Shown: one piece after another, positions 1-64,000 of the stretch
How positions within the stretch are numbered: position 1 is the stretch's first letter
Layout: each line of letters opens with the position of its first letter
Assembly (NCBI GenBank): GCA_002483445.1
Contig: DLHY01000152.1
Coordinates: forward strand, 4,021-68,020
DNA: 64,000 nt
Source: Blastocatellia bacterium UBA7656
Lineage (GTDB): Bacteria > Acidobacteriota > Blastocatellia > UBA7656
Direction of reading: 5' to 3'
The notes under the pieces: model-generated
Told to the model about the DNA's origin: nothing
What the model saw: only the letters and a program-made list of their open reading frames with translations
Databases searched by the model: none
Program-made: the position numbers and the translations under genes

Positions 1-215
1 CCGGTTTTCACCTCCGCTGTCGAAACGGTTTTGGCCGAAGAAGAGAAGTAGTAATAGCCCGCCGCTGCAAGAGCGACTATGGCCGACAGCGCGAGCAGTA
101 ATTTTTTCGGGGGAGCGTTTCGCCCTTGATGAGCGGGGGTTCTCTCGATGCGCAGACTTCGGAGCCGCTCGTTAAGCTCCCTCTTTTCCTCTTCGCTTTT
201 AGGGTTCGTAGCCAT
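1..215 (-). CDS. Partial gene (N-terminal 71 aa, runs off left edge): likely periplasmic adaptor/membrane-fusion (HlyD/MacA-like) protein.
   Basis: Reverse translation from ATG at 215 gives MATNPKSEEEKRELNERLRSLRIERTPAHQGRNAPPKKLLLALSAIVALAAAGYYYF: charged N-terminus, LRIER motif, single TM helix. Sits 20 bp downstream of the FtsX permease genes on the same strand. Confidence 0.35.
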   Translation of the reverse strand, partial: MATNPKSEEEKRELNERLRSLRIERTPAHQGRNAPPKKLLLALSAIVALAAAGYYYFSSSAKTVSTAEVKT

Positions 216-235
216 TCGATTCCTCACTAAATCCA

Positions 236-1396
236 TCAGGCGCGCAATGAATCAACGATTTTGAACCGCGACGCGCGGATCGAAGGCAGAAGCGAGCCGA
301 ACAGACCGATGCCTGCGCCGAAGATCAGAGCCGATAACATCAAATCAGGCGTCACCCGGAAATTAAAAGCGATCTCGCTGAAGTTCGTAAAATTAGCCGT
401 CCCGGTAGAGATGAAATTCAGAGGCAGAGCAAGCACGATGCCTATCGCTACACCTCCCATTGCCATCGCAATCGATTCCAGAACGAACGCCGTCAGTATG
501 CTGCGCCGCTTGAATCCCAGCACCCTGAGCGTTCCTATCTCTCTTGTACGACGCGAGACCGTAGCATACATCGTGTTCATTCCGGCAAAGGCGGCACCCA
601 CCGACATAATCAGAGAGACGAATACTCCAAGCCCTTTCAGCACGCCTGAAGCCGCGCCCTGCTGGTCTTCGTAAAACTGTTTTTCAGAGACGGCTTTCAA
701 CTGAAGCCTCTGGTCATCCGAGATTCGTTTGGCCAGAGAGTCCATCTCCGACTGATTGTTTACCCTAAGCAGCACGGAAGAGAAGGAGTCGCGTCGGGTG
801 GTGCTGGCGAGCGAGTTTGCGTCGACCCAAACCTCAGATTCGAAGGCCTTGCCACCGGCGTCGAACTTGCCGACGATGGTGTAATCGGTTCCCTGTATTC
901 GAAACTTGTCGCCTATATCGAGACCCTGAAACCGCTCTGCGATTCGCGTCGAAACTATGGCTTCGGCCAGACCCGTTTCATACATCCGGCCCGCGGCGAT
1001 CTTGAACCCTGAGCGCAGGCGCGTCGACATCGGGCCGACGCCGCGAATCGTGATATTCGATCCCTGACTCATTCCTTTGCGGGCGCGATAGATCAGGTTG
1101 ATCATTTCGGGAGAGGCGAGAGGCTGGTCTCCTTCGCGCGCCACACCTTCCAGAAACATCAGCGTGTTGAGTTTGTCGCGCTCGACATTGCTGTTGAGTT
1201 CCGCCGTGCTGCCCTGGCGAAGCACGATGAGGTTCAGAGGCTCGCCGCTCGTCTCAAGCGTCAGATCGATTCCGCGGGCCAGCGCCATCACCATCAGGTA
1301 GACCCCCACTGTCAGGCCGATGGTCAGCGCCGTAGCCAGCGTCGTCCCTTTGCGAACGGTCAGATTGCGAATGTTGTATTTCAGTGGCAGCGCCAT
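236..1396 (-). CDS. ABC transporter permease, FtsX/MacB-like family.
   Basis: 386 aa. N-terminal TM helix followed by a large periplasmic domain and a C-terminal FtsX-type 3-TM bundle (LRVLGFKRRSILTAFVLESIAMAMGG...). Start ATG overlaps upstream stop (TAATG). Confidence 0.85.
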   Translation of the reverse strand: MALPLKYNIRNLTVRKGTTLATALTIGLTVGVYLMVMALARGIDLTLETSGEPLNLIVLRQGSTAELNSNVERDKLNTLMFLEGVAREGDQPLASPEMINLIYRARKGMSQGSNITIRGVGPMSTRLRSGFKIAAGRMYETGLAEAIVSTRIAERFQGLDIGDKFRIQGTDYTIVGKFDAGGKAFESEVWVDANSLASTTRRDSFSSVLLRVNNQSEMDSLAKRISDDQRLQLKAVSEKQFYEDQQGAASGVLKGLGVFVSLIMSVGAAFAGMNTMYATVSRRTREIGTLRVLGFKRRSILTAFVLESIAMAMGGVAIGIVLALPLNFISTGTANFTNFSEIAFNFRVTPDLMLSALIFGAGIGLFGSLLPSIRASRFKIVDSLRA

Positions 1397-2541
1397 TATT
1401 CAGTACTCCGCAGCGCTTCGGCTATCGTCAGCCCGGAAACGCGATATGCCGAATAACTCACGCTCAGAAGGCCGACCACTACTGCAAGCGCAAAAGCCAC
1501 GATGAGCGTTTCGGCAGCCGGGATGAATGAGTAAAAATTCGGTATGTAGAGGCTCAGGTCGAAGGAGCGAAAGACAGTGGCGGCAAGGCCGACGCCGAGA
1601 GAGGCTCCTAATCCCGCGAGCAGCAACGATTCGCCCACGAAGAGCCAAACTATAGCGCCGCGCTGAAACCCGAGAGCCTTGAGCGTTCCGACTTCGCGCA
1701 CTCTTTCGCGCACGCTCATGGCCATGGAATTGGCCATCACCAGAAGGAGCGAAAAAGTGATCGCAGCTATGATGCCGTACATGAACTGTTTGACCCCGCC
1801 CATCATCGTTTGGAAACTCAGCGCGAACTCGCGCTCGGTTTCAGTCTTGGTGGGCGCGTCAGTGTTGAGGAATATAGAGTCTACGGCCTGAGCTATGCGC
1901 GGCACGTCCTCGGCGCTTGCGGCAAGGATGCTTAACATGCCGATTTTGTCTTTCGCCCAATCAGGCAGCAATTCGTGTTCGTTGAGATAGTCGTGATGAA
2001 AATAGAGCGTCTTTTCATCACCGCCCGTGTAGACACCCCGAATGATGAATTCCATATCGGTATTGTAGATGGGACTCTTGAGCGTGATCCTCTGACCCTT
2101 TTGAAAGCCGTAGAGCAAGACGAGTTTCTGTCCGACTATCGCTCCCTGTCGATCCTGCTCGAAAGCGCGCCACTCATCGTCCGACATTTTCATCTCGGTT
2201 ATGACTTCACGCAACAGGTCAGCGTCGACGGCGAAGTTGGCGAAGAAATTTTTCTCATCCTGATAGATTCCGCCGAACCAACTCATCGCCATCGCGCGCT
2301 TCACGCCAGACACGGCGGCGATCTTCTGTTTGTGGGCGGTGGGCAGCGGAAAAGTGAGCGAAACCGAATGGCGGGTGGCCAGCCTCAGAGGATTGGACTC
2401 ATCGGTTCCGCGAGTGAACTCGGTGACTATGGTCGCCAGCGTGATGATGAGAAAGAGCGACACGATCAGGCTGAGTATCGCCAGCAGCGAGCGCCGCTTG
2501 TTGCGCAGTATGTTCTTCCAAATCAGATGGCTGTATTTCAT
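1396..2541 (-). CDS. ABC transporter permease, FtsX/MacB-like family (paralogue of neighbour).
   Basis: MKYSHLIWKNILRNKRRSLLAILSLIVSLFLII..., C-terminal FtsX fold. Start chosen at ATG 2541 (GAGGGG SD 6 nt upstream); the ORF track's longer N-terminus is probably spurious. Confidence 0.85.
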   Translation of the reverse strand: MKYSHLIWKNILRNKRRSLLAILSLIVSLFLIITLATIVTEFTRGTDESNPLRLATRHSVSLTFPLPTAHKQKIAAVSGVKRAMAMSWFGGIYQDEKNFFANFAVDADLLREVITEMKMSDDEWRAFEQDRQGAIVGQKLVLLYGFQKGQRITLKSPIYNTDMEFIIRGVYTGGDEKTLYFHHDYLNEHELLPDWAKDKIGMLSILAASAEDVPRIAQAVDSIFLNTDAPTKTETEREFALSFQTMMGGVKQFMYGIIAAITFSLLLVMANSMAMSVRERVREVGTLKALGFQRGAIVWLFVGESLLLAGLGASLGVGLAATVFRSFDLSLYIPNFYSFIPAAETLIVAFALAVVVGLLSVSYSAYRVSGLTIAEALRSTE

Positions 2542-2770
2542 TATCATCCCCTCATTGTTGTCCGCTTTCGCTCCTGCTTCAAATGCGCAACATCGTACTA
2601 CAAGCAAACAGGTGTTTCAAGTATAAAATACGGTTCCATTTGTAAAAAACCATTCTACTTTGACTGGCGAAACTTTTGAAAAGTATCAGGCGGATTCATC
2701 TCGCCCGCTCGGCACTGACTGATACGCTGTTGGTGTTGGTGGTGTTCTATTGCTGCCTTCGATGCGTATT

Positions 2771-3094
2771 TCACGGACGGTCATTTGTTGCTCGACACTC
2801 TTCGCACTGGCACAACTCGCGCAGACGCTCCCATGTATAAATGCCGTCGTCGTGGCGGTCGCTGAACATGAATTTCACTCCGTAGCGGCCAACGTGTTCG
2901 GCTCCGGTTATGGTCAGATCGTCTACGAGCGTGCGCGGATCGAGTATGCGAAGGCCCGTGATTTCGTTGACGCAACGCGCGCATCTGCACTCGCCCCTGA
3001 GATATCGGGTGTGAAATACGCTCACGTGGCCGTCGTCCCAACTGACGGTCAATTCCTGCGGCCCGGTTTTTTTTATTTCTGTCGGCGTCGGCAT
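2771..3094 (-). CDS. DUF971 family small protein (gamma-butyrobetaine hydroxylase-like N-terminal domain).
   Basis: MPTPTEIKKTGPQELTVSWDDGHVSVFHTRYLRGECRCARCVNEITGLRILD... is the conserved DUF971 core with its CxC..C motif. Start moved to internal ATG at 3094. Confidence 0.6.
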   Translation of the reverse strand: MPTPTEIKKTGPQELTVSWDDGHVSVFHTRYLRGECRCARCVNEITGLRILDPRTLVDDLTITGAEHVGRYGVKFMFSDRHDDGIYTWERLRELCQCEECRATNDRP

Positions 3095-3098
3095 AATC

Positions 3099-3240
3099 AG
3101 GTTACAGGGAACAGGGGACAGGGGACAGGGAAACGCAATGAAAAAAATGGCTGATAAAAACAAGCTCGATTTCGCCTGAGCGATTACCTACAGCTTTGAT
3201 TCTCTTCATACCTGTAACCTGTTCCCTGTAACCTGTCCCC
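3099..3240. repeat. Large inverted repeat with GGTTACAGGGAACAGG-type tandem arms, flanking a ~75-bp spacer. Candidate terminator/REP-like element between crotonase and DUF971 genes.
   Basis: 3099-3130 caggttacagggaacaggggacaggggacaggg and 3211-3240 cctgtaacctgttccctgtaacctgtcccc are reverse complements (18-bp perfect core). The right arm directly abuts the crotonase stop codon. Confidence 0.6.
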
Positions 3241-4028
3241 TATTTGTGATGCCACTTGGGCGGGCGCTTGGCGATGAATGCCTCTATGCCCTCCACAGGG
3301 TCTTTGCGCGACATCAACTTGTTGAGATAGATATCTTCTGATTTCTTCAGCGCCTGATCGAAATTCAGTCCGGCGCTTTCAACTATCGCGCGTCGGGCCA
3401 TCTCAAGCGCGGTTGCGCTCAACTGTCTCAGCGCGTTTAGAATTTCTTCGCCCTTCGCTTCAAGCTTGTCGTCTTCGACAACGTAATTGACAAGCCCCAG
3501 TCGATTTGCGGTCGCTGCCGACATCAACTCGCCCGTCAGTATCAACTCGCGCGCTTTTTTGTCGCCAATGACTCGGGGCAAAACGACGGCGGCGACGGGC
3601 GGGAACGTGCCTATCTTGATTTCAGGCTGGCCGAATCTGGCGGATTGCCCGGCAACGACTATGTCGGCAAAGGCGGCAAGCTCGCATCCGCCGCCGAGCG
3701 CCGCCCCATGGACGAGCGCGATTACAGGCTTCGAGACGATGTTGAGCGTGCGAAAGATGGAATGAAAGGTGTCGAGCATCTGAAATACCGTCTCCGGCCT
3801 GTGTTCTTCAATCGATACTCCCGCCGAAAAAGCGCGTGTGCCGGAAGCGGCGGCAAACACTATAGCGCACACATCCGGCATCGAAGCGACGCGATTGACC
3901 GCATGGGCGATCTCTTTCATCATCGCGATATTGAACACATTGAGCGGCGCTCGCGCAAAAGACACGCGCGCCACGCGGTCAGTCACAGCAAATTGAATAT
4001 CTTTATACGGGCCAGCCATAGTTCGCAT
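3240..4028 (-). CDS. Enoyl-CoA hydratase/isomerase (crotonase) family protein.
   Basis: Crotonase-fold signatures FAAASGTRAFSAGVSIEE, ALVHGAALGGGCELAAFADIVVA, PEIKIGTFPP. Start ambiguous (4028 or 4019). Confidence 0.85.
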   Translation of the reverse strand: MRTMAGPYKDIQFAVTDRVARVSFARAPLNVFNIAMMKEIAHAVNRVASMPDVCAIVFAAASGTRAFSAGVSIEEHRPETVFQMLDTFHSIFRTLNIVSKPVIALVHGAALGGGCELAAFADIVVAGQSARFGQPEIKIGTFPPVAAVVLPRVIGDKKARELILTGELMSAATANRLGLVNYVVEDDKLEAKGEEILNALRQLSATALEMARRAIVESAGLNFDQALKKSEDIYLNKLMSRKDPVEGIEAFIAKRPPKWHHK

Positions 4029-4105
4029 GATGCACAGCCATCGGCTTTTTGTCATCCGAGCCTGGGAGCGCAAAGACTCGAATTCGCGCATCCCAGGCCG
4101 CCTTT

Positions 4106-4978
4106 TCATTTCGCCTTGAACAGGCTGTCGTCGAGAGGCTCCTTATGAGAAACCTTCTGCACCGAAAGCTCCCAGTCCCGGAGGTCTGCGCGGAACCCTG
4201 ATTCGCGCGCGAGTTGCAACTTGTAGCGGTGCGGGAGCGTCACCCCGTCGACTGCGCGAAAGTCGTCGAACTCTTCGGTGAGTTGTTGACGAGTGGACTG
4301 CATTCTGGACGAATCAGGAGCGTCTGAGCCGAACGTGTTATCGATTTCATATCTGTATTCGGTGCGAAGGTGACGGAACGTCTCGGCGTCGAAGTACAGC
4401 GTGATTTTCAAATCAGCCAGCCCTTTGCGTTTGCGATAATCCACCGCGTGCGCCTGCTGACCCTCGACTTTCTTCAGTCCTTTATACTCCAGCCGGGGCT
4501 GCCTCTCCTCCATTCGCGCGAGCGGCCAGGTCGTCGAAAGCACTCCGCCCACCAATCCTTCCTGAAGCGGCAATTGAAATCGGAAGAAAAAGTCGCTCAG
4601 AGGCTGGCCCTTTTGATACTGAAGGAACCCAGTGGCGACGCGCTCTCCGTCGAATATGATCTCTTCTTCTTTTCTGTCGCGAAGGATTCTCGGCCACAGT
4701 ATGGTGCAGCGGAACTTCGCGCCCGCAGAAATTATTCTCGCGACCGTATCCTCCTGATATGGGCTGCCGGTGCGTATGACGAACTTCAACTGGCCGCTGG
4801 CCATACGGGTTTTGATCGCAGAGCGGGCCTCCGGGCTGCCGATGGATTCGAGATGACGCGAGAGGAGTTCCTCAATCGTCATCTTTTTATCCTGAGCGAG
4901 CGAAGGGTTGATCAAATTCGCGGAGAAACTCAAGGCGATGAAAATCGATGCAAGATAGATGAGAAAGCTTTTGTTCAT
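4106..4978 (-). CDS. Secreted hypothetical protein (signal peptide; possibly LolA/DUF3108-like beta-barrel).
   Basis: MNKSFLIYLASIFIALSFSANLINPSLAQ signal peptide; no catalytic motifs recognised. Confidence 0.5.
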   Translation of the reverse strand: MNKSFLIYLASIFIALSFSANLINPSLAQDKKMTIEELLSRHLESIGSPEARSAIKTRMASGQLKFVIRTGSPYQEDTVARIISAGAKFRCTILWPRILRDRKEEEIIFDGERVATGFLQYQKGQPLSDFFFRFQLPLQEGLVGGVLSTTWPLARMEERQPRLEYKGLKKVEGQQAHAVDYRKRKGLADLKITLYFDAETFRHLRTEYRYEIDNTFGSDAPDSSRMQSTRQQLTEEFDDFRAVDGVTLPHRYKLQLARESGFRADLRDWELSVQKVSHKEPLDDSLFKAK

Positions 4979-5006
4979 GATACTGCCTCCTGGGGTTTGA
5001 GACGCT

Positions 5007-6542
5007 TCACATCCGCGTAATCATATCCGATTCAATCGCGCCCGCAATCGAAGAAGCTTCTTCCATCAGTCTTCGTATCTCGCTTCGTATCTCGCTGGCT
5101 TCTTCTGCGGGAAGCATACTGAGATTGACTCCCACGTTGTAGCAAGCGCCTTTTGTTGCCGCAAGCGCCATCTGCCCGCCTGTGGCTATGTCTGAAAATG
5201 CGTTCTGATTCGCGATCCTCGAAAGCTCGCTCAGATACTTTAACACTTCAACTGCGCGACGTGCCGTCTCCATCGGCGCGCCTGCCGCCCTGCGCCCTGC
5301 CGCTTCTATCCTGAGATTACGCTCCGCCTTCTGCTCCTCCGTCTCTTTCGGCAGGCGGTAGGCTTCCATCACTGCCTCGAAGCTCGCCGCATCTTCAGCG
5401 ATCAAAGCGCGCAACCTCCCGCCTATGCGCTCAAGCTCCGACGCGATCTCTTTTACTCGCGGCTCCACATCGGCGTACTTCTTTTTGCCAACGGTGAGAT
5501 TGCAAACCATTCGACCGAGCGAAGCGGCAAGCGCGCCCGAATGCGCCGCGACGCTGCCTCCTCCGGGCGTGGGCGTGTTTGCCGCGACAAGCTCGCTGAA
5601 CGTTCCTGTGCTATCTGCAAGATTATCTTCCGCAGTTTCCGCGGCGGCTTGCAGCCTGTGTTCAAGTATCTGATCCGGGCTGAAGTTCTCAAGCCTGAGA
5701 TAAAAATCCACAGCAGCATCGAGGGCGCGCTGAGGGACGAGTCCGACGATCTCTGATCCGACTATTGCCACGCCATAACGTTCGGCTTCGCGGCGGATCA
5801 TTTCGAAAGCGCGAAACAGGGGCGTTCCCTCGTAGTTGACCATGTTCATCGAGACCTGAACTATACGGCGATCTTTCAATTCGAATCCTAAAGCTTTCAC
5901 GTAACGAAGCCCGCCGGTCTGATGGCGCACGGCGCGAGCGATTCGGTGTGCAATCTCTATGTCAGATGTTGCGAGGTTCACGTTATAGGCGATGAGCGGC
6001 GGGCGCGCGCCGACGGCTGTAATTCCCGCCGTCGGATGAAGGCGGGCCTCTCCTAAGTCGGGCAGTCGCGCAGGGTTCGAAGCTATCTCGTCGCGTATGC
6101 CTTCGAACTGCCCTTTGCGCAACGCGGCGAGGTTTTCTCTTTCGGGCCGCGCGGCCGCTTTTTCATAAAGGTAAACCGGGATGCCGAGTTCTTTCCACAT
6201 CCTTTCGCCGCACTCTCGCGCAAGACGGACGCAATCATCCATAGTCACGCCCGCGATAGGAACGAAGGGGATGACATCGGTTGCGCCCATGCGCGGATGC
6301 TCGCCCTTGTGATGATTGAGGTCGATTAACGCGGCGGCTTTGCGCGCGGCAGCCAGCGCGGCATCGACTACTCGTTCGGGCGCGGCGACGAAGGTGATGA
6401 CTGAGCGGTTATGATCCGGGTCGGATTCGCGGTCTAACAGCACCGCGCCGGGGGTGGATCGTATGGCCGCGACTATCTCATCGATGACTTCAGCGCGACG
6501 GCCTTCGCTGAAGTTCGGTATGCATTCGACTATGTTTCGCAT
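5007..6542 (-). CDS. ftcD: Glutamate formimidoyltransferase fused to formiminotetrahydrofolate cyclodeaminase (FtcD-like, histidine degradation).
   Basis: N-terminus MRNIVECIPNFSEGRRAEVIDEIV...VITFVAAPE...HPRMGATDVIPFVP is the formiminotransferase domain; C-terminal ~200 aa (TFSELVAANTPTPGGGSVAAHSGALAASLGRMVCNLT) is the cyclodeaminase domain. Confidence 0.85.
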   Translation of the reverse strand: MRNIVECIPNFSEGRRAEVIDEIVAAIRSTPGAVLLDRESDPDHNRSVITFVAAPERVVDAALAAARKAAALIDLNHHKGEHPRMGATDVIPFVPIAGVTMDDCVRLARECGERMWKELGIPVYLYEKAAARPERENLAALRKGQFEGIRDEIASNPARLPDLGEARLHPTAGITAVGARPPLIAYNVNLATSDIEIAHRIARAVRHQTGGLRYVKALGFELKDRRIVQVSMNMVNYEGTPLFRAFEMIRREAERYGVAIVGSEIVGLVPQRALDAAVDFYLRLENFSPDQILEHRLQAAAETAEDNLADSTGTFSELVAANTPTPGGGSVAAHSGALAASLGRMVCNLTVGKKKYADVEPRVKEIASELERIGGRLRALIAEDAASFEAVMEAYRLPKETEEQKAERNLRIEAAGRRAAGAPMETARRAVEVLKYLSELSRIANQNAFSDIATGGQMALAATKGACYNVGVNLSMLPAEEASEIRSEIRRLMEEASSIAGAIESDMITRM

Positions 6543-6711
6543 CCCTTTTGGAAGTGAATCTCCGTCTCTTCAAGTTTGCCTGCAAAGAAAGACTTTGTAG
6601 CTCAAAAGCGGGCTGGGGCGCAATGCGTAAACGACGCGCTCAAAACAAATCTTTCAGCGTGCGGAAGATCGGTGATATCGATCCGCGCCTTGCGCCCCGA
6701 TTCCCCCCTCT

Positions 6712-6739
6712 TTGACGCCGCAGCCTCGACGGGTATAAG
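6712..6739 (+). promoter_or_regulatory. Candidate sigma70-type promoter (TTGACG-16 nt-TATAAG) for downstream secreted-protein gene.
   Basis: ttgacg at 6712-6717 and tataag at 6734-6739 (16-nt spacer). AGGAGA SD at 6761-6766 and TTG start at 6773 follow. Confidence 0.4.
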
Positions 6740-6772
6740 TTGTTTCAAGCTTGTGGCAAAGGAGAGCCGGCT

Positions 6773-7294
6773 TTGAAAAAAGTTTTTATTCTGGTTCTTG
6801 CCTGCATACTTATTTCAATAACGACTGCGGCTTCGCAGACCCGCAAACGCGGCAGCGCGAAACGCCCCGCGCCCTCGACAACTTTCGCAGAGAAACAACA
6901 GGCCGAAATTCGGGCTGGCTGCGTGAGAATCGCCGTGCAGATCAAAGCCCTGACGCAGTTCCTCTATCTGTTGGGGGGCATATCGAAAACCATCGAATCT
7001 GCCGAGCAGGCCACCCGCAATCGCGAGCCTTCTCAGCTTACTCCTGAACAGATCGAGCAAACCAAAGTCAAAATCAAAGAGAGCGTCAGAAATGTTCGCG
7101 TGGGTCTCGATGAGCTTGAGCGAGGGTTTCGGTTCAATCCGGCGCTGACAACCTTCTACCCATACCTGTCAGGAGTGGCCGTCATTGGCAAGACAGCCGA
7201 GAATCAGGCTGCGGGCAACAACTTCGATGAGTCAGGCAGATCGCTCATCCGCGCTGTCAATAAACTGACAGACGCTCTGGTTGCGATGCGATGA
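6773..7294 (+). CDS. Secreted hypothetical protein.
   Basis: In-frame TTG start with SD; product begins (M)KKVFILVLACILISITTAASQ (signal peptide). The ORF-track ATG at 6740 lies upstream of the predicted promoter -10. Confidence 0.45.
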   Translation: MKKVFILVLACILISITTAASQTRKRGSAKRPAPSTTFAEKQQAEIRAGCVRIAVQIKALTQFLYLLGGISKTIESAEQATRNREPSQLTPEQIEQTKVKIKESVRNVRVGLDELERGFRFNPALTTFYPYLSGVAVIGKTAENQAAGNNFDESGRSLIRAVNKLTDALVAMR

Positions 7295-7358
7295 AGCGAT
7301 CAGGTCGCAAAAACAGGGCAGGGACAGCGCCATATCGACGGCCTGTCCCTGCCCTGTT

Positions 7359-9167
7359 TTACTGAACTGTGATGACGCGCAATCGGTAGTTGGCGTTTCC
7401 TTCGAACGCGCTAATCCCGATGATGTAATCGCCCGGAGGGAGCGAAAATGGCATCGAGATTTGCTCCTTTCCCGTAAGCCCCAGGCTTGCGCCTATCAGA
7501 TTCGGGTCGTTGAGATTCGATTTCTTCTTGTTGACGCTCGACAGGAACAGATAAAGATCGAGATCGCCCGCCCCCGATGTCGCATCGAGGAATATGTAGA
7601 CTCTGGTCGAGCTTGTGACAGTGAACTTGTACAGGTCTTCGATCTTGTCGGTAAATCCTCCGCCGAGATCCATCTTCAGAACTGAAGAATCCGTCGAGTC
7701 GGCACCTCCCGTCACGTCGGCGAGAATGCCGATGCGGTCAGCCTTGTTCGTTTTGTGATTCGGCTCCGATTCAGCGACGGCCACGAGCGGCGCGGTGGAA
7801 AACCCGTTGAGGATGATATCGATGCCTGTCGTCACCTGGCCCGCCGCGACCGCTACAGGTTCGAAGTCGGTCGCCGCATCCGAAGCCGCGCCCGATTCGC
7901 GCGGCCCGCTGTAGAACTCCTGAACCGGCAGTATGTACTGCTCGTTCAGTTGGCCGATTGAAGAGCCTCCTGTAGCGTCGGGGTTGATCTGCTGAATCTC
8001 CACGAGGTAATTACCCGGCGGCAATCCCTGAATCCGATAGCGCCCCTCGCCGAAGTTGACGCTCGTCACCGCGCTCACGGCTGTCGCTAGTGGGTCGGTC
8101 ACGGTCTGCGGCTGAGGAGTTTCAGGCACTCCGAAAGCATCAAGCAGGGGCGGGACGGTGAAAGCAGGCGTACCGGCAGCCGGAGGGTATGCGCCCTGAT
8201 CTATGCGGCGAGCGACGACGTTGATTCCCGGCACGGGTATATCGCCCGATGAAGCGCCTACTATCACGCGCCCTTCTATCGTTCCGGTATTGGTCGCAAA
8301 ATCCGGCGTGGGATAGAGAGCCGAAAGCGCGTTCTGGGTGTCCAGATCGAGGGTGGCTATGAAGAATCCCGAATCGGGAAACTGAGCGCCGAGTTGTGAC
8401 CCTGCGGGCGCGTCGAATATGAACGGGTAGACCGTCTCAGTGAAAGGCCCGAAAAGATCATACGCCTGCGCCTGAGTGAAACCGGGCGGCAGGGGTTGGA
8501 GAGAAGAGCGGGCGAACCGATCCGCGAAATGGCCGTTGATCTGCGAGTGATCGAGCGGCCCGGCGAAGTGGCCGAACTCGTGCGTGAAGACTCCAAGCAG
8601 CGAAGTGGTTGAGAGCGAAGCGGGAGGAGAGAGAGACCGCCCGTTGATGACCACCGCGCCTTCGCGCAGGGTGTTCGACGGATCATCGATCTGCAAAAAA
8701 GTGAAGAACCCTAAAACGAGCGGGTCTCTGGTTATCGTGCCATCGCTGTCGAATATGATGGGGTTTTGAAAGGTCGGAGTGCTAGGGCTGAGGAACCTGC
8801 CGACATTCGAGCCGTTCACATCGACCTCCATTCCGGTGGTCGGGTCTATTATCCGTCCGGCGTTCACGAATTCTATGCTCGCGAACGGGATATCGGTGTA
8901 GAGGTTGAAAATTCGATCAACAATCGCCGTCGCATCCGCTTCCGAAAGCGTGCCGAGCGTTCCCTTGTCGACGCGATAAAGGACGCGGCCCGCCGCATCG
9001 ACGGTGGCTGAATTCAAAGCTCCGCCTCTCACTTCGCTCCTCGCCCAAAGCGTGGGCTGCCCGTCAAGAAGAAGCAGCGGCCCTCCCGCTTTGACCGCAG
9101 GTATTATGATCGCGGCCAGAGCGATGAGAATCGCAGGCAGTAGAATTTTTACGCGAAGATATTTCAT
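7359..9167 (-). CDS. Secreted zinc metalloprotease (HExxHxxGxxD zincin, M6/M7-like) with C-terminal pre-peptidase (PPC) domain.
   Basis: Signal peptide MKYLRVKILLPAILIALAAIII; zincin motif THEFGHFAGPLDH; C-terminal ~100 aa (KFTVTSSTRVYIFLD...GDLDLYLF...YRLRV) resembles a PPC/bacterial pre-peptidase domain. Confidence 0.7.
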   Translation of the reverse strand: MKYLRVKILLPAILIALAAIIIPAVKAGGPLLLLDGQPTLWARSEVRGGALNSATVDAAGRVLYRVDKGTLGTLSEADATAIVDRIFNLYTDIPFASIEFVNAGRIIDPTTGMEVDVNGSNVGRFLSPSTPTFQNPIIFDSDGTITRDPLVLGFFTFLQIDDPSNTLREGAVVINGRSLSPPASLSTTSLLGVFTHEFGHFAGPLDHSQINGHFADRFARSSLQPLPPGFTQAQAYDLFGPFTETVYPFIFDAPAGSQLGAQFPDSGFFIATLDLDTQNALSALYPTPDFATNTGTIEGRVIVGASSGDIPVPGINVVARRIDQGAYPPAAGTPAFTVPPLLDAFGVPETPQPQTVTDPLATAVSAVTSVNFGEGRYRIQGLPPGNYLVEIQQINPDATGGSSIGQLNEQYILPVQEFYSGPRESGAASDAATDFEPVAVAAGQVTTGIDIILNGFSTAPLVAVAESEPNHKTNKADRIGILADVTGGADSTDSSVLKMDLGGGFTDKIEDLYKFTVTSSTRVYIFLDATSGAGDLDLYLFLSSVNKKKSNLNDPNLIGASLGLTGKEQISMPFSLPPGDYIIGISAFEGNANYRLRVITVQ

Positions 9168-9931
9168 TTAAGCAGCCCTCCTTTCTGCCCGCCCGTTATG
9201 ACGCCTTTTTCGCCTCCGTGAGCCGAGACGATCTGTTCCACGATCTCGACGAGAGAATCGAGCGGCAAAGCGCCGCGCCTTCGCGTGACGCTTTCAACAG
9301 CCTGTATGGAGAGCGGCTGATCGCGGTCGGGAAAGACCACGCGGGCATCTTCGGGTTTCACTCCCAATCCCGTGTAGGGAGCGGTGAATAGTCCGAGGTT
9401 GTTTATGGAATTCTGCGCAAGCTCCTGACCCGAAGGCATACGCGTGATGAAGAACGCTCCCTGATAAAGCCCCACAGGAGAAGTGCCTCGCGCAGAGTCG
9501 GCGTTGAGAAACAGCATAACGCGGTCGCCCTCTTTGTAAGGGTTCATTCCATGCAGGAAAGTTTTTGTCGAAACCGCGCGCCCGTGCATAGTCAGCCTTC
9601 CCCCTTTGGCCGGACGCGACGCATGGCCGAGATGTTTGACTGTCATCTGCTTCGACACACGGCCTTTGATGGCGCGCTCTATTTCAAAAGTGTAAAGAGT
9701 GACTGGCAATATGCCCCCGGCAATCTCTTCTTCCGTCTCTACGATCGACAGGCAGCGACCGACGAAGACTCGATCAGCCATCACGGACATCTCTTCGAGA
9801 TTGACTCTTCGCACCAGATGATGAGCGTCTCCGATAAGGGAGGATGCCAGTCCATAGAGCGCGATGATCGTAATTGATAGCACCGCCTTGATACGATGTG
9901 TGTGCATAAAAACTCCTTGAGTGAATCTCAA
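9164..9931 (-). CDS. Secreted hypothetical protein, translationally coupled to the metalloprotease gene (4-bp overlap).
   Basis: Signal peptide (KAVLSITIIALYGLASSLIG); no recognisable domain. Confidence 0.5.
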   Translation of the reverse strand: MRFTQGVFMHTHRIKAVLSITIIALYGLASSLIGDAHHLVRRVNLEEMSVMADRVFVGRCLSIVETEEEIAGGILPVTLYTFEIERAIKGRVSKQMTVKHLGHASRPAKGGRLTMHGRAVSTKTFLHGMNPYKEGDRVMLFLNADSARGTSPVGLYQGAFFITRMPSGQELAQNSINNLGLFTAPYTGLGVKPEDARVVFPDRDQPLSIQAVESVTRRRGALPLDSLVEIVEQIVSAHGGEKGVITGGQKGGLLK

Positions 9932-9956
9932 ACTTTAAATCTCAAATCCGAGATCG

Positions 9957-10934
9957 TTATTGTAGCAACTGCGAAGCGCCGCGCCCTCCGACGGCAACTC
10001 CTCGCGCGGGAGTCGCAAGATCAATAGCCGACAGATCGCGCGATGAAACCGTGTTTATTGTAACCCACCCTCGCCCGCCATCGCGCGATTCGAGGGTAAC
10101 GCCATGAGCGCCGACCGCCCAGAAAACATCTCCCGATGCGGCAATTGCGTTGATCGCTTCAGTCGTCCCCGACTCGACTCTGCTCCAGTTTGCGCCGTCT
10201 TCGCTGCGAAGGACGGTTCCCGCTTCGCCCACCGCCGCCATAATTCCCGAAGGCGAAAGGGCGAGTCCGAAGAGCGCGCGCGATGTTCCCCCGCTTTGTT
10301 TCATCCACGTCTGACCGCCGTCCGCGGTGCCGATTATGATTCCGTCTTCGCCGACCGCCCAGCCGCGATCGTGGGTGGCGAAGCGAATCGCCCAGAAGCT
10401 TTCAACGCGATCAGTCTCGATCTGTTCCCACGTCTCGCCGCCGTCCGTCGTGCGAAGCATCAGACCTCCCGCGCCTGCCGCGCCGCCTGCGGCCCATCCT
10501 TTATTCTCATCGATGAAAAAGATCGAGTTGATGACCTCGCCCTGACGTTCGACTCTCTGAGCTTTCCATGTCCTCCCTCCGTCATCAGTTCGTTCGATGC
10601 GTCCGGCATAGCCTGCGACCCATCCGCGCTGAGGGCTTATGAAAAAAATCGAAGCCAGCACTTCGGGCGTCGTGGCTATGGGCTGCCAGCTTGCGCCGCC
10701 GTCTGAGGTGGCATAGATCGCGCCGCCTTTTCCCATCGGGTCGATGTCGCCTGCGGCCCAGCCTGTTTTATCGTCGATTAGATCGACAGCCAGAAGATCG
10801 AGCTTTCCAATGCTCGACCCGGCGACCCATCGGGCTGCGTCCGCTGAGGGAGAGATTTCCTTCGCGCAGGAGACAAACGCGAGCAGCAGGAAAATGACGA
10901 ACAGTTTCGATCCGTTCAAAATCTGATGATTCAC
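9957..10934 (-). CDS. Ycf48-like / BNR-repeat beta-propeller protein (photosystem II stability/assembly factor-like).
   Basis: Repeated SxDGGxTW Asp-box motifs (TSDGGASW, TDDGGRTW, TTDGGETW, TADGGQTW, SRDGGRGW); N-terminal lipoprotein-like signal (LLLAFVSCAK). Confidence 0.75.
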   Translation of the reverse strand: MNHQILNGSKLFVIFLLLAFVSCAKEISPSADAARWVAGSSIGKLDLLAVDLIDDKTGWAAGDIDPMGKGGAIYATSDGGASWQPIATTPEVLASIFFISPQRGWVAGYAGRIERTDDGGRTWKAQRVERQGEVINSIFFIDENKGWAAGGAAGAGGLMLRTTDGGETWEQIETDRVESFWAIRFATHDRGWAVGEDGIIIGTADGGQTWMKQSGGTSRALFGLALSPSGIMAAVGEAGTVLRSEDGANWSRVESGTTEAINAIAASGDVFWAVGAHGVTLESRDGGRGWVTINTVSSRDLSAIDLATPARGVAVGGRGASQLLQ

Positions 10935-11020
10935 AATAAGTTGTGACCGACGACCTCGGAAAGTTTATCACAGGCGCGTCAGTCTGTCTTGTTTGCTACG
11001 CGCCTCGCAAGAAATTTGTA

Positions 11021-11150
<130 letters not shown>

Positions 11151-11174
11151 TGCTGTTGGACTCTCGAATCAATA

Positions 11175-14000
11175 CTAAAGCCTGATTATTTTCGATTCGC
11201 ACTCAGGCATTCCGAGTTTGCGAGTGACGTTTCGCGTATCGAGTATGAGCGGCGCGAGGCGGGCTACGCGCGAGTAGTCTACGTTTGAGTGATCCGTCAC
11301 TATCAGCGCGCAATCGCATGAGACGATAAGTTCGTCCGTGAGCGGCTCGCTTCGGAGCGCCTCCTTGCTGTCGAGCCTCATCTCCGCGATATAAGAATCG
11401 TGATAGCTGACTCGTGCGCCTTTCGCTATGAGTTCTTCGACTATGGCGAGTGCAGGCGATTCCCGCACATCATCGATATCGCGCTTGTAGGCCACGCCCA
11501 GCACCAGCACGCGCGACCCTCTGAGCGGTTTGCTGTGATCGTTCAAAGCGTCCTGAACCCGACCGATCACATAGCGAGGCATGTGCGAATTGACTTCTTC
11601 GGCCAATCCGATGAAGCGCGCTTCGAATCCGTGCAGCCGCGCTTTCCATGAGAGATAGTGAGGGTCGAGAGGTATGCAATTATGCGCATAAATCCCGAAT
11701 GAAGTAGCGAACGTGTGAGTGTCTTCGACCTCGACGGAGTATACATCGACTGGGGATTCAGGCAGAGCAATCTCGATTGATTTAATCGGAACAGTCATAA
11801 GCAATCCTGCTGCTTTGAATGTTTTGCTTGCCGGAGCGCGACGGCTTTCTTCAAAGTATCGTTCTAAAGATTTGCCTTTGTTTCCAAGCCAGCCACGCAA
11901 CTTCATCAACTGCTCTCGACCTTTGAGTCTGAGATGCGGCTTCACACGATTAAATGTTGGAGTAAAGCCGAGGCTTTGAAGCAGGTAGACAGTTTGTTGA
12001 AACAATATAGGGCTGCTGCTGAAGAAGCCCACTTCTGCTGAAGCGTTTCGGCTGATATAACTCCGACCGTTTTTCCTGTAAGGCCGCATTCCTGTAATCA
12101 CATAAACATCCCCATCTCCGCGCAAAAGACCTTTGAGCAGTTCCCGCCGATGCACAGGAGATGCGCTCATCAAAACGTCAGGCACTCGCATGTCTGTGGA
12201 GCGCGCGCCGCAACTAAGCACATCTGCAAACAGCCATCCGAGCAATGGGGAACTAGCGCGAATATGTGTGGCTCTGTCGATTTTCGAATGGCTAATACTG
12301 CTCTTCACCCCCAATTCATTTTGCAAAAGGGAACGAACATCGTTGATGAATTCTGTCTCTGCACTGTTGAAAGTAAAACGAATTCGATAGCGCCCGTACT
12401 CGCGACTGATGCAACCTTCTGCAAGGTAATATCCAATCAGCCTCGCCAGACCGGGGGTCAGATTTATCTTTACGGGAAAAGATGTCATGCTTGGCCCTCG
12501 TCCTGTGTGCAGGCGAAGCGATTCATGAGGAAGGCTCAAATCTCCCGATCTTTCCAGTGCAAGAAAATCGTTAAATGGAACATAATCCTGACGCATGAAT
12601 TCATGAATAGAACTGGCTGACAGCCTGCTGCGAAGCGATTCCCGATGATCGCGCCATACTCCACCAACTATTCGAATCCGTGCCTTTGCCGCCAGATCGG
12701 AAGGTATAAGCGAAAATAGATCAAGGGATGGGTTGGTTGCATCGCCCGTTAATCCTCCCATCACAGGCGTAGGCAAATAGTGAATGGGGATTCGATCACC
12801 CGATGTCAAATCTCTGGCAAACACCTGACGCAATCGACCCTGCTCATCGCTCACCAGCATCGGATGTTTGTCGGTCGCCTTCAAACGCCGGTTGTCGCTC
12901 GTCGTGACGGTGACGATTTCTCCTTCATACTTGCGGCGGAAAAGGTATGTGAGGGGTTTCCATACGGGCTGCTGCGTTTCAGCATCGAGCGACAAAGCTT
13001 CAAGACCAGGCGCGTAAATAATCTCCGCGCCGTCGACAGTGAATCGGCGCACATCCGGCTTCGAAACCTGTTCAGCAAAAATTGCGGCGAGCGACGTGAC
13101 GCGCTCTATCTTCTCATTAGCAGATCGAACGATTATGGTTTCTTGTCCAACCAGACAATGCCCACCTATTCCGGGGCCGGGATAGAAGGCCATGAATCCG
13201 AATGGCTTGGTCGCTGCCGCATGAATGACTTCCCACGAATCGATCCCGAGATGATGGCAAAGCTGAGCCATCTCGTTGACTAAAGCTATGTTGACGGAAC
13301 GAAAAGTATTTTCCAGAAGCTTCGCCGTCTCGGCCACTCTCGCGCTCGAAACCTTATGCACTCGCTCTACGATGGTTTGATAAAGCGCCGCCGCAATCTC
13401 GGTCGACAACCCTGACACTCCGCCGACTACTTTCGGGATGTTATGAGTTTGAAACTGAGGATTGCCCGGATCGACTCTTTCAGGCGAGAAGGCAAGAAAA
13501 AAATCCTTGTCCAGAGCAAGCCCCCTCTCTTCCAGCATCGGAAGCAACACTTCGTCGGTCGTGCCGGGATAAGTGGTCGATTCGAGAATGACCAATTGAG
13601 GCGAACGCAGATTGGCTCTCACCTGCTCGCTTGCGGCGAGGATGTAAGAGATATCAGGCTCTTTGGTTTTGCGAAGCGGAGTCGGCACGCAAATGATGGC
13701 AGCATCTATTTCTTTGAGGCGCGAAAAATCGGTCGTCGCCCTTAGCTTTTCTCTTTCAACAAGCGCGCGTATCGATTCGGTAGCAACGTCGGGTATATAA
13801 GAAACTCCTGAATTGATCGTTTCAGTTCGATGGGCGTCGAGATCGAATCCTAAAACGCTGAACCCGCCGCGACCGAATTCGACCGCAAGCGGCAATCCCA
13901 CATAACCGAGTCCGAGTATGCCCACGACGGCGCGACGCTCTATGATTTTGCTCAATAATTCTGCGCTCATTTTTATTTCCTCGATCCTTGCGCGTGACAC
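11175..14000 (-). CDS. UDP-N-acetyl-D-mannosamine/UDP-sugar 6-dehydrogenase (WecC/TviB/Cap5O family) interrupted by an in-frame intein.
   Basis: N-extein: GILGLGYVGLPLAVEF Rossmann motif, then ...PGPGIGGH. C-extein begins CIPLDPHYL (canonical GGHCIP catalytic-Cys motif) and continues with the UDP-binding domain (VLVLGVAYKRDIDDVRESPA). Exteins sum to ~448 aa, a normal size for this family. Confidence 0.85.
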   Translation of the reverse strand: MSRARIEEIKMSAELLSKIIERRAVVGILGLGYVGLPLAVEFGRGGFSVLGFDLDAHRTETINSGVSYIPDVATESIRALVEREKLRATTDFSRLKEIDAAIICVPTPLRKTKEPDISYILAASEQVRANLRSPQLVILESTTYPGTTDEVLLPMLEERGLALDKDFFLAFSPERVDPGNPQFQTHNIPKVVGGVSGLSTEIAAALYQTIVERVHKVSSARVAETAKLLENTFRSVNIALVNEMAQLCHHLGIDSWEVIHAAATKPFGFMAFYPGPGIGGHCLVGQETIIVRSANEKIERVTSLAAIFAEQVSKPDVRRFTVDGAEIIYAPGLEALSLDAETQQPVWKPLTYLFRRKYEGEIVTVTTSDNRRLKATDKHPMLVSDEQGRLRQVFARDLTSGDRIPIHYLPTPVMGGLTGDATNPSLDLFSLIPSDLAAKARIRIVGGVWRDHRESLRSRLSASSIHEFMRQDYVPFNDFLALERSGDLSLPHESLRLHTGRGPSMTSFPVKINLTPGLARLIGYYLAEGCISREYGRYRIRFTFNSAETEFINDVRSLLQNELGVKSSISHSKIDRATHIRASSPLLGWLFADVLSCGARSTDMRVPDVLMSASPVHRRELLKGLLRGDGDVYVITGMRPYRKNGRSYISRNASAEVGFFSSSPILFQQTVYLLQSLGFTPTFNRVKPHLRLKGREQLMKLRGWLGNKGKSLERYFEESRRAPASKTFKAAGLLMTVPIKSIEIALPESPVDVYSVEVEDTHTFATSFGIYAHNCIPLDPHYLSWKARLHGFEARFIGLAEEVNSHMPRYVIGRVQDALNDHSKPLRGSRVLVLGVAYKRDIDDVRESPALAIVEELIAKGARVSYHDSYIAEMRLDSKEALRSEPLTDELIVSCDCALIVTDHSNVDYSRVARLAPLILDTRNVTRKLGMPECESKIIRL
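11679..13157 (-). mobile_element. Full-length intein (~493 aa) with LAGLIDADG homing-endonuclease domain, inserted at the catalytic cysteine of the UDP-sugar dehydrogenase.
   Basis: Block A CLVGQETIIV. Block B ATDKHPMLV (TxxH). LAGLIDADG motifs LIGYYLAEGCIS and LKGLLRGDGDVYV. Block F VYSVEVEDTHTFA. Block G ...GIYAHN followed by +1 Cys (CIPLD). Junction codons checked in DNA: ...GGH|C at 13155-13157 and N|C at 11679-11681 / 11676-11678. Confidence 0.8.
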
Positions 14001-14056
14001 GGGGAAGGGGCGACACGCGATTCATGAAACTACGCCGCATCAGGCGCGTCAACAGA

Positions 14057-14120
14057 AATGCGGAATTGCGAATGCGGAATGCGGAATAAGGGAATCTTTC
14101 TTCATTCCGCACTCCGCATT
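14057..14120. repeat. Microsatellite hairpin (GCGGAAT repeats vs ATTCCGC repeats) between wecC-like start and heptose-kinase stop.
   Basis: aatgcggaattgcgaatgcggaatgcggaat ... cattccgcactccgcatt; the right arm overlaps the stop codon at 14119. Confidence 0.6.
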
Positions 14121-15102
14121 AAAGTGTGGCCATCAACTCGTCTCGCGCGACGGCAGCCGTTCCCAGTTTGCCCACGACTACGCCCGCCGCGTGATTGGCA
14201 AGCACAGCCGCTTCGACAAACGACGCGCCCGCTGCAAGAGCCACCGCCAGCGTCGCTATCACAGTATCGCCCGCGCCCGTCACGTCGTAGACTTCGCGGG
14301 CGACCGTAGGTATGTGGGTCATCTCGCCCCCGGAAGTGAAAAGCGACATCCCTTCTTCGCCGCGTGTGATGAGCGCCGCGCGACAATCAATCCCGGCGAG
14401 TATCCTCCGGCCCGCTTCGATCAGGCTCGCTTCATCTTCTATCGCAATCCCCGCAGCCTCAGCCGCTTCCTGAGTGTTGGGAGTGATGATGGTCAGCGGC
14501 TGATAGCGCGAGAAGTTGCGCGCCTTGGGATCGATGCAAACCGTAAGGTTGCTCGTGCGCGCGGCTTCAAGCGCCCGCGCAAGCAGGCTTTCAGTCAAAA
14601 GCCCTTTGTTGTAATCCGACACAACGAGGGCGTCGGCTTTTTCCATCTCGCGGCGAAACAGATCGATGATCTCGTCTTCGATTTCCGGAGAAACCGGCCT
14701 GCGGCTTTCGCGGTCTGCGCGCACTACCTGCTGGTTGTGAGCGATGATGCGAGTCTTGAGCGTCGTCGGTCGCGACGGGTCTCGAACCAGAGTGGAAGTC
14801 TCGACGCCTATGGCATGAAATTTCGATCTGAGACGTTCCGCATCATCATCATCTCCGACGACGCCAAGCATCACGGGGCTTGCGCCGAGAGCCGCCAGAT
14901 TCGAAACCACATTGCCCGCGCCTCCGATGGACAGCGTTTGTCGTTCGACTTCGACTACAGGCACGGGCGCTTCGGGAGAAATCCTTCGCACTCGCCCCCA
15001 TACGAATTCATCGAGCATTACATCGCCCAGCACGACGATCCGTTTATCCGCGAATTCATCGATCAATGTCTTTGCGCGCTCTCGCTCTATGCCTTGACTC
15101 AT
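14119..15102 (-). CDS. D-glycero-beta-D-manno-heptose-7-phosphate kinase (RfaE/HldE domain I; pfkB carbohydrate kinase).
   Basis: KRIVVLGDVMLDEFVWGRVRRISPEAPVPVV at N-terminus and GAGDTVIATLAVALAAG pfkB motif at C-terminus. Confidence 0.85.
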   Translation of the reverse strand: MSQGIERERAKTLIDEFADKRIVVLGDVMLDEFVWGRVRRISPEAPVPVVEVERQTLSIGGAGNVVSNLAALGASPVMLGVVGDDDDAERLRSKFHAIGVETSTLVRDPSRPTTLKTRIIAHNQQVVRADRESRRPVSPEIEDEIIDLFRREMEKADALVVSDYNKGLLTESLLARALEAARTSNLTVCIDPKARNFSRYQPLTIITPNTQEAAEAAGIAIEDEASLIEAGRRILAGIDCRAALITRGEEGMSLFTSGGEMTHIPTVAREVYDVTGAGDTVIATLAVALAAGASFVEAAVLANHAAGVVVGKLGTAAVARDELMATL

Positions 15103-15105
15103 GTT

Positions 15106-16134
15106 TCAACTTTCTTTGCCTGCCGACTCTGCGGCCAGAACTTCATCAACAGAAGCCGAGACGCTTGAAGAGGGTATCATCTCGATTGCGTTTTCAGCAT
15201 GTACGACTCGATAAGGAGCGTCCGTCCACGGATGCCAGACCGCGGGGTTCGATGATCCGAACAGGACGACCATCGGGCGATTGAACGCTGCGGCTATGTG
15301 CGCGGGGCCGCTGTCATTGCCGACGAACAGCGCGCTCATTTTAATTATCGCCATCAACTCTTTCAAACTCAGGCGCGCAAGGACAGGCGGACGGCTTCGC
15401 GCCTTCGCGGAAACCTCTTCTGCAAAGGCTTCCTGTCCGGGGCCTGCGATTACGATGCTCGGCAGATTCCAATGCTCGCGCAGGTGATCGGCTATGGAAG
15501 AAAATCCCGCAGTAGTCCATCGCTTCGATTCCATAGCCGCAGAAGGCGCGATGATGGCAAAAGGTTCGCCGCGCAGACCGCCGATTCGCTCGATTCGCGT
15601 GCGCGCGCTCTCTTCAGCTTCGTGAGAAACGAAGAGAATGAGCCGCGGTTCGTCGGGCCACGGCACGCCCGACCAGTGAAGGAGCGCGAGTTGCTGCTCG
15701 ACGCTGTGAATGCGCGAGCGGCCAAGTATGACATCGGGCGACGGGGCGCGATGCGTGAGCAACTCTGTCAATCGATGTCCGGCAAAAGCCACCTGTTGAC
15801 GCGCGCCTGCGAGTCGGGCCATCACAGTGGCCGTAGTGCCGCCGTGCATGTTGAAAGCGATATCGAATCGCTCAGGTCGCAATGCGCGAATGAGTCGGGC
15901 GCGGGACGAGAGCGACGATTCTACCCGGATCAATTCATCGACCAGAGGATGATCTTCGAGCAGAGGCGCGGAGAGCGGCTCGCTGACCACTGAGATTTTT
16001 ATGTCTGTCCGCCAGGTCTTGATGGCCGAAAGGCAGGGAGTCATCAAAGCCGTGTCGCCTATCGATCTGAGGCGTATGAGAAGCACGCTTCGCGCGCGAG
16101 ACCAGTCCGGCAGAGTGATTTTTCGTAGCATCAC
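15106..16134 (-). CDS. ADP-heptose:LPS heptosyltransferase (glycosyltransferase family 9).
   Basis: VLLIRLRSIGDTALMTPCLSAIK N-terminal GT9 motif and C-terminal LFVGNDSGPAHIAAAFNRPMVVLFG motif. GTG start at 16134. Confidence 0.85.
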   Translation of the reverse strand: MMLRKITLPDWSRARSVLLIRLRSIGDTALMTPCLSAIKTWRTDIKISVVSEPLSAPLLEDHPLVDELIRVESSLSSRARLIRALRPERFDIAFNMHGGTTATVMARLAGARQQVAFAGHRLTELLTHRAPSPDVILGRSRIHSVEQQLALLHWSGVPWPDEPRLILFVSHEAEESARTRIERIGGLRGEPFAIIAPSAAMESKRWTTAGFSSIADHLREHWNLPSIVIAGPGQEAFAEEVSAKARSRPPVLARLSLKELMAIIKMSALFVGNDSGPAHIAAAFNRPMVVLFGSSNPAVWHPWTDAPYRVVHAENAIEMIPSSSVSASVDEVLAAESAGKES

Positions 16135-16301
16135 TCTTCAATCACGGCCTCGTCGATAAGCATAACGGGGATGTCGTCTCGAATGGGATAAACCCGTCTG
16201 CACTGGGGGCATTTCAGCGCGCTTCTATCCGGCTTGATCTCAACCTTCACCTTGCACGCCGGACAGGCAAGAATTTCGAGCAGTCTTTCGCTTACCGGCA
16301 A
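16131..16301 (-). CDS. Trm112-like (DUF343) small protein, 56 aa; not in the supplied ORF track (<60 aa).
   Basis: Reverse-strand translation from TTG at 16301 (AGGAGG SD 6 nt upstream): (M)PVSERLLEILACPACKVKVEIKPDRSALKCPQCRRVYPIRDDIPVMLIDEAVIEE. CPxCK...CxxC...YPI.D.IP.ML.DEA is the Trm112 signature. Stop overlaps the heptosyltransferase GTG (GTGA). Confidence 0.6.
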   Translation of the reverse strand: MPVSERLLEILACPACKVKVEIKPDRSALKCPQCRRVYPIRDDIPVMLIDEAVIEE

Positions 16302-16321
16302 AAGGCACCTCCTAGGGGAAA

Positions 16322-16349
16322 CAGTTTTCAGTTTTCAGTTTTCAGTTTT
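16322..16349. repeat. CAGTTTT x4 microsatellite (same unit as the hairpin at 57425-57553).
   Basis: cagttttcagttttcagttttcagtttt read directly. Confidence 0.5.
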
Positions 16350-16593
16350 CAATTCTTCATCATTTCAGGGCGTCGTTGAAAACGGCCTGAGCGATTTCTC
16401 AGAAAACGTACAGCAGGCTGCCAGCCTGCGGGTTCCCCGTTTTCATGCTTTCAGTTCATGCGCAATCTAACAGATTGCGCCATAGGGAATCCTTTCTTGA
16501 AGCGGAGAAGTCTAGCACTCGGTCAGCGAGGCGGTCAATTTTCGCAGCCGTTGAAAGCCCGGTATCTGCGTGATAATCTTTCAACACTCCATA

Positions 16594-17565
16594 ATGAAGC
16601 CCGAAGGAAAAATAAATCTCTTTTCGCGCTCGAAGGCGCTGGTCGCCGCGACAGTAGCGGCAGTTTTTTTCATCTCTTCGGCTCTGGCCCAAAAAGAGCA
16701 GGTCATCAAGCTCAACACCGATCTCGTCGTCATCGATGTGACTGTCACCGACAAGGATGGCAACTTCATTCGCAACCTCAAGGCTGAGGATTTCGCGATC
16801 TACGAAGACGACCAGATGCAGAAGATCGATTTCTTCGAGATGAATGAAGAAGCGGCGCTGACACGTCCGCTCGCTGTCGTCTTCGCGCTGGACGTATCGG
16901 GCAGCATCACTTCCGAAGAAGTCATCAAGCAGCGCGAGGCGACCGAGCATTTCATGAAACTGGTTCGCACTGATTCGGTCTTCTCTATCATCGCTTTCAA
17001 CAATGAAATCCGAGTCCTTCAGGATTTCACCAGCGACGCGAAGCGAATCAGATCGGCTTTCGAGAAGATCAAAGAGGTCGGCGGCTCTTCAAGAATTTTC
17101 GGCTCGATAGATCGCTCGGTTTCCCTGCTCCGTCGCGCCCCGCGCTACAAAAGCGGAAGGCGGTTGCGTCGCGTGGTCGTCGTACTCAGCGACGGATTCG
17201 ACAACATAGACCCGACCGATCAGACGGAATTGATCCGCCGCGCCAACGAAGCAGAGGTCACGGTTTATTCGATCACGCTGCCTTCATACCTTCCGGGCGC
17301 GATTGCGAACCAGCGGTCGATGACCTTGCTCGATGTCTCGCGCATAGTGCCGATGACGGGAGGCAAGGATTTTTCGGCGGACACGAAAGATTTCACTCCC
17401 GTATTCAAATCCATCGCCGAAGAAATCCGCGCGAGTTATACGCTGGCCTATTATCCGCCCGAAGAGAGTCGAAGAGACGGGCGCGCGCATCAACTTCGCA
17501 TCGAAGCCCGCCGCAGCGGAGCGATAGTGCGCGCGAGTCGGACAACCTATCAGGCTCCCAAATGA
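16594..17565 (+). CDS. von Willebrand factor type A (VWA) domain protein, secreted.
   Basis: Signal peptide; MIDAS motif AVVFALDVSGSIT; typical VWA spacing (VLSDGFDN...). Start at MKPEGK (16594) preferred over the upstream ATG. Confidence 0.75.
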   Translation: MKPEGKINLFSRSKALVAATVAAVFFISSALAQKEQVIKLNTDLVVIDVTVTDKDGNFIRNLKAEDFAIYEDDQMQKIDFFEMNEEAALTRPLAVVFALDVSGSITSEEVIKQREATEHFMKLVRTDSVFSIIAFNNEIRVLQDFTSDAKRIRSAFEKIKEVGGSSRIFGSIDRSVSLLRRAPRYKSGRRLRRVVVVLSDGFDNIDPTDQTELIRRANEAEVTVYSITLPSYLPGAIANQRSMTLLDVSRIVPMTGGKDFSADTKDFTPVFKSIAEEIRASYTLAYYPPEESRRDGRAHQLRIEARRSGAIVRASRTTYQAPK

Positions 17566-17616
17566 GCAGGAACAATCTGCCGCGCCAGGGTCACTGAGGC
17601 CCGCTTCTACTCTGTT

Positions 17617-20600
17617 TCAACTCCCATTGCCGCACGGGGCGACGATGCTGTCTCTGGTGTCAGAATCGATGATCGTACACTTCACCGTTCCCGGCGGCAT
17701 CTGCAACACTCCCTGCCCCTTCTTCTGACACGTGTCATAAGTCAGCGTCAGCCTCCTGTTCCCGGAGTTGTGCGTCAACGTCAACACGCATCCCTTCTTC
17801 ACTATCGTCCCCTTCCCGCTTACGATCATCCCTCCGCAGCACACCATGTAATCCCCCGTCAGCGTGTTGATGAATATCGCTCCTCCTCCGCTGTCGCTCC
17901 TTATCGCCACGTCGAACGTCGTCACGATGAAGCTGCAACTCGCAGTGTTGCCGCTCGTGTCCGTCGCCGTGCAAGTCACCGTCGTAAATCCTGCCGGGAA
18001 ACTCGATCCACTCGGCGGTGTGCAAACGGTCATCATCACTGCGCAGTTGTCCGATGAAGTCGGCGCTGGGTAATTCACCACCCCCGGCGGAGCCACCTGT
18101 GTCGGCGGACACACTATCGAAGGCGCCTGTGTGTCGTTGACCGTTACGGTGAAGCTGCACATCGCCGTGTTGCTGCTGGCGTCGGTCGCCGTGCAAGTCA
18201 CCGTCGTCGTCCCTACCGGGAATGTTGAGCCTGACGCGGGCGCGCACGCCACTCCTACTCCAGGACAGTTGTCCATCGCTGTTGCCATGAAAGTCACTAC
18301 CGCTGAACACTGCCCCGCTGTGTTTCCTGTCACTATGTTCGAGGGACACGTTATGCTCGGCGGCTGCATATCGTTGACCGTTACGGTGAACGAGCAGTTG
18401 GCTGTGTTGCCTGCTCCATCGCTCACTGTGCAGCCGACCGTTGTGACTCCTTTCGGGAATGTTGAGCCTGTCGGCGGGGTGCAAACCGGCGTCCCAACGC
18501 CAGAACAGTTGTCTGAGACCATCGGCGCTGAATAGCTCACGACTGCCGTACACACTCCCGCATCTGTTGACTGTGTGACCGGCGACGGACAGGTGATCGA
18601 AGGCGCATCGTCATCATTGATCGTTACACTGAAGCTGCACATCGCAGTGTTGCCGCTTGCGTCGGTCGCCGTGCAAGTCACCGTCGTCGTTCCTGTCGGG
18701 AATGATGTCCCGGTGTTTGGCGAGCAGGCCACACTCACTCCCGGACAGTTGTCCGCCCCTGTCGGCACCGTGTAGTTGACTATCGCTGCGCACATTCCAG
18801 CGTCCGTACCCTGCGTGATGTTAGAAGGACACATCACGGTCGGGTTCTCGGTGTCGTTGACCGTGACGGTGAACGAACAACTCGGCCCCACTGAGGTCGA
18901 ACACGTTACAGTCGTCGTGCCGACAGGGAACGATGAGCCTGATGCGGGATTGCAAGTCACCGTTCCGCAACTGCCCGTCGTCGTCGGGTTGGAGTAGCTG
19001 ACGACAGACGAACACTGGCCCGCGTCGTTGTTGGTCGTGATGTTCGACGGACAACTGATCGTGCATTGCACCACTTCTATGGTGAAAGAGCAGGAAGCTG
19101 TGTTGCTGCTGGCGTCAGTCGCCGTGCAGGTGACAGTCGTCATCCCAACGGGGAAGCACATCCCCGATGCTGGCGCGCAGACGACCATCGCTCCCGGACA
19201 GTTGTCTGTAGGAGTTGGAGTCGTGTAGTTGACCGTCGCGCAGCCAGCCCCGGTCGAAATCAGCATGTTGGGCGGGCAGGTGATCGAAGGAGGCTGATTG
19301 TCTGTCACCGTGACGGTGAAGGAACACATCGCCGTGTTGCCTGCTGCATCCGAGACCGAACAGGTAACGGTAGTCATCCCAACACTGAAGGATGAGCCTG
19401 ATGCGGGCGCACACATAGGCGTGCCGACTCCGGGACAGTTGTCCGAGGCCGTAGGCGGGGTGTAATTGACCGTTACGGTACACTGGCCCGCAGGCGGGGT
19501 CGTTGAGATATTAGACGGGCAGCCGATCAGCATCGGGTTTTCGGTGTCGTTGACCGTCACGGTGAAAGAGCATTGAGCCATCAGCCCTCCGGCATCAGTC
19601 ACGGTGCAGGTGACGGTCGTAGTCCCCTTGGGGAAAGCTGTTCCGGTGTTGGGAGCGCAGACGACATTGGCGCCTGGGCAGTTGTCCATCGGAGAGGGGA
19701 CGGTGTAGTTGACCACTGCTGTGCAAAGTCCCGAATCGGTGTTTGTAGTGGCGTTGGCCGGACAGGTGATGGTCGGATTCTCATTGTCGTTGACGGTGAC
19801 GGTGAAAGAGCAGTTGGCCGAGCCTGCTGAGTTGGTGGCCGAGCAGGTGACGGTAGTGACACCTTTGGGGAAAGCGAAGCCAGAAGCAGGAGAACACATC
19901 ACAGTAGGGACAGGGCAGCCGGTGACGGTGGGAGCGAAAGTTTCGACCGCCGTGCATTGACCCGGATCAGTATCAGTAGTGATGTTGGCCGGACAAGAGA
20001 TGGTCGGCACAGTGACTATAGTTGTGACAGTAGGCTGAGCGCCCATCATGCCAGCATCGCCGTCGGTTTGAATGTTAATGCCGCCATCGGCAGTGACAGT
20101 ACCCTGATTGGAGACAGAGCAGACACCATTGGGGAGCGGGTCATTGATCGTGACGTTGAACATGACGGTGATACTCTTGCCCGCAGGAAGGGTGAACGGG
20201 CCGAAGCTAACGGTCTCGCCGCTGGGAGTCATCACAGCAACACGTCTGGCGCGTGATCTGTAGTTGCTTGCGAACCCAGCAGGGTCAGCCCTCATCACGA
20301 CAGGCTTGAGCATCTCGTCAGATATAGCTGCCTGATCTGTCGCCGGGTTGAAGACGGCATAACGAGCATCGGCGGGAATTTTCGCCCTATCGGTTTGAAC
20401 ATTCGCCGTGCTGCTTTCAACCTGCGCGCCAGCGTGCTGGCTGCTCGCTTGCTTCACCGACTTGTCATCAGTAGAGGGCTTGATTGAGCCTATGGGCGAA
20501 GGAGTTACTTTCCACTGGTCAAGCGGCAAGCGCCTGACGCCAGGTGAAAGCGTGCCTTCCATAAGCGGCTGTAGGTTCTTCCGCTCTTTCTTCGGGAGCC

Positions 20601-23600
20601 GGTCTTTGCCCTGCATATAAACGTACCCAAGCTCGCGTATCACTACTGTGAGCAAGTCCATCTTGCCGTGCGCGATACTCAGGTCAGTCGTTTGAAGCTC
20701 TTTATCAGGAACAAGCACCTGGAATTCGCCGTCTTCCTGAGGTGTTTCATCGAAGTACCAGCCATAGCCTGCCGCCGTCTTATCAATCTTGACGTGTGTT
20801 GAAGAGACGTCTGCAAACTGATCGCCTGGCAAGTCAGCCATTTCGAATGAAACTGCGCGAAGGCGCGCGAGGTCTTCGGCAGCGATTTCTAACTGCTCCC
20901 ATCTTGCAAGGGCCGCTTGAACCGTCCATTGCAACTCGGCATCTTGGAGCTTATTAACCTGTTCTTCGCTTTGCCGCTCGCTGCTTGCGGCGACACAAGC
21001 GCTAGGAGGCCCCTTGCCTTCTTCGGGAGGCAGACTCAATGAGCCTGAGTCCGCAACGCCCCCTCTAAAAACAGATAATGGGGTCGTAATCGGCCCGGCA
21101 ATGAGCGCGACCCCGAACGCGGAGGCCGTGCCGGTATTTGTACTCGTCAATTGCGCCGTGGCATCGGCGCTCGCCGGCGGGGTGTCAACCAATTGCCCGA
21201 TGCCGTGACCGCCCGCCGCATCGTACTCGTAATAGGCAAGCTGCGTTGGAAGCAGGTCGAAAGTGGTCGTGCTGGGAACTATGTTGCCGCGCACGTCAGC
21301 CCGAACCGTTGGCGCTTTGTTGTCGGCACCAGTCTGGTTGTCGGCTTCGATCATAATCGCCGACAGAGGAAATCCAGATGGCGCCGGACCGGGGTCAACG
21401 TCGTTGTTAGTGAGGGTCACGTCGCTGGTCACGGTGTTCGGACCAAGGCTGCTGGCGAGAGGAGGCGCGGGGCCACGGAAAGCCACCGCGATACCGCGAG
21501 CGTCTGGCGTGCTCCTGATACGGTTGCCGTCGATGAGCATAGTAGCATCTGTCTGTCCCTGAATGACGACAGAAATGCCGCTGGCAACGGTGGCGCCATT
21601 GTTAATGTGGTTTCCCGAGATGGTGGCGACGATAGTGCCGCCGGTCGCCTGCGAGGATGAGAAGACGTTAACGGCCTGTAGAACAGTGCCAGTCATTGGA
21701 GACGCGAGCGTGCCATTATTGATGAACTTGAATGCATTGTTGGAACTGCTGTCCTGGGTGAAGCTGGCGTGGATGCCGTTGTTAGTGAACGTGTTGCCAG
21801 AGACGGTGAAATATGTTGCTGGTATGGCAGAAGTATTGCCGATTCTTCCGGTGTCGTGCGTCTGCACTTCCAAAGCTCGCTGGGGCGAGTTGTTGGTAAA
21901 CGTGCATCCGCTGATGCTCGCTACAGTCGTCACAGCCGTTCCCGACATCTCGAACAGGAACGCGTTGGCGCCGAACGTGTCGTTGAGGTCGTTGAAGGTG
22001 CTGTTCGTCACCGTGAACGAATCGATTGTCCCTGAGGTGTTGCGGAGGTGAACATTGTTGTGCGCGTTCCCGTTGACAGAGCTGTTGGTAATCGCTACGG
22101 TTCCGATTACACCCACAAAGGTACCCGATGGTTCGCCGAATCGAATTCCATCGTCGGAAGTGCTGTTGCCGTTGGTCGTGACGTTGCTGCGGTTGAGCGT
22201 GAAGCCATTGACATTGAGGCCCTTGATCCCGCTATCACCGCTGTTCTGGATGTTCATGTAGCCGAGGGAGACGTTGGTTGCGGCGTCGATTGCGACACCA
22301 TTCCCGCTTGAACTTTTGATAGAGCCCCCTGAGCCGTTGTTTGAAGCCCCGCCATCTCCTGCGACGGTAAAACTGCCGCTGGTTCTCGTAAGGATCAGGC
22401 CGCTTGTACCACCGCTTCCAGACGCCTCATTCATAGATACTTTCGTCAGCGTCATCATTAGTGGAGTTGTGCTGCTGCTGCGTGTGATCTCAACAGCCGT
22501 CGCGCTAGTGGTGCTGATAGTGCCGCTGGTCGTCGTGATGGTCATCGTGTTTTCGGTGGCGAGCAAGCCTCTCTGGTTTTGTTCCGGTGAGATGTTGAGA
22601 GCGCCAAATGTGATTGTGCCAGTGTTGGTAAGCAGGCTGACTCCTGTATTGCCTGTAGTGTTGGCATCTGGATTGGTTACGCTGGTAGTGCCAAAATTGA
22701 GAGTGGCGCTTGAAGTATTAACACTTATGCCAATGCCCGCCGCGTCCGTGACGGTTGTCGAACCAGACGACAGGCTACCGCTTGCGCTCGTCAGGCTTAT
22801 CCCTGTCGTCGTGCTGCCCGTCGATGTCAACGAGGTGAACGTCATCCCTATCGTCGTCGGATTGACATTGAGCGCAGGCCCGCCCGTCGCCACAACCGTA
22901 CCGCCGCTCACGTTGACCGTCCCGCTGCTCGCGGCTAGTATGCCCGTACCCGCTGTCACGCTGACCGTCACTCCTCCGCTGAAGTTGAATGTCGTCGCTC
23001 CGTTCGTTGCCAGATTGATTCCTGTCGCCGTGGCGTTCGTGATCGTAGTCGCTCCGCTTACGGTGAACGTCCCGCCCGTCGCTCCTGTCACTCTCAACCC
23101 TTGCGCTCCCGTCGTCGAACTCGCGCTCTCCAACGTCACCCCCAGCGTTCCCGCTGTCTGAATATCAACAGCCGCTCCCGGATTGCCCACCGCCTGCACT
23201 GTATCAGCGTTGAGGTTCCCGACGCTCGATCCGCCTATTCCTGCGCTTGCTCCTCCGGCGGCTGTCGTCTGCGCGACGAGTCCTCGCACCGTGTTGCCGC
23301 TTGCCAGCGTCACTCCGTTTCCTCCGCTATTGGTGATCGTCGGCTTCGCTCCCGCTGGGTTGAGCGTCAGGCTCGCGACGACCAAAGCCACTCCTTGCCC
23401 GATCAGTTTCTGACCAGTTTCAAGTCCTATCCCTGTCGTGTAATTCCCGCTTCCCGTGTGCACATAGATGAACTCGTTGGGATCGTCCGCGTCTCCCGCG
23501 CCTCCCGCTCCGTTTACTGGCGCGAGTGTCTGGAAGGGTGAAGTGGAACGTCCGTCGCCGCCTGCCGCTGATGCGTTGTTGACGTACCAGACCATCTCCG

Positions 23601-24285
23601 TGACCGTGATCGTGACTGTAGCCGTGCTGGTCTTTCCTGCCGAATCCTTGATCGTGTAGGTGAAGGTGTCTGTCCCGGTGAATCCTACCGGCGGCACATA
23701 GTCGAGATGGCCAAAGACCGGGTTGATGCTGACGTTGCCTCCCTGCGCGCTCGGATTTTGAAATGTGTCGAGCGTGAAAGTATCGCCGAGGAACTCCATA
23801 TCGTTGTCGAAGAGCGAGTCTCCTGGAATTACGACTTCAGGGCCGCTCACCGAGGCACTACCGACCTTGAGGCGAGTATTGCCGATAGTCGTGTAAGCGT
23901 CGTTGCCCGCCAGAGGCGAGACGTTGACTGATCCCATCACCAGAGTGGTGTTGGCGTCAATCATATCGGTGAACATCACGTTGGTAGCCGGGTCGGGGCC
24001 TCCATTGGAGAGAGTGACGGAGTACATCAAGGTGTCGCCGGGTTCGGCATTCCCGCCATTGACATCAGTGGCCGTTTTGGTCGCTGACAGGGAAGGAGCG
24101 AATGGGGCGGAGGTGATGACCGAAACCGGATCAAGGACAGAGGACATCTCGCTTTTGACAACAGGGATCGAATTCTCTGATCGAGAGGAAGAGGCGGGCT
24201 GGATGGCCAGCAGCAGCGTCAATCCTACGATGGCTGCTGATGAACGAATCAAAGTACCGGCAAGGCTAACACGATTTCTCCTCAT
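17617..24285 (-). CDS. Giant secreted surface/adhesin-like protein (~2222 aa): signal peptide, parallel beta-helix/POMP-like T/S/G-rich region, 9 tandem HYR domains, conserved C-terminal module.
   Basis: Start ATG 24285 with GGGAG SD (MRRNRVSLAGTLIRSSAAIVGLTLLLA). Nine CPxN...PxGxxF.xGxTxVTCxAxDxxGNxxxCSFTVTV units (HYR). C-terminal ~100 aa has a CCGG...LTL.HN...LQ.PPG...C.I.D..RD...CG.GGS pattern shared with the 38757..40877 protein. Confidence 0.8.
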   Translation of the reverse strand: MRRNRVSLAGTLIRSSAAIVGLTLLLAIQPASSSRSENSIPVVKSEMSSVLDPVSVITSAPFAPSLSATKTATDVNGGNAEPGDTLMYSVTLSNGGPDPATNVMFTDMIDANTTLVMGSVNVSPLAGNDAYTTIGNTRLKVGSASVSGPEVVIPGDSLFDNDMEFLGDTFTLDTFQNPSAQGGNVSINPVFGHLDYVPPVGFTGTDTFTYTIKDSAGKTSTATVTITVTEMVWYVNNASAAGGDGRSTSPFQTLAPVNGAGGAGDADDPNEFIYVHTGSGNYTTGIGLETGQKLIGQGVALVVASLTLNPAGAKPTITNSGGNGVTLASGNTVRGLVAQTTAAGGASAGIGGSSVGNLNADTVQAVGNPGAAVDIQTAGTLGVTLESASSTTGAQGLRVTGATGGTFTVSGATTITNATATGINLATNGATTFNFSGGVTVSVTAGTGILAASSGTVNVSGGTVVATGGPALNVNPTTIGMTFTSLTSTGSTTTGISLTSASGSLSSGSTTVTDAAGIGISVNTSSATLNFGTTSVTNPDANTTGNTGVSLLTNTGTITFGALNISPEQNQRGLLATENTMTITTTSGTISTTSATAVEITRSSSTTPLMMTLTKVSMNEASGSGGTSGLILTRTSGSFTVAGDGGASNNGSGGSIKSSSGNGVAIDAATNVSLGYMNIQNSGDSGIKGLNVNGFTLNRSNVTTNGNSTSDDGIRFGEPSGTFVGVIGTVAITNSSVNGNAHNNVHLRNTSGTIDSFTVTNSTFNDLNDTFGANAFLFEMSGTAVTTVASISGCTFTNNSPQRALEVQTHDTGRIGNTSAIPATYFTVSGNTFTNNGIHASFTQDSSSNNAFKFINNGTLASPMTGTVLQAVNVFSSSQATGGTIVATISGNHINNGATVASGISVVIQGQTDATMLIDGNRIRSTPDARGIAVAFRGPAPPLASSLGPNTVTSDVTLTNNDVDPGPAPSGFPLSAIMIEADNQTGADNKAPTVRADVRGNIVPSTTTFDLLPTQLAYYEYDAAGGHGIGQLVDTPPASADATAQLTSTNTGTASAFGVALIAGPITTPLSVFRGGVADSGSLSLPPEEGKGPPSACVAASSERQSEEQVNKLQDAELQWTVQAALARWEQLEIAAEDLARLRAVSFEMADLPGDQFADVSSTHVKIDKTAAGYGWYFDETPQEDGEFQVLVPDKELQTTDLSIAHGKMDLLTVVIRELGYVYMQGKDRLPKKERKNLQPLMEGTLSPGVRRLPLDQWKVTPSPIGSIKPSTDDKSVKQASSQHAGAQVESSTANVQTDRAKIPADARYAVFNPATDQAAISDEMLKPVVMRADPAGFASNYRSRARRVAVMTPSGETVSFGPFTLPAGKSITVMFNVTINDPLPNGVCSVSNQGTVTADGGINIQTDGDAGMMGAQPTVTTIVTVPTISCPANITTDTDPGQCTAVETFAPTVTGCPVPTVMCSPASGFAFPKGVTTVTCSATNSAGSANCSFTVTVNDNENPTITCPANATTNTDSGLCTAVVNYTVPSPMDNCPGANVVCAPNTGTAFPKGTTTVTCTVTDAGGLMAQCSFTVTVNDTENPMLIGCPSNISTTPPAGQCTVTVNYTPPTASDNCPGVGTPMCAPASGSSFSVGMTTVTCSVSDAAGNTAMCSFTVTVTDNQPPSITCPPNMLISTGAGCATVNYTTPTPTDNCPGAMVVCAPASGMCFPVGMTTVTCTATDASSNTASCSFTIEVVQCTISCPSNITTNNDAGQCSSVVSYSNPTTTGSCGTVTCNPASGSSFPVGTTTVTCSTSVGPSCSFTVTVNDTENPTVMCPSNITQGTDAGMCAAIVNYTVPTGADNCPGVSVACSPNTGTSFPTGTTTVTCTATDASGNTAMCSFSVTINDDDAPSITCPSPVTQSTDAGVCTAVVSYSAPMVSDNCSGVGTPVCTPPTGSTFPKGVTTVGCTVSDGAGNTANCSFTVTVNDMQPPSITCPSNIVTGNTAGQCSAVVTFMATAMDNCPGVGVACAPASGSTFPVGTTTVTCTATDASSNTAMCSFTVTVNDTQAPSIVCPPTQVAPPGVVNYPAPTSSDNCAVMMTVCTPPSGSSFPAGFTTVTCTATDTSGNTASCSFIVTTFDVAIRSDSGGGAIFINTLTGDYMVCCGGMIVSGKGTIVKKGCVLTLTHNSGNRRLTLTYDTCQKKGQGVLQMPPGTVKCTIIDSDTRDSIVAPCGNGS

Positions 24286-24909
24286 AACATCACTCCCTTT
24301 GTGAAGGCGGACGAGCCGCTCGGCGATATTAAACGGGATCATTTTTCCGGCCTGATCTTCCTCGACGGCATCTGGGGAAATGCCGGATCAGGCTATTGCG
24401 TAGGCATTCAGAGATAGAGCCTCAGAGTCAAGCGCGCAAAGCGTCGCCGTGGAGATGAGACTCGATTCTCAAAAACAGAAAGCAGGCGCGCACATACTGA
24501 AAGCGCGCGACAGGGCGGCGAAACACAGTGAGCGAAAAGAGCCTTTTGTTTTTACCATTCCGGTTTCGAAAGACCGTAAGTTATGCTCGAAGCGAACTGC
24601 AAAAACACTGAAACATTGGCTGATGAAGAATCGTCAGTCGGGGCTTATCTTACTCGACCACAGGTCGAATATCCAGACAAGTTTTCTACCGGCAATTGAA
24701 GGCATCAAGTCGGGTGAAGCGCAGCCTTATGCATTGTGCGTTTACGAATTGAAAGTATTGAAACCTCGCTCCACTATCAGTACAATCCCGACTGTCCGAT
24801 CTGCCCCCGATTCGCCAGTATCCTCATTCGAAAAAATATAGCTGATCGACACCGATTGATCGGCCCGCGTCCTCACCACCCGATTCGCGCTCCGACTCTT
24901 AGTGAAAGG

Positions 24910-27186
24910 ATGACCTTCTCGATGAAAGGCTTTCGATATTTGCTCATCTCTCTTGGCGCAGTCTTTTTTTTATCCGTAACCGCATCGGCAAACACTTATT
25001 ACGTTTCAACCACAGGCAATAACAACAATCCCGGAACCGAAGGGCTGCCGTGGCAGACCATTCAGTACGCCGTCGATCACGTCTCTCCGGGCGATACCAT
25101 TCTCGTCCAATCCGGCTCTTACGCGGGATGCCGCATCACGCGCTCAGGCACAGCCAACGCTCCCTGTACGCTCAAAGCCGCGCCCGGAGCCAGTGTCCTT
25201 ATCAATTCGCTCAGTCCCGCGAACAGACATCAGAGTCTCATCGAAATTGAAAACTTCGATGCGGTGGTCAGCTACTGGATAATCGATGGATTCGAGGTCG
25301 CCAACGGCGCGCGATACGGCATCGATCTTCGCTTTACGGATCACGTCACCATTCAGAACTGCCGCGCGCACGGCAGCCGACTCACAGGCATCTTTCTTGC
25401 GTTCTGTTACTTTCCGCTCATTCAAAACAACGAGTCTTACTCGAACGGCGAACATGGAATCTATCAGAGCAACAGCGGGGACAACCCTGTGATTCGAAGC
25501 AACAATCTGCATCACAACTTTGCCGCAGGGCTTCACATGAACGGCGACCGCAACTTCACTCCCGGCGACGGAATAATTTCTTTCGCGGTTGTTGAAAAAA
25601 ACATCGTCTGGGAAAACGGAACGGGCGGCGGATCGGGTATAAACTGCGACGGCGTATCGGACAGCATCATCCGCAACAACCTGCTCTATAACAATCGCGC
25701 AAGCGGCATTTCGCTTTACGCAATCGATGGCGCTGAAGGATCGAGCCGCAATCGCGTCTACAACAACACCATCGTGATGCCATCGAACGGGCGATGGTGC
25801 ATAAACATCCCGGCTTCGACCGAAGGCCAGACGAACCCCACAGGCAACAAGATCAAAAACAATATTCTCTACAACGCCCATTCGTTTCGCGGCGCGATCA
25901 CTACATACTCGAACGCGGCAAGCGGGTTCGAAAGCGATTACAACATCATCGTTCCACGCTTCAGCACGGACGGCGGCAGCAGCAACATGAATCTGTCTCA
26001 ATGGCAAAGTCGAGGATACGATCTGCATTCCGCCACGGCGACGCTCGATCAATTATTCATCGATGCGGCGGCTTTGAATTTTCGATTGAAGACCGCCTCG
26101 CCCGCTCAGGATTTCGGCACTGTGCTCGCGGATGTCACTCAAGACATAGACGGAGTCGCGCGCCCGCAAGGCGCAAAGCACGATGCGGGATGCTATGAAG
26201 CGCAGCAGTCGCCTCAAGCGCCCGTCGCTGATTTTTCGGCAAGCCCTGTGAGCGGCACGGCTCCGCTTGCAGTTCAGTTCACCGATCAATCGACCAATGC
26301 AACCGGGTGGCAATGGGATTTCGGCGATGGAGGAAGTTCTTCGCAGAAAAATCCTTCGCACACTTATCAAAACGCTGGAAGCTACACCGTCTCGCTGACG
26401 GCTTCGAATGCTGCCGGGATGTCAGTCAAAACGAAGACCGGCTACATCACCGCTTCCCAAGCGCCTCAGCCGCCCGTCGCTGATTTTTCAGCAACTCCGT
26501 TGACCGGTAATGCGCCACTGATAGTTCAGTTCAATGATCTGTCAACCAACGCGACCGGATGGCAGTGGGACTTCGGCGATGGAGGAAGTTCTTCGCAGAA
26601 AAATCCTTCGCACACTTATCAAAGCGCGGGCAGCTACACCGTCCGGCTTACTGCTTCAAACGCAGCGGGTCAGTCGATCAAAACGAAGACCAGCTACATC
26701 ACAGTCTCTCAAGCGCCGCCACCTCCACCGCCGCCCATCGCGCAGGATTACACATGCACGTCGGTTACGGTCGATTCAGGCAAAGTGAAATCGGGCAATC
26801 ACACGAGCGTTCACTCGTCGGACGATGTCACGCTGCAAATTCGTTCGAGCAATTCGGGCGGATTGCAGGCGGCGCAATCGACATACCTGTTCGAGACTGC
26901 GCTCAACCGGCTATCGAGCCTCACAGTGATGACGGAGGCGAAAGTCTCCATCAAGCCGCAGCGACAGCGCGTGATGGTCTTCAATTTCTCGACCAATCAG
27001 TGGGACACGATTGACGACCGCCAGATCACGAGCAAGAGCGATCAGGCGGTAACGATCAACGTGTCGAATCCTTCGCTCTACATCTCAGCTTCGGGGCAGG
27101 TGAGGGTTCGCATCAGAAGCGGCGACTCGACAACCAGCGGGTGGAAGCACTCGGTCGATTTAGTGAAGATCACCGCCGCGCCTTGA
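24910..27186 (+). CDS. Secreted right-handed parallel beta-helix protein with two tandem PKD domains and a C-terminal domain of unknown function.
   Basis: Start ATG 24910 (AAGGA SD). Signal peptide MKGFRYLLISLGAVFFLSVTASA. NNxxxN/beta-helix repeats (IIRNNLLYNNRASGISLY). Two PKD units (WQWDFGDGGSSSQKNPSHTYQ.AGSYTV.LTASNAAG). Confidence 0.75.
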   Translation: MTFSMKGFRYLLISLGAVFFLSVTASANTYYVSTTGNNNNPGTEGLPWQTIQYAVDHVSPGDTILVQSGSYAGCRITRSGTANAPCTLKAAPGASVLINSLSPANRHQSLIEIENFDAVVSYWIIDGFEVANGARYGIDLRFTDHVTIQNCRAHGSRLTGIFLAFCYFPLIQNNESYSNGEHGIYQSNSGDNPVIRSNNLHHNFAAGLHMNGDRNFTPGDGIISFAVVEKNIVWENGTGGGSGINCDGVSDSIIRNNLLYNNRASGISLYAIDGAEGSSRNRVYNNTIVMPSNGRWCINIPASTEGQTNPTGNKIKNNILYNAHSFRGAITTYSNAASGFESDYNIIVPRFSTDGGSSNMNLSQWQSRGYDLHSATATLDQLFIDAAALNFRLKTASPAQDFGTVLADVTQDIDGVARPQGAKHDAGCYEAQQSPQAPVADFSASPVSGTAPLAVQFTDQSTNATGWQWDFGDGGSSSQKNPSHTYQNAGSYTVSLTASNAAGMSVKTKTGYITASQAPQPPVADFSATPLTGNAPLIVQFNDLSTNATGWQWDFGDGGSSSQKNPSHTYQSAGSYTVRLTASNAAGQSIKTKTSYITVSQAPPPPPPPIAQDYTCTSVTVDSGKVKSGNHTSVHSSDDVTLQIRSSNSGGLQAAQSTYLFETALNRLSSLTVMTEAKVSIKPQRQRVMVFNFSTNQWDTIDDRQITSKSDQAVTINVSNPSLYISASGQVRVRIRSGDSTTSGWKHSVDLVKITAAP
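26206..26706 (+). repeat. Near-identical tandem duplication (~249 bp x2) encoding the two PKD domains.
   Basis: Protein repeats differ at only ~10 of 83 positions; DNA blocks starting ~26206 and ~26455 are nearly identical. Confidence 0.7.
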
Positions 27187-27190
27187 GGAA

Positions 27191-27272
27191 GGCAAAAGTA
27201 AAAAGGTAAAAGGCAAAAGTGGGAAAGACCGCTCGATATTTTTGCCTTTTTACTTTTGCCTTTTTACTTTTC
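27191..27272 (+). terminator. Microsatellite hairpin (GGCAAAAGTAAAAAG repeats vs CTTTTTACTTTTGCC repeats) immediately after the beta-helix gene stop. Candidate terminator/REP-like element.
   Basis: ggcaaaagtaaaaaggtaaaaggcaaaagt ... ttttgcctttttacttttgcctttttactttt, read directly. Confidence 0.6.
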
Positions 27273-27323
27273 CATTGATGTTGGCTACTATCTTTCCTTC
27301 CAAAACATGCCTGTGGAGGGAAC

Positions 27324-29003
27324 ATGAGAAAAGCCATCCTGACGCTCACGCTCGCCAGCCTTTGCCTCGTGTCCGCGCGAACAGCAGCCGACGAGGCCGA
27401 TGCGGTTTTCTTAAACGGTAACATCTATACCGTCAGTGAACGCGCGCCTCGCGCTCAGGCCGTAGCCGTCAAAAACGGAAAGATAATATTCGTCGGCTCC
27501 AACCGCGACGCGAAAGCGTATCAGGGCAAAAGCACTCGCGTCATCGATCTCGGCGGCAATACGGTCGTGCCGGGACTCACCGATGCGCATTATCATCTTG
27601 CCGGAGTCGGCGCGCGCGAGATGACTCTCAACCTCGAAGGCATAACGAGCCTCGAAGGATTTCTGGCAAAGGTCAAAGAACGGGTGGATCGCGCGAGACC
27701 GGGCGAGTGGGTAACAGGTCGCGGATGGATAGAAACTTTCTGGAAGCCGCCCGTCTTTCCCACGCGCTGGGACTTGGATAAAATCGCGCCTGCAAACCCT
27801 GTCTATCTCACCCGCGCTGACGGTCACGGCTCGGTCGCAAACAGCGCGGCACTGAAGATTGCCAAAGTAGACCGCAACACGCAGTCGCCTTTCGGCGGCG
27901 AAATCATGAAAGACAAGGCGGGCGAGCCTAATGGAATGTTTCTGGATCGCGCGCAGGGGCTTATCGGCGCGCACGTCCCGCGAGAGACTCGCGCCGACCA
28001 GGAGCAGGCCATTTATTTGGGCGCAAAACGCAGCGTCGAGCTTGGCTGGTGCCAGATTCAAAACGCGGGCAATTCCTACAGTGAGATCGAACTGATCAAA
28101 AAACTCTACAGCGAAGGAAAGATCAAACTGAGAATCTATAACGCCGTTCGCGGGCCGGGTGCGGACTCTGAGCGATTGCTTCGCGAAGGGCCGATCCTCG
28201 GCGCGTTCGACAATCGCTTCACCGTGCGCGCGATCAAGGTCGCTATCGATGGCGCGTTGGGATCGAAGGGCGCGGCGCTGCTCGAAAATTATAACGATCA
28301 CGACACGAACGGATTTCTAACTTTCAAGGAAGAGCAGGTTCTTCCCATGCTCATCGAAGCTCTCAAACAGGGCATACAGGTTGAAACTCATGCCATCGGA
28401 GACAGAGCTAATCGAACGATCCTGGACTGGTATGAAAAAGCTCTCAACTCGGTTCCCGTGGCTGATAGAAAAATCCGCGAGCCTCGATGGCGAATCGAAC
28501 ACGCGCAGATACTAAACCCTGCGGACATTCCGCGCTTCATGCGTCTCGGAATCATTCCATCCATGCAGCCTTCGCACGCCATAGGTGATTTACATTTCGC
28601 GCCCTCGCGCGTAGGCATCAAGCGACTTGAGGGCGCTTATGCATGGCAGAGTCTCATCCGTAGCGGTTGCATCATCGCCGGAGGGTCGGACGCTCCCGTA
28701 GAGCGCGGCGAGCCGATGATAGAATTTTACGCCGCAGTCGCGCGCAGGGATCAGCGGGGATTTTCAGGCGAGGGCTGGCACCCGGAAGAGAAAGTCACGC
28801 GCGAGCAGGCTCTCAAGATGTTTACCATCTGGGCCGCCCATGCTGCGTTTGAAGAAAATCTCAAAGGCTCGATTGAAGTGGGCAAGCTGGCCGATCTCAC
28901 GGTGCTGTCGGCGGACATCATGAAGATACCCGAAGCTGAGATACTCAAGACCCGCTGCGTGATGACGGTGATCGGAGGCGAAGTCGCTTTCTCTGCGAAG
29001 TGA
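27324..29003 (+). CDS. Amidohydrolase family protein (amidohydrolase-3 type metal-dependent hydrolase), secreted.
   Basis: Signal peptide; VVPGLTDAHYHL metal-binding HxH motif; C-terminal GSDAPVE motif. Confidence 0.85.
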   Translation: MRKAILTLTLASLCLVSARTAADEADAVFLNGNIYTVSERAPRAQAVAVKNGKIIFVGSNRDAKAYQGKSTRVIDLGGNTVVPGLTDAHYHLAGVGAREMTLNLEGITSLEGFLAKVKERVDRARPGEWVTGRGWIETFWKPPVFPTRWDLDKIAPANPVYLTRADGHGSVANSAALKIAKVDRNTQSPFGGEIMKDKAGEPNGMFLDRAQGLIGAHVPRETRADQEQAIYLGAKRSVELGWCQIQNAGNSYSEIELIKKLYSEGKIKLRIYNAVRGPGADSERLLREGPILGAFDNRFTVRAIKVAIDGALGSKGAALLENYNDHDTNGFLTFKEEQVLPMLIEALKQGIQVETHAIGDRANRTILDWYEKALNSVPVADRKIREPRWRIEHAQILNPADIPRFMRLGIIPSMQPSHAIGDLHFAPSRVGIKRLEGAYAWQSLIRSGCIIAGGSDAPVERGEPMIEFYAAVARRDQRGFSGEGWHPEEKVTREQALKMFTIWAAHAAFEENLKGSIEVGKLADLTVLSADIMKIPEAEILKTRCVMTVIGGEVAFSAK

Positions 29004-29011
29004 TACGCCGC

Positions 29012-29509
29012 TCACTCAAGGAACTGCTCAACCTCTTCGACCGGACGGGGCGAAAGATGGTTGTTCATAATCATGCGCGCGCAGGTGTTCCATCTCAGTA
29101 TCGCGTCATCGTTTCCGTGTGGGCGAATCGATTCGGCTTTCTCGAACCATTCCATAGCTTCGCGGAGCCATTCGTAAGCCGCGAATTTGCTCCCCGGCGA
29201 GCCTTGATGTAGCTGGGCTTTTGCGCGACGCTCACAAACGATCCCCGAATAATAAGTTCGCTCATACTCATCACGGATGCGGGCCAGCACCTCGCGGATT
29301 TGAGTGTCGCCTATGGCGTATCCTCTGGCGAAGCGATCCGTCATCGCAAGAAGCAGCGTCACCAAAGCCTGCTGATTTTCCGAATCGATTCGCAGCACAT
29401 CGTGGCATATACTTTCGGCATCGCCCGGTTCGTTGAGCAGGCGATAACGCATCGCTTTTTCTAGGGCTGCCGGGATGGATTCTTTTGATAATGGCTTGAT
29501 CTCGAACAT
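29012..29509 (-). CDS. Hypothetical cytoplasmic protein (alpha-helical).
   Basis: Intact ORF with AGGAGAG SD; no recognised motif. Confidence 0.5.
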   Translation of the reverse strand: MFEIKPLSKESIPAALEKAMRYRLLNEPGDAESICHDVLRIDSENQQALVTLLLAMTDRFARGYAIGDTQIREVLARIRDEYERTYYSGIVCERRAKAQLHQGSPGSKFAAYEWLREAMEWFEKAESIRPHGNDDAILRWNTCARMIMNNHLSPRPVEEVEQFLE

Positions 29510-29528
29510 AGCATCTCTCCTTCGGAGA

Positions 29529-29602
29529 GATGTTAGAGGTTAGATGCTGGATGTTAGTGAGAACGAGTAGCTACTAACATCTAACATCTGATATCTAACA
29601 TC
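29529..29602. repeat. Microsatellite hairpin (GATGTTAG-type repeats vs CTAACATC repeats) between sdhB stop and the downstream gene start.
   Basis: gatgttagaggttagatgctggatgttagt ... actaacatctaacatctgatatctaacatc; the right arm abuts the sdhB stop (29602-29604). Confidence 0.6.
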
Positions 29603-30342
29603 TACTTTTTGAAAATGCGCACGAGCTTGACGAGCGGGTCATAAAACTCGCTGACCACGCGCTCCTTGAGCGGGATGATCGCGTTGTCGGTTATCGTTAT
29701 TTCTTCAGGGCAAACTTTCGTGCAGCACTTGGTGATGTTGCAATAACCTATGCCGTCCGTATCTTTCAATTCCGCCAGACGATCCTCCACGTCGAGCGGG
29801 TTCATCTCCAGAGCCGCCACATAAACGAAGAAGCGCGGGCCGATGAATTCCTTATGCAGATGATGCTCGCGCAAAACATGACAGACATCCTGACAGAGAA
29901 AACATTCTATGCACTTGCGAAATTCCTGCACCCGGTCGATGTCCTTTTGAGACATGCGCCAGGTGCCGTCTTCTGCATCAGGCGGACGTGGCTTGAATCG
30001 CTTGATCTTCTTTTTCACTTCATAGTTCCACGACACATCCGTGATGAGGTCTTTGACGAGAGGAAATGCCTTGAGCGGTTCGACTCTCACGGGCTTATCA
30101 GTCGGAAGGCTGTTGAGCCGCGTCATGCACATCAATCGAGGAAGTCCGTTTATCTCCGCCGAACACGAGCCGCACTTGCCCGCTTTGCAGTTCCACCGAC
30201 AGGCAAGATCAGGCGCTTCGTCGGCCTGTATTCGGCGCACAGCGTCAAGCACTACCATGCCTTCGGCAACTTCTGTGGTGTAATCGACGAACTGGCCGCT
30301 TTCGGCGTCGCCTCGCCATATTCTGAATGTCGCCTTTGCCAT
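29602..30342 (-). CDS. sdhB: Succinate dehydrogenase/fumarate reductase iron-sulfur subunit.
   Basis: 2Fe-2S motif CRWNCKAGKCGSCSAEINGLPRLMC and 4Fe-4S/3Fe-4S cysteine clusters (CIECFLCQDVC, CNITKCCTKVCP). Confidence 0.9.
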   Translation of the reverse strand: MAKATFRIWRGDAESGQFVDYTTEVAEGMVVLDAVRRIQADEAPDLACRWNCKAGKCGSCSAEINGLPRLMCMTRLNSLPTDKPVRVEPLKAFPLVKDLITDVSWNYEVKKKIKRFKPRPPDAEDGTWRMSQKDIDRVQEFRKCIECFLCQDVCHVLREHHLHKEFIGPRFFVYVAALEMNPLDVEDRLAELKDTDGIGYCNITKCCTKVCPEEITITDNAIIPLKERVVSEFYDPLVKLVRIFKK

Positions 30343-32153
30343 CAGCCCATCTCCTCTATGATCTTTTTCAACTCATCAGGCATCGGAGGAATTTCATCGC
30401 GGCGCATCTGCATACTTCCGTCAGCGCCTTTCCACACGATGATGTTGACTTTGCCGAGTTCCGCGTCTTTGTTCGGATAGTCGTCGCGAAACTGAGCGCC
30501 GCGGCTTTCTTTCCGCTCGATTGCTGCGCGGGTAACAGCTTCCGAAACTGTGAGCAGATTGCTCAGGTCGAGCGCGGTATGCCAGCCCGGATTGTACTCG
30601 CGGTTGCCGGTCACGCTGACCTGACGGGTTCTCTGCCACAGGTCGTCGAAGCTTTCGAGCGCGCGAGTGAGTTCATCTTCTTTTCGCACTATCCCGACAA
30701 GCTCCTGCATCATTTCTTTCAGGTCGTCCTGAATCTTGTAAGGGTTTCCCGAATCACTGCGCTCGAAGGGTTCGAGAGCCGCTCGCGCAGCTTCATCGAC
30801 CTGGTCGTTGTTAATATCGCCAGCAGAATGTTCTTTAGCGAATTGAGCGGCGAATTCACCGGCCCTTTTGCCGAACACCAGAAGGTCTGAAAGCGAGTTG
30901 CCGCCCAATCGATTCGCTCCGTTGATGCCTGCCGCGCATTCACCGGCGGCGAAGAGGCCAGCGACTTTAGACATCTCGGTTTCGGCATCCACTCGGATTC
31001 CGCCCATCGCGTAATGCGTGGTCGGCCCGACTTCCATCGGCTGCGCGGTGATATCGATGTCGGCCAGTTGTTTGAACTGATGATACATGCTCGGAAGCTT
31101 TCGACGTATATGCTCGGCGGCGTTTGGGAGTTTTTCTTTTATCCACGCGATGTCGAGATAGACTCCTCCGTGTTCGCTGCCTCGCCCTTCCTTGACTTCG
31201 CGGACGATGCAGCGGGCGACGTGATCGCGCGTCAAAAGTTCCGGCGGGCGGCGAGCCGCTTTATCGCCCTGCGTGTAGCGCCAGCCTTCTTCTTCGTTAT
31301 CGGCGGTCTGGCTTTTGTAATTATCAGGGATGTCGCCGAACATAAAGCGACGGTTTTCCTTGTTGAGGAGAACGCCGCCTTCGCCTCTGACGCCTTCGGT
31401 CACGAGTATGCCGCGAACGCTCGGCGGCCAGACCATCCCTGTCGGATGGAATTGAACGAACTCCATGTCGATCAGTTCTGCGCCCGCGTGATAGGCAAGC
31501 GCGTGTCCGTCGCCTGTGTATTCCCAACTGTTGCTCGTCACGCGATACGCGCGCCCGATGCCGCCTGTGGCCAAGACGATGGCTTTTGCTTTGAACAATC
31601 GGAAGCGTCCCCGCTCGCGCTCATAAGCGAAAGCGCCTGTGACGCGATCTCCATCTTTGAGCAGAGTCACGACGGTCGTTTCCATGTAGACTTCTATGCC
31701 CTGATGGATTCCGTGATCCTGAAGCGTGCGGATCAACTCCAATCCTGTCCGGTCTCCCACGTGCGCGAGGCGCGGGTACTTATGGCCTCCGAAGTTTCGC
31801 TGAAGTATTCGGCCATCTCCTGTGCGGTCGAATACTGCGCCCCAGGCTTCGAGCTCGCGCACGCGGTCGGGCGCTTCTTTGGCGTGAAGTTCGGCCATGC
31901 GCCAGTTGTTGACATACTGCCCGCCGCGCATCGTGTCCGAAAAATGCACCTTCCAGTTGTCACGCTCATCGACATTGGCAAGCGCGGCTGCTATTCCGCC
32001 TTCGGCCATAACGGTGTGCGCTTTTCCGAGGAGCGATTTGCATACAAGTCCGACCGATACGCCTGCTGCGGAAGCTTCTATCGCGGCTCTCAGTCCTGCC
32101 CCGCCCGCGCCTATCACCAGCACGTCTTTCTCGAATGTCTCGTATTCAGCCAT
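30342..32153 (-). CDS. sdhA: Succinate dehydrogenase/fumarate reductase flavoprotein subunit.
   Basis: Start ATG at 32153 (MAEYETFEKDVLVIGAGGAGLRAAIEA FAD-binding motif; GGAG SD). Covalent-FAD region RGGQY, catalytic HPTG and MGGIRVD motifs. The 791-aa ORF-track version carries a spurious 187-aa N-terminal extension. Confidence 0.9.
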   Translation of the reverse strand: MAEYETFEKDVLVIGAGGAGLRAAIEASAAGVSVGLVCKSLLGKAHTVMAEGGIAAALANVDERDNWKVHFSDTMRGGQYVNNWRMAELHAKEAPDRVRELEAWGAVFDRTGDGRILQRNFGGHKYPRLAHVGDRTGLELIRTLQDHGIHQGIEVYMETTVVTLLKDGDRVTGAFAYERERGRFRLFKAKAIVLATGGIGRAYRVTSNSWEYTGDGHALAYHAGAELIDMEFVQFHPTGMVWPPSVRGILVTEGVRGEGGVLLNKENRRFMFGDIPDNYKSQTADNEEEGWRYTQGDKAARRPPELLTRDHVARCIVREVKEGRGSEHGGVYLDIAWIKEKLPNAAEHIRRKLPSMYHQFKQLADIDITAQPMEVGPTTHYAMGGIRVDAETEMSKVAGLFAAGECAAGINGANRLGGNSLSDLLVFGKRAGEFAAQFAKEHSAGDINNDQVDEAARAALEPFERSDSGNPYKIQDDLKEMMQELVGIVRKEDELTRALESFDDLWQRTRQVSVTGNREYNPGWHTALDLSNLLTVSEAVTRAAIERKESRGAQFRDDYPNKDAELGKVNIIVWKGADGSMQMRRDEIPPMPDELKKIIEEMG

Positions 32154-32953
32154 CAGAGGATTCTCCAGTCTGTCCAGATTCCTGATGAGCAAAGCCTGAT
32201 GTAGATGTCGGAAAAGGCCACCCAGAACAGGCTCATCCAGGCCCACAGCATGTGCCGACGATTGAGGGCGCTGGCGCAGATGTAAGCTCCCTGGCAAATT
32301 GGAGCTTTTGACATCTGATCGATCCGGCCTCCGATGAGATGGCGCAGCGAGTGACAACTGAAGGTATAACCGCCCAGCAGAGTCACGTTGACGGCCAAAA
32401 CAAGAGTGCCTACGCCGATGCCGAATGAAGTGTTGCCCGAAGAGTCTGAAAACCACAGCGCATTCCACACGTCGTAGGCGAGGATGACGATAAACACGAG
32501 CGCGAGGTAAAGAAAGTAGCGATGAATATTTTGAAGTATGAGCGGGAACCGTCTCTCGCCGCGGTAAGCTTTTCTCGGCTCGCCCACTGTGCAGGCGGGC
32601 GGGTCTGCCCAGAACGATTTGTAATAAGCGCCGCGATAGTAATAGCAGGTCAGACGGAATCCGCCCGGCGCCCAGAGTATCAGCAAGGCAGGCGAGAAGG
32701 GCAGCCACAGGGGCCACCAGCCCGGTTTCGGCCCGAACCAGCTATGAACCGAATCGCCGAAGATTTCCGGCGAGTAAAGCGGCGACAGATATGGGCCGAA
32801 ATGGTAATGCCCGTTTTGCAACGCCGCCCATGTTGAATAGACGATGAATGCAGACAGGCACAAAAAAACTACGAGAGGCTGCAACCACCACGCGCCGTAG
32901 CGCATGGTCTGGCCGAAGCCGCGTCGCTTCAGGGTGACATTTGTAGAAGCCAT
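32153..32953 (-). CDS. sdhC: Succinate dehydrogenase cytochrome b subunit (b558-type, 5-6 TM).
   Basis: Polytopic membrane protein directly upstream of and overlapping sdhA; conserved His residues in TM helices (HYHFGPY, CHSLRHLIGG). Confidence 0.7.
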   Translation of the reverse strand: MASTNVTLKRRGFGQTMRYGAWWLQPLVVFLCLSAFIVYSTWAALQNGHYHFGPYLSPLYSPEIFGDSVHSWFGPKPGWWPLWLPFSPALLILWAPGGFRLTCYYYRGAYYKSFWADPPACTVGEPRKAYRGERRFPLILQNIHRYFLYLALVFIVILAYDVWNALWFSDSSGNTSFGIGVGTLVLAVNVTLLGGYTFSCHSLRHLIGGRIDQMSKAPICQGAYICASALNRRHMLWAWMSLFWVAFSDIYIRLCSSGIWTDWRIL

Positions 32954-33192
32954 GAGAGTGTAGGTGGAACCTCCGAATCACAAATTGCGAATTGCGACAT
33001 AAAAGAAAAATGATTGCGTTGGTTTCTGTATGAATAAAACCATGGAGGTTCAATCTCATCATGACTTGGCCGAACGTTTATCATGCCCGTTGATTTCGAG
33101 TCAAGACAGGTGAGGCTTTAATCGCATTTCGGCAACGGTCAAACTAGAGCCATTTAATTTTCAGAGGCAGGATCAGAATAGCCCGCAGATGA

Positions 33193-33258
33193 CGCGGATC
33201 AGGCGGATTTACGCTGATCTGATCCGTGTTCGTCCGCCAAATCCGCTTGATCCGCGTT
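33193..33258. repeat. 19-bp inverted repeat (ACGCGGATCAGGCGGATTT / AAATCCGCTTGATCCGCGT) around a 28-bp spacer, directly downstream of the truncated retropepsin-like ORF.
   Basis: Read directly; one mismatch between arms. Confidence 0.5.
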
Positions 33259-33477
33259 CTATTTCCGAAGATTAAATGACCCTACGGTCAATTCGAAAAC
33301 CTCACAACCGATAACATCTATGTTAAGGCGGTCAATGATTTTTCGAGGTAATACAATCTGACCGTTGAAGCCCGTGTCGATCAGGCATTCGATCACTTCG
33401 CTGCCGACAAGTCGCAGAGGAAGGTATGCTTCGGAAGAAGCGGACACTCTACCCAGTTCGCAGGCCATGTCCGCCAA
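33259..33477 (-). CDS. Retropepsin-like (clan AA) aspartic protease domain protein, apparently C-terminally truncated (72 aa).
   Basis: YLPLRLVGSEVIECLIDTGFNGQIVLP matches the hydrophobic-strand+DTG active-site pattern of bacterial single-domain aspartyl proteases; only ~40 aa follow the DTG versus ~70 expected. Confidence 0.45.
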   Translation of the reverse strand: MADMACELGRVSASSEAYLPLRLVGSEVIECLIDTGFNGQIVLPRKIIDRLNIDVIGCEVFELTVGSFNLRK

Positions 33478-33745
33478 TCGTATGCGCCGATTTCTGTCCT
33501 ATTCGGATGAGGTAGAAAAGTTTGTCAGGCATTGCCGAGCGCGCGGAGATGAGGACTTGCGCTCCCGTGTCGCCGAGGAAGTAACTGCCCGTCGCAGGCT
33601 CGATGGCAACAAAATGTCCGGCGTGACGAGATTCAAGGTCAACCTTCAATCGCTCTTCGTAAATGGGCTGGCCCTGCTCGGCAAGGTCGTTTTTCGATAT
33701 GGCTTCGGTTTTGAGTGACCCGCTCACAAAGCACTCTCCCGACAA
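33449..33745 (-). CDS. Small hypothetical protein with an FVAI...G...P...RIG pattern (DUF5678-like, tentative), overlapping the aspartic-protease ORF by 29 nt in another frame.
   Basis: HFVAIEPATGSYFLGDTGAQVLISARSAMPDKLFYLIRIG. Gene-pair arrangement noted; identity is inferred from memory of the family pattern only. Confidence 0.35.
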   Translation of the reverse strand: MSGECFVSGSLKTEAISKNDLAEQGQPIYEERLKVDLESRHAGHFVAIEPATGSYFLGDTGAQVLISARSAMPDKLFYLIRIGQKSAHTIGGHGLRTG

Positions 33746-33760
33746 ACACTGACAAGCAAC

Positions 33761-33820
33761 AAGTGATGAGTGACAAGTTGAACAGACTCGTCACTCATCA
33801 CTTTGAACTCATCACTTCTT
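33761..33820. repeat. Hairpin (AAGTGATGAGTGAC / GTCACTCATCACTT, 14-bp stem) plus CATCACT repeats, at the stop of the downstream secreted-protein gene.
   Basis: aagtgatgagtgacaagttgaacagactcgtcactcatcactt read directly. Confidence 0.55.
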
Positions 33821-34519
33821 CTTGGCTGCCCACTTACCCTGGAACTGACCGGCGAAATCGAAATCGCCCGTCAGCGTTCCGTCCTTGACCAGACCCGACA
33901 TGGTGACGGCTCCGTTCGGAGTGTCGAGAGTGAAGCTCAGTTTGCCAGCCTTGAAAGAGCCGTTGCTCAACGGGGCCGATCCCTGTGCCGACTCGCTCGA
34001 TCCGGTGACCTTCTCGCCGTCGAGTTTCAGCTTGAGCGTGAAAGGAAACTCCTGACCCTGAACATCGACCGTCGCGTCCCAGTCGCCAGTGACCGGATCG
34101 CCGCCCGCCGCGGGGGTCGATGGTGCGGATGGCGTTGACGGAGCGCCTGCTGCGCCATCTCTCTTCAACTCAAGCGTTCCGGTCTGGCCCGCCAGTTCCC
34201 ATTCGCCTGTGATCTTGTCGCCTTCGAGTTTGGCGTTGATGGTGATCTCGTTTCCTCCGGCGTCGAGCTTCATCATAATCTTTCCGCCAGCGAAAGAGCC
34301 GCTTGTGATCGCAGCGGGGCCGTTGGGAGTGTCGACGCTGCCTGATAGTTTGCCGCCATCATTTTTGAGATTGACCGTGATCGGGATGTCTCCGATGGCA
34401 GCGCTCTTGGCGACGCCCGTGTACTTGCCGGTGACGGGATCGGATTGAAGGGTTGCCGCTGACGCCGCGACGGTCAGCAACAGGATTGCCAGCAGGGTTG
34501 CAAGCTTTTTGGACTGCAT
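33812..34519 (-). CDS. Secreted protein with two internal ~100-aa repeats (DPVTG...GKL.G....PNG.....G.F.GGK).
   Basis: Signal peptide MQSKKLATLLAILLLTVAASAA; the two halves align, and a PSTPSAPSTPAAGG linker lies between them. Confidence 0.55.
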   Translation of the reverse strand: MQSKKLATLLAILLLTVAASAATLQSDPVTGKYTGVAKSAAIGDIPITVNLKNDGGKLSGSVDTPNGPAAITSGSFAGGKIMMKLDAGGNEITINAKLEGDKITGEWELAGQTGTLELKRDGAAGAPSTPSAPSTPAAGGDPVTGDWDATVDVQGQEFPFTLKLKLDGEKVTGSSESAQGSAPLSNGSFKAGKLSFTLDTPNGAVTMSGLVKDGTLTGDFDFAGQFQGKWAAKKK

Positions 34520-34794
34520 TTTTTCATTCTCCTGATATGGGGTTTTAATCTTCGGAACTCAAGCCAGTCTACGACGTGAGAGCGGCGAAAGTTCTAAATC
34601 CGTTTATTTATACAGCAAAACAACTGGGGGCGAAAGGGCGCACAACGCCGAACTTTTGAAAACTGCGCCCGTTTGCACATTTCGCAAACCTGCGGAATTC
34701 AACACGACATCTTGCTTCACACTTGCCAAACGCAGACAACTGCGAGATAAATGCACCTGAATCAGGTGTTTTGGCTTTCCGGGGAGAGGGCATA

Positions 34795-37700
34795 ATGCTG
34801 ATCGGTCGATCGAGCAGTCCAAAGGTCTATCAGTATCCACACCTGTACAGACCTCCGCAAGCGCGAAAAGAGATCGGTCATTGGCAGAAGATTTGTCGAA
34901 GCGCCCTTCTATGGCCCGCGATCGTAATTCTTATAGCCCTCGGGAGAGCGGCTCCTCCTGGTCTCGCCTCGCAACCCGGCTCAACCCCATCGCAGATCGA
35001 CCGTCAGTATATTCGGACCGTGTGGACATCGGAGGAGGGCCTGCCGCAAAACTCGGTCAACGCCATCGTGCAAACGCGCGATGGCTACTTGTGGCTGGGT
35101 ACGTTTGGAGGACTCGTGCGATTTGACGGGCTCAAGTTCACGGTCTTCAATTCGGGCAATACGCCGGGATTGAAGGGCAACCGGATTCTGGCACTTTATG
35201 AGGACCGCGCGGGTACCTTATGGATCGGCACAGAGAGCGGGGAGGTGATGAGCCTCAAAGATGGGCAGGCTCGCACCTTCACCACCGCTGACGGTCTGCC
35301 CGGCGGGCTGGTCAGGTGCTTCTTTGAAGACCAGGCTGGCACGCTCTGGATCGGCACGACCTTCGGCCTCGTCTGCTGGCAGCCGGGCAACGTCAAGACC
35401 TACACACCGTGGGATGTCCCGGTAGACAATTGGGTGTGGGCGATCTATGAAGACCGTCCGGGCCACCTGTTGATCGGCATGAATGGCGGGCTGGTCGAGT
35501 TTTCCAACGGCAGGGCGATCCCGCGCGATACCAGCGGGAATGTCTGGGCGTTCCTCTCCAGCCCGCAAGGCAGCCTGTTGCTGGGCACCAGCAACGGGAT
35601 CGCCCGCTTCGTCAATGGCCGGCTGATGGCAGATCCCAGGACGAAAGGGTTGGCCGCCCAGTCGGTCCGCATGATGGTCCCGGACCGGACCGGAAATCTC
35701 TGGATCGGGTATGTTGAGATGGGCATCATCAGCCGCTGGCAGGCCGGAGCATCAACTGACCGATTGGAAAAAATCGATCTGGGACCGAGTCCGATTATGG
35801 CTCTCTGTGTCGACCGCGAAGGCAACCTGTGGGTCGGCACGCGGGGCGGCGGACTGGCGCGGCTCAAGGAACGCAAGCTGAGGGCTTATGGGTCGGAAGA
35901 CGGCTTATCTGATAGCATTCGGGCCATCGTCGATGATGGCGGGGATGGCGTCTGGGCAGCCACCGCTAATGGGCTGGCCCATATATCGGGTGGTCAGGAG
36001 CCGCGGATCACGACCTACCGAGACGGATTGCCAAACACTTACTTGCAGGCGCTTTACCGGGACCGCAGCGGGGCGCTGTGGTTCGGCTCCGGCAACGGGT
36101 TCGATGGGTTGATCCGATTCAAGGATGGCGCGTTTACCATCTACTCAGAGGCGTCGGGATTATCGCACACCTCGGTTAACGCCATTGTCGAAGACCGCGA
36201 GGGCTATCTATGGGTCGGCACCACTGGCGGCTTGAATCGATTCCGCGACGGGAGATTCGTCAGCTACCGCACGGCTGAAGGACTGATCCATAACGACATA
36301 CGGTATCTTCTGCCGGCGGCGGACGGCAGCCTCTGGCTGGGCACGGTTGGCGGGCTGAGTCACTTCCACAACGGCGCGTTCACCAACTACACCTCCGAAC
36401 AGGGTCTGTCGAACAATTTTGTTCGAACCATCCTGGAACAGAGCGATGGGACATTGTGGATCGGCACGTATGGCGGAGGACTCAACCGCTTCAAAGATGG
36501 GCGCTTCACGCCGGTCACGGTCAAGGATGGGCTGTTTGATGACTACATCTCGCAGATCATCGAGGATAATCGGGGGCGCTACTGGATGTTGAGCAACCGA
36601 GGCATCTTTCATGTCGCCGCCAGCGAGTTGAACGATCTTGCCGACCGCCGGGTCAGCGCCATCACCTGCATCTCGTATGGCATCGGCGATGGAATGAAGA
36701 GCAGCGAGGGCAACGGCGGCATTCAGCCCGCCGGGTGCAAGGCGAGGGACGGCAAGTTCTGGTTCGCCACCATCAAGGGACTGGTCGCCATCGATCCGGA
36801 GTCCAGCAGCGCATTGCTGCCTCCGGTACGGATTGAGCAGGTCGTGCTCGACCGGCAAGCGCTGCCGCTCGGCCAGAGGGTGCGAATCGAGCCCGGCCAG
36901 GAGAGCCTTGAGATTCATTACACGGGATTGAGTTTCACCCGCCCGGAACAAATTCGATTCAAGTACCGATTGAGCGGACTCGATCACGACTGGGTTGATG
37001 CCGGGACGCGACGGGTGGCCTACTATTCTCACATTCCGCCGGGCGAATATGTCTTCTCGGTCATAGCGGCAAGCAGTGACGGCGTGTGGAACGAGTCGGC
37101 GGCGACGCTTGCCGTCACCATCGTGCCGCCATTTTGGAGAACGTGGTGGTTTACTCTGCTCGGGGCCTCGCTCGTGATTGCAGTCGCGGTATTTCTCTAC
37201 ACGCGCCGCATCTCGGCGCTAAAGCGCGCGCACGCAGTTCAGGAAGCATTCTCCCGACAGCTCATCGAATCGCAGGAAGCGGAGCGCAAACGAATCGCCG
37301 CAGAACTTCATGACTCTCTGGGTCAGAACCTCCTGGTCATAAAAAACCGCGCGATGCTTGCGATGAGGACGGCAGATGACGGCACTATCGAACAACTGAA
37401 CGAGATTTCATCGACTACCGATCAGGCGATAGACGAAGTATCAGAAATCTCATACAACCTGCGCCCCTATCATCTCGACCGCCTCGGACTCACCCGCGCC
37501 ATAGAAGCGATGCTGCGCCGCGTATCGGAATCGTCGGGCATAACGTTTTCATCCGATGTCGATCAGATAGACAGGCTCTTCGATCAGAATGCTGAGATCA
37601 GCATCTATCGCATAGTGCAGGAGAGCGTAAACAACATCGTCAAGCATTCGGGCGCGACCGAAGCGCGAGTGACCATAAAGAAAAACGGGCGCGAGATACA

Positions 37701-37896
37701 GATAGAGATTCGAGACAACGGGCATGGAATCAATCGCGAAGTCGGCGCGAACGATTCACGCAATGGAGGATTCGGACTCATCGGCATAGCCGAGCGCGCA
37801 AGGATGCTCGGAGGTCGTCACTCTTTGCAATCGGCTGCAAGCGGGACCATCATAACCGTCAATATCGATTTGCCTGAAGGAAAAAATGATGACTGA
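34795..37896 (+). CDS. Sensor histidine kinase with periplasmic two-component-regulator-propeller (Reg_prop) repeats, Y_Y_Y domain, TM helix, HisKA_3 and HATPase_c.
   Basis: Many LWIGT/LWVGT propeller repeats; FWRTWWFTLLGASLVIAVAVFLY TM helix; AAELHDSLGQNL H-box; C-terminal GGFGLIGIAERARMLGG ATPase G2 box. Confidence 0.85.
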   Translation: MLIGRSSSPKVYQYPHLYRPPQARKEIGHWQKICRSALLWPAIVILIALGRAAPPGLASQPGSTPSQIDRQYIRTVWTSEEGLPQNSVNAIVQTRDGYLWLGTFGGLVRFDGLKFTVFNSGNTPGLKGNRILALYEDRAGTLWIGTESGEVMSLKDGQARTFTTADGLPGGLVRCFFEDQAGTLWIGTTFGLVCWQPGNVKTYTPWDVPVDNWVWAIYEDRPGHLLIGMNGGLVEFSNGRAIPRDTSGNVWAFLSSPQGSLLLGTSNGIARFVNGRLMADPRTKGLAAQSVRMMVPDRTGNLWIGYVEMGIISRWQAGASTDRLEKIDLGPSPIMALCVDREGNLWVGTRGGGLARLKERKLRAYGSEDGLSDSIRAIVDDGGDGVWAATANGLAHISGGQEPRITTYRDGLPNTYLQALYRDRSGALWFGSGNGFDGLIRFKDGAFTIYSEASGLSHTSVNAIVEDREGYLWVGTTGGLNRFRDGRFVSYRTAEGLIHNDIRYLLPAADGSLWLGTVGGLSHFHNGAFTNYTSEQGLSNNFVRTILEQSDGTLWIGTYGGGLNRFKDGRFTPVTVKDGLFDDYISQIIEDNRGRYWMLSNRGIFHVAASELNDLADRRVSAITCISYGIGDGMKSSEGNGGIQPAGCKARDGKFWFATIKGLVAIDPESSSALLPPVRIEQVVLDRQALPLGQRVRIEPGQESLEIHYTGLSFTRPEQIRFKYRLSGLDHDWVDAGTRRVAYYSHIPPGEYVFSVIAASSDGVWNESAATLAVTIVPPFWRTWWFTLLGASLVIAVAVFLYTRRISALKRAHAVQEAFSRQLIESQEAERKRIAAELHDSLGQNLLVIKNRAMLAMRTADDGTIEQLNEISSTTDQAIDEVSEISYNLRPYHLDRLGLTRAIEAMLRRVSESSGITFSSDVDQIDRLFDQNAEISIYRIVQESVNNIVKHSGATEARVTIKKNGREIQIEIRDNGHGINREVGANDSRNGGFGLIGIAERARMLGGRHSLQSAASGTIITVNIDLPEGKNDD

Positions 37897-38539
37897 GATC
37901 ACCATACTCATAGCAGACGATCATCCCATATTTCGCAAAGGGCTTCGACAGATCATCGAATCGGGGAGCGGAATGAATGTCGTGGCCGAAGCCGACGACG
38001 GGGAAGCGTGTTATGAAAAAGCCCGCGAACTGAAGCCCGACGTAATCATACTCGATGTGAACATGCCCAAAATGGACGGCTTCGAAGTCGCGCGCAAGCT
38101 TCACGATTCGAACCTGTCGGTCGAAGTCGTTTTCCTGACTATGTACAAAGACGAAGAGATGTTCAACGAAGCGCTCGACCTCGGAGCCAGAGGGTATGTT
38201 TTGAAATCGAGTGCGCTGACCGACATCGTCGACTGCGTGCGCGCGGTCTCTTCAGGTCAGCATTACATCAGCCCCACGCTTTCCGACTTCCTCCTCAATC
38301 GCAGAAACCGTGCCGCGAGTTTCGTCAGGAGCAAGCCTTCGATAGGCGATCTCACGCCAACGGAGTTGCGCATACTGAGGCTGATTGCCGAATCAAAAAC
38401 GAGCAAGGAAATCGCCGCCGAACTTTTCATCAGCTACCGCACAGTCGAAAATCACCGCGCAAACATCTGCCAGAAACTCGACCTCCACGGCTCGAATGCG
38501 CTGGTCAAATTTGCAATTGAACATAAATCGGCCCTTTAG
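37886..38539 (+). CDS. Response regulator, NarL/FixJ (LuxR-type HTH) family.
   Basis: ITILIADDHPIFRKGL...DVIILDVNMPKMDG receiver domain; C-terminal LTPTELRILRLIAESKTSKEIAAELFISYRTVENHRANICQKL LuxR HTH. 11-bp overlap with the kinase gene. Confidence 0.9.
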   Translation: MMTEITILIADDHPIFRKGLRQIIESGSGMNVVAEADDGEACYEKARELKPDVIILDVNMPKMDGFEVARKLHDSNLSVEVVFLTMYKDEEMFNEALDLGARGYVLKSSALTDIVDCVRAVSSGQHYISPTLSDFLLNRRNRAASFVRSKPSIGDLTPTELRILRLIAESKTSKEIAAELFISYRTVENHRANICQKLDLHGSNALVKFAIEHKSAL

Positions 38540-38594
38540 TTTTCAGTTGAGCGGTGACGGCATCTGAAAACTGGAAACTGGAAACTGAAAACTG
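38538..38594 (+). terminator. Microsatellite hairpin (AGTTTTCAGTT / GAAAACTGGAAACTGGAAACTGAAAACTG) right after the response-regulator stop.
   Basis: Read directly; GAAAACTG unit shared with the locus at 57425-57553. Confidence 0.55.
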
Positions 38595-38756
38595 CCTGAG
38601 TGGACACACTTAGAAAAATGAGCGTCGACACTCACCCCGCTCGTGAGGGTTCCTCTATTTAATCCAACTCCCTTTTCCCCCATCATAGCTCGTGAACAGG
38701 CTTCGGCCATCGAGGGGATTGCTGATTTGTTCACTTTGCATTCAGGAGGAATTTCA

Positions 38757-40877
38757 ATGATTTCTGCCCGTCTTCAACGCTTTTACTTTTTTCTTTGCAT
38801 ATCACTATCAATAATCGCTTCTTTCTGCGTGCTCCTCTGGCTCATAACCCGTTCGGCCTCGCAGGCGGCTACAGGCCCGATGTTTTCACAATTGCAGAAA
38901 TTGACTGCGCCGGACGGCGGGCCGAATAACCTCTTCGGCAACTCAGTCGCCATCAGCGGCGATACTGCCATCGTTGGCGCTTTCGCACACGGAGGGCCTT
39001 TGCCCGACGAAGCCGGAGACGGAGCGGCGTATATATTCGTCAATGCAGGTGGCGTGTGGAGCCTCCAGCAGAAGCTGCTCCCACCAGGTGGGCCGTTTCT
39101 TAAGGGTTTCGGTGCATCAGTCGCAATCGACGGCGATACGCTCGTGGTCGGCGCCCCCGGTGTAGATTTGACTGGGGCCGCATACGTGTTCGTGAGAGCC
39201 GCCGGGGTGTGGAGCCAGCAGCAGAAGCTGACGGCATCGGACGCGGCGTCGGGCGATGCTTTCGGCACCTCTCTGGCAATCAGCGGCGATACAGTGATCG
39301 TTACCGCTAGATTTGACCATGTAGGAGCGAATTTGTCTCAAGGCTCGGCCTATGTATTTGTGAGATCAGGCGGGTTGTGGAGCGAACAGCAGAAGCTGAC
39401 CGCATCGGACGGTGGAATGAGTGACTTCTTTGGCAACTCAGCCGCCATCAGTGGCAACACTATCGTCATTGGGGCTCAATTTGCCAATGTGGTGGGGAAG
39501 GCGGATCAAGGCTCGGCTTATGTATTTGTGAGAGCCGCCGGGGTGTGGAGCGAGCAGCAGAAGCTGACCGCATCGGACGGCGCGGAGTTTGACCATTTCG
39601 GCGAATCAGTCGCCATCAACGACGATACCATCGTCGTTGGCGCTTCCGGTGACGATGCAGGGGCGGGTGCGTTCCAGGGATCGGCTTATGTGTTTGCGAG
39701 AACGAGCGGGGTGTGGAGCGAGCAGCAGAAGCTGACCTCATCAGATGCGGGGGGGGGTGACGGGTTCGGTTCATCAGCCGCCATCAGCGGCGAGACGATC
39801 GTCGTTAGCGCTCCTCGGAAGCAGATAGGAGGGAATCCATTCCAAGGTGCAGCCTATGTGTTTGTGAAAGCGGGCGGGGTGTGGAGCGAGCAGCAGAAGT
39901 TGATTGCCTCGGACGGAAAAAAGGCTGACGGGTTCGGCACATCAGTCGCCATCGACGGCGAGACGATTGTCGCTGGCGCTCCCTTTGACCCGGTAGGGGG
40001 GAACGACGATCAAGGCTCGGCTTATATCTTCATGCCCAACACTCCTCCCGCTATCACCGCTTCACCTGTCACACTTCAGCAGGGACGAGCGATCAACGAC
40101 ACAAACATCGCCACTGTCTCCGACAATGAGCAGGCTGCCTCCCTGCTTAACGTCTCAGTCGTCTCAGGCGGCACTGCCACAGGCATCACTCTCACGAACA
40201 TCGTCAACATCGGCGGCGCGATCACCGCCGACGTGGCGGCAACCTGCGCGGCAACGGGCGGGACGGTGCGGCTGCGCGTGACCGATACAGGCGGCTTTAC
40301 GAGTGAAGCCGATCTTCAAGTCAACATCACTCCGAACGATCCGCCTGTGATCACCTGTCCGCCGAATTTGATCGCGAAGGCGGCAACACCCGGCAGCGCA
40401 ATGTCGATGATCATTTATCCGCTGCCTACTGCTACGGACGACTGCGGCGTGATGAGCGTAGTGTGCAATCCGCCTTCAGGCTCATCATTCCCGGCGGGGA
40501 CGACGACCGTCACCTGCACTGCGACCGACACGACAGGAAACACCGCGCGGTGCAGTTTCATCATCACCCTCTTCGATGTCTGCCTTCAGGATGATTCCAA
40601 CCCCGCTCGCTCGATGCTCTTCATCAGTTCAGGCCCACAGGCGGGCGAATACCGCTTCTGCTGCGGAGGCGCGATGAAAACCGGCAGAGGAGTTGTCGCA
40701 AGAAAAGGGAACACCTTCACCCTCGCTCACAACACTGCTGACCTCAGAGTGCAGGCCACAGTCGACAGCAGCACTGCGAGAGGCTCGGCCCTGCTGCAAT
40801 CTCCTCCCGGCTCTGCGCCCTGCTCGATTACCGACAGGAACATAAGAGACAACTCATGTGGCTGCGGCGGCAGTTAG
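38757..40877 (+). CDS. Secreted FG-GAP-repeat beta-propeller protein with one C-terminal HYR domain and the conserved C-terminal module shared with the giant adhesin.
   Basis: ATG 38757 with AGGAGGA SD; N-terminal TM/signal. ~8 repeats of FG.SVAISGDT.VVGA...G..QGSAYVFVR.GGVWSEQQKLTASDG. HYR unit ITCPPNLIAKAATPGS...VTCTATDTTGNTARCSFIITLFDV. Then FCCGG...TLAHN...LQSPPG..PCSITDRNIRDNSCGCGGS. Confidence 0.75.
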   Translation: MISARLQRFYFFLCISLSIIASFCVLLWLITRSASQAATGPMFSQLQKLTAPDGGPNNLFGNSVAISGDTAIVGAFAHGGPLPDEAGDGAAYIFVNAGGVWSLQQKLLPPGGPFLKGFGASVAIDGDTLVVGAPGVDLTGAAYVFVRAAGVWSQQQKLTASDAASGDAFGTSLAISGDTVIVTARFDHVGANLSQGSAYVFVRSGGLWSEQQKLTASDGGMSDFFGNSAAISGNTIVIGAQFANVVGKADQGSAYVFVRAAGVWSEQQKLTASDGAEFDHFGESVAINDDTIVVGASGDDAGAGAFQGSAYVFARTSGVWSEQQKLTSSDAGGGDGFGSSAAISGETIVVSAPRKQIGGNPFQGAAYVFVKAGGVWSEQQKLIASDGKKADGFGTSVAIDGETIVAGAPFDPVGGNDDQGSAYIFMPNTPPAITASPVTLQQGRAINDTNIATVSDNEQAASLLNVSVVSGGTATGITLTNIVNIGGAITADVAATCAATGGTVRLRVTDTGGFTSEADLQVNITPNDPPVITCPPNLIAKAATPGSAMSMIIYPLPTATDDCGVMSVVCNPPSGSSFPAGTTTVTCTATDTTGNTARCSFIITLFDVCLQDDSNPARSMLFISSGPQAGEYRFCCGGAMKTGRGVVARKGNTFTLAHNTADLRVQATVDSSTARGSALLQSPPGSAPCSITDRNIRDNSCGCGGS

Positions 40878-41049
40878 ATTCACTCTCGAAGTGGAGATAA
40901 GGAAGATTTAGTTCAGCGGGCGACAAAGAGATTCGTTGTCGAAGAGCGAATTAGCAAGGGCGACCGCCTTTGAGGCGGCACCGTTCACCGGGCCACTCGC
41001 TTTGCCGGGTGTCCGACACTTAAACCAATTTAAGCGAAAGGAGAAAACC

Positions 41050-41583
41050 ATGACTATTTGCAGTTCCACCATAGATCAAGTGAACATAATATCGCAACTA
41101 GCCGACCCAGTTGGACATATAACGGCAATAACCGCCCACGTAGTAAGCATTGGCGAGTACGGTGTTGTGATAGGAGATTTCCCAACCATAGTTGAATCCC
41201 AGATACAGACTTTCAATCGGGATATTACGTTGGCTTTCGATGGAACCAACTATTGGTTTGGCTATGTGCTATGGGTCAAATTCCCGCACGACCGAGGCGG
41301 ACCAGTGGCTTTGACTTATAACGGCGACCAACAGAAGGTCACTATGACTCCATACATTACAGGATCCGCCCGGGCTAATCAGATATGGGGAATGCGAGTG
41401 CAGAACAGGGAAGGATATTATGTAATCCAATCCTACAACTACGGAGACGACGAGGTTATGGACATTCAAAAGGGAGTGGCAAAACCCGGCACGCCGATCA
41501 TCACGTTTCATTATCACGACGGAAAGAATCAACGATGGCAGTACAGGCCGGCCATTCCACTCGTGATCGAACCAGATCGCTGA
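41050..41583 (+). CDS. Small beta-trefoil (ricin-B-like) lectin-like protein, tentative; low-GC gene.
   Basis: ATG 41050 with AAAGGAG SD. QxW-like motifs (NQIWGMR, NQRWQY) and hydrophobic-aromatic repeats. Visibly AT-richer than its neighbours. Confidence 0.35.
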   Translation: MTICSSTIDQVNIISQLADPVGHITAITAHVVSIGEYGVVIGDFPTIVESQIQTFNRDITLAFDGTNYWFGYVLWVKFPHDRGGPVALTYNGDQQKVTMTPYITGSARANQIWGMRVQNREGYYVIQSYNYGDDEVMDIQKGVAKPGTPIITFHYHDGKNQRWQYRPAIPLVIEPDR

Positions 41584-41726
41584 TAAAGCTCAAGCTGTGA
41601 TCAGTACCGTTTCTCGCGATGGGACAGCCATAGGGTGAAGGGCACCAGGAATCCAGCGATTAGCCCTGCATCACCGACCACGAATAACACCTGCGCCTGT
41701 TCCTCACCCCGGCGCAGGTCAAGGAC

Positions 41727-41783
41727 AGCAGAGACGCCGCAGAGTTTTTCTCTGCCCGCCAGCCGGCGAAGGCGTCTCTGCTG
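41727..41783. repeat. Nested palindrome: 13-bp perfect inverted repeat CAGCAGAGACGCC/GGCGTCTCTGCTG enclosing an inner GCAGAG-TTTTT-CTCTGC hairpin.
   Basis: Read directly, ~95 bp upstream of the orphan receiver gene. Confidence 0.5.
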
Positions 41784-41878
41784 TCGAGTTATGAAAAAGT
41801 AATGCGTGATCCGCAGGGTCTTGCGCAGAAGCCATTACACGAATGACAGAGAACGTTGATCCTATATGGACTGCTTTG

Positions 41879-42253
41879 ATGAAGCTAATGATAGTCGATG
41901 ACAACGAGCAGATGCGCAGAACCATTCGAAGCATAGTCGGCGACCTCGTTGAAGAGGTTTACGAATGTGAAGATGGCAAAGAGGCCATCGCGCTTTATGC
42001 CAAGCGGCGACCGGATTGGGTAATAATGGATCTTCGGATGAAAAAGATGGACGGGCTGGAAGCCACAAGGCGAATCACATCGTTATTCCCGGATGCTCGA
42101 ATAGCGATAGTAACCGACTATGACGATTCAGACCTGCGAGAAGCGGCGCGCGAGGCCGGAGCCTGCCAGTATATAAACAAGCGTCGTCTCTTCGATCTGC
42201 GCCCGCTGCTTTCGCCGCAGTCAGACTTGAAGCCGCCTCATCATGTCGAATGA
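41879..42253 (+). CDS. Single-domain response regulator (CheY-like receiver only).
   Basis: MKLMIVDDNEQMRRTI...DWVIMDLRMKKMDGLEA...IVTDYDD receiver motifs; no output domain. Confidence 0.75.
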   Translation: MKLMIVDDNEQMRRTIRSIVGDLVEEVYECEDGKEAIALYAKRRPDWVIMDLRMKKMDGLEATRRITSLFPDARIAIVTDYDDSDLREAAREAGACQYINKRRLFDLRPLLSPQSDLKPPHHVE

Positions 42254-42733
42254 GGGCTGATGCCCGCAAAGCAACCGATGCGCTGCTGCATCGCTCGATG
42301 AGTGAACATTTGCGCCACAGCGCGTCTGTTGACCTTCTCCCCAATCGCCCTACTCTGCCTGATCAAATATCTCACGACCTGAAGCGAACAGGCTTCGACA
42401 AAGCGCGAAACCAGTTGTTCGAGCGCAGTCAATTTGACTGAAAAACGCGCTTCTGCTATCGAACGCTCGCGATAGTTTTCATTCCCCATTCAGGTTTGAT
42501 TTCGAGCCAATAGTGCAAGCCAGTATTTCCGCAAATTTTCCTGCGTCGAGCGCCGACGTGCGAGTCCATTCACTTTGCCAACACTCGGTCGTTTTGATGA
42601 TCAAGTCTGATGTGAGGCAGATGTGTGACAACAGACACCACAATCGATGATGTCATTTTGATGGCATACCTGTTGCACCACTCAGTGTTCGGATGCGATG
42701 AAATCGCTCCGCTGGCAGGTTGGGAGTAAGACA

Positions 42734-43402
42734 ATGAAGAATGACAGAAAAAAAGAGTTTGGATTCACGCTCGTCGAGGTCGCTGTCGTGCTGATGATTG
42801 CAGGCGTCGTCGTCGCCTTTACCGTTCCCGGCATCACCTCTTCGATGCGCACCTATCGATTGAATTCGGCAGCGCGACAGACCATAGACATGCTCAAGCG
42901 AGCGAAGACGGAAGCCGTCTCGTCAAGCAACAAGGCCGGTATCGCCGTCGATCTGGCGGGCCGAAGAATAGGCGTCGTCAAATACAAAGACGATGGCGTG
43001 ACGGTCGATAGAATCGACTTCGTGCCGCTTCCCGATGGCGTCGAGTTTGAAAGGCCCGAAAAAGAATCGGCTCCTCCCGATGGCACGGACGCCGACAGCA
43101 TAGTGTCGTTCGGCTTCAAAGAGGGGTTTTATCGACAGGACTTCAATTCGCGCGGCTTCCCCACAGTCGCTTCCGGCGCTGATGTCGTTTCGATCTTCCT
43201 GGGAAACGGGAAAGACTATCGCGCAATCACGATGTCGAGCGTGGGAGGCATCCGCACTTATCGCCTTGAACAATACAGTTGGGTCAACACCCGGTCGAAA
43301 AATCCTGAAGCTTCTTCAGACAGCGATCAGGGCAGCGATCAGGGCAGCGGAAAGGGTCAGGGAAAGAGCGGCGATAATCCTGGAAAGGGGCCGAAGAAAT
43401 GA
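42734..43402 (+). CDS. Type IV pilus minor pilin / pseudopilin (FimT/GspH-like) with prepilin N-terminal methylation motif and a Gly/Ser/Lys-rich C-terminal tail.
   Basis: KKEFGFTLVEVAVVLMIAGVVVA prepilin leader plus hydrophobic helix; C-terminal SSDSDQGSDQGSGKGQGKSGDNPGKGPKK low-complexity tail. Confidence 0.7.
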   Translation: MKNDRKKEFGFTLVEVAVVLMIAGVVVAFTVPGITSSMRTYRLNSAARQTIDMLKRAKTEAVSSSNKAGIAVDLAGRRIGVVKYKDDGVTVDRIDFVPLPDGVEFERPEKESAPPDGTDADSIVSFGFKEGFYRQDFNSRGFPTVASGADVVSIFLGNGKDYRAITMSSVGGIRTYRLEQYSWVNTRSKNPEASSDSDQGSDQGSGKGQGKSGDNPGKGPKK

Positions 43403-43866
43403 AAGAGACTCAAAACAATCAGGCGGGTTTCACTCTTATCGAAGTGGCAATAGCTTCGCTCATCATGATGGCCGGACTTCTGGTTCTGGCCTCGCTCTTC
43501 ACGCTAGCCATTTCGCAAAACAAGATGGTCAAGGGGTACACCACCACGACGGCGCTGGCCCAGCAGAAGCTCGAAGAAATAAACGCCATCGAAAAAAATG
43601 ACGCGCGACTCACCATCGGCGGCGGCCTTACGGAAGAGACGAAAAAAGAGGGCTACTGCGATGTGGTCTACGTCAATCCTCAAACGGGAACAGTCACCAC
43701 CACGATTCCCGATGGCGCGACCGCGCTCTATGCCCGCTACTGGATGGTCGAGCCTGACGCGCAGATGGACAGGACTGTGCTTATCTCTGCGCGAGTAGTC
43801 GCGCTTCAACCGAGTCATGGGCGTCAGAGCGAAGAAACCACGCTCACGACCGGGCGCTCATGGTGA
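43399..43866 (+). CDS. Type IV pilus minor pilin (PilV-like), prepilin-type N-terminal cleavage/methylation domain.
   Basis: QAGFTLIEVAIASLIMMAGLLVLASLF. Confidence 0.7.
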   Translation: MKETQNNQAGFTLIEVAIASLIMMAGLLVLASLFTLAISQNKMVKGYTTTTALAQQKLEEINAIEKNDARLTIGGGLTEETKKEGYCDVVYVNPQTGTVTTTIPDGATALYARYWMVEPDAQMDRTVLISARVVALQPSHGRQSEETTLTTGRSW

Positions 43867-43876
43867 AGGAGGCAAT

Positions 43877-44890
43877 ATGACAAGCAGTGAAAAAGGTTTT
43901 TCTCTCATAGAGCTTATGATGGCGGCATTCCTGACGGTCGGATTGATGGGCGCGGTGTTCGCTCTGATGAATCAGAACCAGAACGTCTTCGTGGCTGAAT
44001 CCGGTGTGACCGACATGAATCAGAACCTTCGCACCGTAGATGATCTGCTCACCCGCGACGTTCAATCGGCAGGCATGGGAATGTCTCGAATCAACGGCAG
44101 CTTCGCGGCCATCTTTTACACAAACGGAGCGAACGGCTCGCCCGACACGATAATGATCATCAACGGCGATCCGTTCGCGCCCGAAGCCGAAGTGACCGAC
44201 CGCGCGGGGGGAAGCGCCGAGCTCTTCTGTATGCCGCCTCCCGATGTGACCGTCACGGGCAACGGCTCGAATCAGACGATGACTTATCTGGATGAGGGCG
44301 GAAATCCCAAGCCTATCTACAAAGACTCAGCGACCACGGGCATTCATTACATCTGCTACGACGACACCAACGCCATGATATTCGATCTGACCAAAGACGG
44401 GCAGATAGTCGGCAACGGAGCCAGCGCCCGGCTCAAGCTTCAGCATAATCCGACAAGCTCTCTGAATCCGCCCAGCGTATTCGGATCGCTGCTCGACACC
44501 CAGGAGCCTGATTACGCCAACGCGCAAATTTCCGTGCTGGGCAGCCTCATCGCATACCGCCTCAATCAGCAGACCGATGAGCTTGAGCGCACGGAAGATT
44601 TGCAAAACTGGTATACGGTCGCGCAGGGCGTAACCAACTTTCAGATCGAATACCGCGTCGTTTCCAGAGACAACACCGGCCAGATAGTCGAACAGGTGAC
44701 GAGCGCGCCCACAGACCGACGAGCTATTCGCGCAGTTATCTTCACCATTTCAGCAAAGACGGCGGATTTCGATCCCAGTGACAAGGCATACCGGGTGGCG
44801 GTGCAGAAATTCGAGGCCGCGCCCCGAAACTTCAACCTCCTCAACAACAATAATCTTAGCTCGAACACCAAGAGCACCTGGCAGTTCTGA
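43877..44890 (+). CDS. Type IV pilus minor pilin (PilW-like).
   Basis: ATG 43877 with AAGGAGG SD; KGFSLIELMMAAFLTVGLMGAVFAL prepilin motif. Confidence 0.65.
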   Translation: MTSSEKGFSLIELMMAAFLTVGLMGAVFALMNQNQNVFVAESGVTDMNQNLRTVDDLLTRDVQSAGMGMSRINGSFAAIFYTNGANGSPDTIMIINGDPFAPEAEVTDRAGGSAELFCMPPPDVTVTGNGSNQTMTYLDEGGNPKPIYKDSATTGIHYICYDDTNAMIFDLTKDGQIVGNGASARLKLQHNPTSSLNPPSVFGSLLDTQEPDYANAQISVLGSLIAYRLNQQTDELERTEDLQNWYTVAQGVTNFQIEYRVVSRDNTGQIVEQVTSAPTDRRAIRAVIFTISAKTADFDPSDKAYRVAVQKFEAAPRNFNLLNNNNLSSNTKSTWQF

Positions 44891-44901
44891 AGGATAAAGT
44901 T

Positions 44902-46926
44902 ATGGAAGGGAATACTCACACAAACACCGAGCGCGGCATGGCGCTCATCACTTCTCTGCTTGCGACGACGATGCTGCTCTCCCTGGGGCTTGCGGTGGTC
45001 TATTCGGCCACTTACGACAACGGGACGACTAAAGCCTATCGCGCAGGCGAGCAGGCATTCTTTTCGGCAGACGCGGGCATAGGAATAGCGCGACGGTCGA
45101 TCACTCAGGCGTTCTCGGAAGAGATCGAAAAGATTCGCAACGGCAAGACCGCCTTTTACAAAAACAACCCGGCGACAAAATCCGGCCAGTTCCCCGATGT
45201 TCAGGTCATCCCCGATCCCGACACGGTCGATCAAACCAAAGACCCTTTCTATACGGCAGTCTCTGCGCGCGCCGGTGAGCTTGTGAATGTAGCTGCGCGC
45301 GATAATCGCCTCGACGAGTTAAACGGCAGCAGCTTCACCGTCAAGTTCAAACCGCTGACGGGAAGCGTCTCTCTCATCACTGCCAGCGCGACCCAGGCGA
45401 CCGAAGCGATTGTTTTGCGTTATGCGATAGAAGTCACGGGCAAGACTCAGATGGGAGGCAGCGCGACCGTCAACGAGACTGGGAGGCTTTCCTCGAACAT
45501 CACGCTTCAGGCCGGCCCTTCGACCCAGGGTTATCGCGATTTCAGTTTCTCCGGCTTCGGAGCCTTCTGGGATGATGGCGACCCGGATGTCAATGCGGTG
45601 CTGACTCCCGGAACCTTTTCGGGCGCGGTGCATACGAACACGCGGCTGGCGTTTTATTCGGCGTGGCAATACACCTTTCGCAGCGCAGTCACGCAGGTCG
45701 ATCCTAAAATCCGATACTGGACTAACAACAAGAACAACACCATCAACATACCGACGACGAGCATAAAAGGAATCACTCTGAGCAAGGAAGGCTATAAACA
45801 GGCTTCCGCAGTGCCGCTTCCGCAAAATACTTTCTCTCAGGAATATGCGGTGATAAATCGCACGGGTATCACGGACAAAAATGCGGACGGCTCGCCCGTC
45901 GATGCGCCCGCCGTGATACCTAAGGACAGCAAAGGGAATCCGCTTCCCGTATTTGATTCGTCGGGCCGCGTCAATACAGACGTGCTGGCGGCGAACCTGC
46001 GCAACACTTCGAATCAAAAGCCGACGCTTCAAAGCGGCGCTCTCCCGCAGGGCGTCTACATCTCGTCTTCAGACGGGGCCAACATCGATGGCGCGGGCAT
46101 ATACGTTCAAGGCGATGTAACTGATTTCCAACTCTATTCCACCAACGGCGATCAGTACTATGTCCTGACTCAGGGCAGCGCGACCACCACGATTCGCGTC
46201 AACTATACGGCGAATCAAACCACGCTCACATCAGGCAAGGTCTCGAAGACCTACACGGGCGTCTTCACCGATATGCAGGACCCGACCGCCCCGCGACCGG
46301 GCGCGGCGGTTTATGTCGCGGGCAGCATCAACAGCCTTCGTGGAGGCACCAACGGCTCGACCAAAAATCCGGCCATCGCTTCGAAGACCGCGCTGACCAT
46401 AACCGCCCAGCGGCATCTGATAGTGACCGGCGACTTGAAATACGCTGACCCGGTAGCGAACTCCGACGGCACACCGGTTTCCAATATCGATTCGGTTAAA
46501 AACGTGCTCGGCCTGTTCACCAATGACGGGAATCTCTTCCTCGACGCGAAGAAAAATTATGTCTCATCAGGGGTGAACATAGAGATAAACGCCGCCGTGG
46601 TGGCTTTCGACAGCAACACCAAGAACAACAACGGCAAGAGCGAAGGCGGCATCACTTCCCACACCGGCGCGGGCCACGTGACGCCCGGCACCAAGGACCG
46701 CATACGGCTTGTCGGCAGCGACGTTGAGAAAAACAACAGCCTGGTTGATTACAACTACGCGGACATTTATTTCGATGTGCGCTTTTCGGGCGGCACATTT
46801 CGCCCGCCCTTTTTTCCGGGAACGAATTACGCACTCGGCCCTGAGCCTGTGTCCGGCACAGTCACGATAGCCGCCGTCGACGCTGCGGCATCAACCGCTA
46901 TGTCCTGGTTCCGAGAGTACAAATAG
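44902..46926 (+). CDS. Large pilus-associated protein with PilX-like N-terminus (pilus assembly/tip protein, PilX/PilY1-like role).
   Basis: ERGMALITSLLATTMLLSLGLAVVYSA matches the PilX N-terminal family; 674 aa, last gene of the minor-pilin operon. Confidence 0.55.
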   Translation: MEGNTHTNTERGMALITSLLATTMLLSLGLAVVYSATYDNGTTKAYRAGEQAFFSADAGIGIARRSITQAFSEEIEKIRNGKTAFYKNNPATKSGQFPDVQVIPDPDTVDQTKDPFYTAVSARAGELVNVAARDNRLDELNGSSFTVKFKPLTGSVSLITASATQATEAIVLRYAIEVTGKTQMGGSATVNETGRLSSNITLQAGPSTQGYRDFSFSGFGAFWDDGDPDVNAVLTPGTFSGAVHTNTRLAFYSAWQYTFRSAVTQVDPKIRYWTNNKNNTINIPTTSIKGITLSKEGYKQASAVPLPQNTFSQEYAVINRTGITDKNADGSPVDAPAVIPKDSKGNPLPVFDSSGRVNTDVLAANLRNTSNQKPTLQSGALPQGVYISSSDGANIDGAGIYVQGDVTDFQLYSTNGDQYYVLTQGSATTTIRVNYTANQTTLTSGKVSKTYTGVFTDMQDPTAPRPGAAVYVAGSINSLRGGTNGSTKNPAIASKTALTITAQRHLIVTGDLKYADPVANSDGTPVSNIDSVKNVLGLFTNDGNLFLDAKKNYVSSGVNIEINAAVVAFDSNTKNNNGKSEGGITSHTGAGHVTPGTKDRIRLVGSDVEKNNSLVDYNYADIYFDVRFSGGTFRPPFFPGTNYALGPEPVSGTVTIAAVDAAASTAMSWFREYK

Positions 46927-46942
46927 AGTCCCTTCCTGCTTC

Positions 46943-46976
46943 GCGGGCCGGGTGAGTTCCGGCCCGCCTTTTTTCA
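46943..46976. terminator. Rho-independent terminator (GCGGGCCGG-loop-CCGGCCCGC + T6) shared by the convergent pilX-like and M20 peptidase genes.
   Basis: gcgggccgggtgagttccggcccgccttttttc read directly. Confidence 0.65.
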
Positions 46977-48491
46977 CCTCATAGTCATGATCGCGGCGAA
47001 TGTTTCGATGCCGTCCCACAGATTTTTTATCCGCACGTTCTCGTTTATCGAATGCTGATTGTTGTCGTGATTGACTATGGGAACGCCGATCTGAGGCGAG
47101 CCGGTTCCGCTTTCGAGGATGTAAAGCGGCACGCTGCCGCCAAGCGTGGGCGCAAGCACCAAATGCCCTCCCAGAGCCTGTTCCGTGGCGCGGATGATCT
47201 GCTGAGATATGGCAAGACCCATCGATGTTCGCACCGCGCGATATCCGTCCCTGCTCTCTACGCGAGCGATCAGCCCGTAGCGGAGGCGAGTCGCGCGATC
47301 AGGCTCTTCAGCGGTGACGAAGTAGCCCTGTTTTTTGATATGAGCGATGACGCGCTCGACCTGACGGCGCGGATCGATTCCCTTCACGAGTCGCATATCA
47401 ATCGTCGCCGTCGCTTCCGCGGGGATGATCGTCCGCGATTCTCTTCCGACATACTCCGAGCGGATGCCATCGATGTTGAGCGAAGGCTCATTCAAAAGTT
47501 CTGCCAGAGAGCGACCCCCTCCGTCTACTGCGGCAAGCCCGTACTCGCGCATAAGTTCAGCATCGTTGTCGGGCATATCTTTCAACGCTTTCTTTTCTTC
47601 TTCACCTAGAGGCTCCGCGTCCGCATAAAACCCGTCGATCAGCACGCGGCCCGCGTCATCTTTCATGCTGGCAAGCAATCGGGCCAATCGCATCGCCGGG
47701 TTGGGCGCCCAGTTGCCATAATGCCCGCTGTGCAGTCCTCTGTCCGGCCCGTAGACGGTGATCGTGGCAGTGACTACGCCGCGCACGCCGAAATAAATCA
47801 GCGGCTTTCGCGTCTGATGAACCGGCCCGTCAGCGCATATCCATGCATCAGCTTTGAGCAGCGCGGCGTTTCGCTTCACTATGTCTTCGAGATGCAAAGA
47901 CCCGGCTTCCTCTTCTCCCTCGAAGAGAAATTTAATATTCGAAGTTATCGCTTTGCTTGAAGCCTTGAGCGCGTCGAGGGCGATCATCAAAGCGATGATC
48001 GGAGCTTTGTCATCCGAAGCCGAGCGCGCATAAAGCCGCGCTTCAGGATCGACTTTTTCTCCCGCCTTTGGAAAATCGATCACGCGCCCGCCCGCTTCGA
48101 GAGGCTTGTCTCTCAAGACAGGTTTGAACGGATCAGAAGCCCACTTGGTTGGATCGGCTGCCTGTCCGTCGTAGTGCGCATAGAAACCCACGGTGCGAGT
48201 CGCGCCCTGAGTTTTGATCTCGCCGTAAACCGCGGGCGGCCCGTTGCCTTCGAGCAGTCGCGCTTCGACTCCCCGACGGCGCAACATATCAACGAGCCAG
48301 TCCGCATTGCGGCGAATGTTTACGGTGTCGTTGGCGTGATTAGGGATCGAAAGCAGTTCGACGAATTCGCGCAGGATTTCCGCTTCTTTCGATTCGCGAT
48401 AAGCGCGCACACTCGCAGTTTGAGCGGAAACATTAAAAAAGCTCGTGACTGACAGAGCTATCAGACAGACCGCCAGAACGGATTGCTTCAT
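46974..48491 (-). CDS. M20 family metallopeptidase (dipeptidase-like), secreted.
   Basis: Signal peptide; FYAHYDGQ, SASDDKAPIIALM, FLFEGEEEAGS M20 metal-binding/catalytic motifs. Confidence 0.85.
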   Translation of the reverse strand: MKQSVLAVCLIALSVTSFFNVSAQTASVRAYRESKEAEILREFVELLSIPNHANDTVNIRRNADWLVDMLRRRGVEARLLEGNGPPAVYGEIKTQGATRTVGFYAHYDGQAADPTKWASDPFKPVLRDKPLEAGGRVIDFPKAGEKVDPEARLYARSASDDKAPIIALMIALDALKASSKAITSNIKFLFEGEEEAGSLHLEDIVKRNAALLKADAWICADGPVHQTRKPLIYFGVRGVVTATITVYGPDRGLHSGHYGNWAPNPAMRLARLLASMKDDAGRVLIDGFYADAEPLGEEEKKALKDMPDNDAELMREYGLAAVDGGGRSLAELLNEPSLNIDGIRSEYVGRESRTIIPAEATATIDMRLVKGIDPRRQVERVIAHIKKQGYFVTAEEPDRATRLRYGLIARVESRDGYRAVRTSMGLAISQQIIRATEQALGGHLVLAPTLGGSVPLYILESGTGSPQIGVPIVNHDNNQHSINENVRIKNLWDGIETFAAIMTMR

Positions 48492-48735
48492 TCAGATACC
48501 TCCGAGACTTTTGGGAAGCTTGACGAAGAATAGCACTGTTGGATCGCTGCTGTCATTCAGGGCTGGAAAAATTCTCGTCTCGCGCATTGACAAGGCGAGT
48601 CTGTTCAGGGTATAAGGCAATGTTATCATAATCAATCGTTTGCAGGAGAAAAGTTAAGGTGATGCCTTAGCTGCTATTCAATGATTTTTTATCCAGCAAG
48701 CCCCACTGGTGTAAGTTCCGGTGAGGAAACGTCAG

Positions 48736-48986
48736 TGCCACAGAGTTTGAAAAAACGCGCAGCCGAGCTTGAACTCCGCGTCAAGGAACGAGCCGAACTG
48801 GTCAAAAAGGCGCTCAGGGAATACCGCGAGATCATGCGGGCCGCTTCGAGGGCCAAAGAAGGACGCCAGCGTGCGAGCGCGCGGCTCAACAAAAAGCGGC
48901 TCCACGTCGAGCGCGCCAACGCTGAGTACATTCAGCTTCAAAAGGAACTCGAACAAGTGCGAATGAGGCTGCAAGCCAGGAAGTGA
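48736..48986 (+). CDS. Small basic coiled-coil hypothetical protein (possible GTG start).
   Basis: GAGGAA SD then GTG; KKRAAELELRVKERAELVKKALREYREIMRAASRAKEG... No homology recognised; could be non-coding. Confidence 0.3.
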
Positions 48987-48991
48987 GATCA

Positions 48992-49095
48992 GGAGAGTGG
49001 GAGAGTGGGAGAATGGGAGATGAAGAGTCTTCGCTCCCACTCCCACACTCCCACACCCCCACACTCTTTCTTCCCCCACTCCCACTCTCCCATTC
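48992..49095. repeat. Microsatellite hairpin: GGGAGAGT/GGGAGAAT repeats vs ACTCCCAC/ACTCTCCC repeats, then a T-run.
   Basis: ggagagtgggagagtgggagaatgggagatg ... ctcccactcccacactcccacacccccacactc ... cccactcccactctcccattcttttg. Confidence 0.6.
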
Positions 49096-49225
49096 TTTTG
49101 TCAGCCCGAAAAGGAAATCGGCGCTGATTCTCAGGCTTCCGTGATGGCTGTCACTGATAAGAAGCGCAGCTTTATGTTACTACCTTTTTGTGCAGTGTGG
49201 GTCATAAGATAATAAGGAGACGAAT

Positions 49226-49549
49226 ATGATAAGCAAGCTTCTGAATTTTAGAAAACTGTTTCCCTTAGCGGCAGCCGCAATGCTCCTGTTTGCAGGCGCT
49301 GCCACCCCTCAGACTGAACGCAGTCAGTCAGGAGAGACTGCTATACAGGCAGGAGTGGTGAACGCGAAATCGCCAGCAGTGGATTTGAAAGCTGTTGGCA
49401 AAGAGGTGGCTCCGGGAGTGCTTGAAGTAGACCCCAATTCTGTTCGCGGCAAACGGCTCATAATCCCTCGCGGCAATCAAACAGCAAGATTCATCTGCAT
49501 TGGAAAATGGAAGAACGGCGAATGCAAAGGAATCTACATTGAGTGGTAG
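49226..49549 (+). CDS. Small secreted hypothetical protein (107 aa).
   Basis: TAAGGAG SD; signal peptide LFPLAAAAMLLFAGAATPQ; Cys pair near the C-terminus. Confidence 0.45.
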   Translation: MISKLLNFRKLFPLAAAAMLLFAGAATPQTERSQSGETAIQAGVVNAKSPAVDLKAVGKEVAPGVLEVDPNSVRGKRLIIPRGNQTARFICIGKWKNGECKGIYIEW

Positions 49550-49641
49550 ATGACTTCAATCGCCTGAAGTCTCGCATCAGCAGGGCCGCGCGTAACATTC
49601 AGCACGCGAAACTCACTTCGCGGCCCCTGCTGTATGCGTTG

Positions 49642-51780
49642 TTATTGTCGAATGAGCGCGGTGTTTTTAAGTATAGCGGCTTCGAGTATGCGCGCCTGGT
49701 GGCTTGCTCTCACCCAGTTGCCGTTTTCTACGGCTTCCGTCAGCGCAGGCAATTCAAGATGAGCGTAGGTGTAGCGGGCAGCGTAAAGCAGATGCTTGAA
49801 CCACGGACGGTCAGGTATGCCTCGCGCGTAAAGCCAGTTCGATTCGAATTGAAAGATGCGCCGGTTGATGTTTTTCAACTGCAACCGGTTCAACTGACCT
49901 GACGCGAGTTTCGCTTCCACGTCTAGTTTGAATCCTTCGGCAGCGGCTTTCATTTCACGTATGCGTCGAAAGACGCCGGAAAGGTCAAGATACCTTTTCG
50001 CATCTTCGCGGCGGGCGATCTCTTCGACGAACTCACGGAGCTTGTCCGAATAAAAAACGAAATCGAATGGCAGTATGTCGGCATTGGCCAATCGCAGGGT
50101 GAGCGCGCCCCAGTAAACACTCATCAGCGCGTGATAGCGAAATTCGGGATCGCCTATGTTCGTCATCCAGTAGTGATTGTCGTACATCGAATGATACACG
50201 CCGTAAGGCCCGTCGAAGGTCAGCCCGACGGTCGGGCGTCCGAGGTGATTGAGAAAAACCGTGTGATCCGAGCCGCTGCCTATTCTCACATCGACAAGTT
50301 CATCGTCGCTGATTTCTTTCTCCTCGCCTTTTTCTTTTCGCTCGCGGTTGATCGAATCTTTCCACTCTTCATAAAGGCTGCGGCCTGAAGGCGCATCAAT
50401 CGAACGGCTCATTTCGACTATCAAAGGCGCGAGCGAGGCGACAGCAGACGGGCGAAAGTTCGGCCCTGACACCGAGGAATCGACGTTGATGTAGGCGACC
50501 ATTTTTTGTTTGATCTCTGAAGCGAAATGCTCGCCCCATTCGGTCGAGCCGGTAAGGGCCACCTCTTCTCCATCCCAACTGCAAACAACTATGCTTCGAC
50601 GAGGACGGATGCCCTGACGTTTCAATTCGCCCAGAGCGCGAGTCATCTCCATCATCGAAGCCGTTCCGCTCGACGGGTCTACGCCGCCGAATTCCCATGC
50701 GTCGCGATGATTGCCCAGCACTATCCATTCATCAGGCAGTTCAGACCCTCGCAGTCGCGCTTCGACCACGTAGTTGGGTTTTATGCCGTTGTCCATATCG
50801 ACTTTGAGATGGACGCGCACAGCTTTTCCGCCCAGTCGATATTTGATGGGAAGTCCGCCCTGCCATTCGCGCGGAGCTTCAGGGCCGTCCATATTTTCCA
50901 GCAATGGCCGCGCATCGCGCCAAGACATCGGAAGCGCGATTATTTTCGGAACGGAGCGCGCCTGTTTCGGAGATATGCGTTTTGCGCCCGGAACCGATGG
51001 CCAGCCCGGAGTGAGCGGGTCGCCTGCGACCAGAAAATCATAAGTGATCGCGCCGCGTTGAATATGGCTTTCCGGCCCCCACGGGCCATCGGGGAAAACT
51101 TTGCCGCGCTTGTATCCGTCTTCCGCAGGATCGGAATAAATGATGATCGCGGAGGCTCCTTCGCGCTCTGCCGTGAGAGCTTTGAATCCGCGATAGCTGT
51201 ACGGATTGGAATATCGGACGAGAACTATTTTGCCCCGCACATCGATGCCATGCTTTCTGAGCAACTCGTAATCTTCCGGGTTGCCGCTGTGCGCATAGAC
51301 TACGGGCGCGGTGACTTCGCCCGATGCGGACATTCCGGTGAATGCTGACCTCACGCGGGGGTTTTTCGTGTCGGGGTCTACGTCGTAAGCGTCTTCGCGC
51401 AGGCTCGCTTTGTAATAAACAGGCGCGATCATTTCAGCCATAACAGAGCGTGGGTGAGTGTCCATCACGTCGTAGCGATGGAGGCGAACATCTTCCCATC
51501 CCTGTTGTTTCCAAAGTTGAGCGATGTGACGGGCAAGCTCGTTGTTGCGCGGAGAGCCTGCCGGGTGAGGCTCGGCGGTGAAGAAGCGATGATGACGGCG
51601 GGCCTCCTCTGCTGACGGAAGTCGTTTGTATTTTTCTTCGATCTCTTTTTGCCTGGAGGCAGAGCGCGGAGAGAATCCCGTCATTCGTTCCTGCATCGTT
51701 GCGACAGGCGGCGCGAGTATCGCCGCGATCATCGCAAGGCCGCAAACGAAAAGCGGCCAGCTTCTTCGAGCGATTTTCAT
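49642..51780 (-). CDS. M28 family peptidase of the glutamate carboxypeptidase II / transferrin-receptor-like type (PA + M28 + TFR-dimerisation domains).
   Basis: Strong overall similarity pattern to PSMA/NAALADase-like proteins: FTAEPHPAGSPRNNELARHIAQ, VVYAHSGNPEDYELL, HRDAWEFGGVDPSSGTASMMEM, C-terminal helical dimerisation region. Confidence 0.85.
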   Translation of the reverse strand: MKIARRSWPLFVCGLAMIAAILAPPVATMQERMTGFSPRSASRQKEIEEKYKRLPSAEEARRHHRFFTAEPHPAGSPRNNELARHIAQLWKQQGWEDVRLHRYDVMDTHPRSVMAEMIAPVYYKASLREDAYDVDPDTKNPRVRSAFTGMSASGEVTAPVVYAHSGNPEDYELLRKHGIDVRGKIVLVRYSNPYSYRGFKALTAEREGASAIIIYSDPAEDGYKRGKVFPDGPWGPESHIQRGAITYDFLVAGDPLTPGWPSVPGAKRISPKQARSVPKIIALPMSWRDARPLLENMDGPEAPREWQGGLPIKYRLGGKAVRVHLKVDMDNGIKPNYVVEARLRGSELPDEWIVLGNHRDAWEFGGVDPSSGTASMMEMTRALGELKRQGIRPRRSIVVCSWDGEEVALTGSTEWGEHFASEIKQKMVAYINVDSSVSGPNFRPSAVASLAPLIVEMSRSIDAPSGRSLYEEWKDSINRERKEKGEEKEISDDELVDVRIGSGSDHTVFLNHLGRPTVGLTFDGPYGVYHSMYDNHYWMTNIGDPEFRYHALMSVYWGALTLRLANADILPFDFVFYSDKLREFVEEIARREDAKRYLDLSGVFRRIREMKAAAEGFKLDVEAKLASGQLNRLQLKNINRRIFQFESNWLYARGIPDRPWFKHLLYAARYTYAHLELPALTEAVENGNWVRASHQARILEAAILKNTALIRQ

Positions 51781-51795
51781 CAGCTTCTCCTTCGC

Positions 51796-52539
51796 TCACT
51801 TCACAGCGACGGCCAGCGTGTCGTGATGCTTGTAGATGAGGGTTCGCAGGTAAGGGCCGATTCTCGTTGCGCCTTCGAATCCGGCTGCTCTCGCTGCGGC
51901 TTCCTGATCTTTTTCCGCGATGTCGGCGCTCTCGGCATAGTGCTTCAGATCGCGATAAAATCCGAGCGTGAACAAATCCCACCCCGCGCCCTGATCGCGC
52001 ACGAAGATGAAATTTTCCGGCCTGTGCAGCGCGCGCTGATAAGCGTTTTCCATCTCGCGTTCTCGATAAAGCTCCGCTTGACGACCGGGCAGAGCATGAA
52101 ATATTTCGAGATGAAAGAAAGCCGCTTTCGCAAACGCAGCGCGCAGATCAACGAGCGGCGGGCCGTAGACGAACAAATCTTCCTGCCACGCAATGCACTC
52201 CTTGAATCGGGCTGAGAATTTCTGATCGGCCTCTTTTCTTTTCGCCATCCGGTCAGCGCGATAGTATTCCGTGTAGCTCGCAACGGGGAACAGGAGCATC
52301 AAGTCCCATTGATCGCCCTGAGAGTGACGAATCCACATGGGCGGCTCATCTCCGACAGTCGCATAAACGGGCATTCGCGATTTGTAGAGATCGATCAATT
52401 CGAGAAGTTTACCCGGCGCTGCCTGCACGAACCGGGCTTGATAGAGAAAGGTTTCTTTCTGCTGCGCTCTTGCGGGCGCGTTACTGAAAATCAAAAAGGC
52501 AAATGCTATGAGCAGCGCAATCGCTTTGATCAATTTCAT
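51796..52539 (-). CDS. Secreted hypothetical protein with two tandem ~100-aa repeats (possibly dimeric alpha/beta-barrel ABM/Dabb-like).
   Basis: ATG 52539 with GGAGGAG SD; signal peptide; halves align (FLYQARF...WDLMLLF... vs AFFHLEIF...WDLFTLGF...). Confidence 0.45.
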   Translation of the reverse strand: MKLIKAIALLIAFAFLIFSNAPARAQQKETFLYQARFVQAAPGKLLELIDLYKSRMPVYATVGDEPPMWIRHSQGDQWDLMLLFPVASYTEYYRADRMAKRKEADQKFSARFKECIAWQEDLFVYGPPLVDLRAAFAKAAFFHLEIFHALPGRQAELYREREMENAYQRALHRPENFIFVRDQGAGWDLFTLGFYRDLKHYAESADIAEKDQEAAARAAGFEGATRIGPYLRTLIYKHHDTLAVAVK

Positions 52540-52559
52540 CTCTCCTCCATTGTCAGCCT

Positions 52560-53375
52560 CTAGGGAACAGAGGCGCGGCGCAGTTCTTCTATATCGTCGA
52601 GTATGCCTTTGACAAGGGCTTCGGTCACTATTCGGCCTTTCTCGCGCGTGGCCAGCGTTGCGTCGCCCCACACGCCAGAAGGCGAATAGGTTCCTTCGCC
52701 GTTCGGATTGCGCGTCAGCCTTCCCTGTCCCGGTCGATAATCCTTCACCGCCTTTTTCATATCGACTGATTTCGGATCCATGTAAAGGATCATCGAGGTT
52801 TCTATTTCGTCGGCGTGCGTGCCGCCTTCCTGCTTCGCTATCTGTTTTTCGACCGGCCCTGTGATTTTCAGCAAATCGGTGAAGCGCATCACTATGCCGT
52901 CCGAGGCGAGAAGTTCGACAGCAGGGCGGAGGGCGCGCACCGTAGAGACTCCGGTGTTGAGTATGTAAAACCTTCGCGGCCCATGTCGCGCGAGGCTGCG
53001 ACAGATGTCGACTATCATATCGCGCGCCGTTTCCATCCTTAGAGTCGTCGAGCCGGGATACTCTACGAACGCCGGATAAAAACTGTAATTGACAGTCGGC
53101 GCGATGACCGCGTTCGAGGCTTTAAGCACGCGCCGCTTGAGATACTCGGCCAGTATCAGATCGTTTTTCAACTTGAGGTGCGGCCCGTGTTCTTTGGCCG
53201 CCGCGCCGAGCGGTATGACCACAACGGTGTCGCGTGTTAAAACTTTTTCAGCTTCAAGCCATGTGAAGTCTTCAAGCAGTATGCCTTTGTTCTTCGTTTG
53301 TCCGCGCGCTGCGATAATGCAAGCAAGAAGCGCGATGATGAGGAAAAGTTTTTTCACAGATGCACCTCCGATCAA
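52560..53375 (-). CDS. Creatininase family protein (creatinine amidohydrolase-like), secreted.
   Basis: VVVIPLGAAAKEHGPHLKLKNDLILAEYL and GGTHADEIETSMIL motifs typical of the creatininase family. Confidence 0.8.
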   Translation of the reverse strand: MIGGASVKKLFLIIALLACIIAARGQTKNKGILLEDFTWLEAEKVLTRDTVVVIPLGAAAKEHGPHLKLKNDLILAEYLKRRVLKASNAVIAPTVNYSFYPAFVEYPGSTTLRMETARDMIVDICRSLARHGPRRFYILNTGVSTVRALRPAVELLASDGIVMRFTDLLKITGPVEKQIAKQEGGTHADEIETSMILYMDPKSVDMKKAVKDYRPGQGRLTRNPNGEGTYSPSGVWGDATLATREKGRIVTEALVKGILDDIEELRRASVP

Positions 53376-54455
53376 TCGAAACCTACAAACACAGGCTCCA
53401 CGTCGAGCGCGATTCCGAAGCGATCCCGCACGCGCGATTTTATCTCTTCCGCAAGATGGAGGACTTCGCGCGCTGTGCCGCCGCCGCGATTGACTATCGC
53501 AAGCGCGTGCTTAGTTGAAATCCCCACGTTGCCATGCTCGTGTCCTTTTTCAAATCCGGCCTGCTCTATGAGCCACGCTGCCGAAAGTTTTATTCTGTCT
53601 CCAGATGGAAAAGCGGGCATCTTCTCCGTATCGGATATGAAACTTGAGGCGCGACTTCTGATTTCTTCATACTCGCCGGGAGTGACGACGGGGTTGACGA
53701 AAAACGAGCCGACGCTTCGTGAATCTGTGTCCGCCGGATCGATGACCATAGCCTTGCGCCGACGTATGGCGATGACCGCTTCGCGCACCTCCGCGAGCGA
53801 AGGAGAAGAAATTCCGCGCTCAGCAAAATATCGCTCAAGCTCCGCGTATCGAATCGCCGGCTTGCCCTGTACTCTGAGGCGATATTCGACTTGGGTTATG
53901 ATGAAGCGACTGTGATCCTGCCTTTTGAAACGCGAAGCGCGATAGCCGAACTGGCACTCGTCGCGACTGATCTCTGTGATTTCGCCTGTCACGAGATCGA
54001 TTGCCGAAAGTCGCTTCATCGTCTCGCTTATCTCCTGCCCGTAAGCGCCGACGTTTTGAATGGGCGTGGCTCCGACGCTGCCCGGTATGCCTGAAAGACA
54101 TTCGAATCCGGCGAGTTGGCTCGCCACACAAAGCGCGACCAGATCATCCCACTCTTCGCCCGCGCCCGCCTTGACCGTAGCCCACTCGCCGCTTGTCTCG
54201 ATGCTTATGCCTTTTACTGCAACGCGAAGTACGAGTCCGCGAAAGCCGCTGTCCGAGATGACGATGTTGCTGCCGCCGCCGAGAATCAGTAGCGGAAGGC
54301 GCTGCTCTCGCGCCCAGCGGACGCCCGCTTGCAGGCATTCGATTGAGCCAGCCTCGCAGAAAAATCGCGCCGCGCCGCCCAGGCCCAGAGTCGTGAAGCG
54401 GGCAAGCTGCTCATTTTCCCGCAGCGATTTTTCGAACTCAAGGTTAGTGTTTTGC
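53372..54455 (-). CDS. murB: UDP-N-acetylenolpyruvoylglucosamine reductase.
   Basis: FAD-binding FTTLGLGGAARFF...LLILGGGSNIV and catalytic region RFGYRASRFK, SVGSFFVNPV. The upstream ~35 aa of the ORF-track version overlaps the divergent hydrolase gene; a TTG start near 54455 is more plausible. Confidence 0.8.
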
Positions 54456-54512
54456 AAGCTCAACAGCCTACATTGTCCGCCTCGATCAAGTCCAGTTATG
54501 ATGCGATTCACA

Positions 54513-55214
54513 ATGGCGGAAAAACTGTCGATACATATCAACGACGATGACATCGTCACAGGATCGATTTATTTTGCGACTCCGCGCAAACGAAAGCGAG
54601 CGACGCTTCTGCTCGGACACGGAGCGGGCGCGAATCAGCAGAGCGAATTCATGGTGAGTTTCGCTCGCGGGCTTGCTTTGCGTGGAATCGATGCGGTCAC
54701 TTTCAATTTTCTCTACACAGAGCGGAGCCGCCGCGCGCCCGACCGAAACGATAAACTTGAAAGCTGTTACATGTCCGCGATTGATTCGGTCCGCGGTCAC
54801 AAAAAACTCAAGGGCAACAAATTGTTGATCGGCGGAAAATCCATGGGCGGGCGCATAGCCTCGCAGGTCGCGGCTTCAGGAGTTGAAGTTTCAGGATTGA
54901 TCTTTCTCGGCTATCCGCTCCATCCTCCTGGCAAACCCGAAGCGACGCGCGATGCGCATCTCGCGCTCGTCCGTTCGCCGATGCTTTTCCTTCAGGGCGA
55001 GCGAGATGCTTTCGGCACATCGGAAGAAATCTCCCGCATGATAAAACGGCTCAAGCTCGATGCAAGAATTTATCCGGTAGAGGGCGGCGATCATTCTTTT
55101 ACGGTTCCGAAAAGCCGGGGCATATCCGAGGAAGAAATTTTCCGGCTCGCTGAGGATGAAATCGCGCGATGGGTGGACGAGTTGATTCGAAATGAAAAAG
55201 GAAGCGGGAAATGA
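54513..55214 (+). CDS. Alpha/beta-hydrolase fold protein (dienelactone-hydrolase-like).
   Basis: ATG 54513. TLLLGHGAGANQQSEFM...LLIGGKSMGGRIASQV (GxSxG nucleophile elbow)...GERDAFG...GGDHSF (Asp/His). Confidence 0.7.
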   Translation: MAEKLSIHINDDDIVTGSIYFATPRKRKRATLLLGHGAGANQQSEFMVSFARGLALRGIDAVTFNFLYTERSRRAPDRNDKLESCYMSAIDSVRGHKKLKGNKLLIGGKSMGGRIASQVAASGVEVSGLIFLGYPLHPPGKPEATRDAHLALVRSPMLFLQGERDAFGTSEEISRMIKRLKLDARIYPVEGGDHSFTVPKSRGISEEEIFRLAEDEIARWVDELIRNEKGSGK

Positions 55215-55246
55215 TCCCGCTTCCCTGAAGCTTTCGCTGATGATTT

Positions 55247-55798
55247 TTACTGTCCGACGATATCGCCCTTGAGCGATCCGAGGATGGTGAGCAGTTCAGT
55301 CTTTTCGGCCTCAGGCACGTTGAATTTGTCGAGCGCCTTGACGAGGTCTTCGACCAGCGCGGTGAAATCGGCATCGGTTATGCCCATGCCCTTGTGAGAG
55401 GTCTTCATATCCTTGCCCTTGTATTTGCAGCGACCGCCGGTGGCCGAGCAAATCTGAGCGACAAGATTATCCTTGAGAGCCTGAAGACGGGCCGGGTTGG
55501 CGACTGTATCGGCGAAGAATTTGTTGATGCGGTTATCAGCGCCTACGACGTTGATGAATTCGTCTACGACTGCCGTTATCGCCTTCTTGCCTCCGAGTCT
55601 GGTGTAAAGCGTTTTCTTCTTGGAAGATTTGCCTTCCTTCATCTTGTCGTCCGACTTCATCTTGTCGTCCGACTTCATCTCTTTTTCTTCGGACTTCTTC
55701 TTGTCTTTGTCTTTCTGCATCGCGAATGACGATGCAACGCTGAATGATCCCATTGCCAGCATTGCTGCGATTGCGATTGCGGTCAAAGTCTTGCGCAT
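55247..55798 (-). CDS. Truncated haemoglobin (group I trHbN-like) with N-terminal signal peptide and a Lys/Asp-rich low-complexity linker.
   Basis: Signal MRKTLTAIAIAAMLAMGSFSVASSFA. KDKDKKKSEEKEMKSDDKMKSDDKMKEGKSSKKK linker (21-bp tandem DNA repeat). Globin core TLYTRLGGKKAITAVVDEFINVVGADNRINKFF...HKGMGITDADFTALVEDLVKALDKFNVPE. Confidence 0.75.
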   Translation of the reverse strand: MRKTLTAIAIAAMLAMGSFSVASSFAMQKDKDKKKSEEKEMKSDDKMKSDDKMKEGKSSKKKTLYTRLGGKKAITAVVDEFINVVGADNRINKFFADTVANPARLQALKDNLVAQICSATGGRCKYKGKDMKTSHKGMGITDADFTALVEDLVKALDKFNVPEAEKTELLTILGSLKGDIVGQ

Positions 55799-56080
55799 AA
55801 GCTGATCCTTCCTTTCTTACGAGTTAAAGAAGAGCGGCTCTGTCAGCGCCGCTTTTGTGATTGGTTCGAATTGATTTTGAACAGTGAGGCTCAGGGATTA
55901 CCAACCGGGCGAATCCGAAAGCAAACTGTTAAGTATAATGCCATAAGCGCGCCAACTCCGGGGCTGCGATTTTATCAGCCTCCCACGAGGCGCGCAATGA
56001 GCAATACGGAGTGAAACTTTACGGGTTAAAAGCCTCAAACCCCTATTACGCGCCCGCCGACGGATGTGGATTTTATCGGA

Positions 56081-57409
56081 TCATTTTTTTTCTGCCCCTC
56101 TGCGCCAGAAGAAATAAGCGGGCAGCCCCAGAAGGATGATGCCGACGGCTATAGCCGTGTAGAGAGCTTGCGTCTTCACGTTGACCCATACGGTGTTGAC
56201 GACCAGAGCTGCCGCCGAAAGTATGAACAAGGCAGGCGTCAGCGGGTAGCCGGGAACGCTGTAAGGCCGATCCGATTCCGGTATACGGCGACGATAAACG
56301 AATAAAGTCGCCGCTCCAATCCCGTAAAATATCCAGCCCGCAAAAACGACATAAGTCAGAAGCTGGTTGAAATCGCCGAGCATCGCCAGCGCCGCCGCCC
56401 ACGAAGACCCTGCGATGACTGCGAAAGCCGGAGTGCCGAAACGCGGATGAACCTCGGCAAGACGGTGGAAGAAAACTCCATCGACGGCCATCGCATAATA
56501 AACCCGCGAGGCGGTAAGCACCGTGGCGTTGGCCGCGCCGAATATCGATATGGCTATGGCGATTGCGAGAAGCTTTGCTGCCGTAGGTCCGGCGATCACT
56601 CCCACAGCAGCGGCGGCTGGACTCGCTGAACGCGCCACTTCCGCAGGGCCGAGCGCGGCAAGATAAGCGACATTGGCCAGAAGATAAATAAAGACGAGCG
56701 CGGCAAGCCCTATGAGAAAAGCTCGCGGGAATGTGCGCTGCGCGTCTATGGTTTCGCCCGCGCTGTAGGTGGCGTATTGCCATCCTTCATAGGCCCAAAG
56801 CACGCTTATCATCGCAAGCCCGAACCCGGAGGCCAGAGAACTGTTGACTTCAGCAGGCCATACTTTTCCTGATCCGGTCAGGTTGTTGCCGAACCACAAT
56901 AGCGCCGCGCTCATCACCAGTATCGAGCCGATCTTGATGGCCGCAGTCACGTTTTGCAGATTCGCGCTCTCTCGTGTGCCGTAGACATTGACCGCCGTCA
57001 GTACCGCTATCACCGCGAGCGCGATTATCTTTTTGGCAACCGCAGACAATTCGATTGACTGGCCGAGATTGTCGCCGAAGGCCACGGCGAGAGTCGCTAT
57101 GGTGCCTCCGCTGATGGCGAAAAACAGAGTCCACCCGAACAGGAAAGCGAGAAGCGGGCCGAAGCAATCACGGATATAAACGTAGAGTCCACCCGCGTGG
57201 GGATGACTCGCGCTCAACTCTCCGTAGGTGAGCGCGCCGAGGAGCGAAAGCGCGCCGCCTGCGAACCAGACCAGAAGAGCCGGACCTATATCGCCGCCGA
57301 CCTGAGTCAGAACAGTTCCCGGCACCAGAAAAATTCCTGACCCGATGACCGATCCTATGACCAGAAGCGTTATGTCGCCGAATCCGAGCGTGCGAGCGAG
57401 TTTATTCAT
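56081..57409 (-). CDS. Amino acid permease (APC superfamily).
   Basis: 12-TM protein; N-terminal LGFGDITLLVIGSVIGSGIFLVPG APC signature. Confidence 0.85.
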   Translation of the reverse strand: MNKLARTLGFGDITLLVIGSVIGSGIFLVPGTVLTQVGGDIGPALLVWFAGGALSLLGALTYGELSASHPHAGGLYVYIRDCFGPLLAFLFGWTLFFAISGGTIATLAVAFGDNLGQSIELSAVAKKIIALAVIAVLTAVNVYGTRESANLQNVTAAIKIGSILVMSAALLWFGNNLTGSGKVWPAEVNSSLASGFGLAMISVLWAYEGWQYATYSAGETIDAQRTFPRAFLIGLAALVFIYLLANVAYLAALGPAEVARSASPAAAAVGVIAGPTAAKLLAIAIAISIFGAANATVLTASRVYYAMAVDGVFFHRLAEVHPRFGTPAFAVIAGSSWAAALAMLGDFNQLLTYVVFAGWIFYGIGAATLFVYRRRIPESDRPYSVPGYPLTPALFILSAAALVVNTVWVNVKTQALYTAIAVGIILLGLPAYFFWRRGAEKK

Positions 57410-57424
57410 GCGGTCTCCTCAAAA

Positions 57425-57553
57425 CAGTTTTCAGTTTTCAGTTTTCAGTTTTCAGTTTTTCATCACTTCGTTTCAGGTCATCGCTCTTGACGACCTGAAT
57501 AACTTTTCATCTGAGAAATGAAACTGCTTCTGAAAACTGAAAACTGAAAACTC
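57425..57553. repeat. Microsatellite hairpin: CAGTTTT x4 ... GAAAACT x3 around a ~75-nt spacer, between the beta-lactamase-like stop and the permease start.
   Basis: cagttttcagttttcagttttcagttttt ... gaaaactgaaaactgaaaactc read directly. Confidence 0.65.
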
Positions 57554-58572
57554 TACCTGGGCTGGAACAAAAAGAAATCGTGAACCGCGCGCGCGATCTC
57601 AGCTATCGCGCGCTCGCGGGCCGCAGCTTCTTTTTCGGATGACTTCACGAAAACCGCGACGGCGACGTGCGTCGAGTCGGGCAGCGTTATGATGCCGACA
57701 TCGTTCGTCGAGCCGCCGATGGTTCCGGTCTTGTGAGCGACCTCGGTGCCTTCAGGCAGCAATCCGCGAAGTCGCGCTTCGCCCGTGCGGCAACGGCGAA
57801 GTATGTCGAGCAGCAGATCGGCGCTCGGATCTTTGAGCAGGTCTTTGCGAAAAATGCGCGCAAGCAGATCAGCCATCGCGTCGGGCGTAGAAGTGTCGCG
57901 CGGATCAGTATCGAAACGTTTCGCCGCAGCCGCGCGGTCTTCAGGTTTGACCGCAGAGTATTTCATGCGAAACAAGGCCGGAGTCCACTCATCTTCGGGC
58001 GGAAGGTCGGTCGCGCCTATCCAGTCGGATATGAGTTGAGCCGTCGAGCGATTGACGTTGATGCCTTCAATGGCAAGCGCGCGCATACGAGCGGTTACTG
58101 CCTCAGCGCCCCCGGCTAAACGAAGGCAGATATCGGTCGCGCTGTTGTCACTGATGAGCAGCATCAGTTCGATCAGGTTGCGAACCGAAAGCGAGAGGCC
58201 CGGTTTGTTGAACAGATCGGAAAGAGTGCCGCTGCCGGGGTGAAGGTCTTTCGGTTTTATTTCGATCATGTCTTCGAGGCGGACTTCTCCCTGATCGATG
58301 AGGGTGAAGAGTTGAACGGCGATGGGGATTTTGTAGGTGCTGGCCATGGGGAATCGCTCGCCGCCGTTGATAGAAACCCGTCGACCTGTCTCAAGATGAA
58401 TCGCAGTTGCGCCTACAGTGCCGCCTCCGACGCGAGCCAGTCGCGACATTTCGCGTTCCAGTCTTTCAAGCGCCGGGTCGCGACGTTGAGCGACGGCGGA
58501 TGAGTGGAGAACGAAAAGGGCGAGACATAGCAGGGCGACTTGATATGATCTGAGCGCGCTTCGACTTTTCAT
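57553..58572 (-). CDS. Class A beta-lactamase-family serine hydrolase, secreted.
   Basis: ATG 58572; signal peptide. SxxK (MASTYK), SDN (LLISDNSATD) and KTG (AHKTGTIGGS) motifs all present. Confidence 0.75.
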   Translation of the reverse strand: MKSRSALRSYQVALLCLALFVLHSSAVAQRRDPALERLEREMSRLARVGGGTVGATAIHLETGRRVSINGGERFPMASTYKIPIAVQLFTLIDQGEVRLEDMIEIKPKDLHPGSGTLSDLFNKPGLSLSVRNLIELMLLISDNSATDICLRLAGGAEAVTARMRALAIEGINVNRSTAQLISDWIGATDLPPEDEWTPALFRMKYSAVKPEDRAAAAKRFDTDPRDTSTPDAMADLLARIFRKDLLKDPSADLLLDILRRCRTGEARLRGLLPEGTEVAHKTGTIGGSTNDVGIITLPDSTHVAVAVFVKSSEKEAAARERAIAEIARAVHDFFLFQPR

Positions 58573-58698
58573 AGCATCCTTTCCGAGATAGATGATTCGA
58601 GAGCGGGCACAATTCCTAACACAAACGTCGCCGCCTATCAACAGCGGGGCGCGCATATCAAACTTGGCTCTGACGCTTTCAGAATAATCAACCAACGA

Positions 58699-60159
58699 TC
58701 ACCTTTGAACAGGAAATAAAAAAAACTTGTGACCATGCGTCGCGGCTGTGCAGCCGTCCGAGATTTGAAACCCACGTTCGGCTAAAACTTCCTGAGCGAG
58801 CCGCTTATTATCGAATCTGTATTTGACGAAAGCCGCCCAGAACTGCGAGTCGTCTATCTCTTCAAAGCTGCGGACATAAATGATCTCGAATCTTTTTTCA
58901 CTCTGTCGGTCGAGATAAAACTGAAGGGTGGTTCCAACTATCCCGTCGTCGGTATAAATGCGAACGTGCTGTTTCTCATCAGACTCGGCTTCGATCATCT
59001 GTTTGACTAAAGGCTCGACGGCGAACTTTTCTCTGTTGACTAACTCCGTCCATCCCGACAGCGCGGCCCATGCGATCAATGAAGAAACCGTCAGCGTCCT
59101 GATCCGTCTCGGTTGCAGATCGAAGACGCTCATCGACAGGATCAGAAAATAAGCGACAGACGAAATGATGAGATACCGCATTCCCCAGATCGATTGCGGC
59201 AGCGCGTAGCTTGCGGTCAGCGCCAGAACGGACGGCAGGAAAGCCATCACTGCAAGCGCGATCATCGCGTCGCGGTTTCGCTCTTTGCGATCTCGAATCA
59301 AACGGGTCAGGAAACGAGCGATGGCATAAAAAAATAAAAGAGTGAGCAGGGCATAAACGCCCAGCGACACTTTGTAAAATACGCCATAGTCTTCCCACCT
59401 GTAGCTGATCGGCCCGTTGAGGTTGAGATAGAACCAGAAGAAGTCTCCGATCCCCGGTTTCGGATTCCACGAGAGGTTCGCGCCCAATCCGCCTTTTTCA
59501 ATCGAAGCGCGAAAGGCGAGATATATCCACGGGCTGAAGCACAGAACCAGAGCGAGCGAGGAAACGACGAATCGTTTCAGCTTGTGTCTTTGCAGAATCA
59601 CTAAAGCCAAAGCCTGCGCGCCTGCGAGCAGCCATCCGTAGTAATGCGTATAAACCAGAATCAGGTTTGCGACAAACAGCAGCAGGTCTGTTCCGAGCTT
59701 GCTTTCTGTTTCGTTCATCATCTTCACAAACAGCCAGCAGGAACAGGTGGATGCAAAAAGCAGGAGGCTGTACATGCGCAGGTCTTGCGCATAGACGACC
59801 ATATACATATTCACGGCCATAAGCCCCAGAGCGAGACGTGAGACTTTAGGTTCGAGTTTCGACTCACGGCACAACAGATAAAAAGGCGCAAGCGATGCTA
59901 TCGAAGCGCAGACGGGAAAGAGCTTCACCCAATAGACAGACTCGCCGCCAACAGTGATCCACAATTTGAGCAGCACGTAAAAGAGGGGAGGGTGAACCGC
60001 GTCGCGTATTACGTTTGCAAATAGATCGCTCCAGGAGCCTGCGGCAAGGCGAAGGCTGAAAATCTCGTCACCATAAAGCCCGAAGCGAGCGAGCCACCAA
60101 AGTCTGGTCGTGACGAACAGAATGATGAGCAGTGCGATGATCGAGCGTTGAAGGCGCAT
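58699..60159 (-). CDS. Polytopic membrane glycosyltransferase (GT39/ArnT/PMT-like, dolichyl/undecaprenyl-phosphate-sugar dependent).
   Basis: ~11 TM helices; N-terminal loop with YGDEIFSLRLA (DE motif) characteristic of GT-C glycosyltransferases. Confidence 0.6.
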   Translation of the reverse strand: MRLQRSIIALLIILFVTTRLWWLARFGLYGDEIFSLRLAAGSWSDLFANVIRDAVHPPLFYVLLKLWITVGGESVYWVKLFPVCASIASLAPFYLLCRESKLEPKVSRLALGLMAVNMYMVVYAQDLRMYSLLLFASTCSCWLFVKMMNETESKLGTDLLLFVANLILVYTHYYGWLLAGAQALALVILQRHKLKRFVVSSLALVLCFSPWIYLAFRASIEKGGLGANLSWNPKPGIGDFFWFYLNLNGPISYRWEDYGVFYKVSLGVYALLTLLFFYAIARFLTRLIRDRKERNRDAMIALAVMAFLPSVLALTASYALPQSIWGMRYLIISSVAYFLILSMSVFDLQPRRIRTLTVSSLIAWAALSGWTELVNREKFAVEPLVKQMIEAESDEKQHVRIYTDDGIVGTTLQFYLDRQSEKRFEIIYVRSFEEIDDSQFWAAFVKYRFDNKRLAQEVLAERGFQISDGCTAATHGHKFFLFPVQR

Positions 60160-60304
60160 AGTTGCGACGATGCGAGCGAATGGCGTGCAGTCGGAGATTG
60201 TATCGCGAACGGGTGTGAAAACAAATCCGTCGTTTTATCCGATTGATCTGTTTCGAGTTTGATTGGCTTTTGTTAGGATACATCAAACACGAGGAGTAAC
60301 GATC

Positions 60305-60553
60305 ATGAGTAAGAACGTTGAAGGAATTTATCGCAGCGGCAAGGTTGAGCTATTAGAGACGCCGTCGGATGTTCCTGAAGATACGCGCGTCACCGTAACA
60401 TTTCCCGATTCGAAGCTCGATTTGCGCGAGCGCGGGATCGACGAGGCGCAGGCCGCAGATTTGCGAGCGCGATTGAGGACTTTCGTTGAGGAATGGGAAA
60501 GCCCTGAGATGGATATTTACGATAACTATGACAGCATCAAACCCAGGCCATAA
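60305..60553 (+). CDS. Type II antitoxin, DUF104-like (partner of MazF/PemK toxin).
   Basis: GAGGAG SD; MSKNVEGIYRSGKVELLETPSDVPEDTRVTVTF matches the EAIYENGVLKPLEP...EG.KV.I pattern. Confidence 0.55.
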   Translation: MSKNVEGIYRSGKVELLETPSDVPEDTRVTVTFPDSKLDLRERGIDEAQAADLRARLRTFVEEWESPEMDIYDNYDSIKPRP

Positions 60554-60887
60554 ACGCGGGGATGTCGCCCTTGTGCTTTTCCCGCATTCCAACCTGCGCA
60601 CTGCCAAACCTCGTCCAGCGTTGGTGGTACAGGCAGATAATCTGCAAACGGGCTTGCAGCAGGTCATCGTCGCTATGATTACCAGCAGAATGTTTCGCGC
60701 CAATCATCCGAGTCGAGTAACGATTCTGCTATCCACACCCGATGGGCAGAATTCAGGTCTGCTCACGGATTCAGTTGTAATGTGCGACAACCTGGCAACC
60801 ATCACAGAAACAGAAATAGATCGAGTGATCGGCAATCTTCCAATGGCTGATGTAGATCAGGCATTGCGTCACACGCTTGGGTTGTGA
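60528..60887 (+). CDS. mazF: PemK/MazF-family endoribonuclease toxin.
   Basis: GDVALVLFPHSNLRTAKPRPALVVQAD...VIVAMITS...DSVVMCDNLATI is the MazF/PemK core; start overlaps the antitoxin 3' end. Confidence 0.75.
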   Translation: MTASNPGHKRGDVALVLFPHSNLRTAKPRPALVVQADNLQTGLQQVIVAMITSRMFRANHPSRVTILLSTPDGQNSGLLTDSVVMCDNLATITETEIDRVIGNLPMADVDQALRHTLGL

Positions 60888-61033
60888 AGAAGCTATTGAT
60901 CGAATAATAAATAAAGCTGAAACCTTTTTGCAGCCAGTGCGCCTTAACATCGTCGCTTGCCGGAAGCTGACCGCTTGACTTCCCAGCCGCGCGCTTTCAA
61001 TATGTGCGACGCAACAAACAAGGGAGGTGCTTT

Positions 61034-63094
61034 ATGCGATTCTCGACTCGTGTGCTTGCGATTTGTTTCATTATCGCTTTGATAGCGATGCCCGCCGCTG
61101 CGCAGGATAAAAAGAAACTCGCAGCCGCGGACGCTTTCAATCTCGAATTCGTCTCCGATCCGCAAATCTCGCCCGACGGAAGACGGATCATCTACGTCCG
61201 CCAGTTCACCGATATCATGTCGGATCGCAACTACTCGAACCTATGGATAGTCAACTTCGACGGCTCGGACAATCGCCCGCTCACTACCGGGCTTCGCGGT
61301 GACTCTTCTCCTCGTTGGTCGCCCGACGGCGCACGGATCATTTATATATCCGATCAGGACGGCGCGGCTCAAATCTATCAGCGATGGATGGACACCGGGC
61401 AGACGGCAAGGCTGACTAACCTGCAATTCCCGCCTGCGGGCATTAGCTTTTCGCCCGATGGAAAACATATTGCTTTTACCTCGTTCGTACCCGAGAGACC
61501 GCCGCAGGTTGCAAACATCCCCGCGCCTCCTCCGGGTGCGAAGTGGGCTGACCCGGCGATGGTCATAGATAAACTGGTTTATCGATTCAACGGGCCGGGT
61601 TATCTCAAACCGGGATACACGCATCTGTTCGTCCTTCCTTCGGAGGGCGGCACGCCGCGCCAGATTTCGAGCGGCAACTTTCAGCACGGAGGCGCGCCCT
61701 TTCGCGCAAGCGAGGCCGTCTGGACGCCCGACGGCAAATATCTGTTGATGTCTGCCAATCGCCGCGCGGATTATGAACTCGAACCGCTCGATTCGGAGGT
61801 GTATGAATTCTCGGTCGCCGATGGATCAGTTCGCGCTCTTACAAATCGTCGCGGGCCTGACAATGCGCCCGCTGTTTCGCCTGATGGAAAGCTCATAGCT
61901 TACACGGGATTCGATGACCGTTATCAGGGCTATCAGGTCGCGCGGCTCTATGTGATGAACCGCGACGGAAGCGGCTCGCGTATGCTGTCGGGCGATTTTG
62001 ATCGCGATGTGGGCTTTGTGCGCTGGTCTGCGGATGGAAGCGGCGTCTTTTTCCTCTACGACGATCAGGGAAACACAAAGATCGGTTTCTATTCGCTCGA
62101 CGGAAAGATGAAACAACTCGCCGCAAACGCCGGAGGAACGGGAAGCGCCTACGGAGGCGGATCGTTTTCGATAAGCAAGTCGGGAGCTTTCGCATTCACT
62201 TACTCGCGCCCATACATACCTTCGGATATTGCAGTCGCCTCGGCGGCCAATCCATCAGCGAAAGTCATCACTGCCGTCAACGATGATCTTCTCACGGCGC
62301 GAAGGCTGGGCGAAGTGGAAGAAATCTGGTACGAGTCTTCTTTCGACAAACGAAAGATTCATGGCTGGATCATCAAGCCTCCCGACTTCGACCCCGCGAA
62401 GAAGTATCCGCTCGTACTTGAAATTCACGGCGGGCCGTTTGCCAACTACGGCGACCGCTTCGATTTCGAAAAGCAGGTCTGGGCCGCCAAAGGCTACATC
62501 GTCCTCTACACCAATCCGCGAGGCTCGACGAGCTATGGCGGTGAGTTCGGCAACCTCATCCATCATGCCTATCCCGGAAATGATTTCTACGATCTCAACT
62601 CAGGCGTAGATGCTGTGATAGCCAGAGGTTACATCGACACGGACAACCTGATGGTGACGGGCGGAAGCGGCGGCGGAGTGTTGACCTGCTGGATGATAGG
62701 CCGCTCGCCGCGCTTTCGCGCAGCCGTGACTGTCTATCCCGTGATCAACTGGTACAGCTTCGTGCTGACGGCTGACATCTCTGCTTTCGTATCGAAGTAC
62801 TGGTTTCCGGGTCTCCCGTGGGATAACGTCGAACATTACGAAAAGCGATCCCTGCTTTCCGTCGTCAAAAACGTGAAGACGCCGACTATGGTTTTGACGG
62901 GAGAAGAAGACTATCGCACGCCGATGTCGGAATCGGAGCAGTACTTTCAGGCGTTGAAATTGTTGAACGTCGAATCGGTGCTGGTAAGAGTTCCGGGCGA
63001 ACCTCACGGAATTCGCCGAAGGCCGAGCCATTGGATGGCCAAGATCGAATACATCGGCGGGTGGTTCGACAAGCACAAGAAGAACAATCCATGA
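61034..63094 (+). CDS. S9 family serine peptidase (prolyl oligopeptidase / acylaminoacyl-peptidase type) with N-terminal TolB-like beta-propeller, secreted.
   Basis: ATG 61034 with AGGGAGG SD; signal peptide. Propeller repeats (SPDGRRIIY, SPDGARIIY, SPDGKHIAF). Catalytic triad context GGSGGG (Ser), EEDYRTP (Asp), GEPHG (His). Confidence 0.85.
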   Translation: MRFSTRVLAICFIIALIAMPAAAQDKKKLAAADAFNLEFVSDPQISPDGRRIIYVRQFTDIMSDRNYSNLWIVNFDGSDNRPLTTGLRGDSSPRWSPDGARIIYISDQDGAAQIYQRWMDTGQTARLTNLQFPPAGISFSPDGKHIAFTSFVPERPPQVANIPAPPPGAKWADPAMVIDKLVYRFNGPGYLKPGYTHLFVLPSEGGTPRQISSGNFQHGGAPFRASEAVWTPDGKYLLMSANRRADYELEPLDSEVYEFSVADGSVRALTNRRGPDNAPAVSPDGKLIAYTGFDDRYQGYQVARLYVMNRDGSGSRMLSGDFDRDVGFVRWSADGSGVFFLYDDQGNTKIGFYSLDGKMKQLAANAGGTGSAYGGGSFSISKSGAFAFTYSRPYIPSDIAVASAANPSAKVITAVNDDLLTARRLGEVEEIWYESSFDKRKIHGWIIKPPDFDPAKKYPLVLEIHGGPFANYGDRFDFEKQVWAAKGYIVLYTNPRGSTSYGGEFGNLIHHAYPGNDFYDLNSGVDAVIARGYIDTDNLMVTGGSGGGVLTCWMIGRSPRFRAAVTVYPVINWYSFVLTADISAFVSKYWFPGLPWDNVEHYEKRSLLSVVKNVKTPTMVLTGEEDYRTPMSESEQYFQALKLLNVESVLVRVPGEPHGIRRRPSHWMAKIEYIGGWFDKHKKNNP

Positions 63095-63098
63095 AATA

Positions 63099-63148
63099 GT
63101 CTGGAGTCTGGAGTCTGGAGTCTGGAGTCCAGAGAGTCTGGAGAGTCG
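63099..63148. repeat. CTGGAGT x4 microsatellite followed by a partial complement.
   Basis: tctggagtctggagtctggagtctggagtccagagagtctggagagtc. Confidence 0.5.
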
Positions 63149-63156
63149 TTTGACGC

Positions 63157-63197
63157 GCAGCCGGGGCGACTGGCAGTCGCTCCGGCTGTGTTGTTTT
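63157..63197. terminator. Rho-independent terminator between the convergent S9 peptidase and MocR-like genes.
   Basis: gcagccggggcgactggcagtcgctccggctg + tgttgtttt. Confidence 0.6.
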
Positions 63198-63201
63198 CAT
63201 A

Positions 63202-64000
63202 TCAACGACTGGAGATGGTTTTCTTCGCTTTGCTCAATTCCTGAAGCGCCGCCGCGAGCCTGCGCGCTCCGACACGGATTTCTCTTTCACTGATTCCCGT
63301 GTATCCGAGCAGCAGCCCGCCCCGCAGTTTCGTTTCGATGCAGTAAAAAGAAAGCGGCGGCGCATCGACTTTGTGTTCTACTGCGATGAGTGATGCGGCT
63401 CTGTCACCTATTCCATCGGGCAGCCATCCTATCAGATGCATTCCTGCTTCGGACGGGCGGACATCAAGCAGCCCGTCGAGTTCTCGCGATGCCGATTCGA
63501 TCAATATCTTCTGCCTTTCTTCATAGAGAGAACGCATACGGCGAAGGTGTCGTGCGAAGTGGCCTTCCGCGATGAACTCAGCCAGCACGTCCTGTTCGAT
63601 CAACGGCGAGTGATAAGCCGCAAAAGCTTGCGCTGCTGTGAAGGCTTCGACAAGATCGGACGGAACCACTATGTAACCGAGTCGCAAGGATGGAAAAAGC
63701 GCGCGGCTGAATGTGCCAATGTAGATGACGCGGCCTTCGGTATCGAGTCCCTGAAGAGAAGCGAGCGGACGACCTGCGTAACGGTATTCGCTGTCGTAGT
63801 CGTCTTCGACGATCCACGCCCCAGCCTCTCTCGCCCACGCGAGCAGTTCGAGCCTTCGCGTAAGGCTCATCGTCATTCCGAGCGGATACTGATGCGAAGG
63901 CGTCACATAGGCGAACCGGGCAGCGGGGCAAAGCCTTCGGCCTGCTGCAACGCTCAACCCTTCGTCATCTACAGGGACAGGAACTGTTCGAGCGAGACCG
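63202..64000 (-). CDS. MocR/GabR-type PLP-dependent aminotransferase-domain regulator, C-terminal part (gene continues beyond the right edge).
   Basis: YVTPSHQYPLGMTMSLTRRLELLAWAREAGAWIVEDDYDSEYRY is the hallmark MocR aminotransferase-domain motif; the reading frame stays open to position 64000. Confidence 0.7.
   Translation of the reverse strand, partial: GLARTVPVPVDDEGLSVAAGRRLCPAARFAYVTPSHQYPLGMTMSLTRRLELLAWAREAGAWIVEDDYDSEYRYAGRPLASLQGLDTEGRVIYIGTFSRALFPSLRLGYIVVPSDLVEAFTAAQAFAAYHSPLIEQDVLAEFIAEGHFARHLRRMRSLYEERQKILIESASRELDGLLDVRPSEAGMHLIGWLPDGIGDRAASLIAVEHKVDAPPLSFYCIETKLRGGLLLGYTGISEREIRVGARRLAAALQELSKAKKTISSR

Follow-up and report, generated by a model that had tools for sequence, protein, structure and literature searches.

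A probably decaying copy of a conserved two-gene cassette, with a retropepsin-like protease gene truncated at a palindromic repeat element, in Blastocatellia bacterium UBA7656

Two small genes on the minus strand, designated here A and B, lie next to a palindromic repeat in the window, i.e., the whole stretch of 64,000 nucleotides from Blastocatellia bacterium UBA7656 that was analysed. The upstream reading frame runs from a TTG (33449-33745, 98 aa), with the likely start of gene A being the GTG at 33727, which has GGAGAG 6 nt upstream and yields a 92-aa product (33449-33727, TAG stop) of the same length as its database homologues; in the syntenic genome L002, an ATG occupies the position matching this GTG. 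The downstream reading frame likewise opens with a TTG (33259-33477, 72 aa), and from its likely start, the ATG at 33468, gene B (33259-33468) encodes 69 aa identical to the database protein P0031. The overlap of 29 nt in different frames that was described in the first-pass annotation is indeed present between the TTG-start frames and comes to 20 nt with the likely starts, the modal value among intact homologous pairs (25 of 42). The start of B inside the 3' end of A, with the usual 20-nt overlap, suggests that the two genes are translationally coupled. The palindromic element, of about 93 nt, occupies 33173-33265. With a probability of about 85%, the locus carries a conserved cassette of two genes, A and B, in a state of decay; B is an ordinary pseudogene in the source genome, and its partner A is intact.

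Gene A encodes a small alpha/beta protein, carrying the motifs RFVAIEP and LGDTGA (within RFVAIEP...YFLGDT), that is distantly related to DUF5678. It is full length by alignment with 28-29 homologues of 83-100 aa, belongs to a family of 2,533 clusters at E<=1e-3, and was modelled by AF2 with a pLDDT of 80 (core >90) as an alpha-beta-beta-alpha-beta fold. Its dN/dS against syntenic relatives (0.16-0.39) shows it to be under purifying selection. The DUF5678 profile (PF18929) gave no match to A of the window even at E<=10, gave weak, sub-threshold matches in 11 of 29 close A homologues (best E=9e-4), and only in P0062, a distant member of the A family, reached 23.5 bits against a gathering threshold of 23.2. 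The A family is thus related to DUF5678, with which it has the "(R)FVAI...G..." core in common, and is not a member by the curated gathering test, being longer and bearing an additional N-terminal helix and a C-terminal tail, the latter disordered in A. No paper on DUF5678 was found in a literature search, the family being uncharacterised, and no match to A was returned by a search of PADLOC and PHROGs.

The GDTGA of A had been read in the first-pass annotation as a hint that the pair could be remnants of a frameshifted or duplicated aspartic protease gene. This was rejected for A, which is full length, belongs to a large family of its own, and has a fold unrelated to that of retropepsins. The glycine following the "DT" is not conserved among A homologues, and the context of the "DT" itself varies, reading GDTF in an 83-aa subgroup and being absent altogether from cyanobacterial members.

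Gene B, by comparison, is the front half of a retropepsin-like protease. The catalytic strand LIDTGFNG that had been noted earlier is present, and D31-T32-G33-F34 are invariant in an alignment of 15 homologues. When the intact protein of locus L005 was searched against the window by tblastn, its residues 1-63 matched 33468-33277 with E=2e-19 (the homologous part, 33277-33468), and the remainder of the frame (33259-33276) was shown by the sequence, the alignments, and the element limits to be a non-homologous read-through tail, FNLRK, followed by TAG. The truncation previously proposed was therefore upheld; its extent, estimated at about 30 aa, was revised to about 51 aa (69 aa versus a modal 120 aa among 42 intact neighbours of A). 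The missing C-terminal half was sought in three frames downstream and in the whole window, as had been recommended, and was absent, residues 64-120 (57 residues) giving no tblastn match anywhere in the 64 kb. Against the clan AA profile TIGR03698, B of the window matched partially, with 25.6 bits over positions 17-44 of 107, and intact relatives scored 47-52.2 bits over positions 14-106, near but below the cut-off of 57.35. Intact homologues thus cover nearly the whole profile, with D-T-G-F and a single domain of about 120 aa, whereas the window copy keeps only the first 63 homologous residues. Homologues named "clan AA aspartic protease" (names from PGAP and JGI) measure 119-143 aa. An intact close orthologue of B was looked for in the clade and none was found, the best intact match being 56% identical. 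The PADLOC and PHROGs search with B gave only weak generic protease matches.

What has been lost can be read from the AF2 model of the intact homologue P0183 (pLDDT 91), which adopts the retropepsin fold and matched APRc of Rickettsia (5c9f; E=3e-6, TM 0.68) as well as HIV-1 protease. The homologous part of B ends after the strand following the DTG loop and a short helix. Six of the twelve elements of the model are missing from residue ~64 on (E65-77, E80-89, E94-96, H98-101, E105-109, and E114-118) and are encoded nowhere in the window, so that B is without half the barrel, the conserved (I/L)GT segment directly preceding the short C-terminal helix, and the interface strands at the C-terminus. 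Family A2 retropepsins act as homodimers, in which the C-terminal strands build the dimer interface. Deprived of half the barrel and of these strands, the 69-aa product could not, by analogy with these enzymes, be an active protease despite its catalytic DTG, and is predicted to have lost both homodimerisation and pepstatin-sensitive proteolysis. B further differs from APRc (Rickettsia conorii) and RloA (Pseudomonas) in having no signal peptide or membrane anchor, and its tight coupling to a DUF5678-like gene lying upstream sets it apart from all characterised clan AA members (APRc, RloA/RimB).

The 19-nt inverted repeat reported beyond the B stop is real, with one mismatch between its left arm (33192-33210, element subrepeats 2-3) and its right arm (33239-33257), and occurs only once in the window, where chance would give 0.02 such matches. 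It was placed too far from the gene in one respect: it is the core of the 93-nt element at 33173-33265 (nhmmer 87 bits, with a profile of copies from other genomes and the family alignment), whose end itself supplies the stop, since the terminal AATAG holds the TAG of B (33259-33261). Each arm of the element consists of four GCGGAT-type subrepeats of ~9-10 nt, and the ends read AATAG...CTATT. The region folds much more stably than shuffled sequence (z = -6.1), and across the family the 38-bp hairpin is paired in 88% of cells versus 30-40% in shifted controls, with 13 covarying pairs, a pattern indicating that the stem is maintained by compensatory changes. The 55 loci fetched contain 72 copies, with a maximum of 4 within 8 kb, lying in intergenic DNA hard against the 3' ends of genes and often donating the stop codon, with relatives in at least five bacterial phyla; the window holds a single copy. 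Dispersal, intergenic position at gene 3' ends, and hairpin formation are reminiscent of REP/BIME sequences and MITEs (Di Nocera et al. 2013, PMC3733652). The element nevertheless differs from REPs in length (~93 nt versus 20-40 bp) and in its ATAG ends, most copies being without the GTAG or CGTC tag, and from both REPs and MITEs in its four GCGGAT-type subrepeats per arm, in the spread of its relatives over at least five phyla, and in being absent from Rfam, where neither the element region at E<=10 nor the whole window at gathering thresholds gave a match to it. A literature search on palindromic repeats in Acidobacteria likewise returned nothing on the 93-nt element, which may belong to a so far undescribed repeat family spanning several phyla. 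The possibility that the element travels with the cassette was rejected: no copy was found in 273 kb of other A loci, and the element is therefore not part of the cassette.

The proposal that B was truncated by insertion of a small palindromic element was retained in part. Comparison with a related locus devoid of the inverted repeat, as had been advised, was informative in that L001, which is collinear on both sides and lacks the element, still has the complete 3' half of B; truncation linked to the palindromic element therefore holds, with a deletion added. The lesion is not a clean insertion: where L001 has ~200 nt (B codons ~64-120, perhaps together with some DNA farther downstream), about 100-125 nt of new DNA have taken their place in the window. 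This replacement may have come about by an insertion followed by a deletion or in a single rearrangement. The DNA without a counterpart in syntenic loci extends at most over 33151-33276 (the element plus short flanks), its right edge falling between 33150 and 33172, and an outer imperfect inverted repeat is found at 33145-33165 and 33264-33284. An 8-nt direct repeat, TTGACCGT, at 33284-33291 and 33135-33142 flanks the replaced segment. Simple transposition with TTGACCGT as an 8-bp target-site duplication was considered and not accepted: in the uninterrupted locus the two flanks do not adjoin each other, and the second copy of the repeat belongs to the ancestral intergenic DNA. No target-site duplication of the kind that flanks the terminal inverted repeats of MITEs could be established for the element. 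The element either caused the lesion of B or accompanies it: codons ~64-120 have been swapped for the ~93-nt element with short flanks, and the TAG of the element now ends the frame. As to whether both frames are full length and the repeat also stands at intact loci, the answer was a divided one: of the two frames only A is full length, and the inverted repeat is absent from the other loci.

The same cassette is in ruins throughout the syntenic genomes, four in number with the window included, which carry four different lesions and in none of which B is intact. In L001, a 5-nt deletion accompanies a stop at B codon 57. In L002, L003, and L004, three independent assemblies of one genome, the start codon of B is lost and codon 12 reads TAA. 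The B locus of L002 additionally contains a 220-nt MITE-like insert of another kind, seen there alone since the contigs of L003 and L004 break off short of the insert site. In L208, A has been deleted and B codons ~6-36 are left, a remnant that breaks off at the catalytic Asp and lacks its own start codon. B is accordingly dead beside an intact A in three of these genomes, the fourth (L208) having lost A too, and, with the lengths of the two genes taken into account, the loss of B first in 3 of 3 falls short of significance (about 0.18). The 5' remnant of B shows a dN/dS of 0.05-0.12 (p<4e-5), and the losses are therefore recent and independent; protease B was, as this remnant shows, under strong constraint until recently. 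An exact 23-mer search of metagenome contigs for further syntenic relatives gave zero matches.

Beyond this clade the pair is conserved. Of 64 metagenome loci, 53 have B as the gene immediately following A, and in 42 of these 53 it is intact; a broken B beside an intact A accounts for 11 of the 64 and the absence of B for another 11, one third together. The neighbouring genes are unrelated between loci, the same pair resides on plasmids of the cyanobacteria Nostoc (pNSMS101) and Tolypothrix, and it was encountered once between the BREX genes pglZ and pglX and once adjoining an integrase. On this comparative evidence, A and B form a conserved cassette that appears to be mobile. The earlier suggestion of a two-gene selfish module is thereby borne out as architecture, with A and B together in unrelated contexts and on plasmids, and a selfish or toxin-antitoxin nature of the module is what we tentatively infer. 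A literature search (DUF5678, TIGR03698, and retropepsin plus antitoxin) returned nothing on the toxicity, addiction, defence, or function of the pair.

In its behaviour the cassette resembles a mobile, toxin-antitoxin-like module in which B may be costly or toxic and A may neutralise or regulate it; B would for that reason die first, with A staying behind as an orphan and later being lost too. A more far-reaching interpretation, tentative and rather unlikely as matters stand, is that the pair constitutes an unrecognised toxin-antitoxin-like or defence-associated module, with a homodimeric aspartic protease as the effector and A as its neutraliser. Resemblances to type II toxin-antitoxin systems are found in the architecture, A and B being small, adjacent, co-oriented, and overlapping, with upstream A overlapping downstream B; in the scattered, unrelated contexts that the pair occupies, among them plasmids, a defence island, and the vicinity of integrases; and in the way the downstream gene is often inactivated next to an intact upstream one. 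The last of these has to be read with care: the 80 metagenome loci were chosen via A, a choice that hides any locus where A is dead and B alive and thereby biases the asymmetry of B dying first. In contrast to type II systems, A shows none of the DNA-binding folds RHH, HTH, AbrB, or Phd, nor any other recognised antitoxin fold, and the pair is without a toxin-antitoxin or defence match in PADLOC (none for A and a weak generic protease match for B). We know of no retropepsin-like protease with toxin activity. It is also possible, though doubtful, that A and B make up a housekeeping or accessory operon of the ordinary kind, comprising a cytosolic protease with its substrate, chaperone, or regulator in the manner of RimB in rimABK, which underwent neutral erosion after becoming dispensable in the acidobacterial clade; that the element landed in DNA already free of constraint is a companion proposal to be regarded with similar doubt. 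The characterised bacterial retropepsin-like proteins RloA and RimB have physiological and not toxic roles, toxicity of B is without positive evidence, the cassette is being lost in all four syntenic genomes, including A in L208 (L008-like), and dead B genes elsewhere have gathered several unrelated palindromic repeats, as neutral DNA would. Such an operon would not typically be met with in unrelated contexts, on plasmids, in a BREX island, and beside integrases, nor would it lead one to expect B to be dead or absent at a third of A loci, a proportion greatly exceeding the usual frequency of pseudogenes. Moreover, the dN/dS of the B remnant shows constraint until recently in every lineage, so that a common change of regime would have to be assumed for four neutral losses so close in time.

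Two further explanations concern the truncation itself. It is improbable that the shortened B is alive, its N-terminal half of ~60 residues being kept as a small functional protein, for instance as a partner of A or a dimerising half-barrel. This segment, comprising the DTG and an AbrB/MazE-like "VLPRKIIDRL" hairpin, is exactly where purifying selection was detected, and it is the sole part of the cassette kept in L208; in L002, L003, and L004, however, it has lost its ATG and is interrupted in frame by the TAA of codon 12, and L208 preserves it only as far as the catalytic Asp, again with no start codon. Four independent frameshifts of homologues fall at codons 55-58 and the break in the window at ~codon 63, leaving the same half, but this clustering was noticed post hoc among 8 events (about p=0.01). 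The Pfam MazE_antitoxin match at residues 38-54 is weak and far under threshold (13.9 vs 24.7 bits), and a search for a family of stand-alone homologues of ~60 aa yielded only the protein of the window and a 46-aa fragment. An assembly artefact, by which two nearby hairpin copies were collapsed or strains joined so that the 3' half of B was deleted in silico, is very improbable indeed. The window does come from a short-read biofilm metagenome contig (ERZ922866, k127), and the breakpoint coincides with a repeat. Against this, both flanks of the element are syntenic, in the order and orientation seen in L001, L002, and L208; the 64 kb contain one copy of the element; and three related genomes have independent and differing lesions of B, by which B is seen to be truly decaying in this clade, two lesions in one of these genomes having been reproduced in three assemblies. 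A collapse would in any case need a copy of the element inside B, which would therefore be interrupted even as an artefact.

For the decaying cassette, then, the value of the locus lies in the natural experiment offered by four syntenic genomes at four stages of decay of one cassette, while the locus itself matters little for the organism. The cassette is widespread and its family is of some interest, with thousands of clusters in several phyla, on plasmids, and in a defence island. Should the toxin-antitoxin-like interpretation be true, the ordered decay, the one third of loci with a dead or missing B, and the presence on plasmids and in a BREX island would together be the population-genetic mark of an addiction module, whose antitoxin can be lost only once the toxin is dead; if B were a toxin or immune effector restrained by A, an aspartic protease would join the known effectors of toxin-antitoxin and defence systems. 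The element, for its part, is an example of dispersed palindromic repeats truncating genes and donating stop codons. A separate 18-bp hairpin (33761-33803, minus strand), in the interval between an upstream gene of 235 aa and gene A, is conserved in all syntenic loci and is terminator-like for the upstream gene; the Rfam matches to it are miRNA-like and spurious.

The locus is an ordinary pseudogene: one copy of a two-gene cassette (genes A and B), known from annotation but not characterised, is here decaying and cut by a REP/MITE-like repeat; the structural account, in which gene B was truncated at a repeat element within a decaying cassette, is given a probability of about 0.85. Two minus-strand open reading frames, at 33449-33745 and 33259-33477, overlap by 29 nt when extended to their first possible start codons. 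The likely start of gene A is the GTG at 33727 (minus strand), with GGAGAG 6 nt upstream, an ATG at the same position in the syntenic locus L002, and database homologues of 92 aa. That of gene B is the ATG at 33468 (minus strand), yielding a 69-aa protein (P0031). Both reading frames reported in the first-pass annotation are present, the overlap of 29 nt becoming 20 nt with the likely starts, which is the modal overlap of intact homologous pairs (25/42).

What remains of gene B is the N-terminal half of a retropepsin-like protease. Its product matches NCBIfam TIGR03698 (clan_AA_DTGF) at profile positions 17-44 of 107 only (25.6 bits); positions 14-106 are covered (52.2 bits, E=6e-14) by the intact 120-aa B of L005, a Blastocatellia locus where it follows a homologue of A, and also by the repaired B of the syntenic locus L001. 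Other homologues are 119-143 aa long and bear the JGI name “clan AA aspartic protease”. The retropepsin fold of intact B is seen in the AlphaFold model of the homologue P0183 (pLDDT 91.4), which matches APRc, the retropepsin-like protease of Rickettsia conorii (5c9f, E=3e-6, TM 0.68), and also HIV-1 protease. When the intact L005 protein was searched against the window by tblastn, residues 1-63 aligned at 33468-33277 (E=2e-19) and residues 64-120 had no match anywhere in the 64 kb, nor did three-frame translation downstream of B reveal the missing C-terminal half. The window B therefore lacks six of the 12 secondary-structure elements of the fold. Among the lost parts are the C-terminal strands and the conserved (I/L)GT segment that immediately precedes the short C-terminal helix. 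The shortfall, previously put at some 30 aa, is instead about 51 residues by protein length and 57 by homology. In retropepsins (family A2), the two-aspartate active site is put together at a dimer interface made by the C-terminal strands; from this established knowledge, the 69-aa product is predicted to be incapable of forming a retropepsin dimer and hence inactive.

Over its whole length gene A can be aligned with 28 homologues (83-100 aa), in which the RFVAIEP and YFLGDT motifs are nearly invariant, and profile searching across 1.84 billion representative proteins yielded 2,533 clusters at E<=1e-3 (702 at E<=1e-10). The window protein itself has no Pfam match; weak matches to DUF5678 were obtained from 11 of 29 close homologues, one relative lying just at the gathering score, and gene A is a distant relative of that family, not a curated member. 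The suggestion that A, by virtue of its GDTGA, is a remnant of a frameshifted or duplicated protease gene was rejected, as A is a full-length member of its own family. The residue following “DT” is G only in the window's subgroup and F in the 83-aa subgroup, and cyanobacterial members do not possess the motif; any similarity to a protease active site therefore arises by chance. Relatives of the A domain were also seen as C-terminal fusions to AAA_17/AAA_18 P-loop kinases (P0040, 271 aa; P0053, 372 aa), and a subgroup lacking LGDT sits immediately 5' of tyrosine-recombinase (integrase) genes (further loci: L181, L184/L185, L187/L189, and L193). These arrangements suggest that, on mobile DNA, the small A domain has partners of several kinds.

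The 19-nt inverted repeat reported beside B is real, with arms at 33192-33210 and 33239-33257 and one mismatch, and is unique in the window (0.02 chance matches expected); the surrounding 151 nt on the minus strand fold with -63.2 kcal/mol (z = -6.1 versus shuffled sequence). It is a copy of a dispersed hairpin element, which ends gene B. Scanning an 18-mer from the arms over one genome per GTDB species gave 117 stretches, many of them probably chance matches, about half of which can be extended to similar stretches of 80-100 nt (71-85% identical). A profile from the extended stretches detected 72 copies in 55 loci, the sole window copy being 33173-33265 (87 bits). The element is palindromic and some 95 nt long across the family. 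Each arm comprises four subrepeats of the GCGGAT type (about 9-10 nt), and the ends read AATAG...CTATT. Full-length copies occur in Blastocatellia, Pyrinomonadales, other Acidobacteriota, Chloroflexota, Bacteroidota, Verrucomicrobiota, and one Methanobacteriota MAG, with shorter matches in Planctomycetota; examples are L106:3066-3163, L026:7150-7232, L115:3366-3468, L055:736-828, and three copies in L025. Compensatory changes maintain the stem: the 38-bp in-register hairpin has 88% of its cells paired versus 30-40% with partner columns shifted, 13 pairs are changed on both sides, and none of 500 shuffles reached the observed values. Copies are intergenic, typically 0-30 nt past the 3' end of a gene, whose stop codon is often the element's terminal TAG. 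The same arrangement is found in the window, where B continues as FNLRK over 15 nt of non-homologous sequence before the stop TAG (33259-33261) inside the terminal AATAG. Rfam holds no family for the element and the literature searched no description; as an undescribed hairpin repeat family spanning several phyla, it is of some wider interest. No copy was present in 273 kb of other A loci, so the element is not part of the cassette.

The earlier proposal of a two-gene module is borne out elsewhere. Relatives of A were fetched from 80 metagenome loci, 64 of which have at least 380 nt downstream of A; a B homologue lies directly 3' of A in 53 of the 64, intact in 42 (modal length 120 aa) and frameshifted or partly deleted beside intact A in 11, the remaining 11 having no B. 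The neighbouring genes vary by locus. The pair is also carried by Nostoc and Tolypothrix plasmids, annotated as “hypothetical protein” with “clan AA aspartic protease” or “retroviral-like aspartic protease family protein”; in one case (L210, 250823-251460 of plasmid pNSMS101 from Nostoc sp. MS1) an intact pair separates pglZ from pglX in a BREX-1 defence system, and another copy adjoins a tyrosine recombinase. The A-B pair is thus a conserved, mobile cassette, often decaying from the protease end. Dead B genes seem to collect palindromic or repeat elements, two further dead copies in unrelated metagenome loci (L157:~1400-1480; L148:~720-1000) being interrupted by other sequences of this sort, an ATCCG-type repeat and a GC-rich palindrome.

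Syntenic loci, reached via close homologues of A, share the order M20 peptidase or sensor kinase, 232-237-aa gene, conserved hairpin, A, B, sdhC, and sdhA, and bear independent lesions. In the window, A is intact and B is cut at about codon 63, some 200 nt being replaced by the element and short flanks. In L001 (GCA_040755335.1), which lacks the element, A is intact and B is full length, with a 5-nt deletion and a stop at codon 57. Truncation of B by an inserted palindromic element, as first proposed, is upheld by this comparison. In L002, beside an intact A, B has ACG for ATG and TAA at codon 12, and is cut after about codon 48 by a different, MITE-like insert of 220 nt (L002:3483-3702; internal hairpins and 32-nt terminal inverted repeats, 97% complementary). 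The start-codon loss and the TAA recur in L003 and L004, two additional, independent assemblies whose contigs end before the position of the insert. L208, the closest to the window (~90% DNA identity), has lost A entirely and retains only codons ~6-36 of B. No intact B more than 56% identical was found among 5.8 billion database proteins. Over the shared 5' part of B in the window, L001, and L002, dN/dS is 0.05-0.12 (binomial p<4e-5), that of gene A being 0.16-0.39; purifying selection has therefore acted on the protease during most of the period after these lineages diverged, and its lesions are recent and independent.

The same low dN/dS could be taken to mean that the truncated B is a functional N-terminal half-protein, as could four independent frameshifts in B homologues, clustered at codons 55-58 (L001:3425-3440; L132:~1745-1760; L153:~2810-2830; L198:~1130-1145), near the window break and at a site with no homopolymer (rough post hoc p ~0.01). 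Such a role is improbable, since B has lost its start and bears a stop codon in L002 and survives only as a fragment in L208. That the lesion is an assembly artefact is more improbable still, given the collinear flanks on both sides and the single repeat copy in the window. An ordinary accessory operon eroding neutrally would accord with the physiological roles of known bacterial retropepsin-like enzymes; the mobility of the cassette and the high rate of B loss weigh against this explanation, which we consider rather unlikely.

As to function, the literature searched holds no experiment on the pair. A toxin-antitoxin-like role is tentative and somewhat doubtful. Were the cassette such a module, or otherwise selfish, B would be costly unless A were present, so that B would be inactivated first and A would linger as an orphan for some time. 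Because the metagenome loci were sampled via A, the apparent survival of A over B is biased; the syntenic cases with dead B beside intact A (3/3) are not significant (about 0.18), and the loss of A in L208 counts against the asymmetry. A has no antitoxin-type DNA-binding fold. The successive states of decay that these genomes preserve, in a protease module that may be toxin-antitoxin-like, are of some wider interest.

Two neighbouring features were also noted. An 18-bp hairpin at 33761-33803 (minus strand), between the 235-aa gene and A, is conserved in all four syntenic genomes, partly duplicated in L208, and gives spurious miRNA matches in Rfam; it looks like a candidate terminator of the upstream 235-aa gene. 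Upstream of sdhC (32153-32953), the sequence CTTGACTCGAAATCAACGGGCATGATAAAC at 33090-33125 (minus strand), a region not called by a consensus promoter scan, shows almost no variation among the four syntenic genomes and resembles a -35/-10 promoter, putatively that of the succinate dehydrogenase operon.

Follow-up and report, generated by a model that had tools for sequence, protein, structure and literature searches.

A predicted Sec-exported group-1 truncated haemoglobin with an apolar haem pocket in an acidobacterium

Introduction

The bacterial truncated haemoglobins (trHbs) that have been studied are treated as cytoplasmic. Within the DNA of an acidobacterium, probably of the Blastocatellia, analysed here as a stretch of 64,000 nucleotides that we refer to as the window, one gene raises the question of whether such a globin can be made for the cell envelope and, if so, what it would do there. 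An initial annotation had proposed an exported globin handling NO and O2, held on the envelope by a charged segment. Judged from sequence evidence, it is likely that the gene encodes a Sec-exported, signal peptidase I (SPase I)-processed periplasmic group-1 truncated haemoglobin of an apolar-pocket, TrHbN-2-like class. For its physiological role we infer O2/NO binding in the envelope, possibly redox-coupled.

Results

Gene model and expression signals

55247..55798, minus strand: complete pre-protein gene, 183 aa, ATG start, TAA stop at 55247-55249 (ORF list)
55806..55813, minus strand: strong Shine-Dalgarno sequence AGGAAGGA, 7 nt 5' of the ATG (read from the sequence)
55198..55226, minus strand: intrinsic terminator, a hairpin with a 12-bp stem (7 GC pairs) and a T-run, TTTTCATTT (terminator scan)

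The open reading frame at 55247-55798 is a genuine gene with a strong Shine-Dalgarno sequence and its own terminator, which lies directly 3' of the stop codon and overlaps the 3' end of a convergent hydrolase gene. An identical 183-aa protein was called on two independent metagenome contigs, and the closest of 1454 homologues shares 86% identity with it. A sigma-70 promoter scan 5' of the gene, uninformative for Acidobacteria, returned no match, as did an Rfam scan of the whole 64-kb window.

Globin core and haem pocket

55250..55612, minus strand: 2-on-2 globin core of a group-1/N truncated haemoglobin, residues 63-183 (AF2, Foldseek, phmmer)
55394..55396, minus strand: codon of His135, the proximal F8 haem ligand, aligned to His81 of Mycobacterium tuberculosis (Mtb) HbN
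55553..55555, minus strand: codon of Ile82, which aligns with Tyr33 of Mtb HbN and holds position B10, a Tyr in classical trHbN

The identification as a group-1 truncated haemoglobin stands on both sequence and predicted structure. Pfam Bac_globin (PF01152) matches residues 63-180 with E=2.5e-12, scoring 47.5 bits where the curated cut-off is 21 and spanning profile positions 1-119 of 121. The core also matches solved group-1 truncated haemoglobins at E about 1e-15 (phmmer, PDB sequences). The AF2 model has a core pLDDT of 91-97, exceeding 90 for residues 61-183, with helices at 64-67, 70-87, 96-100, 102-119, 131-134, 142-158 and 163-180, and the top 27 Foldseek matches are all group-1 trHbs. 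Foldseek superimposes Mtb HbN (1idr) with a TM score of 0.87 and an rmsd of 1.0 Å, while the best match among solved structures is Shewanella benthica HbN (SbHbN, a TrHbN-2 protein; 8UGZ, 7TT9), with E=6.6e-16 and, for 8ugz, a TM score of 0.96.

Key residues were placed by BLASTP alignment to Mtb HbN and phmmer alignment to SbHbN. Of the two residues that the initial annotation singled out for confirmation, the proximal His is present (H135), whereas the B10 Tyr is replaced by Ile82. His occupies the proximal F8 column in 494/516 related domains; F95 (CD1), G69-G70 and G121-G122 align to F46, G20-G21 and G67-G68 of Mtb HbN, and H135, F95 and the Gly-Gly hinges are invariant or nearly so in our alignment of relatives (A1). 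Given the conserved His F8 and the pocket residues, the protein would bind haem b.

The distal pocket is apolar, being formed by Ile82 (B10), Leu108 (E7), Leu112 (E11) and Leu148 (G8), and across 80 species loci B10 is Val (62), Ile (13), Leu (4) or Thr (1), never Tyr. The hydrogen-bond network of TrHbN-1 formed by Tyr B10 with Gln E7/E11 is absent (Ile82, Leu108, Leu112). Hydrophobic residues at B10/E7/E11/G8 are the definition of TrHbN-2 (PMC11904497), and SbHbN shares this pocket together with a Cys at E16 (Cys51 there, Cys117 here; PMC11904497). SbHbN differs in that it is a 116-residue chain without a leader, carries a CD1 Tyr and a B13 His (PMC11904497), and has neither a second Cys in the EF loop nor the 5-residue CD-E insertion found here; together with the Cys pair, this insertion points to a distinct sub-branch. 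Low affinity correlates with Leu at E7, E11 and G8 (PMC4720485). With Ile at B10 and Leu at E11, the protein falls into the apolar, low-O2-affinity pocket class; the low affinity is a computational class prediction, made for a family whose properties, as the TrHbN-2 authors warn, "escape easy prediction" (PMC11904497).

These residues weaken the initial reading as an NO dioxygenase. An envelope enzyme of this type, in which the exported globin would bind O2 and turn NO into nitrate in the periplasm in the manner of Mtb HbN, is unlikely. It would be compatible with the group-1 2-on-2 fold shared with Mtb HbN (a TrHbN-1 NO dioxygenase, 1IDR), which is 34% identical and likewise has Gly-Gly hinges, Phe CD1, His F8 and a charged N-terminal extension. 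Oxy-haem of any kind reacts quickly with NO, and electrons could come from the cupredoxins or multihaem cytochromes encoded next to the globin in some relatives. With its charge and disorder, the N-terminal extension also recalls, if loosely, the pre-A segment of Mtb HbN, but that segment has 12 residues and is unrelated in sequence. The Tyr B10/Gln E11 network for high O2 affinity is, however, absent both here, where Ile and Leu replace Tyr33 and Gln58 of Mtb HbN, and clade-wide (Tyr at 0/80 loci); NO detoxification is linked to the high-affinity N subclades (PMC4720485), and no reductase is encoded nearby in the window. Mtb HbN itself is a glycosylated protein that lacks a signal sequence. 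It reaches the cell surface according to Arya 2013 as cited in PMC9536834.

Gene neighbourhood here and in relatives

No reductase, cupredoxin or haem-handling neighbour was found within the 64-kb window, and a tblastn search of it with the genes that adjoin the globin in relatives (DUF420-cupredoxin, HbpS-like, multihaem cytochrome) gave no match. Clustering of the ORFs of 80 species loci yielded no partner gene conserved family-wide: the commonest neighbour, a class A beta-lactamase-like gene, occurs in 13/80 loci, all at or near the level of Blastocatellia, which rules out a conserved operon partner. In 7/80 relatives, the flanks of which are otherwise unrelated, the globin adjoins a fusion of DUF420 (CtaM-like) and cupredoxin domains, and some relatives have multihaem cytochrome neighbours.

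Two further neighbours speak for a periplasmic carrier or scavenger in which the globin fold would hold, buffer or hand over haem b rather than gases. Blastocatellia relatives have an adjacent convergent gene of about 700 aa with a domain like HbpS, a haem-degrading protein (E=1.1e-15, a match that spans only 45 of 128 profile positions), and a tandem globin of Arcicella adjoins a glutamyl-tRNA reductase, a HemA-type enzyme. The conserved proximal His and apolar pocket would suit such a carrier, and tandem globin arrays, which reach 12 domains in relatives, would give it a high haem capacity. We nevertheless consider this role improbable, as the haem-related neighbours are lineage-specific (10/80 or fewer) and absent from the window, no linked haem transporter or TonB haem-receptor signature was found, and we know of no globin that acts as a hemophore.

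Export leader, charged tail and start codon

55721..55798, minus strand: signal peptide, residues 1-26, with n-region MRK, h-region TLTAIAIAAMLAMG and c-region SFSVASSFA
55613..55720, minus strand: disordered polyampholyte tail or linker, residues 27-62, MQKDKDKKKSEEKEMKSDDKMKSDDKMKEGKSSKKK (composition, AF2)
55637..55680, minus strand: perfect 18-bp tandem repeat, 2.4 copies, encoding MKSDDK MKSDDK MK (TRF score 88, 100% matches)

The proposed signal peptide is recognisable by inspection and hydropathy: the N-terminal sequence MRKTLTAIAIAAMLAMGSFSVASSFA is arranged into n-, h- and c-regions as in a Sec signal peptide, with an AXA-type site at its end between SFA and MQ. A positive n-region, an h-region within 10-15 residues and small residues at -3/-1 agree with Sec export and SPase I processing; the maximum 12-residue hydropathy is 2.39, and the AF2 pLDDT stays below 50 across the leader. 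SPase I is predicted to cut after A26, cleavage and export both being predictions. As to the choice between SPase I and lipoprotein processing, there is no lipobox, the first Cys of the protein being Cys117, and position 18, a Cys in some relatives, is Ser here. Nor is there a twin-Arg motif, the n-region consisting of MRK alone. Lipoprotein and Tat routing of the 183-aa protein are therefore both ruled out, the former by the lack of any Cys ahead of residue 117 and the latter by the lack of RR. An NCBIfam scan of the globin gave only sub-threshold matches, to leader-plus-charged N-termini such as that of Spy.

The Lys/Asp-rich low-complexity segment of about 35 aa described at the outset is present as residues 27-62 (K15 D6 S5 E4 M4, net +5), with an AF2 pLDDT of 41-47 and without secondary structure. 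A tandem repeat does underlie part of it, but its unit is 18 bp at 55637-55680 rather than 21 bp at about 55640-55700; the exact re-occurrence of 26 bases is expected by chance about 1e-11 times in 64 kb. The encoded unit MKSDDK is charge-neutral and present twice, and relatives carry MKDDK twice or in single copies, which implies gain and loss of repeat units. In 86 close relatives the linker measures 2-62 aa with a median net charge of +3; every listed relative linker of 22 aa or more has a net charge of +4 to +7, and the early mature region of relatives is neutralised by Asp/Glu. An electrostatic tether, as originally suggested, is unsupported as stated: without a lipobox Cys, the tail would after SPase I cleavage be a free N-terminus attached to nothing, and its composition describes a polyampholyte of modest net charge.

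The linker would become a true tether if the leader were an uncleaved signal-anchor that holds the globin on the outer face of the inner membrane. This would explain the linker itself, and in lipoprotein relatives a low-complexity linker of a comparable kind connects the globin to the membrane. Such an anchor is nonetheless improbable here, because the hydrophobic core extends over no more than some 13-14 residues, after which comes a polar c-region whose -3 and -1 positions hold small residues (SFA), and because the conserved ASA, AQA and SFA patterns of relatives are typical of cleaved leaders.

A cytoplasmic globin that starts at Met27 downstream of a non-coding leader, the case in which the export reading was expected to fail, is highly improbable and was rejected: an ATG codon does lie exactly at the predicted cleavage site, but a strong Shine-Dalgarno sequence precedes M1 here, as does one of the GAAAGGAG type in 4/4 acidobacterial relatives checked (L003, L006, L008, L009), none precedes M27 in any of the five, the leader is conserved as protein and kept even in relatives without any internal Met, and the Cys pair described below is restricted to proteins with export signals.

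Export signals and the Cys pair across the clade

The gene is no oddity within its family. All 80/80 species-representative relatives, from Acidobacteriota, Gemmatimonadota, Betaproteobacteria and Bacteroidota, have a signal peptide or a lipobox, the latter in many cases, and such N-termini occur in about 100 of the best 150 representatives at 50% identity. Twin-arginine matches were scored in three of these 150, two of them convincing (P0263, RRSFLRG plus lipobox; P0168, NRRHFLV). The premise that trHbN proteins are normally cytoplasmic thus holds for those that have been studied but not for this clade, in which predicted export is the rule and the signal for it is a shared character. That export correlates with an apolar pocket was deduced from matches ranked by similarity to the 183-aa protein, and the correlation is biased accordingly.

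55427..55450, minus strand: Cys117 (E16) to Cys124 (EF loop), C-x6-C, invariant in the alignment of relatives (A1)

Among 516 domains, both Cys residues are present in 187, E16 alone in 21 and EF alone in none; the pair is found in 77/78 species loci and is confined to proteins with export signals or fragments. This restriction argues for an oxidising compartment and makes it probable that C117 and C124 form an intramolecular disulfide in the periplasm. The two Cys residues of SbHbN, by comparison, are too far apart for a bond (PMC11904497). Covalent haem attachment of the c-type through this pair is ruled out, since CXXCH/CXnCH motifs are absent: the C-x6-C is followed by His135 ten residues on, and there is no Cys-His dyad.

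Discussion

For the globin, predicted to be exported and processed by SPase I, we propose a hypothetical sequence of events in which (i) the apo-protein would cross the membrane unfolded and fold in the periplasm; (ii) the C117-C124 disulfide would form there; (iii) haem b would be taken up in the periplasm, as by cytochrome b562; and (iv) O2 would be bound weakly and reversibly, as expected when there is no hydrogen-bond donor above the iron, and NO and CO would be bound as well. The protein would then act as a ligand buffer or carrier beside the membrane rather than as an NO dioxygenase of the Tyr-B10/Gln-E11 type. Where relatives have a neighbouring membrane-anchored cupredoxin, this probably keeps the globin reduced or serves catalysis. 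The charged tail would be a spacer of variable length, and its constant small positive charge may help it to associate loosely with anionic surfaces of the envelope; in lipoprotein relatives the lipid anchor would provide proximity instead. To our knowledge, no general pathway for periplasmic haem-b insertion, which the Sec route would need, has been described. Proteins with b-type haem are "commonly cytoplasmic or within the membrane" (PMC7096707).

A precedent for the assumed periplasmic haem acquisition is cytochrome b562 of Escherichia coli, a small soluble haem-b protein that is Sec-exported and receives its porphyrin only once it is in the periplasm (PMC12844524). For truncated haemoglobins outside the cytoplasm, the literature that we found on signal-peptide, periplasmic or lipoprotein forms comprises the surface localisation of Mtb HbN, Bacillus subtilis YjbI and fusions from cable bacteria, with the cytochrome fusions as its single exported case; a 2020 review of globin diversity mentions neither signal peptides nor periplasm nor lipoproteins. 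Cytochrome b562 differs from the globin in being a four-helix bundle of unrelated fold with Met/His bis-ligation, an electron carrier rather than a gas-binding protein. YjbI, a group-2 trHbO, was located experimentally on the cell surface or in the biofilm matrix and protects surface proteins from oxidation (PMC9536834). The DNA of the window is likewise of biofilm origin (metagenome, PRJNA189999), but YjbI belongs to another trHb group, has a polar distal site and no signal peptide, and comes from a monoderm host. The pentahaem cytochrome/truncated-haemoglobin fusions of cable bacteria (lPHCtX), proposed as periplasmic O2 reductases (PMC11976967, citing Kjeldsen 2019), also combine trHb domains and a signal peptide in one polypeptide. 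In lPHCtX, however, the globin is joined to a multihaem c-type cytochrome, and such fusions have been described as peculiar to cable bacteria, whereas the acidobacterial globin stands alone and has a disordered tail.

On sequence criteria, the relatives constitute a large undescribed group of globins predicted outside the cytoplasm, a location not usually expected of globins with haem b. Whether they form a functional class is a more tentative matter. It is possible, though we regard it as doubtful, that hundreds of soil and freshwater species of Acidobacteriota, Gemmatimonadota, Betaproteobacteria, Bacteroidota and other groups share extracytoplasmic haem-b globins, either soluble or anchored by a lipid and stabilised by a disulfide, with one TrHbN-2-like domain or several in tandem, as a periplasmic O2/NO-handling layer that is coupled in some lineages to the DUF420 (CtaM-like)-cupredoxin protein. 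Such a layer could feed O2 to haem-copper oxidases or buffer it for them or, alternatively, act as a periplasmic oxygen/NO reductase as postulated for cable bacteria, and it would imply a general route that inserts haem b into Sec-exported proteins. If the clade does work outside the cytoplasm, a haem that binds O2 and NO reversibly would be present in the bacterial envelope, one would have to ask by what means Sec-exported apo-proteins obtain haem b, and the clade would offer a natural set of TrHbN-2 proteins with functional clues in their location, disulfide and occasional cupredoxin partner. The annotation "group 1 truncated hemoglobin" hides the distinction between exported and cytoplasmic members.

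The globin and its haem pocket

A start codon, a leader-like N-terminus, a disordered tail, a globin fold, a histidine at F8 and an apolar pocket can all be read from the sequence or model of the 183-residue globin. As a whole, the protein is probably a Sec-exported, periplasmic haem-b globin of the TrHbN-2 type that would act as an O2/NO ligand buffer or carrier. Most of the weight of this statement lies on an exported, haem-binding TrHbN-2-type globin, and the physiological role taken alone is put forward tentatively. The features concerned are as follows:

55247-55798, minus strand: globin ORF, 183 residues, ATG start
55637-55680, in the globin ORF (minus strand): perfect 18-bp tandem repeat, 2.4 copies (Tandem Repeats Finder)
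55198-55226, 3' of the globin stop codon: hairpin (12-bp stem) plus T-run, common to the convergent alpha/beta-hydrolase gene

The core, residues 63-183, gives a Pfam Bac_globin hit (E=2.5e-12), and its best match among solved group-1 truncated haemoglobins is Shewanella benthica HbN (E=6.6e-16). AlphaFold2 models the core as a 2-on-2 helical sandwich (pLDDT 91-97), which superposes on M. tuberculosis HbN (TM 0.87, rmsd 1.0 Å), on S. benthica HbN (TM 0.96) and on Tetrahymena trHb. BLASTP alignment to an M. tuberculosis HbN sequence, the numbering of which matches the published Y33/F46/L54/Q58/H81/V94, assigned Ile82 to B10, Phe95 to CD1, Leu108 to E7, Leu112 to E11, His135 to F8 and Leu148 to G8. 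A phmmer alignment to S. benthica HbN is consistent with these assignments and aligns Cys117 with Cys51 (E16) of that protein (PMC11904497). The proximal histidine anticipated in the initial annotation is present as His135; the tyrosine anticipated at B10 is absent, this position being Ile82.

Hydrophobic residues at B10, E7, E11 and G8 characterise TrHbN-2 of Lecomte and co-workers (PMC11904497). Bustamante et al. linked this pattern to low O2 affinity and a storage/transport-type role, and assigned the high-affinity Gln/Tyr subclades to NO detoxification (PMC4720485). Since the predicted pocket follows the apolar, low-affinity pattern, the reading of the globin as an NO dioxygenase is weakened; some NO chemistry may occur, and we regard an NO dioxygenase in the envelope as unlikely. 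A haem carrier or scavenger is slightly less probable again, and among the neighbours of the globin in the window there is no haem- or redox-related gene.

Leader, charged tail and start codon

A predicted signal peptide, a K/D-rich segment and a globin core follow one another in the 183-aa sequence as initially described. Residues 1-26 (MRK / TLTAIAIAAMLAMG / SFSVASSFA) are arranged like the n-, h- and c-regions of a cleavable Sec leader, positions -3 and -1 being small residues; the segment contains no Cys, hence no lipobox, and no twin-arginine. Residues 27-62 (K15 D6 S5 E4 M4, net +5) are unstructured in the AlphaFold2 model (pLDDT 41-47). The repeat encoding part of this segment had been given a 21-bp period and an extent of 55640-55700, both of which are wrong; its 18-bp unit codes for the charge-neutral MKSDDK.

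In 86 close single-domain relatives the corresponding linker is 2 to 62 residues long, always K/D/S/A/E-rich (K 37%) and net positive in 81. All listed linkers of at least 22 residues carry +4 to +7, and the earliest mature residues are neutral or acidic. Long linkers are assembled from charge-neutral repeats, like the MKSDDK unit, and the number of repeats varies between close relatives, which indicates that the linker repeats of the globin expand and contract. Since the protein has no lipid anchor, residues 27-62 would be a free N-terminal tail once the leader is cut off. The charged segment of the proposed 'tether' is present, but the name fits only an uncleaved leader. Such a signal-anchor, which would alter the topology and leave the chemistry the same, is about as improbable as the haem carrier. 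In the cleaved globin, the tail could be drawn weakly to anionic envelope components by its small but conserved positive charge.

A cytoplasmic product started at M27, an internal ATG falling exactly at the predicted cleavage site, is very improbable: there is no Shine-Dalgarno sequence before M27, one, AGGAAGGA, ends 7 nt upstream of the first ATG, and the leader is kept at the protein level across relatives, also in those without the internal Met. M1 is therefore taken as the true start. A GAAAGGAG-type Shine-Dalgarno sequence precedes M1 in this gene and in four acidobacterial relatives (58-86% identical), and two further metagenome contigs, one of which comes from a biofilm sample, have calls for the identical 183-aa protein. 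The gene looks like its own transcription unit, as the same-strand upstream APC amino-acid permease gene ends 283 bp away. About 20 nt upstream of the Shine-Dalgarno sequence lies a 6-bp GC-rich hairpin (55833-55853, minus strand; AGCGGC...GCCGCT) followed by CTTCTTT; in the stretch read of one relative (locus L003) the 3' arm and the tail have been kept, and the hairpin may serve as a 5'-UTR structure or weakly terminate transcription coming from upstream.

Predicted export and a cysteine pair across the family

A word-indexed search returned 1454 homologues, nearly all of the best 120 being either acidobacterial proteins of 148-210 aa that share the leader or ~276-aa two-globin proteins with a lipobox from Arcicella and related Bacteroidota. 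When 1.8 billion representatives were searched exhaustively without a profile, 4465 relatives emerged. N-termini of signal-peptide or lipobox type are seen in about 100 of the best 150, and a loose twin-arginine pattern picks out three, of which two are convincing. Globin domains frequently occur among these relatives in arrays of 2 to 12, many of them in proteins P0121-P0270 of this search (up to 1882 aa). Leaderless Tyr-B10 arrays there have a eukaryote-like look, and the exported arrays with an apolar pocket are lipoproteins of bacteria, their linkers rich in Asp/Thr/Gly, Pro/Ala or Cys/Pro/Asn (the last with NPC repeats in P0187). Tyr-B10 occurs in 82/182 domains of leaderless proteins versus 7/187 of exported ones, in a list biased by its ranking on similarity to the globin.

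A scan of one genome per species found relatives in at least 561 species. The best 80, by MAG labels, comprise Blastocatellia, Vicinamibacterales, Bryobacterales, Terriglobia, Thermoanaerobaculia, Gemmatimonadota, Casimicrobiaceae/Thiobacillus, Saprospiraceae/Emticicia, Myxococcales, Latescibacterota, a few Clostridia or Firmicutes, and others. All 80 loci carry a hydrophobic leader (78 by script, the remaining two being parsing or start-call artefacts), so that export, as predicted from these sequences, is a property of the clade and not a quirk of one gene; none of the 80 has Tyr at B10.

The acidobacterial alignment shows no variation at Cys117 (E16) or at Cys124, which lies two residues past the EF Gly-Gly, and the pair occurs in 77/78 species loci. 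Among 516 related domains, 187 have both cysteines, 21 the E16 Cys alone and none the EF Cys alone, and all proteins that have the pair either carry a leader or lipobox or are fragments with an incomplete N-terminus. A structural disulfide that forms in an oxidising compartment would give just such strict co-occurrence and confinement to exported proteins, and the pattern independently supports an extracytoplasmic location. A c-type haem site at the pair was ruled out, as there is no CXnCH.

Genomic neighbourhood

The globin's neighbours in the window encode an APC permease, a class A beta-lactamase-like protein, a PMT_2-family (mannosyltransferase-like) membrane protein, an alpha/beta hydrolase, MurB and a creatininase-family protein. 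Clustering the ORFs of the 80 species loci revealed no family-wide partner gene, and several neighbours are specific to lineages. Among these, a beta-lactamase-like gene is near the globin in 13/80 loci, just upstream (L006-L010, L013-L053); in the window (57553-58695, minus strand; NCBIfam bla_class_A, 234 bits, above cut-off) it lies one gene further off, beyond the permease. This neighbour could reflect lineage synteny or a shared envelope function.

The most suggestive neighbour is a membrane protein fusing DUF420 to a type-1-copper cupredoxin, which adjoins the globin in 7/80 loci from three acidobacterial classes (L018, L024, L031, L034, L044, L067, L087; e.g. L031:6567-7361 and 7383-7733; L034:6424-7209). 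In six of these loci its gene directly follows the globin on the same strand, and in one it lies on the opposite strand; a second, secreted cupredoxin sometimes comes next. Because the flanking genes are otherwise unrelated between loci (including a resolvase and a NikA-like gene), the pair behaves as a module. DUF420 is the CtaM family, which S. aureus and B. subtilis need for their haem-copper oxidases to function; a role in copper export has lately been suggested for it (PMC4958251, PMC13344008). In the 64-kb window the fusion has no homologue.

The remaining lineage-specific neighbours include, in Blastocatellia, genes for a ~700-aa protein with a partial HbpS-like domain (10/80 loci) and a ~780-aa class III multihaem cytochrome (8/80). 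The former (HbpS being a haem-degrading protein) is convergent and signal-bearing, and the c-type cytochrome follows it (L014-L053, e.g. L029:6622-8781, minus strand; L038:8829-11297). Thiobacillus/Casimicrobiaceae have a divergent ECF sigma factor (10/80). In Arcicella (L011/L012), a two-domain lipoprotein globin (7001-7831) precedes a same-strand glutamyl-tRNA reductase (8344-9630; Pfam GlutR), the HemA-type enzyme of the first step of haem synthesis.

Proposed mechanism and known systems

We propose the following hypothetical sequence, in which (i) the unfolded chain would be exported by Sec and cut after A26; (ii) the globin would fold in the periplasm, where C117-C124 would be oxidised; (iii) haem b would be taken up there, by analogy with cytochrome b562, which is found as holo-protein in the periplasm following Sec transport (PMC12844524); (iv) the unhindered apolar site would bind O2 weakly and rapidly reversibly, and also NO/CO, so that the globin would buffer or carry ligands close to the membrane; and (v) in lineages with the DUF420-cupredoxin module, the cupredoxin may give electrons to the globin. 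The two relatives of Tat type are consistent with a cargo that carries a cofactor.

The closest characterised protein, the cytoplasmic S. benthica HbN, shares the pocket class and the E16 Cys but lacks the leader, the second Cys and the CD-E insertion. Extracytoplasmic precedents are the cable-bacteria cytochrome-trHb fusions, which have signal peptides (PMC11976967), B. subtilis YjbI, a cell-surface protein for which no signal is known (PMC9536834), and, as cited in the latter paper, glycosylated M. tuberculosis HbN. In the literature searched, which takes in few subscription-journal papers, stand-alone group-1 globins exported by Sec or as lipoproteins were not described, and databases label these proteins merely 'group 1 truncated hemoglobin'. 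Fold and family are ordinary; the predicted compartment, disulfide and charged tail are not. The breadth of the exported clade and the haem-insertion problem, as they appear from sequence and model, would surprise a globin specialist.

Other features of the window

Further genes on the minus strand are:

11175-14000, minus strand: 941-aa UDP-glucose/GDP-mannose dehydrogenase split by an intein with a LAGLIDADG homing-endonuclease domain (Pfam Intein_splicing 325-774, LAGLIDADG_3 518-573)
17617-24342, minus strand: giant ORF of 2241 aa
30342-32717, minus strand: succinate dehydrogenase/fumarate reductase flavoprotein with an unusual ~197-aa N-terminal extension before the FAD domain
29602-30342, minus strand: Fe-S subunit, after the flavoprotein gene
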